Positions 1 to 64,000 of a DNA stretch of 64,000 bases are shown here, piece after piece. The translations under genes were made by a program, and so were the position numbers. Source of the stretch: Desulfuromonadales bacterium (GTDB taxonomy: Bacteria; Desulfobacterota; Desulfuromonadia; Desulfuromonadales; SZUA-540). Where the stretch lies: the NCBI GenBank assembly GCA_033549025.1, contig JAWSUS010000008.1, forward strand, positions 1 through 64,000, written 5' to 3'. Position 1 is the first letter of the stretch. Each line of letters starts with the position of its first letter. The notes under the pieces are model-generated. The model had not been told where the DNA came from. It did no database searches and was given only the letters and a program-made list of their open reading frames with translations.

Positions 1-76
1 GCGTAAGACCTGCTCCGGCAGGCCGCCGCCGTCGATCCTTGGAATCCCGGTCACTTCAGGGCCGGGAGGATGTCAA
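1..76 (+). mobile_element. Right end of an IS200/IS605-family element (subterminal hairpin, TCAA end); body lies left of the window
   Basis: GGAATCCCGGTCACTTCAGGGCCGGGAGGATGTCAA (41-76): TCCCGGTC/GGCCGGGA hairpin followed by GGATGTCAA, the typical right-end layout of tnpB-bearing elements. Confidence 0.7.
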
Positions 77-221
77 TATGCTCTTAACATAGTATGGGCA
101 GCCATAAAGTCAATCGGAAAGAGAAAATATCTCGGTGACATCCTCGCGGTGTCTATCTGAGACGGTAAGGATGTCACACCTTTTTTAAACTGTCTGAGGA
201 AAGTCGTAAGCTTCACCTCTC

Positions 222-415
222 TTACCGATACGCCTCATCATGGCTCCCGATATCGAGCAGAACAATCTCCCGTTCGGTAATGAGCAAGGTCAGAGTGATG
301 CGATAGCTGTAGGTGAGGCTGACGGCATGGCAACCCGAAAGTTTGCCGGTCAGGGTGTGGAGTTCCAGATGGAGCTGAAACGGGTCGTGTTGCAGATCGG
401 CCAGCACCTTGGCAA
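222..415 (-). pseudogene. C-terminal fragment of a RelE/YafQ-family mRNA interferase toxin
   Basis: LHTLTGKLSGCHAVSLTYSYRITL...LLDIGSHDEAYR is a RelE/YafQ C-terminal signature; N-terminus missing and no antitoxin nearby. Confidence 0.65.
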
Positions 416-775
416 ATGTTCATAGATTACCTGATCGGTCACCGGCAGCAATTGGCGCTGGTTGCAATCGCCGCATTTCACAAGGGGCTTATGGCAGACG
501 CCCTGTTTCCACTCGTTGCCGCAGGCCGGTAAATAGCCAGATGTGCCCTTGGTAGACTCCCAGCGCTGCAGGTAGACATCGTCCCGCCAACGGAACAGAC
601 GGCAGAACAAGGCGATCTTGTCGTCGGTAGGGAAATGGGCTGGGGCTGATTCGGTTGGGGCGGGGACTGATTCAGGGATGGGCGGCTCTTCCCAGGCGAT
701 ACCGTGCTGGATCAGCAGCCCCTTGAGGCGGGCGTTCTCCTCGCGCAGACGCCGCAAAAGTCCTGTTCATTTCAT
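416..775 (-). pseudogene. N-terminal fragment of a TOTE-type archaeo-eukaryotic primase/DEAD-helicase protein
   Basis: RRLREENARLKGLL...DKIALFCRLFRWRDDVY..RWES..G.SGY.PACGNEW..GVC.KP.VKC.DC; similarity ends at VIYEHL, where the toxin fragment begins. Confidence 0.55.
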
Positions 776-793
776 CAGTTCAACTTCTGCAGC

Positions 794-840
794 CAAATAC
801 AAAAAACCCCCTCGATTTCTCAAGGGGGTTTTTGTATTTG
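794..840. terminator. Bidirectional rho-independent terminator
   Basis: CAAATACAAAAAACCCCCT-cgatttctca-AGGGGGTTTTTGTATTTG inverted repeat with A and T tails. Confidence 0.75.
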
Positions 841-892
841 GTGGAGGGAACGCCGACCTACCGCAAAACAGTCTCAAAGCCCGCACTCCTCG

Positions 893-905
893 TAACTCAT
901 TGATA
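893..905 (-). promoter_or_regulatory. IHF consensus site
   Basis: Minus strand TATCAATGAGTTA matches WATCAANNNNTTR. Confidence 0.4.
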
Positions 906-1360
906 ATAAACGCCGAAGTCATCTCCCACAACCACTTCCCGCCAACCCGACCAGAGAAACGATTTTCTCCCCCGATTTCCCAGCACCTGACGAGGGTGAC
1001 GGGTTTGCAGTAAAACCGGACACCTGGCGTTGAGCCGCAACAACTTCGAATCCGGTTTTCGGACGCCGGTTCGGTTCCCAAATCGGAATCGAATTGGCCC
1101 GGGCAATTTTTATCTTGCCTTTTACCTCTGTTCTCTATAGTCTCACTCTCTCAACTCACGGGTCTTTGTCCCAGCATTTCGGATTCCCCATGTAAACTTG
1201 AAAGTTCTTTTTTGCTCAGTCATTATCCCAACGAAGTTTTTCCATTTATCATCGATCTGCAGACCCTTTACTTCGACGCCTGCCTGTTTTTTCGATTGAC
1301 TCCGTTCTGATCGGTTAAACCTCCTCATATCGTCTGTTTCCACTAAGGCAAAGTTTTCTT

Positions 1361-1407
1361 CATGCTGTATCCGGCACGCCCGATGCGGCTTGGGAGCTTT
1401 TGTCCAA
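1361..1407 (+). ncRNA. Candidate sul1-type cis-regulatory RNA motif upstream of sulP
   Basis: CATGCTGTATCCGGCACGCCCGATGCGGCTTGGGAGCTTTTGTCCAA lies ~30 nt before a SulP gene; resembles from memory the conserved leader of this SulP-USP gene pair. Confidence 0.4.
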
Positions 1408-1437
1408 ATTTCTTCTTCGTGTAAGGTTCTTTATCCC

Positions 1438-2925
1438 ATGATTCACGCTTTTCGTACTATCCGCAATACCTGGTTCTCCAACCTGCGCGGTGATGCCCTC
1501 GCCGGCATCGTCGTTGCCCTCGCCCTGATCCCCGAGGCGATTGCCTTTTCGATTATCGCCGGGGTCGACCCCAAGGTCGGCCTTTATGCTTCGTTCTGTA
1601 TCGCCGTGGTCAGCGCTTTTGTCGGTGCCCGCCCGGGGATGATTTCGGCCGCCACCGGCGCCATGGCGCTGCTGATGGTAACCCTGGTGAAGACCCATGG
1701 TCTGGAGTATCTGCTGGCAGCGACCCTGCTCACAGGCATGTTGCAGATGCTGGCCGGCGGCCTGCGCCTCGGTTCGCTGATGCGTTTCGTCTCGCGTTCG
1801 GTGGTGATTGGCTTCGTCAATGCTCTGGCCATCCTCATTTTTCTTGCGCAGATTCCCGAGCTCACCGCTGTTGCTTGGCCGGTCTATGCCCTGGTCGCGG
1901 CCGGCCTCGGCCTGATCTATCTTTTCCCCTACATCACTCGGGCCGTCCCATCGCCGCTGGTGTGCATCGTGGCGCTGACCGCCTTCACCATGCTGTTCGG
2001 GGTAGATGTGCGCACCGTCGGCGATATGGGCGCGCTACCCGACAGTCTGCCGATCTTTCTGCTCCCCGACCTGCCGCTGACCTTCGAAACCCTGGCGATC
2101 ATCTTCCCCTATGCCGTGACCCTGGCCGTTGTCGGCCTGCTCGAATCGATGATGACGGCGACCATCGTCGACGACCTGACCGATTCGCCCAGCGATAAAA
2201 ACCGCGAATGCGTCGGCCAGGGGGTGGCCAATATCGCTTCCGGTTTTCTCGGCGGCATGGCCGGCTGTGCCATGATCGGCCAGTCGATCATCAACATCAA
2301 ATCGGGCGGTCGCGGCCGCCTCTCCACCCTGTTATCCGGGGTTTATCTGCTGCTGATGGTGGTCTTTCTCGGCGACTGGGTGGCGCGCATTCCCATGGCG
2401 GCGCTGGTGGCGGTGATGATCATGGTGGCGATCGGCACCTTCAGCTGGGAGTCGATCCGCAACCTGCGCAAGAACCCGGCGAGTTCGAGCATCGTCATGA
2501 CCTCCACCGTGGTCGTGGTGGTGGCGACCCACAACCTGGCCCTGGGCGTTCTGGTCGGGGTGTTGCTCAGTGCCTTGTTCTTTGCGCACAAGATCGGTAG
2601 AGTGCTGCATATCGGTTCAAGTCTCTCGGCGGACGGCCTGACCCGCCACTACCAGGTGACCGGCCAGGTCTTCTTTCCCTCGGCCGAGCGCTTCATCGCT
2701 TCCTTCGATCTGAAAGAGGCGATCGAGAGAGTGCAGATCGATGTCAGCCGCGCCCATTTCTGGGACATCACCGCCATTGGCGCCCTCGACAAGGTCATCA
2801 TCAAGTTTCGCCGCGAAGGGACCGAGGTGGAGATTGTCGGCCTCAACAAGGCCAGCGAGACAATGGTCGACCGCTTCGCGGTCCACGACAAGCCCGAGGC
2901 CATCGAAGCCTTGATGGGGCATTAA
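1438..2925 (+). CDS. SulP-family inorganic anion transporter with C-terminal STAS domain
   Basis: [48 protein letters not shown] and [11 protein letters not shown] motifs; many TM segments. Confidence 0.93.
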
Positions 2926-2936
2926 GGGGAACTGAC

Positions 2937-3791
2937 ATGAAAAATCGCATTTTGGCCTGTATTGACGGATCGTCCTATTCTACTGCTGTGTGTGATGCAG
3001 CAGCCTGGTCGGCCTTACGGCTCGAAGCGTCGTTGACCTTCCTGCATGTGCTGCACAAAGAGCAGGCTGCTCCCCCGGTCGACCTGAGTGGTAGCATTGG
3101 CCTCGGTGCCCGTGAGTCACTGTTGGAGGAGCTGGCGGTACTTGATGAAAAGCGCGGTAAGCTGGCCCGGGAACAGGGACAGCAGCTGCTTGGTGCGGCC
3201 AGATTGCGGGCTCGCACTGCAGGTGTCACCGATCCCGAGGGGCTGCTACGCCTTGGTGGGCTGGTGGAAACCTTGACCGGGCAGGAAGAGAGCACTCGGC
3301 TGTTGGTCTTGGGCAAACGGGGCGAAGCTGCGCAGGTGGCCTCCGAACATCTGGGCAGCCATCTGGAACGGGTCATCCGCTCTTTGCAACGGCCCATCCT
3401 GGTGACCCCTTCCGAATTTCGTCCACCGCAGCGGGTGATGCTCGCCTTCGACGGCAGCCCCACCGCGCGCAAGGCGCTTGATATGGTGGCGGCAAGTCCT
3501 CTGTTTCGTGGCCTGCTCTGTCATCTGGTGATGGTTGGAGCCGATACCACCACTGCCAGCGCCGACTTGGCCCGCGCCCGGCAGATTCTGGAAATGGCAC
3601 GATTTGAAACAGTGGCCGTTATCCTCCCCGGAGAACCGGAAGCCGCGCTTAGTCGCTATCAGCAGGAGCAGGGCATCGACCTGATGATCATGGGCGCTTA
3701 TGGTCACTCGCGTATCCGCCATCTACTGGTCGGCAGCACCACGACCGCCATGCTGCGCAAATCGACCATCCCTTTGCTCCTTTTACGTTAG
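2937..3791 (+). CDS. Universal stress protein (tandem USP domains)
   Basis: ILACIDGS...LVLGKRG...LGSHLERVIRS and LAFDGS...MGAYGHSRIRHLLVGSTT; follows sulP. Confidence 0.92.
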   Translation: MKNRILACIDGSSYSTAVCDAAAWSALRLEASLTFLHVLHKEQAAPPVDLSGSIGLGARESLLEELAVLDEKRGKLAREQGQQLLGAARLRARTAGVTDPEGLLRLGGLVETLTGQEESTRLLVLGKRGEAAQVASEHLGSHLERVIRSLQRPILVTPSEFRPPQRVMLAFDGSPTARKALDMVAASPLFRGLLCHLVMVGADTTTASADLARARQILEMARFETVAVILPGEPEAALSRYQQEQGIDLMIMGAYGHSRIRHLLVGSTTTAMLRKSTIPLLLLR

Positions 3792-3805
3792 TTTGACCTC
3801 ACCTC

Positions 3806-3849
3806 TCCTCTGCTCTCGTCAGCTTTTTCGGAGCAGTGCAGAGCAGAGG
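3806..3849 (+). terminator. Stem-loop after usp
   Basis: TCCTCTGCTCT...AGAGCAGAGGA inverted repeat immediately downstream of the usp stop. Confidence 0.35.
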
Positions 3850-4212
3850 AACCCCAAGTTGAACTTTTTAGCTGGTTGTGCTACTTTTTGTGGCATTCAA
3901 TTTCTAGGAAGAGTCATGCTCAAGTTATTCGCCACACCATCATTTACTCTGATCACCAGTGTAAAACTCCCGCCGCCTTAATTCCCCGGTCTATCCATCC
4001 GTACCCACAGCGCACAATCCTGAGGCCTTTTAGTTTTGTAGCTTTACGGCAGATGCTGACGGGCACCTAAATATTCATTATTGTCGCCACCGCTTTTAGC
4101 CGTGGCGACGAATCAGCCCAGATCCCAACCCCCTTTGCCCGTGTTCTTATCGCCTCAGATGAGCGCAGGGGCCACGAGGTTCAGGATGCTCCGGCATCAA
4201 CGAAGGAAGGAT

Positions 4213-5799
4213 ATGGAAAGTCAACCATTAACAGAAATTCAACGTCGCCGTACCTTCGGCATCATCAGCCACCCTGACGCCGGCAAGACAACGCTGACTG
4301 AAAAGCTGTTGCTGTTCGGGGGCGCCATCCAGATGGCGGGTGCCATCAAGGCCCGCAAGGCCGATCGACATGCCACCAGCGACTGGATGGCCATCGAGCA
4401 GGAGCGCGGCATTTCGGTGACCAGCTCGGTGATGAAGTTCAACTACCGCGATTTCGAGATCAATCTGCTCGATACGCCGGGTCACCAGGATTTCTCCGAG
4501 GACACCTACCGCGTGCTTACGGCGGTGGACAGCGCGGTCATGGTCATCGACAGCGTCAAGGGGGTCGAGACCCAGACCCGCAAGCTGATGGAGGTCTGTC
4601 GGATGCGCAACACGCCGATTCTGACCTTCATCAATAAGCTCGACCGTGAGGGGATGTTCCCCCTCGACATCCTGGCCGACATCGAGGAGACCCTGCAGAT
4701 CGAGTGTGCGCCGCTGTCGTGGCCCATCGGCATGGGCAAGCGCTTCAAGGGGACCTACAACCTCTACCGCAAGGAGCTTAATATTTTTCTTCCAGGCCGC
4801 AATCGACTGGTCGATGAAGTGCTCACCATCCAGGATCTGACCGATCCGCTGCTCGACGAGCTGTTGGGGAGTCAGGCCGACGAACTGCGCGGGGACGTGG
4901 AATTGCTGGAGGGGGCGGCCAACCCCTTCGTGCTGGAGGAGTATCTCAAGGGGAACCAGACGCCGGTCTTCTTCGGCAGCGCGGTCAACAACTTCGGCGT
5001 GCGCGAGATGCTCGACGCTTTTGTCGAAATATCCCCTGCCCCGATGCCGCGGGCAACCACCACTCGCATGGTCGCGCCGGAGGAAGAAGCCTTTTCCGGC
5101 TTCATCTTCAAGATCCAGGCGAACATGGACCCGGCACACCGCGACCGCATCGCTTTCTTGCGCATCTGCTCGGGGCGTTTCCAGCGGGGGATGAAGGTGC
5201 GTCACCACCGCATTGGCAAGGACGTGCTTCTGGCCAACCCAATCATCTTTATGGCCCAGGACCGGGCTCTGGTGGAGGAGGCCTGGCCGGGGGATATCAT
5301 CGGTTTGCACAACCACGGCACCATCAAGATTGGCGACACTTTCTCCGCCAAGGAGCCGCTCAAGTTCACCGGCATCCCCAGCTTCGCCCCCGACCATTTC
5401 CGGCGGGTGCGGCTGAAATCTCCGCTGCGGGCCAAACAACTCCAGAAGGGACTCACCCAACTCGCCGAGGAGGGGGCGGTGCAGCTGTTTCGTCCCCTGC
5501 TGGGAAGCGACTTCATTCTGGGAGCGGTCGGCGTGTTGCAGTTCGATGTGACCATGGCGCGGCTCAAGGCCGAATACAATGTCGACGCCAGCTATGAGGG
5601 TGTCGATTACGCCACCGCCCGCTGGGTGCGCTGCGCCGACCCGAAACGATTGGCCGCCTTCGAGAAGGCCAACCAGGCCAATCTCGCGCATGACGCGGAA
5701 GGGAACCTGACCTATCTGGCGTCCAGCGAATGGCGGCTGGGTTTCGTGACCGAACAGTGGCCGGAAATCACTTTCCTGAAAACACGCGAGCACGAATAA
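4213..5799 (+). CDS. prfC: Peptide chain release factor 3
   Basis: [43 protein letters not shown] and NKLD GTPase motifs; ATG at 4213 after GGAAGG. Confidence 0.97.
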
Positions 5800-5810
5800 G
5801 TGACGCATTC

Positions 5811-6455
5811 ATGCTGAGAAAAAATGCTCTCTGCTGGCAGCCCGAGCAGACGACAGACCTGCATGAGGAACGTTTGAACAAGGTGGTACAAACCCTGTTG
5901 GCGCGCAATGTTCTAAGCGTGCTCGATCTCGGTTGCGGGCCAGGCGAATTACTGGTGCGTCTGGCCGGAGAAATGCAGTTCAGGACCATTGCCGGCATCG
6001 ACTCCTCGCAGGAGGCTCTGGCCAAGGCGAGAGCCCGACTCTCTTTTCATGATGAGGGGCTCACCGACCGCAAGATGTCCCTGTATCTTGCGTCTTACAC
6101 ATCTCTGGGCGAGAATTTTTGCGGATTTGACGCAGCGGTCATGATCGAGACCATCGAACATGTTGCGCCGCAACGCTTGTCGGCGGTCGAGCAGGCGGTT
6201 TTCGTCGGGTGCCGGCCGAGGACGGTCATCATCACGACACCCAATCGCGAATACAATGTGCTGCACGGCATCTCGGATGACGTGTTCCGCCACCCTGATC
6301 ATCGCTTTGAATGGACCAGGGAGAAATTCAGACGTTGGGCCGATGGCGTGGCACGACGCAACGGTTACCAGGTCGTGTTTGAGGATATTGGTGCGTTCGA
6401 CCCCCGCCATGGGAGTTCGACACAGATGGCAACCTTTTCGTTGACGCAAAACTGA
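5811..6455 (+). CDS. Stand-alone Hen1-type (RNA 3'-terminal 2'-O-ribose) methyltransferase domain
   Basis: VLDLGCGPG, ETIEH, TTPNREYN, FRHPDHRFEWTR and STQMATF are Hen1 C-terminal domain motifs. Confidence 0.85.
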   Translation: MLRKNALCWQPEQTTDLHEERLNKVVQTLLARNVLSVLDLGCGPGELLVRLAGEMQFRTIAGIDSSQEALAKARARLSFHDEGLTDRKMSLYLASYTSLGENFCGFDAAVMIETIEHVAPQRLSAVEQAVFVGCRPRTVIITTPNREYNVLHGISDDVFRHPDHRFEWTREKFRRWADGVARRNGYQVVFEDIGAFDPRHGSSTQMATFSLTQN

Positions 6456-6532
6456 AGTTCTCGGGCGGTAAGGTAGACATGATTATTTACAGGAACTACA
6501 CACTTGATTGATCAAGAGAGAACCTTCTGAAG

Positions 6533-6907
6533 ATGAAAGATTGGTCTGGTAAAAAACTTTGCTTTGAATGCATAAAGACTTTGGGCGCCAACATCAATAT
6601 TGGCCTGAAGATGAATGGCCGCTGCCAGAGATGCCATCGTGAGCAAACAGTATTTAAGGTAACGAATGTTCCTGTTATTGTTGCAGGACAAGTCAATGTC
6701 TGCCCTGCATGTGCCCACTCCGATGGAGTTCATGCCAATGACTGCCCGTACTCTGAAAGACTTGAAAAATTGACACAGGAGCGAGATGAGATCGTCCGTC
6801 TGTTACAGCTTTTTGACTTATACGAAGCGGATACACCGCTGGCGGAACAAATTGAAAATGTCCTTCGGCAGTTCTCCCAAAAGAGCCGGGTAGAAAGCCC
6901 TTTATGA
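6533..6907 (+). CDS. Hypothetical Cys-rich protein (three CxxC motifs, C-terminal helix)
   Basis: 124-aa ORF filling the gap between co-oriented genes; CFEC, CQRC and CPAC motifs. Confidence 0.55.
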   Translation: MKDWSGKKLCFECIKTLGANINIGLKMNGRCQRCHREQTVFKVTNVPVIVAGQVNVCPACAHSDGVHANDCPYSERLEKLTQERDEIVRLLQLFDLYEADTPLAEQIENVLRQFSQKSRVESPL

Positions 6908-6955
6908 TTGAATTGATGAAAGTTTTAATCTGGTGCGGATAGAAAGAAATGGCAG

Positions 6956-7798
6956 ATGGACCCTTTGATTTCTTGGCTCGATGCCGTCATTCTCGGCACG
7001 GTTGAAGGCCTCACCGAGTTTCTGCCGGTTTCCTCGACCGGCCATTTGATCCTGGTTTCAGAATGGCTGAACTTGTATCGGAACCCTGCCACTAAAGCTG
7101 GCGTCGATGCTTTTGAAATTGTCATCCAGTCCGGGGCACTGCTGGCGGTCATCGGTATTTACATCACCCATATCCGGGCGATGTTGCGGGGTTTGCGCGG
7201 GCAGGACAGCGAGGGGCGTCGTTTGCTGCGTTTGCTGCTGGTGGGTTTTCTGCCGGCGGCCATCATCGGTGTGCTGGCCGGAAGCTGGATCAAGTCAACG
7301 CTGTTCGGGATTGGTCCGGTCATTGCCGCCCTGGCGATCGGCGGATTGCTGATGGTCGTCATCGAGCGCCGGTTTCGACGGCAACTCCTAAGGAAACCGA
7401 GCCAGGAGGAGCTACCCCTTGCTGCCATGACGCTTCGATCAGCTCTGGTCATCGGCCTGGCCCAGTGCCTGGCTATGTGGCCCGGCACCAGCCGTTCCAT
7501 GGTCACCATCATGACCGCTCGGCTACTCGGCTATCAGCCCCGTGCCGCCGCCGAATTCAGCTTTCTACTGGCGCTGCCGACCCTCGGTGGCGCGACCGCC
7601 TACGAACTGTTTCATCAGGGTCCTGTCCTGCTGCAAACCAGCAGCGCCGCCAATCTGACCATCGGCCTGGGTGTGTCCTGCCTGGTCGCCTGGCTGGCCG
7701 TCAAGGGATTTCTGGTTTACCTCAATCGCCACGGCATGGAGCTGTTCGGCTGGTATCGGATTGCTCTGGCCTTCGGTATGGTGTTTTACCTTTCTTAA
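6956..7798 (+). CDS. uppP: Undecaprenyl-diphosphate phosphatase
   Basis: [25 protein letters not shown] and AAAEFSFLL motifs (BacA family). Confidence 0.95.
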
Positions 7799-8552
7799 CT
7801 GTATTTGTAAAATCGCAAGCGCCCGGCTGATCATATTTGGGACGGATCAACGCCACCATGTCTCTGACGGCGCGGTCGAGGCCCACCAACATGGCGCGAG
7901 CGATGATGGAGTGCCCGATGTTGTATTCCTCGACACCTCCCAACGCGGCCAGGGCTTGGATATTGGTATAATCAAGCCCGTGCCCGGCGTTAACGCCAAG
8001 GCCCAGCTTCTTGGCGAATTTAATCGCCGCATCGATCTTCCCGAGTTCCTCCATCCGATTATGCCAGCAAGAGGCGTTAGCGTAGGTTCCTGTGTGAATT
8101 TCGATGCAGTCGGCTCCGCTCTTCTTGGCGACCTCGATTTGTTCGGGGTCGGGATCGACGAACAGGCTGACGACGATACCTTCTTCTCGCAACGTCTTGA
8201 CCACCGACGTAACGGCGCCGCAGTTGAAGATCACATCCAGGCCACCTTCTGTGGTCAGTTCCTGGCGTTTCTCCGGTACCAGCGTGACCTGCTCCGGCTT
8301 GGTCATAAGGGCGATACCGACCATTTCTTCCGTAGCGGCCATCTCCAAATTGAGCCGGGTCTTGACCGTCCGGCGCAGAATTTCCAAGTCTCGATCCTGG
8401 ATGTGACGGCGATCCTCTCTCAGGTGGATCGTGATCCCGTCGGCCCCGGCCAATTCACCGATCGCCGCCGCCGTCACCGGATCAGGTTCCACGCCGCCGC
8501 GCGACTGACGAACGGTGGCTATATGATCAACATTCAATCCAAGTTTTGCCAT
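7722..8552 (-). CDS. pdxJ: Pyridoxine 5'-phosphate synthase with C-terminal extension overlapping uppP
   Basis: [42 protein letters not shown] and NIGHSII motifs. Confidence 0.95.
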
Positions 8553-8674
8553 GTGTCTTGAACCTTTCATCGTGGTTGGTTTCCGCGCCGAATGGCGCAA
8601 AAAAGCTCTTTGCTGTTTTTTGGTTTCCCTTTGACTATCGGTTTGGGCAAGGACTTCGAGCGGGGATGTTTCGC

Positions 8675-10762
8675 TTAGCCTGTCAGGAAAGGCGAAGGTT
8701 CGCCAGAGTGGGTCAGCACCAACTGGTGCATTGCGCGGGTGCAGGCCACGTACAGCAGATTGCGATCCATGGCGGTGTGATAATTGGCGGCGCTGGTCTC
8801 GGGTACGATCACACGGTCAAATTCCAGCCCCTTGGCCATGTGGGCGCTGCAGACGGTGATCCCGGTGGAAAAAACCGCACTGGCGGCATCCAGCAGGCGA
8901 ACCTCGGTACCCTCTTTGTGCAGGGCTGCGGCGATCTTTTCCGCCTGCTTCTGCGTCTTGCAGATGATTCCCAGGCTGTTGTGCTCCGAATCAAGAAATT
9001 CAGCCTTCAGTCGGTGAATCTCTCTGATCTCTGCGGCACGGCTGCGACAGCTCAAGACCTGTGGCTCTTCGCCAGGGCGTTCCATCGGTACCAGGTCGGG
9101 GTTGGGGCAGATTCTCTGCGCGAACCGCATGATCGGCAGGGTCGAACGATAGCTGCGGGTCAGGGTCATGTAGTTCGCGCCGGCAAATGGCTTGCAGATC
9201 TCCTCGGCCCGTGGGGCGCTGTAGGGATTCACCGCCTGGGCCACGTCACCGAGAATCGTCTTGCGGCAGGCAAACAGGCGTGCGAGTACCGCATACTGCA
9301 CCGGCGTGTAGTCCTGCATCTCGTCGATGAGCAGGTGCTTGACCGTTCGGTAGGGATTGTCGACCCCCTCCAGGCGCAACTTGAGGTGGATAAGCGGAAA
9401 GACATCGGCGTACTCCAGCTTGCTCCCCTTGGCCGGCTTGAACAGTTCCGGCCGACCGAGCCAGGTATAAAACTCCTGGTAAGTTTTGCGCAGAGTGCTG
9501 GTCCGGTGCATCGTCTTCAGAGCGGCGCGAAGAATGCGCCGGTCTTCGGCATCCATGTTGTAATGGTAGGTCGCCGCCATCTTGACATCGACCGTCTGAA
9601 CCACATGGGTCATGCGCTCGGCCAGACTCTTGCCGCGATATCTGGCAAAGGTCTCGGCGAGAAACCAGCCCGGCACCAGACGGCGGCAGAGGTAGACGTC
9701 CTCGGCCACGAACCGGGTTGCTTCCACGTGCTCGGCGTAGGCATCGAGCTGTTTGAGAAAATCGACGGAGGACTTGAAGATAATGCGCTCACGCATCGCT
9801 TCGTCCGGCGACTCCAGCAGCAGGGCGGTCTGCTCGAAAAAACTCTGAAAGCGGATTTTGTGTTCCAGCAGTTCGTCGGCCAGCCTTTCCATGCCGATCT
9901 CGGCCACTGACTCTTCGCCCAGTTCGGGCAGCACGTTGGCGATGTAGCTGGCAAAGACCCGGTTCGGCGAGATAATCAGGATGTCTTTCGAGCTCAAGGT
10001 CTCTTTGAACCGGTAGAGCAGAAAGGCGATGCGGTGCAGAGCGATGGAGGTCTTGCCGGAACCGGCGACCCCCTGGATGATCAGGGTCGGGGCCTGATCG
10101 TCGCGAATGATGGCGTTCTGGTCGCGCTGGATGGTGGCAACGATGTTCTTCATGCCGTCGTCAGAGGCGCGGGCGAGTTCCTGCTGCAGCACATCGTCGA
10201 CGATGTTGAGCCCGCTCTCCAGCATGAACTCCATTTCGCCATCACGAATGCGGAACTGACGCTTGAGCCTAATTTCGCCGCGGACCGTCCCGGCCGGTGA
10301 TTCATAGGCGGCCGCACCGGTCTCGTAATCGTAGAACAGGGCCGCGACCGGCGCCCGCCAGTCGTAGACCAGATGTTCTTTTTGCTGCTCGTCATGGAAA
10401 TGATGCACCCCGATATAAAACGCCAAGGGCGCGTCCTGACCGTTCTGGGCAAAATCGAAGCGACCAAAATACGGCGAGCGAACGAGTTTGAGAAGGCGCT
10501 GCTTTTGCGCTGCGAGCGCATCGCCGGACATCAGCATCTGCTCGATCGCCTGGCGCGTCGTGACCTTCTCGACATGATCCATGCCGGCCTTATTCTCCCA
10601 CAGGTAGGTTTTCTGCTCCTGGATATCCTGTTGGTAGCGCGCCAGGCGTGCATCGATGCCTTGCACCGTCCGGTGCAGTCGGCGTTGCACATCGTCGAGA
10701 CGCAGACGCTCTTCACTTTCCGGGTCGTGTTGGTTCAAGGCCTGGGTATCGGTGGTTTTCAT
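8675..10762 (-). CDS. helD: HelD-family SF1 helicase-like RNA polymerase recycling ATPase
   Basis: [51 protein letters not shown] and YVACTRA motifs. Confidence 0.88.
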
Positions 10763-10793
10763 CCGGCGAATCCTTGCAGATGTTTCTCTTAGA

Positions 10794-11072
10794 TCAGCGC
10801 TTTGCGGCGGCGGGCTCGCAGCTGTCGCAGGTCAGGACAGTCGGATTGGCCAACAGCCGGCTCTCACCGATAGGACCCTTGCATTTGACGCATTCCAGAT
10901 ACTCATTGTTGTGGATGCGCTGGAAGGCAAAGTGGATGAGCAGGCGCTCGGTTCCCGTGTGGGTTTGCTCGCGGACTGTTCCTTCACGTCTTTCCAATGA
11001 GTCCATACGAGCCGAGAGCAAACGCTCGAAACGTTCCAGTTGTGGGGCTTGCTTTTCCTGAGAATTTTTCAT
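10794..11072 (-). CDS. Short DksA/TraR-family C4 zinc-finger protein
   Basis: CVKCKGPIGESRLLANPTVLTCDSC; ATG at 11072 with GGAG upstream. Confidence 0.8.
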   Translation of the reverse strand: MKNSQEKQAPQLERFERLLSARMDSLERREGTVREQTHTGTERLLIHFAFQRIHNNEYLECVKCKGPIGESRLLANPTVLTCDSCEPAAAKR

Positions 11073-11174
11073 GGTTAACCGCTCCGTTCCTGAGGACTTC
11101 TGAATCTGCAGGTTGATTGTTGGGCACTTTGTCAGAGGGCCTTTCATCTCAACCTGTTCATCATCAAAACTAAA

Positions 11175-11447
11175 TCATATTGTACTGCCAGGTTCACATC
11201 TCCCGCAGGTCAGAACAGCCGGATTGGCAAGCAAACGCTTCTCGGCAATCGCGCCTTTACATTTAACGCATTCCAGATGGGTCTCCATGTGAATACGATT
11301 CAATGCGAAGCGGATGCGCAGCATTTCAGATCCTTGATACGGGTTTACTCCTGTCCCCCGCTCCATGGCTTTGAGTCGTGCCGTCAGCAACTTTTTGAAA
11401 TGTTCCGGTTCAACTTTTCGGGATAACTGTGCTGTTGTGATTGTCAT
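11175..11447 (-). CDS. Short DksA/TraR-family C4 zinc-finger protein
   Basis: CVKCKGAIAEKRLLANPAVLTCGRC. Confidence 0.8.
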   Translation of the reverse strand: MTITTAQLSRKVEPEHFKKLLTARLKAMERGTGVNPYQGSEMLRIRFALNRIHMETHLECVKCKGAIAEKRLLANPAVLTCGRCEPGSTI

Positions 11448-11474
11448 TGTCTTAGTCCTTTCTCGAAAAAGAAT

Positions 11475-13145
<1,671 letters not shown>

Positions 13146-13198
13146 TTAGAAGCACATGCGTAGTAATATCTTTGAGATGCGGAGAGAGAGGCGGCAGT

Positions 13199-13972
13199 TC
13201 AAAACAGCCCGTACCGCACCGAGAACTCTCCAACTACGCCACGCAAACGATCATCGAGCCGCTCCAAGGCCGTTTCCCGAATGTTGTCGGGCACTCCGCC
13301 GTAATAGGCTTCGGCGATACCGCCGGCGATACATGCCATCGTGTCAGCATCCCCACCCAGGGAGATCGCGTTGCGCACCGCATCTTCATAGCTAGTCGAC
13401 TCCAGAAAGGCGATGATCGCCTGGGGCACCGACCCCTGACAGGAGACGTCGAAGCGGTACTCCTTGCGGATGTCGTCCAGCCGCCCGCTCAAGTCATAAC
13501 CGAAATCCCGTTCGATATGAGCTTTGATATCGGGCTTATCCAGGCCCGTGCGGGCTAGAAAGACGGCGACTGCCGTCGCCTGGGCGCCGCGTACCCCTTC
13601 GGGATGGTTGTGGGTGACCTCCGCGCTTTGCCTGGCTTCCTTCAATACGTCATCGAGCGAATCGCAGGCGAAACCGATCGGGCTCACTCGCATTGCCGAT
13701 CCATTGCCCCAGCTATTGTAGGGATGACGTTTCCTGAATGCTGCCCACTTGATGAAACTGCCGCCGTACCCGGCGCGGGGGTAGGCATAAAAGTAATCAT
13801 GAAACAGCTCAATGTAGTTACCGCCGTGAAGAATTTTATCGGCAACGGCCACGGTCAGGATGGTGTCATCGGTAAACCGGCAGTCCTCGGCAAAGAGCGG
13901 GAAATCCTTGGTCTTGGTGCCAGCCCCTTCGTGGACCGAGCCGATAATGTCGCCCGCAATCGCGCCGATCAA
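13199..13972 (-). CDS. ADP-ribosylglycohydrolase (DraG/ARH family)
   Basis: GAIAGDIIGS, FTDDT, SWGNGSAMRVSP, THNHPEG and GGDADT motifs; TTG start with GGGAG RBS. Confidence 0.93.
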   Translation of the reverse strand: MIGAIAGDIIGSVHEGAGTKTKDFPLFAEDCRFTDDTILTVAVADKILHGGNYIELFHDYFYAYPRAGYGGSFIKWAAFRKRHPYNSWGNGSAMRVSPIGFACDSLDDVLKEARQSAEVTHNHPEGVRGAQATAVAVFLARTGLDKPDIKAHIERDFGYDLSGRLDDIRKEYRFDVSCQGSVPQAIIAFLESTSYEDAVRNAISLGGDADTMACIAGGIAEAYYGGVPDNIRETALERLDDRLRGVVGEFSVRYGLF

Positions 13973-14068
13973 GAGGTGCTCCCGAAACTCAGTTGCGTTA
14001 ACGTTTTCTCCATGGCTCCTTCTTTTTGCCCTGGACTTTTCCCATCCGGCAAAACCCGATAGTTGTGC

Positions 14069-14422
14069 TTATTTCCCTTCAGCGGCCCGCGCGCACTCGA
14101 TACAAAGCAGAGTCGCTGGGTCGACGTTCAGCCGCTTTTCAGCAATCTCTTCGTCACATTTGACGCAATAACCGTAATCCCCTTTACGCAAACGACCAAG
14201 GGCGGTCTGGATGCGTTGCCGTTCGACCTCAGTGCGACGAGCAGACGCCTGAGCCATGGCTTGTTGCTGCATGGCATCCATACGGGAAAGACGGCCGACC
14301 CTGGTCTGATCAAGCTCTACCGGAACCAGCTCTTTGTCTTGGGCTTCACGTCCCTGTTGAAGAGCGATGAGCCTCTCCTCCAGCCGGTTTTTATAATCGT
14401 CAAGATCCAATTCAGTACGCAT
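14069..14422 (-). CDS. DksA/TraR-family C4 zinc-finger protein (full coiled coil)
   Basis: VELDQTRVGRLSRMDAMQQQAMA coiled-coil tip and YGYCVKCDEEIAEKRLNVDPATLLCIEC. Confidence 0.9.
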   Translation of the reverse strand: MRTELDLDDYKNRLEERLIALQQGREAQDKELVPVELDQTRVGRLSRMDAMQQQAMAQASARRTEVERQRIQTALGRLRKGDYGYCVKCDEEIAEKRLNVDPATLLCIECARAAEGK

Positions 14423-14501
14423 AACTCAGGACTACCTCCCTGTTCTGGGCCACATAAATATGATGCAATCACAAAAAAGATCGGACCGGGGATCCCCTGT
14501 T

Positions 14502-14768
14502 TTAGGGGTTTTCCATTGCCCGAGAGCAATCGAAGCAAATCGAAGCGGCCGGGTCAGATTGGAGTTGCCCCCTGGGAATAGGATTTTCGCATTTTACACA
14601 CTGGCCATAGCCCCCAGATTGCAAGTTATCCAGTGCGGCCTTGATGCGCTGCAGCTCAAGCTCAGTGTCACGGACTGTTGCCTGAGCCATGGCCTGACCG
14701 TGGTCAATGGCTTCAAGCCGCTTTTCCAGCTGGCGTTTAAAATGATCTAAATTCAAGTCATCGCGCAT
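14502..14768 (-). CDS. Short DksA/TraR-family C4 zinc-finger protein
   Basis: YGQCVKCENPIPRGQLQSDPAASICFDC; paralogue of 14069-14422 lacking the coiled-coil tip. Confidence 0.82.
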   Translation of the reverse strand: MRDDLNLDHFKRQLEKRLEAIDHGQAMAQATVRDTELELQRIKAALDNLQSGGYGQCVKCENPIPRGQLQSDPAASICFDCSRAMENP

Positions 14769-14867
14769 GGCTGAAAAATCTCCCGTTCTCCTGGCGACCC
14801 CGCTTCGAAAAGGTGGGCACCGCCGTTACGCGGGGGCGACGAAGGGCGAAGTAAAATCCGCTGATAG

Positions 14868-15131
14868 TCATTTCGTCTTTGTCGTCGAACATTTCAGGCA
14901 GACCAAGGTCGTTGGATCGGCCAGCAGACGTTCATCGCCAATCTCCCCACTACAATCCATGCATCTTTTGTAATTGCCCCATCTGATGCGGCTTAAGGCA
15001 ACTTCGATGCGTTCTTCTTCGGATTTGACCTGTGCCGAACCCTTCCTCTTTCGTAAAGCACCGAACCTCTTCAAAAGAAGCTGTTGGAAGAACTCCAAAT
15101 CCGGATTCTTACACTCTTCTGTCTTGTCCAT
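14868..15131 (-). CDS. Short DksA/TraR-family C4 zinc-finger protein
   Basis: YKRCMDCSGEIGDERLLADPTTLVCLKC; ATG at 15131 with GGAG RBS. Confidence 0.8.
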   Translation of the reverse strand: MDKTEECKNPDLEFFQQLLLKRFGALRKRKGSAQVKSEEERIEVALSRIRWGNYKRCMDCSGEIGDERLLADPTTLVCLKCSTTKTK

Positions 15132-15160
15132 CGTTGCAACTCCCTTGTTCAGAAAGTACT

Positions 15161-16453
15161 TCAAGCCGGCACTGCCGTGGCCGTCTGGACGAGACGGCAG
15201 CGAACCAGCAGTCCCGCAACGACCGCCATAAGTCCCAGCACGGCACATCCGGGCACGATCACCGTAAAGGGCACGCCGGTCTTGAGCAGCCCGCCGACCA
15301 CCACCGGCCCCAGGGCGGTGGCAAAAACACCGATCGTCGCTACAGTCCCCTTGGTTGCCCCCAACGATTCGACACCGTAGACTTCCGCCCACAACGCCGT
15401 CATCGTCGGCCCGTTGATCCCCTGACTGAGCCCGGCGAGGGACAGATAGATCAGGGCGACCCAGGGTGCCGACCCCAGGGTCAGAACGAGCAGGCCCGCG
15501 CAGGCCGGCAGCAGAGTCAAGGGGAACAGATTTTGTGCACCACAACGGTCGATCCACGGACCGACCAGCAGCGAGCCGGCCATACGGGCCGTGGCAAAGC
15601 CGATGAAAGCCGTTGCCATGGTTTTGACGGACCAGCCATACGCCTCGGCCAGGGGAATCTGATAAAGGAACAGGGCGGTCAGGACCAGCGGCAGAAAAAT
15701 TGTGCTCGGCAACAGCGCATAAAATCGACCGTCACCGAACAGCGCAAATCTGCGGGGTGCAGATGGTGCCTGTGCCGCTGACGTTTCGGGGCTTTTCTGG
15801 CTCTCACTCCGGAGCAGAAAAGACATGGCTGGCAGCAGCACCAGAGCGATGAAACCACCGAGAATCCCCCAGCTCAGGCGCCAGCCCACACCTTGAGCCA
15901 GCAGCACGACTCCTAACGGGAGCAGTCCCTCACCCAGGGGATAGCCGAGTGCGGAGAGACTCAGGGCCCGGCCGCGACCCTTTTCGAAGACCCGCGCCAT
16001 GGTAATCGATGCAGTCAGACTGAGCAGCCCTTGCCCGGTCAGACGCAGTCCAAGCAGGGCGACAAACAAAAATCCGACATTCGGTGCCAAGGACATCGCC
16101 AGACATGCCAGCACGAGACCCAATCCTGCGGCTAAACTGAAACGCTGCAGCGGGACCCGGTCGAGAAGACGACCGAACCAGGGAAGACTTGCGGCCGAAG
16201 TGAGGGTTGCTGCGGCATAAAGCGCTCCAAATTGTGCCGTATCGAGGGCAAAGACGTCCAGAAACTGCGGCACAAAGATCGAGATCAGAAACGTCTGACC
16301 GAAACTGGAAAAGAAGGTCAGGATCATACCGAAGATCAGAATATGTGGATGGGCCTGCAGGAAAGAAAAATATCCATATTCTTGCTTCGGTGTTTTTGGG
16401 TTGACTCGATCCATGTTCACTTTCACGGGCCTCCGACTCAGCGTGCGAATCAA
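15161..16453 (-). CDS. MFS transporter
   Basis: About 12 TM segments; FFSSFGQTF, GRLLDR and GPWIDRCG MFS loop motifs; start could alternatively be ATG 16414. Confidence 0.9.
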   Translation of the reverse strand: MIRTLSRRPVKVNMDRVNPKTPKQEYGYFSFLQAHPHILIFGMILTFFSSFGQTFLISIFVPQFLDVFALDTAQFGALYAAATLTSAASLPWFGRLLDRVPLQRFSLAAGLGLVLACLAMSLAPNVGFLFVALLGLRLTGQGLLSLTASITMARVFEKGRGRALSLSALGYPLGEGLLPLGVVLLAQGVGWRLSWGILGGFIALVLLPAMSFLLRSESQKSPETSAAQAPSAPRRFALFGDGRFYALLPSTIFLPLVLTALFLYQIPLAEAYGWSVKTMATAFIGFATARMAGSLLVGPWIDRCGAQNLFPLTLLPACAGLLVLTLGSAPWVALIYLSLAGLSQGINGPTMTALWAEVYGVESLGATKGTVATIGVFATALGPVVVGGLLKTGVPFTVIVPGCAVLGLMAVVAGLLVRCRLVQTATAVPA

Positions 16454-16854
16454 ACCCGTATCCCCCGGGCAACAAGAGCTCTTTTCAATGCAGTAACCCG
16501 CAGCGACCGCCCTTGTCCTACCAGTTTGCCATCGATAAATACTGCCGGGAGCGCCCCGATTCCCTTGGCATGCAAAAGCTCGGCAACTCCAGTATGTGCT
16601 GCGAAAGCCAGGGGGGCACTGTCGAGGCCATAACGCTGGAGTTCGATACCGGTCTCCTGCAAATATCTGAAGAATGTCTCAATTTCTCCCCAGGTCGCGG
16701 CGGCGAATGCTTTGTCCTCTGCCGCCCCACCACCTGTCTCTGGTACGTTTTCAGAAAGTTCAAAAATTTCGATTCTCAATGATGTAGAACTCCTCAAGGC
16801 ACTGGATAAACGGCCCTGTAGCTGCCGTTTCGAAACTTTTATCACGACCCGCAA
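16450..16854 (-). CDS. ArsD-like thioredoxin-fold protein lacking all cysteines
   Basis: IEIFE...GIELQRYGLDSAPLAFAAHTGVAELLHAKGIGALPAVFIDGKLVGQGRS parallels the ArsD C-terminal half; start uncertain. Confidence 0.65.
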   Translation of the reverse strand: MRVVIKVSKRQLQGRLSSALRSSTSLRIEIFELSENVPETGGGAAEDKAFAAATWGEIETFFRYLQETGIELQRYGLDSAPLAFAAHTGVAELLHAKGIGALPAVFIDGKLVGQGRSLRVTALKRALVARGIRV

Positions 16855-17409
16855 TCAGTCGGGCGTGATACAAACGACATTCAAAACCGTCCGGCTGATC
16901 GACGACTTTGCGACGTTTTTTTTAAACTGTGTAGAGGTTTTCGGGTGATGCAGGATAAATTGAAAACGGAGGTGAACAGGTGTCCTACTCGTTCAACTTT
17001 GCCAGACTTTAAGGTGGCGTAAGAAATGCGGCAAGGGGGGCGTGAAACTTATCACCGCAGCTGATGACTGGGGGTATTTTGGAATAAATTACATTCATAA
17101 TGCTGCGAATTATAAACAATTATTGTTACAATGTAAACTTGTAACTTTTCGGTTTTGAGAATCCGCCAGCAGACCGTGATCAGGGGGGAGGCGTTGTTGC
17201 CAATTTTCACGCCAATGATTTTCGGAAATATCTTGCGGTCGATGATCCCATGTCAGCCTTTCTGGTTTGTTTTTTCGGAGAGTCTCGACCCATGTCAAAG
17301 CGTTGCCTCGGCGGGCCTTGTCTTCACGACTTTCATTCCCGCCTTGAATAAGCCTTTCACGGAGTAATGGAATCGCCGCATCTGATAGTCGATTTAGTGG
17401 CGACAGTGC

Positions 17410-18008
17410 TTATCTAAGCGCATTCGTATCTACCCGGTCATCTTTCATTTGTGCCCAGCACGTTAGATGATCAATGACCGTCCTGTTATACGGACGGTCA
17501 TTGGTAGCTTGTTCGACGAACTCTCTTCCTGCAACCGAGCAACGAAATCCATTGAACCTAACGCTGTCTGACTCGACAAATCCGAGAGCTGCTAATGACT
17601 GGACGGTCGCCATCCGCATGGGTTGCGTAATATAGAAATTTCGTTGCCGCACACGCCGGAAGCTAAAATCATCCTTACCTTGCAATCTGGTTTTCCCGCG
17701 CAAGCGAGAATCACGGCTCCAGCCATTGCTGTTGAAGGACAGCCAACAGGCCAGCGCTTCAATAGCGTTGGCCACTTCGATATTCTGAACATTCGCCCCA
17801 CGACCGCGTTCGTCTTCCGCCACCGCCACACCGAGCAATGCCAGCAGCAATTGCTTGCCATACCAGCCCCCCCCATACCGGGAACGGCAAGGTCATTAAA
17901 GGAGCGCACTGACGCACCCAGACCAAGGGATCGAGTGCGGCGTGTTTTCGGCAAGAATTCAGGCCCAAGAAGCCCCCATGTCCCTTCCATCAATTTTTGC
18001 TCCGACAT
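17410..18008 (-). pseudogene. Frameshifted hypothetical gene, possibly 3'-truncated
   Basis: Reading switches from ORF 17592-18008 (..DLAVPGMGG) to ORF 17410-17850 (..WYGKQLLLALLG) at a G8 run (17867-17874). Confidence 0.55.
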
Positions 18009-18067
18009 TTAAATGGATTTGTCTGGATTCAGAATATCCTGGTTTGTTTCCACATCATGCAACATGG

Positions 18068-19120
18068 CTATTCCTTCATTGTATTTTGGTGGAGGGAAAA
18101 TTCTTCATCAATTTCAAAAAGATCAGGCGTCGAGCGATGGACGCCGATGCCGTGTTCCATAAGCAGCATCACAAGCTGTTCCCCGTTCATTAGGGCGATG
18201 GGGGTTTTGTCTGCCTGGGCAGCCTCCTTGACGGCTCCTGGGCTGAAGTCGCTGGTGGTGATGATCAGGCCTTGCTCGTGCGCTCCGAGGCTGCCGCGCA
18301 CCTGCTGCACCACCGGAGCCTGGATGTTGTTCTTGAGCTTCCACTTTTTGACCTGGACGGCCATCTTGATGCGGACCACGTCACCGACCACCAGGGTGCC
18401 ACGGACATCAATGCCGCCGTCGCCGCTGAGCTTGGTCACCTCGACCATCTCGAAGCCCATCTCAGCCAGCAACTGCGAAATAAGCTCCTCGAACTCGCCG
18501 GGCTTCATGGCCAGCAGACGTTCGCGCAGGACCTTTCGAATCTGGTGGTTGTGCTGCTCGATTTGGAACGCCAGGCCTCGCCCCATCCACTGGCTGAGGC
18601 CCACATAGCCACGGCCGTGCTGAACGAAGCGGGGCCGCTCACCGCGTTTCTGTTGGCGCTTGATCTCGGTGATCACCTGGGCGTACATGGTGGCCTCGGG
18701 CGTTTTGCCGCCTGTCACCAGCCAACCTTTTTGCAGGGCCTTCTCGGTGATCTCCTTGTAGTGCATCGGCTTCTTGCCGCCGAACTCCTCGAGCACCTTC
18801 TGAGCGCAATCGGTAAAGGAGAAACCCGCGTTCGGATGATGTTTTGGGGCTTCTTCGACGGCCACAGGAACCGACGCAGCGCCGCTCGGTATTTCAGTGG
18901 AATCCCGAAGAGCAAAGGTCTGAGGGCCGACCTTTACAAAGGGTGACTTGTCTCCGTTGTTCTTGATGTCGGAGTAGAGCCGGGCGCTGACAGTGGCGTC
19001 TGGGGTCTTGCCATCGGACTGCCAGAGACCGGCAGCCATGATCTGCTCGGCGATGTCCTTGGCGTGCAGCGCCGTTCCAGCCTGCTGCAAAACCTGCGTG
19101 GCGGCCGTTTTAACGTCCAT
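18068..19120 (-). CDS. Mrr-family restriction endonuclease with two N-terminal HB1/ASXL/HARE-HTH domains
   Basis: Two repeats (AA.QVL....LH.KDI.EQI...GL....GKTP.AT..A.L..DI) then FEELISQLL..MGF...V..LSGDGGIDV, VQVKKW and GLIITTSDFS. Confidence 0.9.
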   Translation of the reverse strand: MDVKTAATQVLQQAGTALHAKDIAEQIMAAGLWQSDGKTPDATVSARLYSDIKNNGDKSPFVKVGPQTFALRDSTEIPSGAASVPVAVEEAPKHHPNAGFSFTDCAQKVLEEFGGKKPMHYKEITEKALQKGWLVTGGKTPEATMYAQVITEIKRQQKRGERPRFVQHGRGYVGLSQWMGRGLAFQIEQHNHQIRKVLRERLLAMKPGEFEELISQLLAEMGFEMVEVTKLSGDGGIDVRGTLVVGDVVRIKMAVQVKKWKLKNNIQAPVVQQVRGSLGAHEQGLIITTSDFSPGAVKEAAQADKTPIALMNGEQLVMLLMEHGIGVHRSTPDLFEIDEEFSLHQNTMKE

Positions 19121-19167
19121 GGTGTCCCCTCTCTGCTTTTGCCAGTTTCGCCGTCATCGTCATGTCC

Positions 19168-22100
19168 TCAGGTCAGGCCGAAGAAACGTTCGAAGAACGC
19201 ACCCAGCTTGTCCAACACCGTTTGCTTCTTCACCGCATGCCCGTTGTTTTTGTTGAACCTTGAAACCGGCGGCAGAATCTTCGTGATGGCGGTGCCGGTG
19301 GCAGGGATCGCGCCATCCCGAAACGCGTTGTCAACAAACGCCTTCGTCTCGTCCACATTGAGACCTTCATCCACGATGATCCGGTCAAGTTCCTCCGCCT
19401 TTTTGGCCGTAATGAAGGCGACCCATTCCGTATCGACCTTGGCGCTCACAGAGACGGAATCCACAAATTGTTCGATGAGGTCTTTTTTGTTGCGCAAGCT
19501 GGGGCTGGCATTGATCGCACGTTCGATAGTCGCCCGAATCTCTTTGTCTTCGCCCGAGCCTTTCTTCTTCAGGTACTTTTCGACCAGCATCAGAATGTAA
19601 TCAACGTTGATCTCGACCTGCTTGATCAGCTCGATCTCGAACACCACATCGTCGTTGATCGACTCCTTTTCCGCTTCCGACGTGCTGCGGAACTCAGCGT
19701 ATAGGTTGAGATACAGGCTCTGGTAATCCTGGAAGTCGCGCTGGCTCAAGATTTCGTTGCCTGCGAAATCGTCGAATGCCGTGAGAATATTTTTCAGTCG
19801 CAAGATCGAGCCAAAGAGCTTGATAAAGGCCTTCTGGGCCGCTTCGCCGACGATGGCCTTGCCGAGCGGAAATCCACCCACCAGCTCGCCAACCCGTTTC
19901 TCGTACTCCTTGTAGTACTCGGCGTAGGGCTTGAGCAGCACAATGCCCTTGGCATCCTTGTTGCCGAACAGGGCCAGAGCGTCGTTGGTTTCCTGTTCGA
20001 GATCGCGGAAGGAGACGATGTTGCCGTAAGTCTTGACCGAATTGAGGATGCGGTTGGTGCGTGAGTATGCCTGGATCAACCCGTGGGCACGTAGGTTCTT
20101 GTCCACCCACAGGGTGTTGAGCGTGGTGGCGTCGAAGCCGGTCAGGAACATATTGACCACGATCACCATATCCAGCTCGCGTTTTTTGAGACGCTGCGAC
20201 AAGTCTTTGTAGTAGTTCTGAAACTTGTCGGCCGAAGTGTCGAAGCTGGTGCCGAACAGGGCGTTGTAGTCTTTGATCGCGGCATCCAGAAAATCACGCG
20301 AGCTTTGATCAAGCCCTTCGGTTTCGAATTCCTCCTCGCTCAGAAGACCATCGACTTCTTCCTCATTGGCGGCAAAGCTGAAGATCAGGCCAACCTTAAG
20401 ACGCCGCGCGGGCGGCAGCTCTTTTTCTTGCGCGGAAAATTCGACGTAATAGCGTTTGGCGGCATCGATACTGGCTGTGGCAAGCAGCGAATTGAACCCG
20501 ACCAGACGCTTGCCATCATGGCGGTAGCTGGCACTGCGCTTGGTTTTCTGGTCGAAGTGCTCTCGGATATAGCTCACGACTTGGGTGATACGTTCCGAAG
20601 CCAGCAGCGCCCGCTCTGTGTCAATGGACGACACCTTTTTGTCCTTGATACTTGGGCGTGACTTGATCGTGTTGATGTAATCGATGCGGAAGGGCAGCAC
20701 ATTCTTGTCGTTGATGGCATCGACAATCGTGTAGGTATGCAGCTTGTCGCCAAAGGCCTGCTCAGTGGTGCGCCGCAGCGGGTTGCCGCCGGTTCCCGCA
20801 TTGTCGGCGAAGATCGGCGTGCCGGTGAAGCCGAACAAGTGGTAGCGCTTGAAGACCCGGGTGATTTCGGCGTGCATGTCGCCGAACTGGCTGCGATGGC
20901 ATTCGTCGAAAATCACCACCACATGGGCATCATAGACCGGGTGCTTCTTGTTGCTCGCCACAAAGCGGGACAGCTTCTGAATGGTGGTGATGATGATGCG
21001 AGCGTGTGGATTTTCCAGCTGTTTTTGCAGCACCGCCGTCGACGTGTTGGAGTTGGCCGCACCTTTTTCAAAGCGCTCGTATTCGCGCATGGTCTGGTAA
21101 TCCAGATCCTTACGGTCCACCACAAACAGCACCTTGTCGATCTCCGGCAGACCCCGCGCCAGTTGCGCCGCCTTGAAACTGGTCAAAGTCTTGCCGCTGC
21201 CGGTGGTGTGCCAGATGTAACCGCCTGCGGCAGTGGCCCCCAGTTGCCGATGATTGGTACTGGTCGCGATACGTTGCAGAATCTGTTCAGCCGCCACGAT
21301 CTGATAGGGCCGCATCACCAACAGCTTGCGGTCTACGTCGAACACGCAGTACCGGGTCAGGATGTTCAGCAGCGTATGCTTGGCGAAGAAGGTCTTGGCA
21401 AAGCCAGCAAGATCCGTGATCGGCTGGTTTTTCGCGTCGGCCCACCAACTGGTGAAGGCAAAACTGTTGGAGGTCTTCTGGCGCGAGCGTTTGCTGCGTT
21501 GCTCCGCCAGATGGCCGTCGCGAACCGTGTTGCTGTAATACTTGGTCAACGTGCCGTTGCTGATGACAAACAGCTGCACGTACTCAAAGAGGCCGGAGCC
21601 CGCCCAGAAGCTGTCGCGCTGGTAGCGGTTGATCTGGTTGAAGGCTTCACGGATGTCCACGCCACGGCGCTTGATCTCCACATGCACCATCGGCAGGCCG
21701 TTGATCAACACCGTCACGTCGTAGCGATTGGCCCGTTTGGCCCCGCCTTCAACTTGTGGCACCTCGTACTGGTTGATGACCTGCAAGCTATTGTTGTGGA
21801 TATGCCGCTTGTCGATCAGGTAGATATTCTTGACCGTGCCATCGTCGCGCTTGAGCACCTGAACATGGTCCTCCTGAATGCGCGTGGTCTTTTCCACGAT
21901 GCCGTCATTGGCACTGGAAATACAGGTACCGAAAAAGCGTTCCCACTCCGCATCGGAAAAAGCGATCTTGTTGAGGATTTCCAGTTGGAGGCGCAGATTG
22001 GCGACCAGATCGGCTTCAGAGGTGAACGGCAGGTAATCATAGGCCTGCAACTTCAATTGCTTGATGAAGGCTTTTTCCAGCTCGGCCTCAGACTGGTAGG

Positions 22101-22196
22101 CTGTCTCCCGGACCCTATCGGGCATAAATTCGGCGACGACCGTGCTTTCGTTTGAGAGAGCAATCGGTTCGATGCGGTACGGGGTGAGGTCTTCGC

Positions 22197-22200
<4 letters not shown>
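19168..22200 (-). CDS. hsdR: Type I restriction endonuclease subunit R
   Basis: RYDVTVLINGLPMVHVEIK, WHTTGSGKT, DECHR, FTGTP, MFLTGFDA and QAYSRTNR motifs. Confidence 0.96.
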
Positions 22201-23452
<1,252 letters not shown>

Positions 23453-23456
<4 letters not shown>

Positions 23457-23872
23457 GCGCCACCTCCCTGCAATTCGCGTTCAATCAGTTCGATGCCGGG
23501 CTGGCTGGCGTTCACGGGTTCGGGCCATTGTCCAACAGGCTGTTGGATAAATTCGGTGTGCAGTTTCCGGGTCATTTTTCGCCTCCGTCCAGCTTGCGCA
23601 CCCCGGTATCCGCCAGCAGCAGTTTCATTAAGGACAAAGCAGTTCAGACCCGCCTGGTTTTTAATTCCCTCGAATTCGGGGGAATTAAAACCGGGATTGT
23701 AAATTTCTTCCCAAATACCCAGGAACTCTATGGTGTTTTTGTTCCGCAGCCATTTTTCAATCAGCGCCAACCCGTTTTCGATATCACGCACCATGTCGGT
23801 CAGTGAAATGAAATCCATGTCATTGTCGGTATAGACAGTGACGGAGGTTCCTTTGACGTCAATCCTGGCCAT
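23453..23872 (-). pseudogene. KilA-N domain protein, apparently truncated or internally deleted
   Basis: DFISLTDMVR...IEKWLRNKNTIEFLGIWEEIYNPGFNSPEFEGIKNQAGLN.F is KilA-N-like; similarity breaks off afterwards. Confidence 0.7.
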
Positions 23873-23932
23873 GGGCGCACCCCTGTCCGTGAACCTGTCG
23901 GAATTCCCGACAGCTTGCTGTTTCAGCTTTTT

Positions 23933-25510
23933 TCATGCCTCTCCCCCCTCCAGATCGGCCACGATGGCATCAATGGCGGTTCGTAACTCCATCTGTCGCG
24001 CCACAATACGGGCGATCTCGGCATTCAGCGTTTTGATGTCCACCGCTTCGCGGTTGTCTTCCTGCTCCACATAGCTTGAGACGGCGATGTTGTAGCCGTT
24101 TTCGGCAATCTCGCTGTTCTCCACCAGCCGTGCGAAGTAGTCGATGCTCTTGCGTTCGATATAGGCATCCAGAATTTTCTGCTGGTGATCCTTGGTCAGC
24201 TTGTTCTTGGTGCCGCTGCGGGTGAATTCGCTGGATGCGTTGATGAACAGGGTGGCGTTGTCGTGTTTAGATTTTTTCAGCACCACGATGCAGGTGGCGA
24301 TGGTGGTGCCGAAGAAGAGATCCGGCGGCAGCTGGATAACCGTATCGATGTAGTTGTTGTCGATCAGGTACTGGCGGATCTTTTGTTCCGCGCCGCCGCG
24401 ATAGAGCACGCCGGGAAATTCGACGATGGCCGCCGTGCCATTCACCGCCAGCCAGGAGAGGATGTGCAGGGTAAAGGCGAGGTCGGCCTTGCTCTTGGGG
24501 GCGAGCACACCCGCCGGGGCGTAGCGCGGGTCGTTAATGAGCAAGGGGTTGGTGTCGCCATCCCATTTGATCGAGTAGGGTGGATTAGAGACGATGGCCT
24601 CGAAGGGCTCATCGTCCCAGTGCGCGGGGTCGGTGAGCGTGTCGCCGTGGGCAATGTCGAACTTCTCGAAGTTCACGTCGTGCAAAAACATGTTGATCCG
24701 GCACAGGTTGTAGGTAGTCAGGTTAATCTCCTGACCGAAGAAGCCCTGACGTACATTATCCTGCCCCAGCACCTTGGCGAATTTGAGCAGCAGCGAGCCG
24801 GAGCCGCAGGCCGGGTCGTACACCTTGTTAACCTCACTCTTGCCGACCACGGTGATGCGGGCCAGGAGTTCGGAGACCTCCTGCGGGGTGTAAAACTCAC
24901 CCCCGGATTTTCCAGCGGTGGAGGCATACATCTGCATCAGGTATTCATAGGCGTCGCCGAACAGGTCGATGGTGTTGTGCGAAAATCCGCCACCATTGCT
25001 CAAGGGCAGGTCGCCGATGGCATCGAGCAGCTTCACCAGCTTTTCATTGCGCTTGGCCACCGTGGGGCCGAGCTTGCTGCTGTTGACGTCCAGATCGTCG
25101 AACAAGCCTTTGATGTCGTTTTCGCTGTCGCTGCCTGTGGCCGAACCTTCGATGGCGGTAAAGACGCGGCTTAAGGTTTCGTTGAGGTTGGCATCATGGC
25201 GGGCCTGCTGGCGCACATTGGCGAATAGGTGCGAGGGCAGGACGTAAAAGCCCTTTTCCTTCACCGTCTCGTCGCGGCCGAATTCGGCATCAATATCACC
25301 GAGCGCGGCGTAGTCGAAATCCGGATTGCCCGCCTTGCGTTCCTGTTCATTGAGGTAGCTGGTCAGGTTTTCGGAGATGAAGCGGTAAAACAGCATGCCG
25401 AGCACATAGGTCTTAAAATCCCAGCCGTCCACACTGCCACGCAGATCGTTGGCGATGCGCCAGATGGTTTTGTGGAGTTCCGCGCGTTCGGTTTCCTTGT
25501 GGTTGCTCAT
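23933..25510 (-). CDS. hsdM: Type I R-M methyltransferase subunit M
   Basis: IWRIANDLRGSVDGWDFK, GEFYTPQEVS, YDPACGSGSLL and NPPY motifs. Confidence 0.97.
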   Translation of the reverse strand: MSNHKETERAELHKTIWRIANDLRGSVDGWDFKTYVLGMLFYRFISENLTSYLNEQERKAGNPDFDYAALGDIDAEFGRDETVKEKGFYVLPSHLFANVRQQARHDANLNETLSRVFTAIEGSATGSDSENDIKGLFDDLDVNSSKLGPTVAKRNEKLVKLLDAIGDLPLSNGGGFSHNTIDLFGDAYEYLMQMYASTAGKSGGEFYTPQEVSELLARITVVGKSEVNKVYDPACGSGSLLLKFAKVLGQDNVRQGFFGQEINLTTYNLCRINMFLHDVNFEKFDIAHGDTLTDPAHWDDEPFEAIVSNPPYSIKWDGDTNPLLINDPRYAPAGVLAPKSKADLAFTLHILSWLAVNGTAAIVEFPGVLYRGGAEQKIRQYLIDNNYIDTVIQLPPDLFFGTTIATCIVVLKKSKHDNATLFINASSEFTRSGTKNKLTKDHQQKILDAYIERKSIDYFARLVENSEIAENGYNIAVSSYVEQEDNREAVDIKTLNAEIARIVARQMELRTAIDAIVADLEGGEA

Positions 25511-25716
25511 TCTGCCTTATCCTGTCTGCTCTTGTCCGCCGCGCCGCCAGCCTTCACCCACTCGTCGACCTCATCTTTCTTGAACTTCCAAAGACGGCCC
25601 ATGCGATGGGCGGGCATCGCATGTTTGTCGATCCAGCGGTAAATGGTGTCACTGCTGACACCGAGGTACTTGCCTATCTCGTCTACTGATAACCAGCGGT
25701 CTTCTATCTCGGCCAT
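25507..25716 (-). CDS. Excisionase-like HTH (HTH_17) DNA-binding protein
   Basis: WLSVDEIGKYLGVSSDTIYRWI...PAHRMGRLWKFKKDEVDEW; ATGA overlap with hsdM. Confidence 0.9.
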   Translation of the reverse strand: MAEIEDRWLSVDEIGKYLGVSSDTIYRWIDKHAMPAHRMGRLWKFKKDEVDEWVKAGGAADKSRQDKAE

Positions 25717-25810
25717 ATCTCCAACTCCTCAAGGGCGATTGGTTTTCTTGCCACGCCAGAGGCGGTAACGGGGACGCTGGTCAGAGCTTCCCCAAGTTAA
25801 AACGTCCTTT

Positions 25811-25839
25811 AATATATTTAGGCAGGGGCCGATTGTCAA
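25811..25839 (-). promoter_or_regulatory. Near-consensus sigma70 promoter for the HTH-hsdM-hsdS-hsdR-mrr operon
   Basis: Minus strand TTGACA (25839-25834), 17-nt spacer, TATATT (25816-25811). Confidence 0.7.
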
Positions 25840-25873
25840 ACGTTTTCGTCCGGATAAGGCCGCAAAGGTCTGC

Positions 25874-26398
25874 TCACGGGCGTAACCACTGGCCGCTGGC
25901 GACTCTCTCCGTGTAAGACGGGCATGGCATCCAGTAAGTCCAGGCGGCAATCGAGGTGCGCCCGCGCAGCACCGCCACCATCACCCGCTGGTACATGCTG
26001 TGCCCGCCGGGCCGAAATCCTTCCAGCCGGTCGATGGGCGGCAGGTCGCGCTGCGGGTCGGTGAAGGTCACCAGCTCTCCATGGATCAGATCCCAATCTC
26101 CGGTCGGGCGGCCGAAGCGCGGTGTGCCGATCTTCTGCTGCCTGCGGGCGTCGGCCAGTGGATCGGCGGTGCCCCTGGCCAGGATCAGACCTTCGGGCAC
26201 CTCGATGGCCGGGAACCCGGCATGAAGGTGATAGAGCCTGCCCCAGACTACGGCTGGTTCGATGCTGCGGGCCTGGGCGCAGAAACGTTGATGGTTCCAG
26301 TAGCCCCGTTTCAGGGTGCCGTAGACGAAGAGTCGGAGGTTGGTCTCGGGACTGTCCTCCGGGTTTGTGTTCAGCTTTACGGTGTCTCCAATGTTCAT
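25874..26398 (-). CDS. Gamma-glutamylcyclotransferase (GGCT/AIG2-like)
   Basis: LFVYGTLKRGYWNH, GFPA, IHGEL and IDRLEG..Y.R motifs. Confidence 0.9.
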   Translation of the reverse strand: MNIGDTVKLNTNPEDSPETNLRLFVYGTLKRGYWNHQRFCAQARSIEPAVVWGRLYHLHAGFPAIEVPEGLILARGTADPLADARRQQKIGTPRFGRPTGDWDLIHGELVTFTDPQRDLPPIDRLEGFRPGGHSMYQRVMVAVLRGRTSIAAWTYWMPCPSYTERVASGQWLRP

Positions 26399-27192
26399 GC
26401 ATTCACTCCTTCGGGCAGTGTCCCTTTGCGCTCCTGGGGTATAAAGCGGAATTCGCTGTTGCTGATGGCCCGCACATCCTCATGGCGGATGGTAAGCATG
26501 GTCATGGGCGGCACCTCCAGTTCGCGCCAGCCCTTCTCGTTGTCCACGGCAAAGTCGATGAAGGCGGCCTCCGAGGCGTAGAGCACCACCCGGTGCTGGC
26601 GGTGGATGCGCAAGCAGAGCGGCTTGTTGCCCTTGAGCACGGTGATGGTGCCGGGGTCGAGCCGCGAGGCCAGCACGGCGCTCATCTGGCCGCGACAGAG
26701 GGCGAGCGCTTTTTTCAGCCCCTCCTGATCGATGGGGCCTTCGGGCGCGAAGCGGTGGGCCAGGCGGAAGATCAGCTCACTGTCCACCTCGGCGTAGCGC
26801 GGTAGCCCGAGGCGGCGGAACAGGTGGTCGGCGTTGTAGATGGTGCCGTTGTGGGTGCCGATGACGATCCCGGCCCGGATGGGATGGTTGTTGCGGTTGT
26901 TGAACTCGTTGCCCCGGGTGCGCCAGCGGGTATGCCCCATGAGAACGGTGGTCTCGTTGTCGACCTGCCCGAGCAGCTCCTGGAACGGTTTTTCGTACAC
27001 CAGCTCGTGCGCCCGCATCGGCCGCTTGAAAATCCGGTGGCTGCCGTCGGTCTTGAGCCAGGCCAGACCGGAGGCGTGCGGGCCGCGCTCCTCGCTGTGC
27101 AGCAGCATGCGGATGAAGAGCTCGCACAGGTAATCCCGCTCGTCGGGCCTCCTGCGCTTGCGGCCGAAGATGATGCCTACTTGTCCGCACAT
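26395..27192 (-). CDS. Class II (Ntn) glutamine amidotransferase
   Basis: N-terminal MCG, RGPHASG, GHTRWRTRG, NNHP, HNGTIYN and VDSE motifs; ATG at 27192. Confidence 0.92.
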   Translation of the reverse strand: MCGQVGIIFGRKRRRPDERDYLCELFIRMLLHSEERGPHASGLAWLKTDGSHRIFKRPMRAHELVYEKPFQELLGQVDNETTVLMGHTRWRTRGNEFNNRNNHPIRAGIVIGTHNGTIYNADHLFRRLGLPRYAEVDSELIFRLAHRFAPEGPIDQEGLKKALALCRGQMSAVLASRLDPGTITVLKGNKPLCLRIHRQHRVVLYASEAAFIDFAVDNEKGWRELEVPPMTMLTIRHEDVRAISNSEFRFIPQERKGTLPEGVNA

Positions 27193-27698
27193 GGAGCCGG
27201 GTCCTCCTTGCCGCCGAAGTTCTTGCCGAGCGGTCTCGTCCCCTCGAGGACGAAGGCCGCGTATTCGCGCCGGTGGTCGGCCAGCCACTCGGCCACCTCC
27301 GGGTAGCCCATCTCGGCGATCAGCCGGGTCACCTCCGGGTGATCGAGCATGTTGGTGCGCCCGGAGAGCCGCACCGTCTCCAGGGCTTCGAGGAAGCGTT
27401 CCGGCCAGGGATCGCTGGCCTTGTCGTCAGGCAGGAACTCGATCAGGCCGTGCCGCGCCAGACGGGTCAGAAACTCGGCGGCCGCAGCGGCGGCATCCTC
27501 CGGCAATGGCTGGGTCGGCCCGCCTTCGATGCCTGAGAGCACCTCGGTCATGTAGTCCCGGGGTGCTCGGCTGGCGGTAAATGGCGTCTGGCCGCGCATC
27601 AGCTCGACAACTTCGAGGCAGTCGGCGGCCTGCAGGGTTTCCCCGCTGCCAGGGATCGGATCGCCGTCCAGCGTGGTGGAACGGAGCAGGATTTTCAT
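27177..27698 (-). CDS. Hypothetical protein with C-terminal DUF5049-like domain
   Basis: LETVRLSGRTNMLD...V......GYPEVAEWL..HRREYAAFVLEG. Confidence 0.65.
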   Translation of the reverse strand: MKILLRSTTLDGDPIPGSGETLQAADCLEVVELMRGQTPFTASRAPRDYMTEVLSGIEGGPTQPLPEDAAAAAAEFLTRLARHGLIEFLPDDKASDPWPERFLEALETVRLSGRTNMLDHPEVTRLIAEMGYPEVAEWLADHRREYAAFVLEGTRPLGKNFGGKEDPAPCADK

Positions 27699-27709
27699 TG
27701 GGCACCTCC

Positions 27710-28669
27710 TTAAACAGTGAGGCCGGGAACTTGCCCGGCCTCGTTGGTGAGAGTGGTGGTTGTTTCGTCCGGAAGGACGTCCTCCAGTTTGGGGCGTCCG
27801 TTCTTGAAGGCGGCATCGCCGGGCATGTTGGCCATCAGATGCTTGCGGGCGGTCTTGAACTCGTCGCCGATCAGGCCGAGGTGGAGCAGGAATACCCGGA
27901 AGTCGTACTTGGCGCTCTGGGGATCGAAGTCCCGCTTGCGGCTGGAGGCTGCCCGGCCGTTGAGCGCCTTGGCGGCGACGGCGAGGCAGAATTGCAGGTA
28001 AGCCTTGATCCGCCCCGCGTGGAGGGTCGCCTCGAACCAGCGGAACTCCACCGTGCCCCGGTACCAGACGTTGTGCAGGTTGACCCCGTGGTAGCGGCTG
28101 TTGTCGTAATGCTGGGGCTGGCGGTTGTGGTAGCCGTACCAGATGCGGTTGAGCTGGTCCTTGGTGCGGGGGCGATGCTGTTCGATGCGCTGGATCAGCT
28201 CGTCGCTGACTGGCCGGGTGTAACGGTTGAGCCGGTCGCGGCTGATGCCGAGGGCGTGGAGGATCAGCGGCTCCTGCTTGTAGACGATTTTGGCCAGGTT
28301 ACCCAGGTGCCTGCCGTCGAAGGGCGCGGCGTCGATATGGATGTGGATGCCGCACTGGCTGTTGATCTTGCCACCGGCGCGGCGGATGGCCCGGACCACC
28401 TCCTGCAGTTGCGGGATGTCGTCGTAGCCGAGCACCGGGCTGACCACCTCGGCCCGCAGATGGGCCGGGACGCTGGTCAGGGAGGCGTCCCCCACCACCT
28501 TCCAGACGCGGCCGCGCAGGTCCTCGACCTCCCAGGGGTCGTAGTTGCTGGGGATGCCGACATGGCGGACCGTGCCGCCCACCACCGAGTGGATGGCCCA
28601 GGCGATCTGTTCCCGGGTGCGTTTTACGGTCTCGATCTCGATGCCGTACTGGATCTCATTCAGGTTCAT
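27710..28669 (-). CDS. Amidoligase family (COOH-NH2 ligase type 2) protein
   Basis: [48 protein letters not shown] and [19 protein letters not shown] motifs. Confidence 0.92.
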
Positions 28670-28856
28670 GCGTGCCTCCGTCGTTCATGGCGCTTCTAAA
28701 TCGTTGTCTGGCAAGGCTTTTCAGCCTCTGCTTACACCATGAATGAATGCTTCTTTCCGGACACAAATCAAGTAGAAGAACAGCCGAAGCCGACATTTAA
28801 CACGTTTATTTTCAATGACTTGCAATTCGAGCCGGTCCTCATGACGCAAGGACGGG

Positions 28857-28892
28857 AAAACCCCGGACAGGGCTTGCCGTATCCGGGGTTTT
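28857..28892. terminator. Terminator ending the tail operon
   Basis: AAAACCCCGGA-cagggcttgccgta-TCCGGGGTTTT inverted repeat. Confidence 0.75.
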
Positions 28893-28919
28893 GTTGGAGT
28901 GGTAAACGGTTGAACCGGT

Positions 28920-29183
28920 TCAGCCGAGGGCGGTTTCTCCGGTAATCAGGCTGGTGTGCAATTCCAGATTGCGCGACTCATCGGCCCGCATCCGCGTCAG
29001 CAGCGCCACGAAGGCCTTCGCTTCGTCGGGTGGCAGACCCGAAGCCCGCTCCAACTGCGCCAGGCGCTGGTGCAGATTCTCCAGCAGGCCCAGGGCGTGG
29101 TCGCGGATCAGCCCGTCGCGTTTCTCCTGCGGCGAGGGAATGAACTCGGTCAGGCCACCTGTGCGTCGAACGATCATAGCCAT
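28920..29183 (-). CDS. Hypothetical phage protein
   Basis: 87-aa ORF with AGGAGG RBS; last gene of the tail operon. Confidence 0.7.
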   Translation of the reverse strand: MAMIVRRTGGLTEFIPSPQEKRDGLIRDHALGLLENLHQRLAQLERASGLPPDEAKAFVALLTRMRADESRNLELHTSLITGETALG

Positions 29184-29189
29184 GCCTCC

Positions 29190-32100
29190 TTAGCTCAGGG
29201 TTGCGCCCAGCGAATGGATGCGCGGGTAGATCAGCGGCGTGCCGGTCATCTCGGCCTTGTAGCGGACCTTGTTGCCGGTGTTATCAGCGAAGGTGCGTAC
29301 CAGGGTGTACTCGGTCCAGTTCTCGTCGATGGGCCGGGTGTCCTGGATGGTCATCGCTTCCCAGGTCAGGCCGCCGTCGTTGCTGGCGAACCACTGCAGG
29401 GTGGTGCCGCTGGGGATTTGCATTTGCACATAGGCCTTGGTCGATTCCACCCCCTGGGTCAGTTCGTTCTCGCGGCTCAAATAGGCCCCGATAGGCTTGT
29501 TCAGGTAGCCCACCAGGTTGACATCGCGGAAGTTAATAGCCGGGGTGTCGTTGGAGAGCGAGCTGCTCAGACGCACGCGGACCTGAACCCGGGTGGCCAG
29601 ATTGGGCAGCCGTTCCTCCTCGGCGGGAACCAGAGCATCCCAGGTCACGCCGCCGTCGGTGGAGTATTCCCAATCGAGGGCGGTGCTCTGGGGGATGGCG
29701 GAGTATTCGTCGAGGTTGAGGTCGGAGAACTGCACGCCGGTAATCGGCTGGAAGCGGATCATCCCCTCGGACTGGAAGTTGTAACCGTAGATCTTGATCG
29801 CCAGGTCGGAGCCGTTGAGCGGCGTCCAGGTCTCGGCGTTGGAGCTCTCCAGCAGCACGCCCTCCATGTAGGTCTGTCGCGTGATGATGCCCCAACGGCC
29901 CATTTTGCCGAGGGTGGCGGTGCGGACCTTGTAATTGGTACTGTTGGTCAGCAGCACCACCGCATAGCTGCTGTTGGCTTCGGCATAGAACGGGTCGTTG
30001 AAGCGAATCCGGGTTTCGCCAATCAGGCTGATCTCACTGGGAGCCAGCACCTTTTCAGCAAAGACCACACCATTGGGCAGACCGGTAGTGACGCCCCGAA
30101 TCTGAACCGTGACCGGAATGGACGGGTCTTTGGCGGTGAAATTGAGTCCGACACTGGTGACCACTTGGTTCTGGGTAAAGCTGAAGGTCTGGGCCAGTGG
30201 ATCGCGAGGCACGAAGATAGTCTGGGTGCGCCAGACCACCTGCACCACAGGCACGCGGATAATGCGGTTCTCGATGATGCGCTCGATGCGGGTGATAACC
30301 AGCGGATCGTTGATCTGCAGGCTGGTCCGAGCCGAGTAAACGCCGTCGTTCATCTCCACGATCCGGTTGCCGTTGCGGGCGCTCTCCGGGATGGTGAAGG
30401 AGGCGCTGACCCGACCGGCTTCGTCGCTGATCAGATTGCTGGCCATTACCTGGCCGTCGCAGCGCAGCACGATGCCGGACTTGCTCGGGGTGAAGTTGAT
30501 GCCGGTGACGGCAATGCCGGTCTGGCCGCGCCGCCCAAGGTTGGGCGTGCTCTGCAACATGGCCGGGGGCTTGTCGAACACCGCATAGGGATTGATGTTG
30601 CGTTCTTCGGACCAGTCGTTTTGTTCCACCAGCACGGTCTCATTGCCCGGCAACAGCGCCAGGCTGCCGAAGAAACTCGCATTGCTGCCCGCCTGATCGA
30701 CCGAGAGCACGGTGGAGTGCGGAACACGATCCGGCGCGACGAAGCGGGCGATCTCGTTGACCCGGGCGTCCCACTCGGCGTGGTAGATATCCGACTGGGC
30801 GGTGTTCGAGAAGTCGTCCGAGTAGATGCCTTTCTTGGTCTGGGCGTCGCGATTCTGCAGCTCGTTGTTCATCTGGTACTGGGCGTCGTTGTACTTCAAA
30901 TCTTCGACGTCCTGAATGATGTCGTGGATCTGGTCCATGGTGATGCGGGTCAGACCGAAGTTGCGGATCTGCATGTCGGTGGAGTTGGGCGGGCAATCGA
31001 TGCTGCACAGCCCCAGGGCGTTTTCCGGCACGATGGGCAGCTTAGGAAAATCCGCCGGAGCGCCTTCGAGCCGCTTGATCTCGGTGGTGGTGGCGTAAAC
31101 GATGTCACGGCGGCCGAGGTAATAGTCGTAATCCAGGCTGCAGTTGGAGCCGTTCACTGGCTGGTCGCCGAGGCTGCCGCGCCCGAAGTTGATCACGTTG
31201 AGATTGCCCAGCTCGAGCTGAACCGGCGACATGGTGAGCCCGGCCGTGTTGGTGGCCGGTGGCGAAGCGGCGGTGGTCTCCTCCACGCCGTCGTCGACGT
31301 AGGAAATCGCCTCGCTGCCCAACTCCATCAGGCGCTTGTAGTCGGTGCGTGCGCCGTTGGCGGCGGCCCGATAGACACGGTAACCGGTTGCGCCGCTGAC
31401 CGGCAGCCAGGAGAGTTTGTTGAGTTCCCCGGCGGCGGTGGCCCGGGCGATCACTGCCCCGGCGTTGAAAGCTGTTTCGCCCGTAGCATTGTAGGCGGTC
31501 ACCAGATAGAAATAATTTCCGGCCGCCGGATGATTAGGTTGACCGAACCAGCCGCTGTCCGCGTAATCGGTGCCTTTGAGCATCTGCTTGGTGTAGGTCC
31601 AGCGCACCGTGTAGGTGGTGCCGATGGCCGGTTCGTTGCCGGTGCCGAGCCAGTCCACATGATTGCCCGACTGCTGCCAGTCCACCCCTTCCTGGAAAAT
31701 GGACGCCCCCTGACTGACCTCAAGAATGTCCACTACCGGATTGGGATCAAGCAGATCCTCACCGCCGCCGACCGAGCCGCGAGTGACGTTGCGGGTGATC
31801 TCGACGATAGCCTCCACCTGGGTCGTCTCCTTGAGCGGCGTGGAGTTGACCGGGTAACGGCGCTTGTTGATGTCGAAGGTCTTCTGCTCGCCGCGCACCG
31901 ATTTGGTGGCAACCGATTTGGGCACCTGGGTCGAGGTGGGCAGGTCGCGCTGATGCCTGAAGCCCTGGATGTAGGCCCGTCCTGCGTTGGTGATTGCCTC
32001 GATGCTATCGTCGTCGGTGCCGCCGATGAAGGTGTCGAAACCTTTCACCAGGTAGCTTCCGGCCTGGTCGAAGGTTCGTTCGGCCAGGTTCTGGATCAGC

Positions 32101-32738
32101 GAATTGAGGCCCTCGGCGGCGGCGAAGGAGAGCTGGTCTTCCGTAATCGAAGAAACCGTGATCCGGCTGCCGGGGAGCGTGCCCAACAGATCCCGCAGGT
32201 AGAGATTGGACTTTTCTTGCACCGTTGGGGTGACATCGCCAGTCTCGCGGTCGAATTTATAGATGGGGATGACTCGGCGCTCGGTGACGTTATTAGGCAG
32301 CGTCTGAGCACTGGTATCCACAGCCTTGAGCGACAGAACCCATTTTTCCCGTTCAGCGGTCGGTTCGCCGGTAGCCGGGTTGATCAGGCTGGGGTCCTGG
32401 GTGTAACCGTAACTGTATTTCAGCAGTTCGACATAGACGTATTCCGCCCCACCGGTGGTGGCCGGGTCATAGGTCAGCGTTGCGCCATTCACCTGTTCGA
32501 TATGGCCGTCGATGTAGACCACGCCGGGAGCCAGGTTCAGGACGTTGGCGGCCGCGCTCACTTCCAGCCCGGCCAGAATCGAGCCTTCGTTGAACAGGAT
32601 GTCGGCGATCTTACGCCGCTCCTGGTTGATGAGATCCTGCTGCTCGTTGAGTTCGGAATCCAGCAGGTCGCGATCCTGGTGGTAGCGGATGCGCTTGTAG
32701 TTCTTGGTCGGGTCGAATGTCTCGCGTGAGATGCTCAT
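29190..32738 (-). CDS. Large virion structural/baseplate-fibre protein (DUF4815-like)
   Basis: FDPTKNYKRI...LLDSELNEQQD, LAERTFDQAGSY, GRAYIQG, YYLGRRD, GIYSDDFSN, INPYAVF and DPLAQTF motifs. Confidence 0.75.
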   Translation of the reverse strand: MSISRETFDPTKNYKRIRYHQDRDLLDSELNEQQDLINQERRKIADILFNEGSILAGLEVSAAANVLNLAPGVVYIDGHIEQVNGATLTYDPATTGGAEYVYVELLKYSYGYTQDPSLINPATGEPTAEREKWVLSLKAVDTSAQTLPNNVTERRVIPIYKFDRETGDVTPTVQEKSNLYLRDLLGTLPGSRITVSSITEDQLSFAAAEGLNSLIQNLAERTFDQAGSYLVKGFDTFIGGTDDDSIEAITNAGRAYIQGFRHQRDLPTSTQVPKSVATKSVRGEQKTFDINKRRYPVNSTPLKETTQVEAIVEITRNVTRGSVGGGEDLLDPNPVVDILEVSQGASIFQEGVDWQQSGNHVDWLGTGNEPAIGTTYTVRWTYTKQMLKGTDYADSGWFGQPNHPAAGNYFYLVTAYNATGETAFNAGAVIARATAAGELNKLSWLPVSGATGYRVYRAAANGARTDYKRLMELGSEAISYVDDGVEETTAASPPATNTAGLTMSPVQLELGNLNVINFGRGSLGDQPVNGSNCSLDYDYYLGRRDIVYATTTEIKRLEGAPADFPKLPIVPENALGLCSIDCPPNSTDMQIRNFGLTRITMDQIHDIIQDVEDLKYNDAQYQMNNELQNRDAQTKKGIYSDDFSNTAQSDIYHAEWDARVNEIARFVAPDRVPHSTVLSVDQAGSNASFFGSLALLPGNETVLVEQNDWSEERNINPYAVFDKPPAMLQSTPNLGRRGQTGIAVTGINFTPSKSGIVLRCDGQVMASNLISDEAGRVSASFTIPESARNGNRIVEMNDGVYSARTSLQINDPLVITRIERIIENRIIRVPVVQVVWRTQTIFVPRDPLAQTFSFTQNQVVTSVGLNFTAKDPSIPVTVQIRGVTTGLPNGVVFAEKVLAPSEISLIGETRIRFNDPFYAEANSSYAVVLLTNSTNYKVRTATLGKMGRWGIITRQTYMEGVLLESSNAETWTPLNGSDLAIKIYGYNFQSEGMIRFQPITGVQFSDLNLDEYSAIPQSTALDWEYSTDGGVTWDALVPAEEERLPNLATRVQVRVRLSSSLSNDTPAINFRDVNLVGYLNKPIGAYLSRENELTQGVESTKAYVQMQIPSGTTLQWFASNDGGLTWEAMTIQDTRPIDENWTEYTLVRTFADNTGNKVRYKAEMTGTPLIYPRIHSLGATLS

Positions 32739-32753
32739 GATTGAATCCTCCAG

Positions 32754-33287
32754 TTAGATCTTGATGATCCCGACCAGCTCCACGCGGGTGTCGGAAATCT
32801 TGTTGAAGTCGGGAATGTTCTTCACCTCGTAGAGGTAACCGGGATGCTGCACTTCCCCGGTCGGATTGGTGTCCTGATGGAAGACGCCGCTCATGGCGAG
32901 ATCCCCGGTGGTGCTGGCCACGTACTGCACGTCGCCACCGAAGAAGCCGTATTCGCGGATGGTGATGCCGTTGGCCTCGGCCTCGTCGAAGCGAAAGAAG
33001 ATGCCGATGGTGTTGGTCTCCTCACCGGTTTCGAGGTAACGCACGCCGTTGACCAGCAGCGCCCCCTCGCCATCCTCCTTGAGAAAGGTTCGCTTGTAGT
33101 AGCGCTTGCGGGCGCGTTCGTTTCTGAGCCCGGTCTGGCCGATGTCCGGCGCGGGCGGATTTTGCGGGTCGGTGAAGCTGGCATCCCCGTCTCCGATGGC
33201 GCAGTGAGTGATGCCGTCCACGGCCTGGCCGAGGAGGAGTTTGGCCGTCAATATCCGGCCGGTTTTAACGATGAGTCCCAGTGCCAT
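32754..33287 (-). CDS. Phage tail-fibre/baseplate attachment protein
   Basis: IVKTGRILTAKLL...ITHCAIGDG...LRNE..R...FDEAEANGITIREYGFFGG resembles the tail-fibre N-terminal fold. Confidence 0.6.
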   Translation of the reverse strand: MALGLIVKTGRILTAKLLLGQAVDGITHCAIGDGDASFTDPQNPPAPDIGQTGLRNERARKRYYKRTFLKEDGEGALLVNGVRYLETGEETNTIGIFFRFDEAEANGITIREYGFFGGDVQYVASTTGDLAMSGVFHQDTNPTGEVQHPGYLYEVKNIPDFNKISDTRVELVGIIKI

Positions 33288-33298
33288 TGCTGTTCTCC

Positions 33299-33760
33299 TT
33301 AAGTTTGAATTTCGTGGTCTTGATCGATGAGCACCGCGAACAGAATCTGCCGCGTGTCTGCCAGCAGCCCGGCCGGAATCGCGATGCGCTGAACGGTGTC
33401 GGATTGGCTGATATGAACGCCGGACGTCCAGACGCTGGTATCGATGCTTCGCAGCCAGGGGCGCGTCACCCGCACCGCCGCGTCAACATCGACGCCCAGG
33501 CGGCCATGGATGACGAGCCACAGGTCGGTGTTCCGGTTCAGGCGGTTGTGGATGACTTGGCTGGTCCTGATGATCCTTGCGATTTCAGCGAGGACAACCG
33601 CTTGAGCCTGCGCGGCAATTTCAATGGAGCGCTGAACGCGACAGGCGAGATCCATCTCCGCGAAGATCCCGCGCAGGAGCACCTGACGGGTGTCCATTTC
33701 GCTCACCCGTGATCGGGTCACCCTCGCATAAATATCGATGTCTATCGTAATAGCTGCCAT
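33299..33760 (-). CDS. Hypothetical phage tail protein
   Basis: ORF with RBS inside the tail operon; internal D-T-x-x pseudo-repeats. Confidence 0.6.
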   Translation of the reverse strand: MAAITIDIDIYARVTRSRVSEMDTRQVLLRGIFAEMDLACRVQRSIEIAAQAQAVVLAEIARIIRTSQVIHNRLNRNTDLWLVIHGRLGVDVDAAVRVTRPWLRSIDTSVWTSGVHISQSDTVQRIAIPAGLLADTRQILFAVLIDQDHEIQT

Positions 33761-33769
33761 CGGAGCTCC

Positions 33770-34363
33770 TTAGAGGATCGGGTTTTCCGTGCCCGTCAGA
33801 CGCAGCTTGATATCGAGCTTGTTCTGCACCGGCGTGCCCGGGAGCACCGTGCAGCGTCGCCAGAAGGACAACGTCAGCTGGAAGGTCTTGTCGCCGAGAT
33901 TGAGCGGTGCGCCCTGGATGGCGGTGTCGAGATCCACCTGGGTCAGAGCCAGGCGGTACCACACCGATTCGTCGGTGCCGGTCTCGTCGATGGGATCGAG
34001 CACCAGCCCGGTGTAGTCATAGCCGGAATAGACGGTCGCCCCGGCGTTGTGCGCGGCCGGAGCGGTGTTGGCAAGGCCTCTCTGCACGGTGAGATTGGCG
34101 GTGCCCCCGCCGCTTTCGACGAGCATCTGCTCGCCGTCGATGATGATGAGTTCGCCGTCGGCAAAGCGCGGTTCGGCCAGGGGGATGGAGGTCTGCACCG
34201 CGTCGATGGCCGAGGCAAGGCTCGTCTGCTCGTTGGCGACGTAGAGTTGCCGATCCTTGCTGTCGCCGTCGGTGCCGTTGTAGCTCTCGGCCTCGGGGCG
34301 GCTAAAATCCCCCTCGGAAATCTGCTGGGTCAATGCTTCGTCAAGATAGAGATGTATCGCCAT
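33770..34363 (-). CDS. Hypothetical phage tail protein
   Basis: LIIIDGEQMLV......LTVQRGLANTAPAAH.AGATV beta-rich virion-type motif. Confidence 0.65.
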   Translation of the reverse strand: MAIHLYLDEALTQQISEGDFSRPEAESYNGTDGDSKDRQLYVANEQTSLASAIDAVQTSIPLAEPRFADGELIIIDGEQMLVESGGGTANLTVQRGLANTAPAAHNAGATVYSGYDYTGLVLDPIDETGTDESVWYRLALTQVDLDTAIQGAPLNLGDKTFQLTLSFWRRCTVLPGTPVQNKLDIKLRLTGTENPIL

Positions 34364-34373
34364 GGGTTCTCCT

Positions 34374-35948
34374 TCAGGTGGGCCACTGGGTGGCGCGATA
34401 GTTGTTGGTGGCGGCCTCGAACCCGGCCTGCGTCGGCGCGTGCAGATCCTGCTGACGGAACAGCCAGCGGTAGGAAGGCCGCGACCAGCGGAATCCGGCC
34501 TGGTTGAGGCGCATGCGGCTGACGCGCATGGGGCGGGTCCGATCCACGGAGAGACGCAGGCCGGTGGTGTTGAGCGGGCTTGCGCCCAGCTTCATGGTCT
34601 CGACTCGATGGCGCTGGAGAGAGCCCGTGTCCACATAGACTTCAAGCGAAGCCCGTTCGCCGGTCAGATTCGCATTGCTCAGATACCGGGTGTTCAGGGT
34701 ATTCGCGTTGAGTTGGAACACAGGCCCTCTCCGCCGCCATCTGTCGATCCGGTCGACGGCCAGGGTGACGTCCGCGTCGCAGCCAGCGGTGGAGGCGAGC
34801 AGTAGATTGCTGATGCCGCCCTGGTTGGCGGTGAGGTCGAGACCTTCGTTGAGCCTGGCGCGGCCAAGCTGGAAGCAGAGGCGGTGCCGGGATTCCAAGG
34901 GCAGGCGCTGGTCGTACTTGGCTTCCACCCGTTCGACCGGTTCCGCCTGCGTATCGAAGAAGAAATCCTTCTGCCGGAAGCAGTAGCGCAGCTCGGTCTC
35001 GCCATGGGTCAGCGGCTTGCGGTTGAGATGGCTCTCGCCCAGCCCGAAGCCGCTTTCCAGCACATCCCCTTCGAAATCGCGGCCGGTGTAGATGGGCGTG
35101 CAGAAGGAAACCCGGTCCTCGCCGACGCGGGTGTACGGCAACCGCCAGTCGTTGAGGGCCTTGTGGTTCAGGCGCATCCGGTTCTGGCGGCCGTGAAAAC
35201 GGGAAACCTTCACGGCGGCCCGGTCGATTTCCGGGAGCATCTCCGTGGTGCTGGTGAGCTGTAGCAGCTCCCAGACTCTCTGCTTGTTGGTCAGGTGGCG
35301 GCAGGAACCGAGCGAGGAACGGCCGAGGACGAAGGTTTCGTCGAGAAACGCCAATACGATCCGGCGCACGGCGTTGGCATGCCCGAAGTCGAGCATTGCG
35401 CCGCCTTCGATCCATTCCAGGAGAAACTGGAGCCAGAAACAGCGCGTGCCCGCCGGGTGGTGAAACACCAGGGCGTCGCGCAGTCCCTCGGTCTGGTTGA
35501 GACACAGCACGCGAAACACGCCGAGGCTGAACACCAGCCCGGGCAGCTTGGCGCTGCTGAGTCGGGAGCGGGCATTGAGACGCAGAGCCGAGCGGAAGGT
35601 CTCCTGCAGTTCCCCCTGCCAACCGAGCGCGTCAAAGTCGCGTTCGATGGCCGGAATGGTGCCCTTGCGGCGATAGATCTCGACCGCCTCCCGCACACGG
35701 CGGCGCTGGCAGTCCGGCGAACAGGTGCCGTCCACTTCGAGGCCAACGAGTCTCGCCAGCAGCGGCAGGAAGCGTTCGTCGCAGTGATCGACGTCGAAAA
35801 TGGTCGGGAAGTCGTCGATGGCCTGCTTGAGTTCGTCGAGCGTTCCGGCGGGAAGGCTCAGAAAGGTGCGCAGGTCACCGGCCTCGTCGTTGTGCTCGTA
35901 AAGCGGCGGCAGCAGGCCGAGCAGATTGTCCTTGAACCAATCCGACAT
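34374..35948 (-). CDS. Phage tail protein I-like baseplate wedge protein with long C-terminal extension
   Basis: LLGLLPPLY, FDVDHCDERFLPLLARLVG, RRRVREAVEIYRRKGT and HPAGT; follows the gpJ-like gene. Confidence 0.8.
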   Translation of the reverse strand: MSDWFKDNLLGLLPPLYEHNDEAGDLRTFLSLPAGTLDELKQAIDDFPTIFDVDHCDERFLPLLARLVGLEVDGTCSPDCQRRRVREAVEIYRRKGTIPAIERDFDALGWQGELQETFRSALRLNARSRLSSAKLPGLVFSLGVFRVLCLNQTEGLRDALVFHHPAGTRCFWLQFLLEWIEGGAMLDFGHANAVRRIVLAFLDETFVLGRSSLGSCRHLTNKQRVWELLQLTSTTEMLPEIDRAAVKVSRFHGRQNRMRLNHKALNDWRLPYTRVGEDRVSFCTPIYTGRDFEGDVLESGFGLGESHLNRKPLTHGETELRYCFRQKDFFFDTQAEPVERVEAKYDQRLPLESRHRLCFQLGRARLNEGLDLTANQGGISNLLLASTAGCDADVTLAVDRIDRWRRRGPVFQLNANTLNTRYLSNANLTGERASLEVYVDTGSLQRHRVETMKLGASPLNTTGLRLSVDRTRPMRVSRMRLNQAGFRWSRPSYRWLFRQQDLHAPTQAGFEAATNNYRATQWPT

Positions 35949-37357
35949 CAACCGGCCCTCCGCAGATCGAGATTGACGGTGCCGAGAACCGGGATTTCGC
36001 CGTGGCGCAGCTCGATATCCTGCTGCGGCGCGTAGAGATGCATGTGGCTGACCCCGCGCACTCCGTCGATCAGGGCCACCAGGTCGGAGAAGTGAATGGT
36101 CTGGCCGAAAGAGACTTGGTCGAAGGAAAAGAAATCGGTGAGCGCGGCTTCGATGCGGCTGCGCACGTTTTCCAGCGGTTCACCGGGCCAGATGTAGACC
36201 TCGGCGTCGATGGAAACGGGCCGGTAGATCGGATCGAACAAGTTGATCTCGACTGTGATGACCTTGCGGCGTTCGAGAAACTCCGCGAGGTCCCGCTTGA
36301 GCAGCGCCGAGGGCATGCCGCCGCCGTTGGGGGCGATGGCCAGTTGGACGTTGTAATAGCGGATGTTCTGGCAGGCATTGGTGTCGAGCACCTTGGCCTT
36401 GGCGACGCCGGGGTAACCTTCGGCGAGGGCCTGGTAATCCTCCAGGGTGACGGCCTTCCAGAGACTGCGCAGCTCCGCCGGTGCCTGTCGGCGGGCGTGT
36501 TCGAGGGCTTCCCGCGACGCTCCTCCGGTGGCGGGCACCGGGTTGGTGACGGCCAGGGAGACTTGGCCACCATCCAGATAGATCGAACTCAGCAGTTGGG
36601 TGATCCGGTTAGGGCCGAGATTGCCCTGGTCTCCGATGGTCTGCAGATAGCTGACGGTGATGGCGCTTCCCTGAGCGGGTACAGCGCCGCTTTGCCCGTC
36701 GCCGAAAATCAGGGTGGAGATGTCGAGGGCGTCCAGGTCGGCCATGAAATGACGGCTGTCGGCAATACTGTCCTGAAAATGATCGACCTCGCTCCAGGCG
36801 TCGTCCCCCACCGTAACGGTGATGGTGCCCTGGGCGATGACGTCGCCGGTCAGGCGGATGCGCTGGAATGGCAGCCCCGTCGACGTGAAGGTCTCGGTGC
36901 GGCGCACGCCTTGACGGGCCGGGATGTCCACAGAGAGCACGTCTCGCGGGATTAGGCCGTCCTCGACCGTCTCGAAATCCGCCTCGCCGTCACTCAGCAA
37001 GGCGCGGCAGGCCGTCCCCGCCGGAATGGTCAGATCCTTGCCGAGCGGGGCGGAGAGCCGGAAACGCAGCGTGGTGGTGGAGGCCACCGGCGAGTCCAGC
37101 CGGTAGCCGATGAGCTTGCAGAGGTTGATGACGTTCTGCCGCTGGCGGGCCGTGGGCAGGAAAGCCTCCGCCGCCTGGGCATCCAGGTAGTAGGCCAGCA
37201 TGTCGCCCACACCGCAGAACAGATCGAGCAGGACGACGCCGAGATCGGAGTGGTTGAAATCGGTCCAGCGGTCAGTGAGCTGTGGGATCTTCGCCAGCAG
37301 CTCCTGACGGATCGATTCGTAATCCTTGTTGATGTATCCGATGCTTGCGCGGCCCAT
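35948..37357 (-). CDS. Baseplate J/gp47-family protein
   Basis: YINKDYESIR, WTDFNHSDLG, EAFLPTA, IFGDGQSG.VP, ATGGA..E and AVTLEDY motifs. Confidence 0.9.
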   Translation of the reverse strand: MGRASIGYINKDYESIRQELLAKIPQLTDRWTDFNHSDLGVVLLDLFCGVGDMLAYYLDAQAAEAFLPTARQRQNVINLCKLIGYRLDSPVASTTTLRFRLSAPLGKDLTIPAGTACRALLSDGEADFETVEDGLIPRDVLSVDIPARQGVRRTETFTSTGLPFQRIRLTGDVIAQGTITVTVGDDAWSEVDHFQDSIADSRHFMADLDALDISTLIFGDGQSGAVPAQGSAITVSYLQTIGDQGNLGPNRITQLLSSIYLDGGQVSLAVTNPVPATGGASREALEHARRQAPAELRSLWKAVTLEDYQALAEGYPGVAKAKVLDTNACQNIRYYNVQLAIAPNGGGMPSALLKRDLAEFLERRKVITVEINLFDPIYRPVSIDAEVYIWPGEPLENVRSRIEAALTDFFSFDQVSFGQTIHFSDLVALIDGVRGVSHMHLYAPQQDIELRHGEIPVLGTVNLDLRRAG

Positions 37358-37413
37358 GGTCTCTCCGGTTTTCGGCGGTTATGCGAGAGCGCCTGATGCT
37401 CTCGCCACGCCGG

Positions 37414-37447
37414 TTACTTACCGGAAGGGGCCTGGATGTGTCGGAGG
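37414..37447 (-). promoter_or_regulatory. Conserved bipartite motif copy 1 (candidate late promoter)
   Basis: + strand TTACTTACCGGAAG-gggcctg-GATGTGTCGGAGG, upstream of the gpJ-like gene. Confidence 0.75.
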
Positions 37448-37456
37448 CGGGATGCC

Positions 37457-38374
37457 TCAGAGCGGGCCGCGCAATTGCCAGACGGGATTGGGCTGCCCGG
37501 AGGTGTTGTTGAGGTAGTGGGATTCCTTTTTGCCCTCGAAATAGAACAGACCGATGCGGCCCGGCTCCAGGGTGGTGATCCGGTGAACGGTGCCAGCGGC
37601 GTTGTCTTCTGCCTGACTCTGGGTGTCGAAGCCCAGACCGCTCGCGGCCAGATAGAGGGCGTGCTCGGCCTGGGGCGCTTCCGTTTCTGGCGCTCCCTCG
37701 AATGTCAGGTAATGGCCGTGGTTGTCACCCGGATCGCTGACGATCCACTTGCCGTTGCGGTCCTGAAAGGCTCCCTCGATGTAGGCGACTTCGTATTCCC
37801 CGGCTGGCCAGATGAAGGAATCAGCCGGATCGGGGCTCATCTCGGCCGCGTCGAACCAGAGCAGATTGAACAGCGAGCGCACGTCTGGCGATAGGCGCAC
37901 GCTGCGCACTTGCGGCGGTTCCGGCTCGGGTTCCGGCTGGGGATAGCTGGGCGCGGGATTGTTCGGGTCTTCTCTGTAGAAGGGATAGACCAGGTTGCCT
38001 TCCACCTGGCTTTGGATCACCCGGTAGGCGATATGTACCAGCAGCAGGTTGCCGTCGATGTTCAACGGCCGGTCGTCGAAGCGCACCTCCGTGATGATCA
38101 CCCGCTTTTCCCAGCGTTTGATAGCGTCGATCACGTAATGGCGCAGCAGGCCCTTGAGGACCTCGTCGTTCTGTTCGAACACCAGATCCTTCAGCCGGGA
38201 GCCAAACTCCGGATTCATGAACCGTTCGCCGATCCTGGTGCCGAGGATCTGCAGGATGCTTTCGCGGATATGCTCGTGCTCCCGCGAGGTGGCGGTCGAG
38301 ATCTGGGTGCCGCCGGATACCGACTGAAACCGGAACGGGTAGCGCAATCCCTTGCCGAGGAAATCGTAGCTCAT
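37457..38374 (-). CDS. GpW/gp25-family baseplate protein with Pro-rich linker and extra C-terminal domain
   Basis: FLGKGLRYPF, IRESILQILGTRIGERFMNPEFGSRL, WEKRV and NLVYPFY, then PQPEPEPEPP and ~150 extra aa. Confidence 0.88.
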   Translation of the reverse strand: MSYDFLGKGLRYPFRFQSVSGGTQISTATSREHEHIRESILQILGTRIGERFMNPEFGSRLKDLVFEQNDEVLKGLLRHYVIDAIKRWEKRVIITEVRFDDRPLNIDGNLLLVHIAYRVIQSQVEGNLVYPFYREDPNNPAPSYPQPEPEPEPPQVRSVRLSPDVRSLFNLLWFDAAEMSPDPADSFIWPAGEYEVAYIEGAFQDRNGKWIVSDPGDNHGHYLTFEGAPETEAPQAEHALYLAASGLGFDTQSQAEDNAAGTVHRITTLEPGRIGLFYFEGKKESHYLNNTSGQPNPVWQLRGPL

Positions 38375-39264
38375 CAGATACGCTCCTCGCAGTCGATGCC
38401 GCACTGTCCCGAGCAGCCATTTTCCGAAGTGTCGTCGTCGATAGCTTCTCCCGGGAACCGAATCACCAGATCCAGACCGCTCTTGAGTCCCAGATGAATG
38501 GTGCCGTCCGCCTCGATCAGCCCGCCGTGGCCGGACAGGCCGCACTGGAATCCCTTGGCCCCGCCGGAGAGCAGACGAATGGCGATGGTTTCGCCGATGC
38601 CCTCGATGCGGCCGATGCCGATGATGTCGATTGGTCCGGCCGGATTGATCAGGGTGATGAACCGCTCCCGGTGATCGACGTCGAGGCGGATGCCCTCGGG
38701 CAGAACCACCGCGAAGCGTTCCGCGCCCATGGCGGTCGGCTCGATCCCGGCAGGTAGTCCGCTGATACCGGCTGCCTCCTGGGTCGAACGCAGATAGGAC
38801 TCGACCAGGGTGTAAAGGCGTCCCGGGGCGACCTCGATGGCCGTGCCGGGTCCGGAGGTGACGACCTGCTGTTCTCCTCCGTCGATAACGCAGATTCGCT
38901 GGTCGTCCGTGGTCCGCAGGATCATGCCGTCGGGCAAGGTGAAGAGCCGGTTGCCGTCCGGCAGATCCCGGGGTTCGGTGCCCGCTGGTAGTTCGACGAA
39001 GGGATAGAAATCGGGCTCCGGCTCGATCTGTACCTGCTCCAGGTACTCCTGGGTCCTGGTCTGCTGGGCTTCAAGATAGGCCTGGGCCTGGCCACGCATC
39101 GCCTCCGAGGCGGCGTGACCGGCCTCCAGCAGCGTGCGGATGCCGGAAAGTTCTTCACGGATGCCGGACAGGTGATCGCAGAGCACCCGCAGCACATACT
39201 GTTGTTCGCCGGAATCGGTCTGTTCGATGGTGGCCTGCAAGTCGGCGGGTTCTTCGGAAATCAT
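38374..39264 (-). CDS. Hypothetical phage protein
   Basis: ORF with GGAGG RBS; N-terminal helical region and internal duplicated motif LPAG.EP....DG.RF...LP.G. Confidence 0.7.
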   Translation of the reverse strand: MISEEPADLQATIEQTDSGEQQYVLRVLCDHLSGIREELSGIRTLLEAGHAASEAMRGQAQAYLEAQQTRTQEYLEQVQIEPEPDFYPFVELPAGTEPRDLPDGNRLFTLPDGMILRTTDDQRICVIDGGEQQVVTSGPGTAIEVAPGRLYTLVESYLRSTQEAAGISGLPAGIEPTAMGAERFAVVLPEGIRLDVDHRERFITLINPAGPIDIIGIGRIEGIGETIAIRLLSGGAKGFQCGLSGHGGLIEADGTIHLGLKSGLDLVIRFPGEAIDDDTSENGCSGQCGIDCEERI

Positions 39265-39276
39265 GGACAACCTCCA

Positions 39277-40287
39277 TTACATGCCGACATTGGCGGGTTG
39301 GGATTGATAGCTCATGGCGTTGACCGGCGTCACTGTTCCGGTCACGCCGTCTATTTCGAATACAGTCCAGACCGTGCCCGGGGCGTTGGGAACGGTGAAG
39401 GTCTGCTCACGGCCATCGCTCAGGAACACTTTCACCGATGCTCCGGACTGCGCCAGGCCGGTGCTCGGATTGGCGTTGCGGTTGGTGTAGTCGTGGACTG
39501 CGTAGCGGTAGACGCCGGGAATGAGCCGATGGATGGTGATGGTCTCCGGCCCGTAGGAACTGGTGTCGTCCACGTCCAATTCCGCAGCCTCGTTTTCGAT
39601 GGTGTGGGAATAGAACACATGGAAGCGACCGCCCGATGGCGTCGGTCCGGTGAGATGGGAATCGAGATCCCGGGGGTTGAGCCCCCACTGCAACACGATG
39701 CGGGCGACCTGGCCGTCGAGCTCGGGCGAAAGAACGATCTGGATATCGCCGGAGGTGTTGGGGTCGGCGTTCACCCAGCCATGCCAGGCGATGTATCCCG
39801 GCGCGGTGACTTCCACGTAATAGAACCCCTCGGGCACGTTCACCTCGAACCCGCCATAGGCGTTGGCAAAGGTCTGGAACGCCGCCGGGCCGGTTTCCGA
39901 GCGGCGGAATTCGATCAGCGCGTTGCCGACGCCGCTGGTGTTGAGGGCGTTGACCACCATGCCGCTGAGGAAGACCGATGCTCCGCTGGCAAAGTCCGGG
40001 TGGTCGGCGAACCAGGACGGATCGCGGACCTCCACCAGAATATGGCGGAGGCTGTCCCGGACCGATGATCGCCAGACCATGAGCACGGCGTTGCCGATGG
40101 TCCAGCCGCAGCGAATGACACCGTCCGGCCCGATCTCCGCAACCTCCGGATTGCTGGAGGCAAAGACCGGGGCATCCACGTCGCCGCGCAGGGAGAGCGG
40201 AACCCGTTGCTCGAACTCGCCAGCGGAGAGGCGGATGGAGCGAGGCTGAACCTCCCAGTGGCTATAGGCTGGCGTGGTCTCGGTCAT
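39277..40287 (-). CDS. Ig-like + carboxypeptidase-regulatory-like + YfaP/DUF2135-like multidomain protein
   Basis: FASSNPEVAEI; SGMVVNAL...GNA.I...GFY.VEVTAPGY; RIVLQWG..PRDLDSHL...LDVDDTSSYGPETITI. Confidence 0.75.
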   Translation of the reverse strand: MTETTPAYSHWEVQPRSIRLSAGEFEQRVPLSLRGDVDAPVFASSNPEVAEIGPDGVIRCGWTIGNAVLMVWRSSVRDSLRHILVEVRDPSWFADHPDFASGASVFLSGMVVNALNTSGVGNALIEFRRSETGPAAFQTFANAYGGFEVNVPEGFYYVEVTAPGYIAWHGWVNADPNTSGDIQIVLSPELDGQVARIVLQWGLNPRDLDSHLTGPTPSGGRFHVFYSHTIENEAAELDVDDTSSYGPETITIHRLIPGVYRYAVHDYTNRNANPSTGLAQSGASVKVFLSDGREQTFTVPNAPGTVWTVFEIDGVTGTVTPVNAMSYQSQPANVGM

Positions 40288-40592
40288 GAAGGAACCTCCA
40301 CCGGTGCGGAGACGCCGCCGCCATAGACCTCGACCTGGACGTGACGCAGGCTGCGCCGCTCCGGCGAATCCCAGACCAGGATCATGGCCGCCCCGGGAAC
40401 GAAGCCGCACTCGACATTGCCGCCCTCATCGACACTGGCCACGTCGGGATTGGACGATTCGAACACCGGCGCTTCGGGTAGACCACGGATCGAGAGCGGA
40501 ATGCGCTGGACGAATGGGGATCGCGAGACCCGGACCAGCTTCGGGAAAACATCCCAGTAGTGCGGTTCCTGCGGCTGTTCGAGATTGTTCAT
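40284..40592 (-). CDS. Single Ig-like (Big_2-type) domain protein
   Basis: FESSNPDVASVDEGGNV; paralogous to the N-terminus of 39277-40287. Confidence 0.7.
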   Translation of the reverse strand: MNNLEQPQEPHYWDVFPKLVRVSRSPFVQRIPLSIRGLPEAPVFESSNPDVASVDEGGNVECGFVPGAAMILVWDSPERRSLRHVQVEVYGGGVSAPVEVPS

Positions 40593-40602
40593 CGCGTCCC
40601 CC

Positions 40603-40866
40603 TCAGTTGTCGATGGTGTCGGGACTGCCGGTGACGATGATGGCTCCGCAGGCGGTGATGTCGCCGATGCGGGCGTTGGGCAATCCTTCGGTGATGGTGT
40701 CGAAGCTGCCGGTCACAATGGGCGTCACGCCATGCCCCGGGATGGGACAGACGTGCAGATCCCCCATACGGGCCGCCGGCATGCCGTTGTCCAGCGTCCG
40801 GCTTGCCCCGGTGATGATGACGCCGCCGTGACTGCTGATGTCGCCGAGTCGCGCCTGGGAGCTCAT
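40603..40866 (-). CDS. PAAR-domain spike tip protein
   Basis: ARLGDISSHGG, PAARMGD.H.CP.PGHG and PNARIGDITACGA motifs. Confidence 0.93.
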   Translation of the reverse strand: MSSQARLGDISSHGGVIITGASRTLDNGMPAARMGDLHVCPIPGHGVTPIVTGSFDTITEGLPNARIGDITACGAIIVTGSPDTIDN

Positions 40867-41237
40867 GGGTTCACCTTCAGCAACAGATGGATCAGAAAGC
40901 CGATGAGTCCGCCGATGGTACTGCCGATGGTCAACACCAGGCCGACGATCTTCCACATGGTCTCGGTCCCCATCTTGGAGCCGACCCGGGCATGCAGCCG
41001 GTCGATCTCCTCGGCGTGCCGGTGCAGATCGGAATAGATCGAGCGGACCAGTACCTCGACGTTTTCCTTGTCCGATTTCTTCTCGATTTCACGCTCGATC
41101 TTCTCGAGGCGGTCCTGGATTTCCCGGCGGTGACTTTCGAGGATGCTGCGGAATTCCTCCCGCCAATGATCGAAGGTCCGGGCCAGCAATTCCTCGCTGG
41201 CCGAAAGTCCGGAGGGCGTTGTTGTTCTTTCTCCCAT
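40863..41237 (-). CDS. Coiled-coil protein with C-terminal TM helix (holin/XhlA-like)
   Basis: Charged helical N-terminus and hydrophobic IVGLVLTIGSTIGGLIGFLIHLLL. Confidence 0.55.
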   Translation of the reverse strand: MGERTTTPSGLSASEELLARTFDHWREEFRSILESHRREIQDRLEKIEREIEKKSDKENVEVLVRSIYSDLHRHAEEIDRLHARVGSKMGTETMWKIVGLVLTIGSTIGGLIGFLIHLLLKVNP

Positions 41238-41249
41238 GCAATGCTTCCT

Positions 41250-42299
41250 TCATGTGTTGATCAAGACGGTGTTCGTCGAGCGAATGATGATGTTTCCGGC
41301 CACCCCATCCATGAACACGAGGCTGCCGGACTTGTCGGTGGCGCTGATGCTCTCCTGGCCGGGCGCGGCGTTCATGCGCACCACCTGACCGGCCTTGTCG
41401 GTGAGGCGGATCTGTTCGGCGGCGGCGGTGGAATCGACGAGGATTTCCTGGGTGCCGTTGAGTCCCCAGATGTGAACCTTTTCCCGGCCCTTGGTGGTGT
41501 CGATGAGGATCTTCTGCCAGCGGGAACGGCCCTTGTCGCACGAAAGGATGTGGACCTTCTCCTTGTCTTGCCAGGCTTCGAGGATCACCTGCTGGCGGCA
41601 GAGGTCGGTGAGCTGGATGCGGGCGCGGGAGCCGACGATCTGCGAGGCGATGTCGAGCTGGTCGCCCTTCTCGGCGTCCTTCGTGCCTCGGCGCAGGGCG
41701 TTGCCGCTCTGCATCTCCGGCTTCACCTTCCCTTCCATGGTGAGGATCTGTCCGGCGCGGTCGATGATCCGCAGCAGCTCGTCGCCGTCGCGGTCATCGG
41801 CCAGGATGGTGTGGCCGGTTTCGGTCTTGAGCAGTACCTTCAGGCGCGGGCAGTAGTACGGCGGATGGCCGTGGTACTTCTTGTGTTCGAGATCGTCGTG
41901 CCGGTTGGCCTGATGCTCGACCTTGTCCTCGCAGTCATGACAGAAGGCATTGGCGCAGGTGCGCTTGGATTCCTCGGGCTGCTCGCCGGGATTGCTCTTG
42001 GCCAGCCAGACGCCGGTCCAGATCGGATACTGGACAACGCCGCCCTCGAACTCGGCCCAGACCGAGGCCCCTTCCTCGGGGACCAGGAACATGCCGGTGT
42101 CGTCGTTGCCGCCGTAGGGGAAACAGGGAGCGGCCCATTCGGACCAGTTCTCCCGCCCGCTGCCGAGCACGGCGGGGATCTCCAGCCGGACCCGGCCAAG
42201 GCGTTCGGGGTCGTTGTTGTCGCGCACGAAGGCCCGGTACTTGCCGTACCAGCGGTTGCGGTAGCGCTCCTCGGATTGACGGTCGCGGGTTTCAAGCAT
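41250..42299 (-). CDS. Baseplate assembly protein V / gp5 OB-fold spike protein
   Basis: YGKYRAFVRDNNDPERLGRVR, PEEGASVWAEFEGG...PIW.G and KTETGH motifs. Confidence 0.9.
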   Translation of the reverse strand: MLETRDRQSEERYRNRWYGKYRAFVRDNNDPERLGRVRLEIPAVLGSGRENWSEWAAPCFPYGGNDDTGMFLVPEEGASVWAEFEGGVVQYPIWTGVWLAKSNPGEQPEESKRTCANAFCHDCEDKVEHQANRHDDLEHKKYHGHPPYYCPRLKVLLKTETGHTILADDRDGDELLRIIDRAGQILTMEGKVKPEMQSGNALRRGTKDAEKGDQLDIASQIVGSRARIQLTDLCRQQVILEAWQDKEKVHILSCDKGRSRWQKILIDTTKGREKVHIWGLNGTQEILVDSTAAAEQIRLTDKAGQVVRMNAAPGQESISATDKSGSLVFMDGVAGNIIIRSTNTVLINT

Positions 42300-42711
42300 G
42301 CTCCGTCTCCCGTTTTCGACTGGTGTCCCAGGCCAGCCAGCCGCCCAGGCGAACCGCCCAATACATGACCTGCCTTTTCCACAGAGGCACCCCCAGGGCA
42401 GCCATCAGTTCGAGAAAGACGCGGTCGGCAGCAAACCGCGAGACCTTGCCGGTGTGGTAGAGGTAGTCGTGAACGACGGCCGCCGGGGAATATCTCCCCC
42501 AGGGCGGCACCACGCGCCAGAACAGGCGCGGCACCGAGGCGAAGTCGGTCTCGAACCCAGCGGGCACTTCGATGATGCGGCCAGCGCCGGTGCGGATACG
42601 GAACGGCTGGGTCAGCCTCGCGGTCATTCCATTGGGCAGGATCTCCACCCGAAGAGGCCCGGACAGTCCCAGCGCGGTGCCCGAAAACAGGGTCTTGGTT
42701 TCGGCGCTCAT
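42292..42711 (-). CDS. DUF1353-family protein
   Basis: VPAGFETDFASVPR, AAVVHDYLY, ADRVFLE.M and MYWAVRLGG motifs. Confidence 0.88.
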   Translation of the reverse strand: MSAETKTLFSGTALGLSGPLRVEILPNGMTARLTQPFRIRTGAGRIIEVPAGFETDFASVPRLFWRVVPPWGRYSPAAVVHDYLYHTGKVSRFAADRVFLELMAALGVPLWKRQVMYWAVRLGGWLAWDTSRKRETEHA

Positions 42712-43082
42712 GACCGCCACCTCGCCTTGCCCGACTGGCGCACATCGAGATGGACCCAGGAGGCATAGACACCGATGCCGCCCTCGCGGAAGAGCGGAAT
42801 TTCCTCGGCGATGACCGCCAGTTCCTCGGGCGAAACGCCTGCGGGACAGCTCACGTCGGCCGCCATGCCCAGCGTGTGGAAACTCTGCTCCGCGCCGCCC
42901 ACGGTTTTGTTGTGCCGGTTGCAGCGGAAGCCGCTGGTGATGGACAGCGGTTTGCCGATGCGGTCACGCAACGCCTGCAGGGCCTCGACCAGGTCGGGAT
43001 GGACCGTAGCCGAATGGCCGCAGCAGTTCTTGCCCTTGCATGCGAATTCCGAACGGTTGAAATTCTTACTGAGATCACCCAT
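42708..43082 (-). CDS. Peptidase M15-family (D-Ala-D-Ala/YcbK-like) lysin
   Basis: NFNRSEFACK, ITSGFRC..HN..VGG..QSFHTLGMAAD and GIGVY..WVHLDVR motifs. Confidence 0.9.
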   Translation of the reverse strand: MGDLSKNFNRSEFACKGKNCCGHSATVHPDLVEALQALRDRIGKPLSITSGFRCNRHNKTVGGAEQSFHTLGMAADVSCPAGVSPEELAVIAEEIPLFREGGIGVYASWVHLDVRQSGKARWRS

Positions 43083-44358
43083 TGCCGCCTCCTTGTGTGA
43101 CCGCGCCGGAATCCGCGTCGATGGTCACCATGGCTGGCGGCTCGTTTTGCGGCGTGGGCGGGGCCTCCTTGTCATTGGGTTTGCCCTGGGACTCGGCGGA
43201 CTTGTCGCCCGCGCCCTTGCCGAGGGCGTTCTTCTTGAGTTTGAGTTCGCAGAGATAGCCAGCGCCGCTGATGCTGTGGCGCACCGAGTGACAGTAATAG
43301 ATGCCGGAAAACTTCCGTCCCACGCCCTTGATCTCGACGTTTTTCTTGGCGCGTAGCTGGGGAATGCCGATGGTGGCCGCATCCGCCTCGACCTGGCGCA
43401 GCTCGGCCTCGCGGAATTTGCCTTCGGCGCTGTCCTGGGCGGGCTCCTGGCGCGGCTCTTCGTGAAAGCCTTCGGAACGGTCGAAGCTGGGCACGATCTG
43501 CCCCGTCTCCTGTTCCTTGAAGCTGCCTTCGCCGGTGTTGCCGTCGACCAGATAGGTCTGCTTGCCCAGGGCCGTCCGCTCGGGCGTGGTGGCGTTGTTG
43601 GCCTTGTGCTCGGCCACGTCCTTCTTGCGCGGGTCGATACCGACCGTCTTGGTCTCGACACCCGCGCCCTTGGCTCCCTGGGATTGGGTGCTGGGGCGGA
43701 ACGAGCGCAGCAGGCCCTTGGTGTCGGTGAAATATTCGAGGGTCAGAAGCGGCGTCTGGTCGAGCTCGCGGGGATGGAAATGGAGTTCGTCGTCCTGGAT
43801 GTAGAAGACATAGCCGCTCACGCCGTCGCCATCGCGGTCACGGGCCTTTTCCGCCAGCTCCTTGAGGAACTGGGCGTCCGAGATGTTGCTCTGGGTGACG
43901 CGGAGATGTGTTCCCTTGGTGGCCGTGACCACCGGGGTGAGGCCGTTGGCGGCGGCGATCTGTTCGGCGATTTCCGAATAGAGGATGCCGGGAGCGGGTT
44001 TCTGCCAGACCTTCTGGTTCTCCTTGCCCGCGAGTTTGAAGCCCTTGTCGTAGGCCTTGATGCGGATGGTCGGGTCGCCGTTTTCCGGAAAGTCGTAATC
44101 GATGTCCTTGATGACCGCCTTCTTGCGCGGAGAGAGGTTCCCCACGTAGCCGAAGCGGGCCACGATCTCGTTGCCTTCCTGGAACAGCGGATCGTCGACG
44201 AACTGCAGGTTGCGGTCGGTCACCGACAGTTCGAGGACATCCAGCTCCTCCTCGTTGTCGGTGAATATGAACGAGGTGATCTCCTGGGTGATGTCCTTCG
44301 AGAGGTCTTGCCCCTCGATCTGAATCAGAAATGTCGGTTTGAAGGTATCCAGATCCAT
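43075..44358 (-). CDS. Phage late control D / baseplate hub protein
   Basis: QSNISDAQFLKELA, YIQDDELHF, IGIPQLRA...GVGRKFSGIYY..SVRHSI motifs. Confidence 0.88.
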   Translation of the reverse strand: MDLDTFKPTFLIQIEGQDLSKDITQEITSFIFTDNEEELDVLELSVTDRNLQFVDDPLFQEGNEIVARFGYVGNLSPRKKAVIKDIDYDFPENGDPTIRIKAYDKGFKLAGKENQKVWQKPAPGILYSEIAEQIAAANGLTPVVTATKGTHLRVTQSNISDAQFLKELAEKARDRDGDGVSGYVFYIQDDELHFHPRELDQTPLLTLEYFTDTKGLLRSFRPSTQSQGAKGAGVETKTVGIDPRKKDVAEHKANNATTPERTALGKQTYLVDGNTGEGSFKEQETGQIVPSFDRSEGFHEEPRQEPAQDSAEGKFREAELRQVEADAATIGIPQLRAKKNVEIKGVGRKFSGIYYCHSVRHSISGAGYLCELKLKKNALGKGAGDKSAESQGKPNDKEAPPTPQNEPPAMVTIDADSGAVTQGGGNG

Positions 44359-44388
44359 GCGTATCTCCGGCGGTTCGCAGTTCCCTGC

Positions 44389-44422
44389 TTACTTACCGGA
44401 AGGCATGGCGAGGTGTCGGAGG
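44389..44422 (-). promoter_or_regulatory. Conserved bipartite motif copy 2
   Basis: + strand TTACTTACCGGAAG-gcatggc-GAGGTGTCGGAGG, upstream of the gpD-like gene. Confidence 0.75.
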
Positions 44423-44424
44423 TC

Positions 44425-44715
44425 TCAGTCGAGCAGGCGCATCTGAACGTGTTCGCGGGAGGGAATTCGCAGTGCCAGGCCGGGCTCGAGCGCCAACGGG
44501 AAAAAGATGTCGTTGTAGTCGCAGATGATCCACCAGAGCCGGGCGTCACCCAGATAGCGGTGCGCGAGCAGATCCAGACGGTCGCCCTCAACCATGGTGT
44601 GCAGGCGGTCGTCATATCTCGGAGTAGTGTCGATCCGCTGGCGCATGCCGAGGGAGGTGCCGTCGCTGTCCCGGTAGAGAACGCAGCGGGCGTAGCGGGA
44701 ATCACGGCCGATCAT
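44425..44715 (-). CDS. Tail protein X / LysM-like baseplate protein
   Basis: SRY...HTMVEGDRLDLLAHRYLGDARLWWIICDYN...LRIP; ATG at 44715. Confidence 0.85.
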   Translation of the reverse strand: MIGRDSRYARCVLYRDSDGTSLGMRQRIDTTPRYDDRLHTMVEGDRLDLLAHRYLGDARLWWIICDYNDIFFPLALEPGLALRIPSREHVQMRLLD

Positions 44716-45182
44716 GAACGTACCTCCGACCAGTTGATGGAACGGTCCACGTATTCCTCGAGGACGATGTCCACCTCGGCACGTTGCGGCAGCAGGTTGT
44801 CCCGGTCGAACAGGCCGAAGAACCGCGCCTTCACCTGACGGACGATGCAGGTCACGCCCGGGTAGAGATCGCCGAAAATCAGCAGTACGCGGTGCGGCGC
44901 GTTCTTGAGCATGGTTCCGGCGTGTTCCGAATATTGCAGCGAGCGGAGCCAGTCGACCTTCTGTTTCACCGGCCCCTTGAACAGCTCGACCTTGAAGGCG
45001 ATCCGGCGCGGTTCCCCGGCGACGTACTGGTAGCGCGGGTGGCTCATACCGGGGATCTTGATCGTCGCGTAGTCGGTCGACTTCTCGTCGCTGATGGAGT
45101 TGGGGTTGTACTGGAATTCGAGCCGCTCCCCCGTGTCGGCGTCCACCAGATATCCCTTGATGGGTTGTTGATCCCAGGCCAT
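44712..45182 (-). CDS. Tail tube initiator (CIS tube-like) protein
   Basis: LEFQYNPNSIS..K...Y, YQYVAGEPR, PHRVLLIFG and P.RAEVDIVLEE motifs. Confidence 0.75.
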   Translation of the reverse strand: MAWDQQPIKGYLVDADTGERLEFQYNPNSISDEKSTDYATIKIPGMSHPRYQYVAGEPRRIAFKVELFKGPVKQKVDWLRSLQYSEHAGTMLKNAPHRVLLIFGDLYPGVTCIVRQVKARFFGLFDRDNLLPQRAEVDIVLEEYVDRSINWSEVRS

Positions 45183-45185
45183 TGC

Positions 45186-45497
45186 TTACACCTCGACGAT
45201 CTCGAGGATCGGTTTGCCCAGTTGTCCGGCCCGGTCGAGTTCCCGCCGCATGCCGTTGGAAATGCCGTTGCCGGTGAACGCCCACACCTCGTCGCAACAT
45301 TCCATGTAGGCCGGGCCGCAGGCGATGCCCGTCTCCCGCTGCTCGGGAACGCTGTCGTCGGTGAAGGTCGGATACAGCAGATGCGGCGCGAACGGCGCGT
45401 GACCGCTTCTCATGACCTGGCGGCAAAGTGCCTCGGCGACCTTGACGTTTCGGGCTATGTCGCCCGCGAACGGGCTGCAGACAAAGATGCGTTTCAT
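45186..45497 (-). CDS. Small nucleoside 2-deoxyribosyltransferase-like (DUF4406-like) protein
   Basis: IFVCSPFAGD..RN..A, PFAPHLLY and CDEVW....ISNGMRRE...A..LGKPI motifs. Confidence 0.75.
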   Translation of the reverse strand: MKRIFVCSPFAGDIARNVKVAEALCRQVMRSGHAPFAPHLLYPTFTDDSVPEQRETGIACGPAYMECCDEVWAFTGNGISNGMRRELDRAGQLGKPILEIVEV

Positions 45498-45505
45498 CGG
45501 TTCTC

Positions 45506-48500
45506 TCAAAGGGTTTCGTAGTTTCTGATCTTCCGCTCCCGAAGATCCTTGTAGACGGCCTCGGCCACCTTCCGGCCATCGATGTTGGTGGTCACGCTCA
45601 GTTCCACCGGTCGGTCGGCCAAGCCATTGAGGCGCGAGAGCAGCGATTCCAGCAGTTCGCGCAGCCCCGGACCGGCTTCCTCTCCGCGCATGGGTGTCGC
45701 GGGAGCGGTGCGAGCCGGAGCGATCAACCGCTCGGAAGGCACCGTCTCGGCGAGTCCCGATTGCAGGGGCTTCGCTATCGGAGTCGGCGCGGTTGTCTTG
45801 GGCCGCTCGATCCCGGCCGGAGCCAGAGAGGCTTCTACGTTTTCCAGTGCCGGTTCCACCGCGAACGGCTGGATATAGCTCTTACTTACCGGCTCGACGG
45901 CCGCCGCGACGGTCTGCACGATGCCGTTCATCGGTTGCGTAGTCGGCGCGGCAGTGGCCATGACCGGCTGGAGCATCAGCATGGCGCTCAGGGCCTTGGG
46001 CACCAGGCGCTCGTCCAGACGCGGCACGAGACTCAGCACGCTTTCGATGATGCGTTGCCCAATCGATTCAGCGGGCTGCGCGGTCTTGAGCGGTTGCTTC
46101 TGCTCGGCCACCTGCGGAATCGGGGTCCGGACTCCCAGCATGGCGCGAGCGGAGGAGAGTAAACCGTTGGCGATCCCGGCACTGCGATCCTTGATCGCCT
46201 GAATGCCCGCGCTCGCGCCGATGGAAAGCCGCTGCCAGAGGGTTTGCCCCCCGGCCCCGGCGCTGGCAAAGATTCGACCGACAGCGCCGGGCACGGCCGA
46301 CAGCGTGGCAACGATCCGGTCGCGGACATTGACGGCTCCCGTGGCCAGAGCGTCCCAGGCATTGACCTGGGACGGCTTGAGCGCCAAGTCAGGCGTACCG
46401 CCAAGCAGGGACTGTTTAAGACCGCCGAAGATGGCACCGGCCTTGGTCGCGACGGTTTGAGCCCCGGAGGTAAACCCATCCCAGAGTTTTCCAGCCATCC
46501 GGAAGGGAACCGAGGCGGCGTCCATAAGGTTGCCGCCCGCCGATTTAATCTGCTGCCAGGCTCCCGCAGCGGCCGAGAGAATCCCGCGAGCGGCGAAGCC
46601 GAACACTTTTGCGGGCAGCGACTGGGTAAGGCTCATGCCGTCGGCGAGGGTCTTGAGCAGCGCGGAACCGGAGGCGGTCAGGCTGGCGAGTGGTCCCTCG
46701 CGGGCATCGGAGAACGGCAGCAGATTGCGCAGCTTGCCCAGGGCGTTCTTGAGCATGGTGAAGGGATAGGTCACCGCCGACCAGATCCCTTCGCCCAGGG
46801 TGATCAGCAGCTTTTTGCCCGCCTCGAAGAAAGTGGTGTCCCCGGCGAAGAAGGAGCGCACGGTGGCAAACAGCTCACGCAGGGTGCTGATAATCGGCAG
46901 ATTCAGAATCGCCTGGCCGATCTGTCCAGCGGCGTCGGCAACCAGGCGTCCGATGGAGGTGAATATCCCGGAAAAGAAATTCCAGACGCCAACCACCACA
47001 TCCCGCGCCCAGCGGAACGGGGTGGCAAGAAAATCGTAGACCGCGCCGCCAATGGCCTTCAGGCCGTCGAGCAGAGAGATATCTCCGCTCAGCACCTGCC
47101 AGACCGCATAGACGATCTTCCCAGCGGCCACGAAGGCCTCGCCGATCATCCGCACGGGCAACAGAAACTTGTAGATGAACTTGGCGGCACCGACCAAAGT
47201 GCCGACGATGATCTTGCCGACCCAGACCACGCTGCGCACCACCACCGCCAGGGCTCGCACGATGAGCGACAGGTTCCAGGCCACGATTTTCAGGGCGAAC
47301 GCCAACCCCTGCAGAAGCACACCGGCGACGGTGCCGATAACCGTGCCGAAGGTGCGCCAGGACGACCCATCGGTGGCGCTGGCGGCCACGCCGAAGATCT
47401 CCACCACCGAAAAGACCGCGCTGGCCAGCGCCGCATAGGCACTCATCAGTGTGCGGACGGTCGGTTCGAGGATGGCGCGGATGCGGCCAAAGGCATGGGA
47501 GAACGCGCCCCACAATCCGGCCATGGACTCACGAACCCGGTAATAGGCCTTGAAAACGGTGACCACGAAGCCCAACAGCCCGGCGGATTCGAGCTTCTGT
47601 GCCAGTTCGGCCGACATCTGCCCGACGCCGCCGCTGAGAGAGCCCACCAGCTCTCTGATCCCCTGGAAGACCAGCGAGACCTTGTTCCAGGCCCCGGTGA
47701 TGATCTCCTGAATGCCGCCGAAGTTGGTTTCCCAGGCGCGTTTGAGCAGATACACCGACAGGATCACGCCCGCGATGATCGCGGTAACAGGCAGAAAATA
47801 GGTCGCGACCGCCGAACCCACCCCGGCGAGCGCGGCGCTTATGGCCACGACCCCGGCCTTGATGGCGGGCAGCATGAGTCCCACCATGCCCACGGCGGCG
47901 GTGACGGCTCCGGCCACGACCAAAATGGTGCCGAGGGCCATGGATAGTCCAAGGACCACCCGGGTCACGCCCGGCATCGATTTGGCCATGCGCTGCAGGA
48001 ACAGAATGACGCGGGAGACGCCGTTGATCACCGGCGTGACCACCGGCAACAAGGTGCGACCCAGGATTTCGCTGAGGTTGGCCATCTGCTGGCGCAGGAG
48101 CAGGAACCGGGCTCCGATGTCCTGGTTCATGGCGTCGGCCATCTGTTCGGTGACCGCCGTGCCGGTCTTCATGGCTCGGCCAACCGACTGGATATTGCCT
48201 TCGAGGCTCTCCGTGCCCGCCGACATCTGCAGCAGGAACTTGACCGCCTCGTCGGAACCGAAGGCCTTCTTCAGCTTCACCTGGGCGGCGGCGTTGGAGA
48301 GATCGGGAAACTGGCGCTTGATCTCCTGCAGGATGGGAACCACGCCCTTGAGACGGCCACTGGTGTCGGTGAAGGACAGGCCAAGCTCGTCACCGGCCTC
48401 GGCCGCCTTCATGATGAACGCCTTGTACAGCGTGCCCGCCTCGGAGCCGGGCATGGTGGTCTGGAGCTGGCCGAGCACGGCGAGCTGCTCGTTCAGGGGA

Positions 48501-49141
48501 ATGTTGCTCGCGGCCGCCACCGCGCCGATGTTCTTGATGGCGTCGGCCATCTGGGTGCCGTTGGTCTTGAACGAGGCCACGGTCTGCGCCATGGCTCCGG
48601 AAAAGGCGGTCGCCCATTCCATGTCGTTCATGTCGGCCATGATGGGCTTGAAGATCCCGTAGGCCGTGGTGAAGGTGCCAACCATCTCCTGGGTGGTGGC
48701 CTTGGTCGCCTTGGCCGTCATGGCGGCCATGGAGGTGAAGACGCCCACCGCCTCGTCGCTGAGGTTGGACAGGGCCGATTTCACATCGTAGGTGGCAGTG
48801 ATGAACGCCGCCTTGTCGGCACCGGACCACTGGTTGGTGAAGGATTCTGCGGCGTCCTCGATGGCCCGGAGGTCCTGCACGCCGAGGGACGCCAGCTCGC
48901 CCAGAGCCTTCTGGGTCGCGGCGGTGGAGGCGACCAGGGCGGCGGGCACTGCCATCAGGGCCAGTCCCGCCCCCAGCATCATGGTCCCTTGCTGGATGCG
49001 GTCCAGGTTGCGGGTCATCCGCTCGCTAGCATCCGCCACGGTGGAATCGAGGTCCATCATGGAACCACGGATGCGCTGCGCGTTCTGCGAGAACGCATCC
49101 TTCATCGATACCACTATGCCCAGTCCGAGATCGCCGTTCAT
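45506..49141 (-). CDS. Phage tail tape measure protein
   Basis: 1211-aa Ala/Gly-rich helical protein with TP901-like GSEAGTLYKA and KKAFGSDEA core; position after chaperone. Confidence 0.92.
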   Translation of the reverse strand: MNGDLGLGIVVSMKDAFSQNAQRIRGSMMDLDSTVADASERMTRNLDRIQQGTMMLGAGLALMAVPAALVASTAATQKALGELASLGVQDLRAIEDAAESFTNQWSGADKAAFITATYDVKSALSNLSDEAVGVFTSMAAMTAKATKATTQEMVGTFTTAYGIFKPIMADMNDMEWATAFSGAMAQTVASFKTNGTQMADAIKNIGAVAAASNIPLNEQLAVLGQLQTTMPGSEAGTLYKAFIMKAAEAGDELGLSFTDTSGRLKGVVPILQEIKRQFPDLSNAAAQVKLKKAFGSDEAVKFLLQMSAGTESLEGNIQSVGRAMKTGTAVTEQMADAMNQDIGARFLLLRQQMANLSEILGRTLLPVVTPVINGVSRVILFLQRMAKSMPGVTRVVLGLSMALGTILVVAGAVTAAVGMVGLMLPAIKAGVVAISAALAGVGSAVATYFLPVTAIIAGVILSVYLLKRAWETNFGGIQEIITGAWNKVSLVFQGIRELVGSLSGGVGQMSAELAQKLESAGLLGFVVTVFKAYYRVRESMAGLWGAFSHAFGRIRAILEPTVRTLMSAYAALASAVFSVVEIFGVAASATDGSSWRTFGTVIGTVAGVLLQGLAFALKIVAWNLSLIVRALAVVVRSVVWVGKIIVGTLVGAAKFIYKFLLPVRMIGEAFVAAGKIVYAVWQVLSGDISLLDGLKAIGGAVYDFLATPFRWARDVVVGVWNFFSGIFTSIGRLVADAAGQIGQAILNLPIISTLRELFATVRSFFAGDTTFFEAGKKLLITLGEGIWSAVTYPFTMLKNALGKLRNLLPFSDAREGPLASLTASGSALLKTLADGMSLTQSLPAKVFGFAARGILSAAAGAWQQIKSAGGNLMDAASVPFRMAGKLWDGFTSGAQTVATKAGAIFGGLKQSLLGGTPDLALKPSQVNAWDALATGAVNVRDRIVATLSAVPGAVGRIFASAGAGGQTLWQRLSIGASAGIQAIKDRSAGIANGLLSSARAMLGVRTPIPQVAEQKQPLKTAQPAESIGQRIIESVLSLVPRLDERLVPKALSAMLMLQPVMATAAPTTQPMNGIVQTVAAAVEPVSKSYIQPFAVEPALENVEASLAPAGIERPKTTAPTPIAKPLQSGLAETVPSERLIAPARTAPATPMRGEEAGPGLRELLESLLSRLNGLADRPVELSVTTNIDGRKVAEAVYKDLRERKIRNYETL

Positions 49142-49312
49142 CTATCGCCGTTCCGTTTGCTCACGTTCAAAATCAAGTTGCCGCTCGAGGGCCTCGACGA
49201 ACTGACGCCGGACCCCGAGCGGCAGCGAGCGGGTTTCCGACCAGCCCCAGTGCAGTCCGCCGTAAGCGAGAAAGAATGCGTCGCTTACAAGCGAACTCCG
49301 GGGAACAAAAAA
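49142..49312 (-). CDS. Tail assembly chaperone -1 frameshift extension (gpE'/gpT-like)
   Basis: Frame reached from T TTT TTG; FFLAYGGLHWGWSETRSLPLGVRRQFV ends 1 nt before the tape measure start. Confidence 0.75.
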   Translation of the reverse strand, partial: FFVPRSSLVSDAFFLAYGGLHWGWSETRSLPLGVRRQFVEALERQLDFEREQTERR

Positions 49313-49962
49313 GCCGGTTCGGCCTCCAGGCGGGTACGGATCTTGGTGCCGCAGCCATCGCAATCGGTCTCGACCGAGGTGTCGATTCCCGCGTCGACCC
49401 GCGACATCTCCTGCCGCAGCGCGTTGCGGTCGCGCATCGACATTTCCGCCAGGCTCTTCTTGGAGGGAGCCTTGCCGTCGATGTCGAGGACGCGGATGAG
49501 CATGGCCGAGGTGATGTTGGGCTCGCGCAGGCTGGCCAGACGCTTTTCCTTGTGGCCATCGAGATATCCGAAGCGCACGGTTTTCTTCGAGCCGGGCAGC
49601 TTGAAGGCGAACTCCCGCTCCTCGCCGTAGGGGGTGACCTTGAGATCCTCGAGATTGATGGTCACAAAGTTGGTCATGCGGCAGGAGCTGTTCGGGCAGC
49701 TCAGCTCCAGCTCCACCTCGTCGCCGAGGGAAATCTGGCGCAGGCGGACCAGGGCGAACAGCCGGTCACCCGAGAGCAGGTTCATCACCTCGGCGAGATC
49801 GGGATCGGTCTTCTCGCCCAGCCGGACGAAACAGTTGCGGAGCACCTGGTTGATCGCCTCTCCGGAACGGATCAGGCGCTGGTTGGTGAGCAGTTCTTCC
49901 TCGGCCCCGGTCATTTCCCGAAGCTCGAGTTCAGTGCCGCTTGGCAGTTCAAAGCTGTACAT
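49285..49962 (-). CDS. Tail assembly chaperone
   Basis: ELPSG..LREMTGAEEE, LLSGDRLFALVRLRQISLG and two Cys pairs (CPNSSC, CDGC); lies between tube and tape measure. Confidence 0.8.
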   Translation of the reverse strand: MYSFELPSGTELELREMTGAEEELLTNQRLIRSGEAINQVLRNCFVRLGEKTDPDLAEVMNLLSGDRLFALVRLRQISLGDEVELELSCPNSSCRMTNFVTINLEDLKVTPYGEEREFAFKLPGSKKTVRFGYLDGHKEKRLASLREPNITSAMLIRVLDIDGKAPSKKSLAEMSMRDRNALRQEMSRVDAGIDTSVETDCDGCGTKIRTRLEAEPAFLFPGVRL

Positions 49963-49977
49963 GGTCGATCCTCCGTT

Positions 49978-50439
49978 TTAGGTCCAGTATTGGAAGCAGA
50001 TGGTGAGCTTCTCGATGGTGTTCTCGGTGTTGCCGCCTTCGAGCTCGTCGTATTCGAGCGCCTTCACCCAGGCACCGTGCAGGGTCCAGCGGCGGGTCTC
50101 GTTGCCGGTGCGGTCGTAGCGGACAACGTCGATGTCGCGCATGTAGTCGGCCGGAAGGCCGCCGGTGACGGCGTTCACGTCCACCTGTTTCTTGATCCAT
50201 TCGCGGGCCGCCTCGTCGGAGCCGTCCTGCAGGGTGCCTTTCTCGAGGGTGATGTCCTCGAACTTGACCCGCCCTGCCACCTTTTGGTCGAACATCGAAC
50301 CGGCCGGGGCAAAGGCCACTTCCTCGAATTCGGTTTTTGGCTCCTGTCCCTTGTGGAACAGGGCCACGTCGAAGCCATTTACCTCGATGGCGAATTGCCA
50401 GTTCTGGTAAAGGCTCTTGGGCATGTTTCCGCTTCTCAT
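49978..50439 (-). CDS. Tail tube protein (T4 gp19-like)
   Basis: FAIEVNG, KVAGRVKFEDITLEKG and RRWTLHGAWVK....L......IEKLTI motifs. Confidence 0.92.
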   Translation of the reverse strand: MRSGNMPKSLYQNWQFAIEVNGFDVALFHKGQEPKTEFEEVAFAPAGSMFDQKVAGRVKFEDITLEKGTLQDGSDEAAREWIKKQVDVNAVTGGLPADYMRDIDVVRYDRTGNETRRWTLHGAWVKALEYDELEGGNTENTIEKLTICFQYWT

Positions 50440-50454
50440 AGCCGTGTTCTCCCG

Positions 50455-51984
50455 TTAGATGATTTCTTTGAAGTCCGCGCCGGTGCTGGTCAGGATGAAG
50501 TTCAGCTCGATGAACTCCGCCGTCTTGGTCGGCTTGACGAACACGCGGGCCACCATTTCGTTGCGGTCGATGACCGCCGGGGTATTGGTCTCCTCGTCGC
50601 ACTGGAATGCGAAGTCGTAGAGGCCACCCTTGTCCTTGATGTCCTGCAGGAAGGGGTTGATCAGGCGGCCGAGGGCACGCCAGGTCTGGGGATGGTTCGG
50701 CTCGAACACCACGAAGCGGGAGGATTCCGAGATGGCTTCCTCCATGAACATCATCAGACGGCGGACGTTGATGCGATCCACGGCCGAGGGCTGGCTCTGC
50801 AGTGTCTTCTGCCCCCAGATGTTGATGCCGGTGTCGGGGAACACGGCGATGACGTTGACCCCTTCCGGATAGAGCACATCGCGCTCGCCACGGCTGGTCT
50901 TGTAGGCCAGGGAGAGCGTGTTGAAGATGCGGCCCCGGTCGATACCGGCGGGCGCGTTCCAGACGTTGGTCTTCTGGTCGCTGCGGGCGATGCAGCCCGC
51001 CACCGCGCCGCAGGGCGGCACCAGCTTCTTGCGCGAGTTGACCGGATCGCTGATCTCCAGCCAGGGGTAGTAGAGCGCCGCGTAGGAGGAGTTGAAAGCC
51101 GCGTGGCTGTACATCCCTTGTCCCTTGCGGAAGTCGACCGCTTCGAGCGGCTCCAGGTGCATGGGCGTGTCGGCGATAAACAGCAGGTCCTTGCGCCCTT
51201 CGGCATAGGCGATTCCGGCGTTGATCACCGGCACTGTCGTGACGCCGGGGACCATCAGCAGGTTCAGGGCGTCGATCTCGTCAAAGCCATAGAGACCGGT
51301 ATGCTGCGAGGGATCGCCGATGAAATCCGCATCGGCCAGATCGGTCAGCCCGTTGTCGCCGCCGCTGAGCGTGAACACGCCCAATCCTGGACGGTCGCCG
51401 GGCGTTCCCGTTGCTGTGGCCAGATCCTGGACCAGGATGAAATCCGAGCGGTCGTTGATCGCCAGCTCCACATGGTTCGGCAGCGTCTCGTCCATGCTCA
51501 GATCCTTGAACACCTCGACCACATCGCCTTTGTGCCGGACCACCAGGTTGAAATGGTTGGCCGGATCGAGAGAACCGTCCTCGATGGAGATGGAGAGTCG
51601 GTCGCCCCAGACGCCTTCGTTCACTGCTTCTATCCGCAGGGTGTCGGCGGGCGTGGCCTCCCGGTTCTGCAGCACGATGGAAGACTTCAGCGCCGTCAGG
51701 GTGTCCCGGTCGGTGGGATCGGTGAGATGGGCAATACGGGTGACATAGAGGACCGAGCCGCCGTTGTCGAAAAACGCCCGGGCGGCGTAGGCCAGATAGC
51801 TCTCGTTGATATAGGAGCCGAAACGGTTGATGAACTGCTCCCAGCTCGTCACCAGCACGGGCTTGTTGATCGGGCCTTTCTCGGCCACCCCGACCATGGC
51901 GGCCGACGAGGTCGAGATCTGCTTCACATAGAAACTGAAATCCGTTTCCCGGGTGTAAATCCCGGGGGATAGATAGGTCGGCAT
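50455..51984 (-). CDS. Tail sheath protein
   Basis: YLSPGIYTRE, FFDNGG, YAALYYPW, PPCGAVAG, WNAPAG, WGQKT, INVRRL, FEPN and P.KTAEFI motifs. Confidence 0.96.
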   Translation of the reverse strand: MPTYLSPGIYTRETDFSFYVKQISTSSAAMVGVAEKGPINKPVLVTSWEQFINRFGSYINESYLAYAARAFFDNGGSVLYVTRIAHLTDPTDRDTLTALKSSIVLQNREATPADTLRIEAVNEGVWGDRLSISIEDGSLDPANHFNLVVRHKGDVVEVFKDLSMDETLPNHVELAINDRSDFILVQDLATATGTPGDRPGLGVFTLSGGDNGLTDLADADFIGDPSQHTGLYGFDEIDALNLLMVPGVTTVPVINAGIAYAEGRKDLLFIADTPMHLEPLEAVDFRKGQGMYSHAAFNSSYAALYYPWLEISDPVNSRKKLVPPCGAVAGCIARSDQKTNVWNAPAGIDRGRIFNTLSLAYKTSRGERDVLYPEGVNVIAVFPDTGINIWGQKTLQSQPSAVDRINVRRLMMFMEEAISESSRFVVFEPNHPQTWRALGRLINPFLQDIKDKGGLYDFAFQCDEETNTPAVIDRNEMVARVFVKPTKTAEFIELNFILTSTGADFKEII

Positions 51985-51986
51985 GG

Positions 51987-52244
51987 TTATTTCCTCCGCT
52001 TGCTGGTGGTCTTAGCCTCATCGGTTCCGACGTCCTCGGTCGCCGTGGGCTTTTCCGGCTCCGGTTCCGCGCCGCCGGTCAGGTCGGTGATGCGCACCAG
52101 GCCGCGTTTCCCGGCGGTCTTGATCTCGGCGGAGAGGTCCTTGCGGGCGATGCTCTTGCGCTCTCGCGGTCCGAGGTGGAGGGTTCCCTGGCCGGAGAGG
52201 TTGAACGTCAGGGGTTGGAACTGCAGGTTTCTGATCTCGATCAC
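51987..52244 (-). CDS. Hypothetical phage protein
   Basis: 85-aa ORF with AGGAG RBS directly before the sheath gene. Confidence 0.65.
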   Translation of the reverse strand: MIEIRNLQFQPLTFNLSGQGTLHLGPRERKSIARKDLSAEIKTAGKRGLVRITDLTGGAEPEPEKPTATEDVGTDEAKTTSKRRK

Positions 52245-52256
52245 GGTTGTTCTCCT

Positions 52257-52805
52257 TTACGGTTGAATGGTTCGTTGCTCTGTCACGTCGCCGTGAAACT
52301 GGAAGGTCCGGTCCCGGATCAGCCGACCGTCGCGCAGGTCGCCGTCGTACACCGGGCAGGATTCGATACGGATGCGTCCGGAGCTTTGCCGGAGGTTGGA
52401 GAGGTTCACCCAGGCCAGACCGCCCAGAGGAACCAGTTCGGTGAGGTTCAAGCTGCCCTGGTCTGCGATGGCGATCTCCGGGTAAAGCTGAAGGAACCGC
52501 GATACCGACTCGTGAAAACCGAGCAGTTCGGCCTCCCGATCCACGGTTACCACCAGGTCGAAATCGAGGTGATAGAGCCGGGGAAACCGGCACTCCTCGA
52601 AAGTCAGCTCCGCGATATTCTTCTCGAACAGGCGGCTCTGGCTGCGGCGGAAACGGTCTTCCGTCAACTTCGGCCCCTGGAGGATGACGCTGGGAGTGCG
52701 CTGGACCTCGAACAGGTCATCCGGGAACACCAGCACGGTGTCCGAGTGGATGGCCTGCTTGGCCAGGCGGATCAGGGTTTCTGTGACGGTCTGTATCGTG
52801 CTCAA
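52257..52805 (-). CDS. Putative tail terminator/neck protein
   Basis: TTG start after GGAGG; position upstream of sheath; PRLYHLDFDLVV motif. Confidence 0.55.
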   Translation of the reverse strand: MSTIQTVTETLIRLAKQAIHSDTVLVFPDDLFEVQRTPSVILQGPKLTEDRFRRSQSRLFEKNIAELTFEECRFPRLYHLDFDLVVTVDREAELLGFHESVSRFLQLYPEIAIADQGSLNLTELVPLGGLAWVNLSNLRQSSGRIRIESCPVYDGDLRDGRLIRDRTFQFHGDVTEQRTIQP

Positions 52806-52829
52806 GGGACGCCTCCGTTTTCTGCCTGG

Positions 52830-52863
52830 TTACTTACCGGAAGCGCTGGCGATGTGTCGGAGG
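52830..52863 (-). promoter_or_regulatory. Conserved bipartite motif copy 3
   Basis: + strand TTACTTACCGGAAG-cgctggc-GATGTGTCGGAGG, upstream of the tail block. Confidence 0.75.
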
Positions 52864-52864
52864 C

Positions 52865-53347
52865 TCAAAGCGCGGAGCGGATCGCCTCGCGATAGTTCTG
52901 GAGGATCTGCTCGCGGTACTTCTCCATCACCGGATGCAGAAAGGGTCTGGCGGGGATGATGATGGTCGCGCCGGGATGGTTGATGGTGGCCCCGTACTCC
53001 ATGACGGCACCGATGTTCACCATGTCTTCCCCGTCCTTGTTGACGGTGCCGCGCAGCAGGCCGACGAACGCCTTGTCGGCCATGATCTTCTGGGTGATGG
53101 CGTTGACGAGAAAGCCGGTGTCGATGAGCGCCTTGCTGGAACCTTTGCGCTCGATGGTGCTTGCGGCGAGTTTCACGAAGGCTTGGCCGCCCGGGGCCTG
53201 GGAGCGTATCCCCCGCTGAATCTCGCGCACCAGAAAAAGGGCGTTGCGGATTGTGGCCTGGCGCAAGGCCGTGGCCAGGCGCGGCCCCATGCCGGTGGTC
53301 AGCTTGGCGCGGGCCTTGTCCCAGTCTCCGGTCCGCCTAACGCCCAT
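52865..53347 (-). CDS. Phage virion morphogenesis (Mu gpG-like) tail completion protein
   Basis: LAASTIERKGSSKALIDTG.L, GAVMEYG and IPARPFL motifs. Confidence 0.85.
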   Translation of the reverse strand: MGVRRTGDWDKARAKLTTGMGPRLATALRQATIRNALFLVREIQRGIRSQAPGGQAFVKLAASTIERKGSSKALIDTGFLVNAITQKIMADKAFVGLLRGTVNKDGEDMVNIGAVMEYGATINHPGATIIIPARPFLHPVMEKYREQILQNYREAIRSAL

Positions 53348-53696
53348 TGAGCTTCACCAGTTGCAGGTTCTTGTGGGTGACTGTGCCGAAGAAGTGTTCT
53401 TCTTCCACACTCTGTATGCGATAGGTTTCTCTGTCTGCGGCCAGGCGGTCTTCACCCCGGACGTCGGCATCCGGAAGGACACAGGCGAGCGCGTCGATCT
53501 TGCCGCTCAACTCCTCCGGCGGGGTTTCGTTCAGTTCGAGGGGGATGACAGAAACTTCTGAGTATTCGGCATCGTCGGTGCCGTAGAGCCGCTCGCCGGG
53601 AACCACGCGCAGAACCCGTGCGGTCTGGCCGGAGGAGAGGATCAGCCGGGCGACATCGGCCACGGCTTCGGCGCGTTCCCGGTCATTCAACAACAT
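53337..53696 (-). CDS. Putative head-closure/head-tail joining protein
   Basis: Position in neck block; DVRGEDRL...ETYRIQSV beta-rich motif. Confidence 0.6.
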   Translation of the reverse strand: MLLNDRERAEAVADVARLILSSGQTARVLRVVPGERLYGTDDAEYSEVSVIPLELNETPPEELSGKIDALACVLPDADVRGEDRLAADRETYRIQSVEEEHFFGTVTHKNLQLVKLNGR

Positions 53697-54147
53697 CGAG
53701 ATCGATCCCTTGTTCGTAGATGACCGGCGCAAGTCCGCTCGGAGTCAGGATATAGGCTTCCTGGTCGAGCTGGGTGGCCGGACGCAACTCGGTGAGCCGC
53801 TGCCGGTAGTCAGCGAGCAGATCGGCCTCGAGCTTGGCCCAGTGGCCGGGCTGGCCGGTTTTGTCCACCCTCTTGTCGCCGCTGGAAAAGGAGAAGGCGT
53901 TGGCGGTGGCCGAACGCATGACCTGGCAGGCGTGGATCTGCGCCATGATCACCAGGAGCTCGCGGACCTCGCCGGTGGGATCGGGGGTGATCTCTCCGGC
54001 CGTGATCGTCAGCGATTGGTCGAGGTCGCGGCCGACCCGGAAAACGGCCTTCCGGACGCATCTCTCCAGAGTCTGGTCCTCGAAGAGAGATGCGCCCGGA
54101 TCGGACAGGTCGAGCCGCAGGTCGGCGATCAGGTCACTCAGCAGCAC
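53683..54147 (-). CDS. Putative head-tail adaptor protein
   Basis: Helical LIADLRLDLSD...FED..L and FSFSSGDKRVDK; follows capsid block. Confidence 0.6.
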   Translation of the reverse strand: MLLSDLIADLRLDLSDPGASLFEDQTLERCVRKAVFRVGRDLDQSLTITAGEITPDPTGEVRELLVIMAQIHACQVMRSATANAFSFSSGDKRVDKTGQPGHWAKLEADLLADYRQRLTELRPATQLDQEAYILTPSGLAPVIYEQGIDLDVVE

Positions 54148-54493
54148 CTTGCAGGCCCTCCAGACGGCTCTTGAGCGCGTCGATCACCGTGCGGCGTTTC
54201 TCGGTATCCATGTAGCCTTTGAGGGTCTCCGGATTGGCCTCCTCGTTGACCCTGGAGATGGCGTCGGTGGCGGAGAGCTTGCTCAGGTCCACCGGTTCCG
54301 CGTCCTGGTCGGGCTCTGGAGGGGCGAGCGGTTCCTGTTTCGGTTTGTCGGCCATGGCCAGGCGGCCATTCTTGAGCGCCGCTTGGATCTGCTTGGTGAG
54401 GCGTTCCACCTCGACCACCTGGCCGGGCTTGAGTTTCAGCCCGGCGTCGGGGATCACCAGAACGCCGGGACGGATGTTCTTGATTCGATTCAT
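54134..54493 (-). CDS. Hypothetical phage protein following the major capsid gene
   Basis: LKPGQVVEV N-terminus and C-terminal E.RRTVIDALK.RL helix. Confidence 0.65.
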   Translation of the reverse strand: MNRIKNIRPGVLVIPDAGLKLKPGQVVEVERLTKQIQAALKNGRLAMADKPKQEPLAPPEPDQDAEPVDLSKLSATDAISRVNEEANPETLKGYMDTEKRRTVIDALKSRLEGLQGAAE

Positions 54494-54511
54494 CTCACGT
54501 CACCTCCCGGA

Positions 54512-55375
54512 TTACGGAACCAGTTTGACCTTGGCCATGATGTCGGGGCGGGTAATGCCCTGACCGATCTCGGACCACACCAGCCAGCCGGTCTTGAAGC
54601 GGGTCTTCTGGTCGATGGATTCCGTCTTCAGGTTTTCACGCACCGGCATCTTCCCGACCTCTTCATCCGGGACGATGATGATCTCGTCCAGCGGCATGGA
54701 GGCGGTCAGCAGAATGCCGCCGGTGCCGTAGTTCTTGATGACACCCTTCTGGCGCAGCTCGAGCTTGGTCTGGGGATCGAGGTTCCAGCCGCGCATGTCG
54801 TTGAACCGACGGCCACGCATGACGATGTACTTCACCGACAGCTCCAGGTCCTCGATGATCGAGATGGCCTCGTTCAGTGCCTCTTCGGTGAGCAAATCGC
54901 CGGTGACCTCGATGGTGTTGGCCGCCGGGATGGCCGAGGAGAGCACCGAGATGGTGCGGCGGTCCATCTCCTTGCGGATGGCGTCGGCGGCGCTGGTCTG
55001 GATATCCATCAGCGTGCCGATGTTGCCATTTTTGAGGACGGAAACATCCACCATCGGATTGGAGTGGATGCGGTTGGTTGGGAACTCGACTTCGTCCTTG
55101 CCCACCTCCTGCTCCTGGGCGTCGCCGTCCTTGCTGATCCAGTGGGCCTTGACGGTCGGTTTCTTCTGGTAAACCGGACGTTCGCCCTTGGGCAGCGTGT
55201 GCTTGGTAAGCAGCAGCGAGGAGATCTCCTTGCGCTTGATCTCCTGTTCGATGGGCGCGGCAATGGCGGCGGCAAGCGCCCGCATGCCTTCGGGCGACTC
55301 GAGAGCCTCGCTCATGAGCCGCGCCATGGTTTCCATGTACTCCTGGGAGTGGATCTTCAACTGATTGGTTTTCAT
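54512..55375 (-). CDS. Major capsid protein (HK97-fold)
   Basis: 287 aa; position after protease/scaffold and decoration genes; AADAIRKEMDRRTISVL and terminal EIGQGITRP..MAKV. Confidence 0.75.
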   Translation of the reverse strand: MKTNQLKIHSQEYMETMARLMSEALESPEGMRALAAAIAAPIEQEIKRKEISSLLLTKHTLPKGERPVYQKKPTVKAHWISKDGDAQEQEVGKDEVEFPTNRIHSNPMVDVSVLKNGNIGTLMDIQTSAADAIRKEMDRRTISVLSSAIPAANTIEVTGDLLTEEALNEAISIIEDLELSVKYIVMRGRRFNDMRGWNLDPQTKLELRQKGVIKNYGTGGILLTASMPLDEIIIVPDEEVGKMPVRENLKTESIDQKTRFKTGWLVWSEIGQGITRPDIMAKVKLVP

Positions 55376-55393
55376 GTGCGTTGGCTCCTTGGG

Positions 55394-55756
55394 TTAGACG
55401 AGCAGGCGAAATTTGAGGACGCCGCTCTGTACGGAAATAGCGTGAGCGACCACGTGCTCTCCGGCCGCGACGCCGTTGGTCAGGCGACCGTTCGCCGAAA
55501 CTTTCAGGTCGTCTCCGGCGACGACGGTCCCTTCGAAGGCGTCGGTCTCGTAGACGCCGCCATCGCAGTAGATACCGGGCATTTCGCCACCGGCGTAGTC
55601 CTTGATCAGGATGCCGAAGGAGCGCTTGGTGGGATCGGTGTTGACGGCGAACAGGTCGTCGCCGACCACGCGGACCACCTGGCCGAGCTGGCCGTCGCCC
55701 TGGATGTGGCCGTCGCCATAGGCGAGGCTGCGGTGACACGGATTGATAAATGACAT
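55394..55756 (-). CDS. Capsid decoration/cement protein
   Basis: 120-aa Gly-rich beta protein (GGVYETD..F..AGDDLKVSANGRLT) between scaffold and capsid. Confidence 0.65.
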   Translation of the reverse strand: MSFINPCHRSLAYGDGHIQGDGQLGQVVRVVGDDLFAVNTDPTKRSFGILIKDYAGGEMPGIYCDGGVYETDAFEGTVVAGDDLKVSANGRLTNGVAAGEHVVAHAISVQSGVLKFRLLV

Positions 55757-55768
55757 GGTGTTTCCTCC

Positions 55769-56344
55769 TTATGCGTTGATTTCCGAGTGTTCGGGAGAGT
55801 CCTCGCCGACACGGTTGCGGTAAGCGGCCATGAACCCGTCGCGCAAGCGGTCCTCGAGCGACACCTTGCGGTCGTCCACATCGTGGGGCCGGACACCGGC
55901 GTCGCTGCGCAGCGGGGTTTCCGTCGATGCCTTGGCGGCGGGCTTGCCGCCCTGGTCGCTGTCGGCGGGTTTCTCTTCCTTGTCCTTGTCCGCTTTGGCC
56001 GACTTGGGCAGGCGCTCGTAAGCGGCCTCGGTGGCGGCGAAGGCTTCGTCGGACAGTTCGGCCAGGCGTTTCAGCTCGGCTTCCCGGTCCTCCTCGGAAG
56101 CGAAGGAGAGTCCCTGCTTCTCCAGACGGGTGAGCAGCTTCTTAGCCCGGGAGCGGCAGGCGGCCGCCTTTTGTTCGGCTTCCAGTTCCTGGACGCGTTT
56201 CTGCAGCTCGGCGACCTGGGCCTTGAGCTGCCGGTTTTCCTTTTCCAGGTCGGTAACACGGGCAGGATCGCCTTCCTGCTGGGCCGGTTTCTTCTTGGCC
56301 GCTTCGACGGCCTGGTCATCGGTGGGTTTGGTTTTGTCTTCCAT
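55769..56344 (-). CDS. Putative nested scaffolding protein (in-frame internal start)
   Basis: GAAGGAG-attccacg-ATG at 56344 (MEDKTKP) begins a charged coiled-coil 191-aa C-terminal region. Confidence 0.55.
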   Translation of the reverse strand: MEDKTKPTDDQAVEAAKKKPAQQEGDPARVTDLEKENRQLKAQVAELQKRVQELEAEQKAAACRSRAKKLLTRLEKQGLSFASEEDREAELKRLAELSDEAFAATEAAYERLPKSAKADKDKEEKPADSDQGGKPAAKASTETPLRSDAGVRPHDVDDRKVSLEDRLRDGFMAAYRNRVGEDSPEHSEINA

Positions 56345-58165
56345 CGTGGAATCTCCTTCGGGTTGGGATTGGTCGGGCTGGCTCTGAAGGGACGCCACCT
56401 GCAGAATCCTGGCGTTCTCGTCCGCGCCTTTGCGGTCGAGCAGTCCCAGTCCGGTGAAAGTGACGCCGTGCAGAATCTCGAAAACGGGTTGGCCATTGAA
56501 ATCACGGCCCTTGAATTTGCGCAGGTGGGTGCAGTAGTCGGCCTTGTTCTGGAAGCGCTTGTGGCAGACCGAGCATTCGCCTTCCTGGTAGTCGCACTCC
56601 ATGGAGACCTGGGAGATGATCCCGCGCTTCATCAGCTTGTAGGCCAGCCGGGCGGCCGGGGTGTCGTGGACGTACAGCTCGCCGACGCATTCCACGCGGC
56701 CGCCGTTGTCGTCCTCCAGGTAGTCGGCGGCGACGATGCCACCGACGATGTCGTTGAACTCCTGCGAATGCTGCAGATCGACCTTCTTGTTCACGGCCGT
56801 CATGTGCCGACCGGACAACTCCTCGGCGGTGAAGTGGTCGCCGTTCTTGTTGGTCCCTGTGCGGCAGAGCACGAAGCTGAACTGGGGGTCGCCCGCCGAT
56901 CCGACATCCATGGCCTCGGTCGCGAGGCGTTCACCATCGCCCAGCCGGATGTCCACGGGGATGCTGGTGTGGAAGTTCGCGGCGGCGGCCATCGGAACGG
57001 GTTTCTCCTCCCGCTCGGCGCTGGCCTTGGTCCCGGGAGCACAGACAAACAGACGCTCCTTGGCGTTGGAAGCCTCGCCGTGCTTGGAGGTGATGGCGTA
57101 GTGGTGATCCTTGGACTTCATCCGGCTCTGTTTGCCGAAGGAGCCGATGATCCGCTTCATCTCCTGCTCGTTGGGATAGGCGTGATCGCGGTAGGAAATC
57201 AGCCAGTGCGGAATGTGTTTGGCATTGCCGAGAAAGGTCTGGAAGAATTCGCTGGCGTTGGCCTTGGTGACGGTCTTGTGGTCGGTCTCGTAATACTTGA
57301 CCTTGGTGTCGGCCTTGATTTCGAGCCCTTCCCAATAGGTCATGAGCCCCTCCACGAAGTGGTAGGCCCGCTCGTAGTTGGTGGTCGAAAACTCGGTGGC
57401 GTAGGGCGGATCGAAGTAGGCCAGATCCGCCTTGGCTTTCGGCAGCAGGTCGTTGATGTCCTGCCGGTGGGCCTTGTTCTCCTTGTCGTTGTCGAAGACC
57501 AGGGCGTTGATGCGCTGCAGGTTCTTGCGCAGACGATCCTTGAACTCGTCGGGGGTGTCCTGGCGGCGGCCATAGTCGGTGGACGACGAGAAGTGGCCGA
57601 AGCCGCCTTTGCCACTCATGCAGGTCTTGCCGAGACCGAACAGGGCGATGTCTTTCTTAAAGCCGGAGAGCTTGTCGCAGTTGGCGCGGATGGTGTCGAT
57701 CAGCGCATGGACGCCCTTGGCGAAGAAAATGCCCTTGAAGTTGTCCTGAACGAAGCTGCCCGCCTTGGCGTTGTCGGCCAGGAGTGCCTCGATCTCGTCC
57801 TCGCTCAGGCGAACCGAGTTATTCTCGATGATCGCCTTGGCGGCGTGGTGGCAGTAGCGGAGCCGGTCGTTGGCGATGACCTGGAGGCCCTTGGTCTTGT
57901 ACATGTAGGCCACGACCGCAGACCCCGAAAAGGCGTCGAGCACGGTGCAAACGCCTTCCGGGGTATGCTTCCAGATCCAGTCGACGAGCTTCTGCTTACT
58001 GCCGATGTAGTTGGTGATGTACTTGGGGCGTTTCTCGGGAGGGAGCTCTTCAGGAGCGGACTGTTCGGCGGCCTCGGTCCCAAGCGCATCGGGATCGAGA
58101 GTCAGCGCCGCATCGGCCTCCAGTAGAAACGCCAGCCTTTCCAGGTCTGTGGCGAACAGTTCCAT
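55769..58165 (-). CDS. Fusion: DNA adenine methyltransferase (D12 class) + prohead protease-like + scaffold
   Basis: NYIGSKQKL, DAFSGSAVV, AND and YFDPPY; then NKNGDHF, DLQH, VSMEC, CSVC/YCTH and F.GLGLL...AD; then coiled coil. Confidence 0.85.
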   Translation of the reverse strand: MELFATDLERLAFLLEADAALTLDPDALGTEAAEQSAPEELPPEKRPKYITNYIGSKQKLVDWIWKHTPEGVCTVLDAFSGSAVVAYMYKTKGLQVIANDRLRYCHHAAKAIIENNSVRLSEDEIEALLADNAKAGSFVQDNFKGIFFAKGVHALIDTIRANCDKLSGFKKDIALFGLGKTCMSGKGGFGHFSSSTDYGRRQDTPDEFKDRLRKNLQRINALVFDNDKENKAHRQDINDLLPKAKADLAYFDPPYATEFSTTNYERAYHFVEGLMTYWEGLEIKADTKVKYYETDHKTVTKANASEFFQTFLGNAKHIPHWLISYRDHAYPNEQEMKRIIGSFGKQSRMKSKDHHYAITSKHGEASNAKERLFVCAPGTKASAEREEKPVPMAAAANFHTSIPVDIRLGDGERLATEAMDVGSAGDPQFSFVLCRTGTNKNGDHFTAEELSGRHMTAVNKKVDLQHSQEFNDIVGGIVAADYLEDDNGGRVECVGELYVHDTPAARLAYKLMKRGIISQVSMECDYQEGECSVCHKRFQNKADYCTHLRKFKGRDFNGQPVFEILHGVTFTGLGLLDRKGADENARILQVASLQSQPDQSQPEGDSTMEDKTKPTDDQAVEAAKKKPAQQEGDPARVTDLEKENRQLKAQVAELQKRVQELEAEQKAAACRSRAKKLLTRLEKQGLSFASEEDREAELKRLAELSDEAFAATEAAYERLPKSAKADKDKEEKPADSDQGGKPAAKASTETPLRSDAGVRPHDVDDRKVSLEDRLRDGFMAAYRNRVGEDSPEHSEINA

Positions 58166-58221
58166 CAACGTCTCCGGTCAGTTTGCTGTGCTCTCCGCGA
58201 CCTGCGGGGAGCGTTCAGCGG

Positions 58222-58255
58222 TTACTTACCGGAAGCGTCGGCGATGTGTCGGAGG
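58222..58255 (-). promoter_or_regulatory. Conserved bipartite motif copy 4
   Basis: + strand TTACTTACCGGAAG-cgtcggc-GATGTGTCGGAGG, upstream of the MTase-protease/capsid block. Confidence 0.75.
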
Positions 58256-58268
58256 GTGACGGTGAATT

Positions 58269-58622
58269 TCAGCGGGCGGGGTTCAGCCGGGCCAGAACGG
58301 CCTTACCGCAGGCGTCGATGGAGGGGTATTCGTCGGTCTCGGCGATCTCGGAAAAGACCCCGTCGTAGGGAGAGCGGGACAGTCGGTGGTATTCGAGAAA
58401 ATCCGCCGGAAGCGAGGTGGCCCCGGCCTCGACCAGACGGTTGACCACCCAGGCAGCCTCATCCTTGCGGTCGGCAAGCCCGTTCGGTCCCCGGTCAAGG
58501 TAGTACATCTCCACATCCAGACCGGGACCCGGTCCCTGAACCCAGACGCCCACGGGCACGTATTCCGACACGGTGGCTTGCCGGTCGGCGAGTATCGAGT
58601 CGATCATATAGCGCAGTTTCAT
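58269..58622 (-). CDS. Small protein resembling DUF3037; candidate immunity protein
   Basis: 117 aa; ATGA overlap with the upstream gene; LRYMID...EYVPVGVWV and FLEY....SP...VFS.I...........L.RL. Confidence 0.6.
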   Translation of the reverse strand: MKLRYMIDSILADRQATVSEYVPVGVWVQGPGPGLDVEMYYLDRGPNGLADRKDEAAWVVNRLVEAGATSLPADFLEYHRLSRSPYDGVFSEIAETDEYPSIDACGKAVLARLNPAR

Positions 58623-59131
58623 GACCAGTCCTCTGCGATCCGGAGATGTTCGGCCAGAAGCTGGTCGTCGATCCGGCGGAATCTCTCGGCGTTCTTCTTC
58701 CTGTAGGAGATCCAGCGTTGCCAATCCGCCGCGAGTTCGGGCTCCGAGACCGGCTCGATCATTTCGACATGGTGAATGCGGCCCAGGTCGTCGGTCAGAT
58801 CGACAATCAGCCACCCTTCGGCCGTCTTACCGTCATGTTCGGCTGTCAGTGTGTCTTCGACCCGGACATCCACCACCTTGACGGTGTGGGCGTGCTGGAA
58901 GCCCTCGTCGTAGCCGAGCGCCTTCCACAACAGCCAGAAATCGGTGCGCAGATGGTTGCCAGCGGCGTCGAAATGGGGGGCGATCCGGGTGACGGTGAAG
59001 CTGTCCACCAGGGTATCCAGAAAGAGATCCCCGGATTCTCTGACCGTCATGCGGCTGCCCCGGCTGTTGAACCAGTGCAGCGATTCTTGCAGCCGCCGTT
59101 TTTCCTGCTCGATAAAGTCCTTCATGGTCAT
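58619..59131 (-). CDS. Hypothetical acidic protein; candidate immunity protein
   Basis: 170 aa; ATG at 59131 overlaps the MuF TGA (ATGA). Confidence 0.7.
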   Translation of the reverse strand: MTMKDFIEQEKRRLQESLHWFNSRGSRMTVRESGDLFLDTLVDSFTVTRIAPHFDAAGNHLRTDFWLLWKALGYDEGFQHAHTVKVVDVRVEDTLTAEHDGKTAEGWLIVDLTDDLGRIHHVEMIEPVSEPELAADWQRWISYRKKNAERFRRIDDQLLAEHLRIAEDWS

Positions 59132-62100
59132 TGTTTGCGTTTGCTCCAGCTTTGCGGGGTATGGACGATGTCCTCCACCTTGCGCCCGTCGGGCAGTTTC
59201 TTGATGCCGCGCCGGGTGAAACTCTGGATGATCTCCCGGCGTTCGTTGTCGCTTCTGGCCACGATGAACTCGATGTTGTCCAGTAGCGTCACCGAGTATT
59301 TGAAGATGGTCTCGTTGCCATGGCGCTGCGAGAACCGCTTCCAATCATCGATGCTGGCTCCCCGGTTGCGCTGCACGTAGTCGTCAATCACCTTGCCGTA
59401 GGCGTCATGGTCATAGCTGATGGCGTCCATGCGCCGCAGCATCTGTTTCTTGAAGTAGAGGGCCGGTGAGGCGTCGCTGGCCGGTTGCTTCTTGATTCGG
59501 GTGAAGAAATAGCTCGCGCCGCCGGTCTGCATGTCGGCCACCGGGGACATTCCGCCCGGAGCCACGCCCATGCGCATCTTCTCGACCGTGCTGACCATGG
59601 CTCCGTTGTTCTCCATGATCAAGTCGATGAAGCCGGACATGCTCTCGCCGTTGGTCAGATCGTGGACCAGCGAATAGCCCTTCATCTGTTTTTCCAGCTC
59701 CTCATCGGTGATGTCGAACCGGAACTGGTGCCGGTATCCGCCCTTGGCGTCGCGGTCCAGAAAACCCGCCTGGTATTCGCCCAGCGGGTTGTATCCGGAA
59801 AGCTGGGTGATGTCCTGAACTCCCAGTTCCTTTTGCCAATAGCCGCGCAGAGCCTGGACCCGCTCGGTGGTGGTGGCATTGCGGTCGTCGAGGGATTTCT
59901 GCAGTCGTTTGTAGTCGGCGCTCTTGTCGGTCTTGCGGATGTAGGCGAGCTTTTCGAGATACATCTGCTCGGCGTTTTCCGCCGTGGCCACCCGGGTATC
60001 GATCCCAAGCTGTTCGAGCTTTTCCAGCATCGCCTCGACCCGTCCAGGGGTGGCGTCGCCGTCCAGGATCATTTCCAGCTCGCCGCGCTGGGCATAGAGG
60101 TTGGTGTCGGACCAGGGGCGATAGCGGACCCGGGTGCCGTCCTCGAAGGTGACGGTGTACTGGTGCCCGTCCTGCATGCGGGAGTTGTGATTGAACAGCG
60201 TCCGGTTGTCGATGTCGTCGGCCTCGACGGTAATGGTGCCGGACCCGATCCTGCGCTTGGTATGGGTCACCTTGCCACGTTCCACCTTGAACGGCGGTTT
60301 CTCCTTGGGTTTCTGCGCGTCGAGCTTGGGCAAGTACTGATCGAATACGCCGTTGGTGGCCCGGTCCCAGTCGACGGACTCTTCGATCTCCTTGACCCAT
60401 TTCAGATAGTGGTCCGCCATCTCCTTGACCTTGGGGTCGGCGCTCTTTTGCAGGGTCTCCAGTTTCTTGCGCAGGCGCAGGGCCTTGTCGATCTTGGTCC
60501 GGTTGTACTTGCCGTCGCCCACGTGGAAGTTGACGTTTTTGACGGCGTCCAGAATCGTCGGAAAGAAGCTGTCTTCGACCAGCGGTTGTCCCTTTTCCCC
60601 GGCCGCCGTCTGCACATACCTGCGCAGCACCTCGTCGATGCGGCGATCAGTGTCCGGCCGGATCTTCATCTTGACCACGGTGCGCTTCTTCCCCTTGAAG
60701 CTCTCGGTGAAGATCAGCGCGTTCTGGTCCTCCACGTCGCCGCTGTCGAAGGGCAGCGTCTTGCCCTGCCAGCCGAGTTTGCGGGCCTCCTCGACCAGGG
60801 TCTCTTCGGCGGAGGAGAGCAACTTTTTCTTCCCGGTGGCGGCGCTCAGCTTGTCGAAACGGAAGCCCCGATCCCCCAGCACATCGGCGTAATAGCCTTC
60901 GAAGTCCCGCCTGAGATTGTGTTTCCGCTCCAAGACCAGATCATAGAAATGCCGCAGCCCGGCCGGGTCCTTGGAAAACCGTCCCTCGGCGTAGGGCCGC
61001 AGCAGATCGAGGTAATCCTCGTCGGCGATCTTTTCGACTTCCTGGATGTAGCGAAAGGTCGGGTTCGGATCGACCCGTACCTTCCCTTCCTTGGCCGCCC
61101 GGAAGACCTTGTTGTAAAACGGCTCTTCCTCGCCGCAGACACCGTTGGGGTGATAGTCGAGCGAGAGCTTGTCCTGCCCCAGAAACTTGAATGCCTGGCC
61201 TTTGTCGATGCCGTAGACGCGACCGTCCCGGGCGCGGATGAACTGCTTGGAATGTCCGTCGTGGTTGGCGATCAGCCAGTCGACCACATGCTCGCGCTGG
61301 ATCTGCTCCAGTTCGATGGTGGTCAGATCCTGGGGCAGGATGTTGCGAAAATCGAAGTCGTCCCGCAGATCGGTGCGCCATTTCTGGATGGAGCCGGTGC
61401 GGCCGTTCAATTGGATGGTGCGCACCTCGATGGAATGGGGGTCGATCAGGCGGCCAATCTTGTAGGCTGCTTCCTCTCCGAAGGCGATGAACTCATCGTC
61501 CTTGCGGCCAACGGGCTTGAACAGCCATTTGTCGCCGTTTTCGTCGGTCCAGAACTCCTTTTCATGTGCGCCGCCGACAGCGGCCTTGCCGGTTTTCTTG
61601 AATTTTGACGGCAGACCTTTCTGCTGCCACGCTGAATCGACTGTGGCGAACTCCGCGCCTTTCTTGCCGATCTTGGCCTCGGGCGGCTTGACCGGGCTCG
61701 GCTGTGGAGCCGGTTTCGGCGGATCTTTCTTCGGCGTGGCGGGCTTGGCAGGAGCGGTTTTCTTCTTGCCGCCATGCTTTTCGGCCCAGGCGGCGTGCTT
61801 GGTGTCGATGCTGGCCTGAACCGCCTTGATTTTCGCGGGATCGGTCTCGGTGAAGAGCGTGGTCAGCTCGTCTTTGTTGGCCCACTGCCAATACTGGACC
61901 TTGGTCTCCTTGGCGAGCGTCTTGAGTTCCGTCGATTTCAGCTTGCCGACCTGGTCCTGGAAGAGCTGTTTCTTGAGGGCGATTTCCTTGCTGTGGGCTG
62001 CAAGCAGATCCTGGGGCAGATCGGTGCCGCCGGAAACCGCCTGTTCCGCCTTGGCAATCGCGTCGAGGAAATCCTTGTAGCCGGTTGGCGTGTCGGGAAC

Positions 62101-63717
62101 GACCACGGCCTTGGCGGCGTCTTCGAGGGCCGTTTTCTGTTTCAGGATCAACTTCTGCTTGGCCTCGTCGACCGCCTTTTTCTTGACCGACTCGGCCATG
62201 TCGGCACCGGCCTTCTTCTGCAGCGCCTCGACGAGCTGCTGTTTGTTCTTGAGGATGCCGATGCCGTGCTTCTGTTTGGCCGCCGCGAGTTCCTTGCCCA
62301 TCAGGCCGCTGTGGTCCACACCGGGCTCCAGCTTATCCAGCAGCTCGATGGTCTCCTGTTTGGTCATGTTGAGGGAGATGCCGTTCTCCTTCGCCATCTC
62401 CTTGAGCTGCTGGGCAGTCATGCCCCCCAGCCCCTCGGCGGGAGGGATCTTCGCCATCTGGGCGGCGAGCAGCTTGGCCTGTTTGAGTTCCGCCTGCTTC
62501 AGTCCGAGCAGCTCGACCAGTTCTTCCTTGGTCCGCAGCAGACCGATCTTATGTTCCTTGAGCTTGGCGCTGAGCGCCGCTCCGGCCAGGTCGCCGTGAT
62601 CGATCCCGGGTTCGGCCAGATCGAGCAACTTGATGAAATCGGCCTTGGTCCGGGCGATGGCCACGCCGTTCTGTTTCGCCAGGGTCTGGAGCTGTTTGAC
62701 CGTCAGCGAGCCGAGGTCGGCGATGTCGCCGTTTTCAAAGGCGCTCTTGAGCTTGGCATTCTCCTTGGCTTGGGCGTCGGCCATGCCTTCCAGTACGTGG
62801 GGCGGGAGAATGCAGGCGTCCCCCTGAGATGCCTGTGCGGCTGCCTTGGCGGCCATCTCGCTGCCGCAGACGGTCATCGGCCAAGCCACGATATTTGTGC
62901 AGCGGCAGTGCGGATGCGCGGGTTGCTGGGGGAACTTGTCGATTAGAAAGATCTTGCCGTCCAGGCCGCCGCAGACCGGGCACATGCGCTCGTCCTCCAT
63001 GGCCAGCCATTCCAGCTTCTGGATGCCGACCCGCTCGTGGAACTTGAGCCTGCCCATGTTGTGGGCGCGGAGGACCTCGGTGCGGGCGATCATCTCCATG
63101 CGGTACTGCGCCTTGCTGAACACCCGGCTTCCGGCCTGACGAAAGGAATCCTTGTCGATGATCACCTTGCCCATGTCCCGGACGATGTCGTCGGCTCCCT
63201 TGCCCGTGGCGACGCCGTTCAGGATGGTGCGCTTGATGCCGTCTGCGAGTTCGCGGTGGACGTCACCGGCGAGCGTGAGGTTGTACTGAGCCATGAAGTC
63301 GAGGGCGTTGGTGTCGACAATGGTGAACACATTGGTGGCCAACTTGTCGATGCCCTCGGGCTTCAGGTCGGCGTAGAACGGCAGCGCCGCGTCGGCGAGC
63401 TCTCCGATTCCCTGCTGGATGCCGAGCTTGAAGGAGTCCTTGGTCGTCTTGCGAAAGACCAGGGTCTGCTCCCGCTTGAGCCGCTTCATGGTGTCGTCGA
63501 GTTCGAGCTGGAGCTTTTCCAGCCCCTTGAGCGCGGCGAGCTTGTTGTCCGGCAGGGAGCCGAGGGAGCGGTACTGGAGAATGGCGCGGGCGACCTCGTC
63601 TTCGGCCTGTTTCAGCGCCTGGGTGAGCTGGGCCGTGACCTGGTCGTTGTAGCGGTTGCGGGCCGTCAGGCTTTTCAGGGTGGCGACCTGGATGCGCTGC
63701 TTGAGGTCCGATGGCAT
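59128..63717 (-). CDS. MuF/SPP1 gp7-family head morphogenesis protein with HeH-like repeats, HipA/PI3-4-kinase-like domain and C-terminal ART-like domain
   Basis: IARTEVLRAHN..EW...DERMCPVC..LDG..PAHPHCRC (MuF); GGAH..KWLFKP..E..AYKI..DWLIANHDGHSKQF..IDKG (kinase); VHDLT..SYFFTR..NETIF (ART-like). Confidence 0.85.
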   Translation of the reverse strand: MPSDLKQRIQVATLKSLTARNRYNDQVTAQLTQALKQAEDEVARAILQYRSLGSLPDNKLAALKGLEKLQLELDDTMKRLKREQTLVFRKTTKDSFKLGIQQGIGELADAALPFYADLKPEGIDKLATNVFTIVDTNALDFMAQYNLTLAGDVHRELADGIKRTILNGVATGKGADDIVRDMGKVIIDKDSFRQAGSRVFSKAQYRMEMIARTEVLRAHNMGRLKFHERVGIQKLEWLAMEDERMCPVCGGLDGKIFLIDKFPQQPAHPHCRCTNIVAWPMTVCGSEMAAKAAAQASQGDACILPPHVLEGMADAQAKENAKLKSAFENGDIADLGSLTVKQLQTLAKQNGVAIARTKADFIKLLDLAEPGIDHGDLAGAALSAKLKEHKIGLLRTKEELVELLGLKQAELKQAKLLAAQMAKIPPAEGLGGMTAQQLKEMAKENGISLNMTKQETIELLDKLEPGVDHSGLMGKELAAAKQKHGIGILKNKQQLVEALQKKAGADMAESVKKKAVDEAKQKLILKQKTALEDAAKAVVVPDTPTGYKDFLDAIAKAEQAVSGGTDLPQDLLAAHSKEIALKKQLFQDQVGKLKSTELKTLAKETKVQYWQWANKDELTTLFTETDPAKIKAVQASIDTKHAAWAEKHGGKKKTAPAKPATPKKDPPKPAPQPSPVKPPEAKIGKKGAEFATVDSAWQQKGLPSKFKKTGKAAVGGAHEKEFWTDENGDKWLFKPVGRKDDEFIAFGEEAAYKIGRLIDPHSIEVRTIQLNGRTGSIQKWRTDLRDDFDFRNILPQDLTTIELEQIQREHVVDWLIANHDGHSKQFIRARDGRVYGIDKGQAFKFLGQDKLSLDYHPNGVCGEEEPFYNKVFRAAKEGKVRVDPNPTFRYIQEVEKIADEDYLDLLRPYAEGRFSKDPAGLRHFYDLVLERKHNLRRDFEGYYADVLGDRGFRFDKLSAATGKKKLLSSAEETLVEEARKLGWQGKTLPFDSGDVEDQNALIFTESFKGKKRTVVKMKIRPDTDRRIDEVLRRYVQTAAGEKGQPLVEDSFFPTILDAVKNVNFHVGDGKYNRTKIDKALRLRKKLETLQKSADPKVKEMADHYLKWVKEIEESVDWDRATNGVFDQYLPKLDAQKPKEKPPFKVERGKVTHTKRRIGSGTITVEADDIDNRTLFNHNSRMQDGHQYTVTFEDGTRVRYRPWSDTNLYAQRGELEMILDGDATPGRVEAMLEKLEQLGIDTRVATAENAEQMYLEKLAYIRKTDKSADYKRLQKSLDDRNATTTERVQALRGYWQKELGVQDITQLSGYNPLGEYQAGFLDRDAKGGYRHQFRFDITDEELEKQMKGYSLVHDLTNGESMSGFIDLIMENNGAMVSTVEKMRMGVAPGGMSPVADMQTGGASYFFTRIKKQPASDASPALYFKKQMLRRMDAISYDHDAYGKVIDDYVQRNRGASIDDWKRFSQRHGNETIFKYSVTLLDNIEFIVARSDNERREIIQSFTRRGIKKLPDGRKVEDIVHTPQSWSKRKQ

Positions 63718-64000
63718 CAGCGGAGCTCCCGGCGGTCGATGAAGCGACAGGCCGGGGCGTCGAAGGTGCGCTCGCTGTTGTGGACCCGGCAGTGGTTGGT
63801 GTCAGCAATGAAGTGGCTGCACTCGTCGCACACGGCCGCATCGCCGGTGGACTCCAGGTCGCCCGACCAGACCAATGCCGCCTCCGCCGTGGGTTCATCG
63901 TCCTCGGCCGGAATCCCGAGCATCTTCCGGGCGCGAGGCACGCTGAGGATGCCGGAGACGACCATATCCACCACCGGCTTCACCTGCTTCTCGTCCATCA
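63717..64000 (-). CDS. C-terminal part of a gene running off the window, probably the portal
   Basis: Directly upstream of MuF (TGATG overlap); GILSVPRARKMLG is a portal-like end; Cys-rich tail CDECSHF..CRVH..AC. Confidence 0.5.
   Translation of the reverse strand, partial: MDEKQVKPVVDMVVSGILSVPRARKMLGIPAEDDEPTAEAALVWSGDLESTGDAAVCDECSHFIADTNHCRVHNSERTFDAPACRFIDRRELR

Follow-up and report, generated by a model that had tools for sequence, protein, structure and literature searches.

A single reading frame in the head module of a prophage joins a DNA methyltransferase (MTase) to a prohead protease and a scaffold, which raises the question of whether this gene is genuine and whether the fusion could carry the enzyme into the phage head. 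The gene (55769..58165) was found in a 64,000-nt stretch of DNA, hereafter the window (contig JAWSUS010000008.1, positions 1–64,000; assembly GCA_033549025.1, Desulfuromonadales bacterium SZUA-540). It belongs to a myovirus-like prophage that begins near 26 kb of the window and ends at a tmRNA gene (contig position 88438), next to a serine recombinase. The head genes and all parts of the fused gene described below lie on the minus strand.

Structure of the fused gene

A first-pass annotation had described one uninterrupted ORF of about 798 aa in the protease/scaffold slot. Translation of 58165..55769 indeed ran without a stop and gave a single 798-aa frame (P0001) composed of a leader, a D12 MTase, a linker, a prohead protease and a scaffold (translation and Pfam), and phrog_27806 covered its full length (PHROGs). 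A GGAG ribosome-binding site (58172..58175) lies 6 nt 5' of the ATG of the full-length protein, and a scan for promoters and terminators gave results at chance level. The slot was also correctly recognised, as the gene lies between the gene for a MuF minor head protein (59128..63717; 1529 aa with a 1250-aa C-terminal extension) and those for a small product in the decoration-protein position (55394..55756; weak match to phrog_673) and an HK97-fold major capsid protein (54512..55375; 31% identical to phage G gp27). The order of decoration and then capsid gene is that of phage G gp26–gp27. Beyond the MuF gene, the window includes the 3' end of a portal gene that runs past its edge (63717..64000; 23% identical to phage G gp14). 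A split or misassembled gene was ruled out, since the best 120 of 490 homologs were full length and contigs of four public runs showed neither indels nor joints in it; these runs were compared as contigs and thus bear on the presence of the gene, not on its transcription. Two small unassigned ORFs occupy the interval between the MuF gene and the fusion (58220–59125, minus strand). The contigs of all four runs diverge at 58220/58255, so this spot varies between copies.

A conserved N-terminal leader (residues 1–48; 58022..58165) precedes the D12-class amino-methyltransferase domain (residues 49–375; 57041..58021; Pfam and Foldseek). The MTase is complete, as had been proposed, with NYIGSK (residues 52–57; 58012–57995), FSGS (residues 79–82; 57931–57920) and DPPY (residues 252–255; 57412–57401) all present, and Pfam MethyltransfD12 (PF02086) covered residues 53–293 (E = 4e-25; 89.4 bits vs. 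a curated cut-off of 22). D77, F79 and G81 of motif I and D252–Y255 of DPPY were invariant in 20/20 aligned fusions, motif I standing before motif IV. The top fold match in Foldseek was M.CbeI (7m6b), with EcoDam (E. coli Dam) also near; because M.CbeI is an m4C enzyme, the fused MTase may act on cytosine rather than adenine. The profile for Dam proper (TIGR00571) scored 24.8 bits, below the NCBIfam cut-off of 114.85, and GATC specificity should therefore not be assumed. Counts of 4–6-mers did not point to a specific target site. With the C-terminal half of a two-domain MTase that adjoins an AlwI-family nuclease in a restriction–modification (R-M) system, the domain shared 35% identity. A quick tree built on 57 domains placed the phage MTases in a single clade against five R-M outgroups (SH-aLRT 100).

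A flexible linker (residues 376–426; 56888..57040) leads to the middle domain (residues 427–591; 56393..56887), which contains a Cys/His insert (C524–H547; 56525..56596) forming a predicted Zn site. Its sequence match to Peptidase_S78 was weak (residues 461–528; E = 0.005; 17.4 vs. a cut-off of 21), and the HK97 prohead protease profile TIGR01543 scored 21.4, below its curated cut-off of 59; the domain is thus a distant branch of phage G gp19 type for which the curated S78 and HK97 cut-offs are unmet. Sequence searches of the PDB returned merely coiled-coil and C2H2 zinc-finger look-alikes. An AF2 model built on 71 aligned sequences (mean pLDDT 87) was compared with 48,161 PDB chains, and the best matches were T4 gp21 (5jbl; Z 11.5, rmsd 2.5, 126 aligned) and three herpesvirus proteases; VZV protease (1vzv) reached Z 10.8 and 8j3s 8.2, while unrelated folds stayed at ≤ 6.7. 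Foldseek gave no PDB match of the model at E ≤ 0.001, yet its top 10 were all herpes proteases, and the best viral structural match was phage G gp19 in BFVD (E = 4e-17). H466 and S521, both inside the S78 match, were invariant in the 20 aligned fusions and presumably form the catalytic pair, and C524, C531, C534, C545 and H547 of the insert were invariant in 20/20. The middle domain, described earlier as protease-like with a Cys/His insert, accordingly shows the fold of T4 gp21 and herpes assemblin, with phage G gp19 as its closest relative. That the ORF is an MTase fusion and its middle domain a prohead protease can be regarded as nearly certain. Three distant gp19-type proteases (P0212, P0232 and P0237) bear intein or LAGLIDADG insertions. 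The C-terminal part of the protein, previously read as a coiled-coil scaffold, was modelled as long helices.

Conservation of the fusion and its exceptions

The fusion was full length and 97%–99% identical in the best 120 of 490 homologs. Among 159 loci (78 viral contigs, 80 genome loci and the window), a protease ORF was recognised in 145 and was closed at both ends in 133. All 133 closed ORFs were fused, with DPPY present (100 with a single MTase, 33 with tandem MTases), a frequency that is overstated because ranking the loci against the fused query favoured fusions. The 14 loci lacking a recognised protease ORF were explained by contig edges, by an N gap or by a mutated copy. Where copies were broken (L119, L145 and L149 among them), the break lay either within the MTase or beyond the protease and never at the MTase–protease junction. 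A query comprising protease and scaffold only (P0129) led to five loci, all of them fused; P0129 itself is doubtful as a solo protease, coming from a 1481-bp contig. A locus scan for P0154 found none. In a search with the protease alone, D12 occurred in 17 of the 63 proteins scanned from the best 150 of 921 matches; these 17 were all among the closest protease relatives, and the distant ones were without D12.

Two loci departed from this pattern. L169 encodes a solo protease-scaffold and, upstream of the terminase genes, a separate and leaderless homologous MTase (45% identity), and in L177 the protease-scaffold is likewise solo, the ORFs of at least 150 aa within 19 kb including no MTase. The L169 MTase nested inside the fused clade in the quick tree, on a long and compositionally odd branch, and may therefore reflect a later fission of the fusion; its separate state also indicates that the enzyme can be useful unfused. 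Most short homologs (16 of 85 were examined) retained the leader and resembled fragments or broken fusions, and P0308 and P0318 appeared to be further leaderless stand-alone MTases. One protein on a 235-kb contig (P0307) combines an MTase and the conserved leader without a protease and could be a stand-alone form targeted through its leader or else a broken fusion. Given L169, L177 and the stand-alone MTases, the fusion is the rule in one branch rather than a requirement of this head type. The first-pass annotation had looked to related prophages for conservation, which was found in all 133 closed ORFs of this fusion-biased sample, and had counted separate genes in relatives against its reading; such an arrangement occurs in L169.

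In relatives, the linker also houses small repeat domains or an additional MTase. Some of them (L132, L136, L145 and L153; P0127, P0135, P0141 and P0144) carried there one or two copies of a domain of about 95 aa that starts W-E-E-T-E-N-E and has no Pfam match, with or without an MTase. This tolerance of other small domains, together with the broken copies at L119, L145 and L149, would suit an MTase that is a passenger or structural spacer without catalysis, or a fusion that is a local accident. Such a reading is very improbable in view of the invariance of DPPY, D77, F79 and G81 in the 20 aligned fusions and the freedom from indels in the four runs. Moreover, the MTase is at least as conserved as the protease-scaffold: identity was 72% for the MTase vs. 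59% for the rest of the fusion in L153, and 79% vs. 61% in L132.

An active enzyme might instead serve regulation. In phage P1, methylation of pac offers an analogy, and methylation of a few phage sites (a packaging start, a late promoter or a lysis–lysogeny switch) could couple heads to packaging or gene control. The MTase does sit in the head operon, and its target may be narrow, given that the R-M enzymes most closely related to it (AlwI- and DpnII-linked) recognise specific sites. Regulatory methylation nevertheless seems improbable, because the tandem two-MTase forms resemble Type IIS methylases acting on both strands rather than a switch, relatives package DNA without a fused MTase, and no such site was identified.

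Probable head loading and the possible role of the methyltransferase

An AAGGAG ribosome-binding site (56353..56358) lies 8 nt 5' of an internal ATG (M608, at 56344), from which a nested scaffold-only product of 191 aa is predicted (residues 608–798; 55769..56344), consisting of a coiled coil and a C-terminal helix. A ribosome-binding site and start after the protease were found in 132 of the 133 closed ORFs, compared with 85 of 658 control windows, and the start codon switched among ATG, GTG and TTG across relatives. From these sequence signals, a scaffold-only product is very probably made from the internal start. A corresponding protease-only start common to relatives was not found in the MTase–protease linker (23 distinct linkers, with six loci skipped); the starts seen there were weak and limited to clades, namely M392 with GAGG about 12 nt away and an ATG with GGAG in the 93% clade. 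The lack of a shared start suggests that the protease is made solely with the MTase attached, and since prohead proteases act inside the prohead, the MTase is likely to enter as well.

Copies of a short motif around the MTase are consistent with this. A five-residue matrix trained solely on 21 scaffold-tail sites (consensus L/M-R-S/T-D-A; LRSDA at residues 752–756 of the window protein, 55912–55898), the motif having first been spotted by eye, matched P0001 elsewhere only at positions 15, 28 and 414, i.e., on both sides of the MTase: twice in the leader (residues 15–19 and 28–32) and once in the linker (LATEA, residues 414–418; 56926–56912). In 34 of 44 dereplicated fusions, those that could be divided into regions, the leader had 35 matches vs. 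6.7 in composition shuffles and the linker 35 vs. 11.7; the MTase was not depleted (26 vs. 25.7), and the protease gave 8 vs. 7.0. Motif copies also recurred at the new junctions of tandem-MTase fusions. The sequences are kin, which the shuffle test ignores, and among the controls (portal, capsid, decoration, neck and sheath proteins) the neck and sheath N-termini were enriched too, the portal N-terminus not; the motif copies flanking the MTase are therefore candidate self-cleavage sites, a lead rather than proof. In the MuF linker, the motif matched in just one of 22 sequences.

Taken together, the MTase is probably loaded into heads. The anatomy, coordinates, protease identity and conservation given or expected by the first-pass annotation all stood, and the prohead loading that it proposed is supported indirectly by the starts and the flanking motif; the nested scaffold start had escaped it. 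Following the model of lambda C/Nu3, in which scaffold and protease-scaffold co-assemble, scaffold made in abundance from M608 would assemble with the capsid protein along with a small number of long molecules, each protease arriving with its MTase. The protease would then cut L/M-x-S/T-D/E-A sites in the leader, linker and scaffold tail and so release a fragment of about 390 residues. This MTase fragment could remain in the head and methylate adenines during packaging or after co-ejection, in the manner put forward for P1 DarB. We assign a probability of roughly 0.55 to an anti-restriction role of the MTase through such loading.

The fusion may alternatively provide the MTase merely with late timing and a low copy number, so that an ordinary late methylase with a Mom- or Hia5-like role acts on progeny DNA in the cytoplasm before packaging, head entry being incidental. 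That L169 encodes its homolog on its own, close to the terminase genes, favours this possibility, and late non-specific MTases of Mu-like prophages are described as shielding DNA from many restriction enzymes (PMC3299994). Equal timing could however be obtained from a separate gene; the fusion is kept across many clades, with a second MTase added in frame and the motif present at the new junctions; and the nesting of the L169 gene in the fused clade, on its long branch, perhaps marks a later fission. We therefore consider expression coupling rather unlikely.

The site composition of the prophage bears on both loading and cytoplasmic methylation. CCGCGG, GGCGCC, GCGCGC, CGCGCG, GGGCCC, CGATCG and GGATCC were absent, and GCCGGC and CAGCTG occurred once each, where 20–105 copies were expected for each; the host showed no comparable loss of palindromes. 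In all, about ten six-base palindromes were nearly gone at 62% GC (window 26000–64000, and contig C8 to 82000), a purge as strong as that of the IncP plasmid R751 but affecting another set of sites. Palindromes without A were purged in 6/8 cases vs. 3/22 for those containing A (p = 0.003). A similar A-free bias was seen in two of three other single-MTase groups (p = 0.019 and 0.012; 0.157 in the third); it was not significant in the 62%–72% clade and was lacking in the tandem clade (0/8 vs. 3/38 purged), in L169 and in R751, the sole plasmid control. The bias fits protection by adenine methylation and could also be explained by differing host enzyme spectra. Methylation before packaging would account for the retained A-containing palindromes too, and the bias cannot discriminate between head loading and cytoplasmic methylation.

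A widespread prophage and known head-loaded enzymes

The prophage (window 26000–64000) was 90%–98% identical in DNA across L082, L085, L088, L093 and L120, and such copies came from Desulfobacterota, Gammaproteobacteria, a Verrucomicrobiota MAG and a Hydrogenedentales MAG. Over the 18.4 kb surrounding the gene, DNA identity to the window was 96.3% in Ectothiorhodospira shaposhnikovii and 97.8% in the Verrucomicrobiota MAG, with several Desulfobacterota at about 96%, and the tail module, fibre included, was 90%–96% identical in all five genomes tested. Chromosome-sized contigs labelled as Kiritimatiella and Mangrovibacter also encode proteins with 98% identity. The element thus appears to be a cross-phylum temperate phage. 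Tentatively, the essential maturation protease may act as a modular dock, with one or two MTases translated as part of it, cut free in the prohead and carried along with the genome into the next host; combined with the purge of those restriction sites that adenine methylation leaves exposed, this might let a phylum-hopping temperate phage cross restriction barriers.

Several neighbouring genes were also recorded. A Type I R-M system with Mrr lies at the left end of the prophage (18068–25510, minus strand), and the matching slot in genome G001 (locus L170) contains a BREX-like cluster. A cluster of amidoligase, glutamine amidotransferase and gamma-glutamyl cyclotransferase genes follows the tail-fibre gene (25874–28669, minus strand), and, outside the window, the right end of the prophage has a QatC-like gene nearby. 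A degenerate copy of the tmRNA 3' end (1054–1079; 24/26, E = 0.047) is perhaps the left boundary of a composite island of 87 kb, a candidate element that also contains groEL, a HelD-like helicase and arsenic genes. The MuF protein (59128–63717) comprises the MuF domain, short helical repeats and a weak match to a HipA-like kinase (E = 0.07); its C-terminal 550 aa are unassigned, with a best Atlas score of 0.87, to an unnamed match. The MuF extension is likely a second head-delivered cargo.

The fusion is real and conserved, and apparently undescribed in the literature searched: no description of it or of the cross-phylum element was found in open-access literature, judged from titles and abstract starts, and PHROGs annotates the protein solely as 'DNA methyltransferase'. 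If head loading is true, the covalent tie to the essential protease-scaffold would give every head the enzyme, and in a set copy number. As copies 96%–98% identical over 18 kb occur in Desulfobacterota, a gammaproteobacterial isolate and the Verrucomicrobiota MAG, cultured lysogens such as Oleidesulfovibrio alaskensis or Ectothiorhodospira strains make both cross-phylum phage spread and the anti-restriction tools testable.

In lambda C/Nu3, Mu I/Z and herpesvirus UL26/UL26.5, one gene yields a protease-scaffold precursor and, from an in-frame internal start, the scaffold. The window gene shares this nested internal start, and its protease fold is like that of herpes assemblin and T4 gp21; we know of no N-terminal enzyme in those systems. 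The closest named protease, phage G gp19 (31% identity, E = 7e-20), has the Cys/His insert in common with the fusion and is a free-standing 300-aa protein with neither an MTase nor a fused scaffold. It is called a head maturation protease in PMC12484599, whose statements on gp19 detection in virions contradict each other.

To our knowledge, virion loading of anti-restriction enzymes uses targeting peptides or MuF carriers. P1 DarB is described as a methylase-containing protein that is packaged in the head and protects DNA in cis (PMC5512222; PMC9024508), its packaging going through an N-terminal signal (PMC9024508). DarB is a 250-kDa protein, paired with a SWI2/SNF2 helicase and loaded via a 30-residue signal and other Dar proteins, whereas the window fusion has a lone D12 domain covalently joined to an essential protease-scaffold. 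Domain profile searches found no helicase domain in P0001, which is thus not a DarB member. Hia5, Hin1523 and Nma1821 are adenine MTases of Mu-like prophages described as protecting phage DNA (PMC3299994). MTases of the Hia5 type are nearly non-specific and encoded by separate genes at the mom position; of the MTases compared by sequence, those nearest to the fused domain are two-domain Type II R-M enzymes, in their C-terminal half. In MuF-effector fusions, an enzyme is joined to a head protein, with likely delivery (PMC5512222). There the carrier is MuF, whereas here it is the maturation protease-scaffold, and this prophage has a MuF fusion too. With a design like that of lambda C/Nu3 and an effect like that of DarB, the fused gene would represent a variant of virion-loaded anti-restriction, the loading of which we infer.
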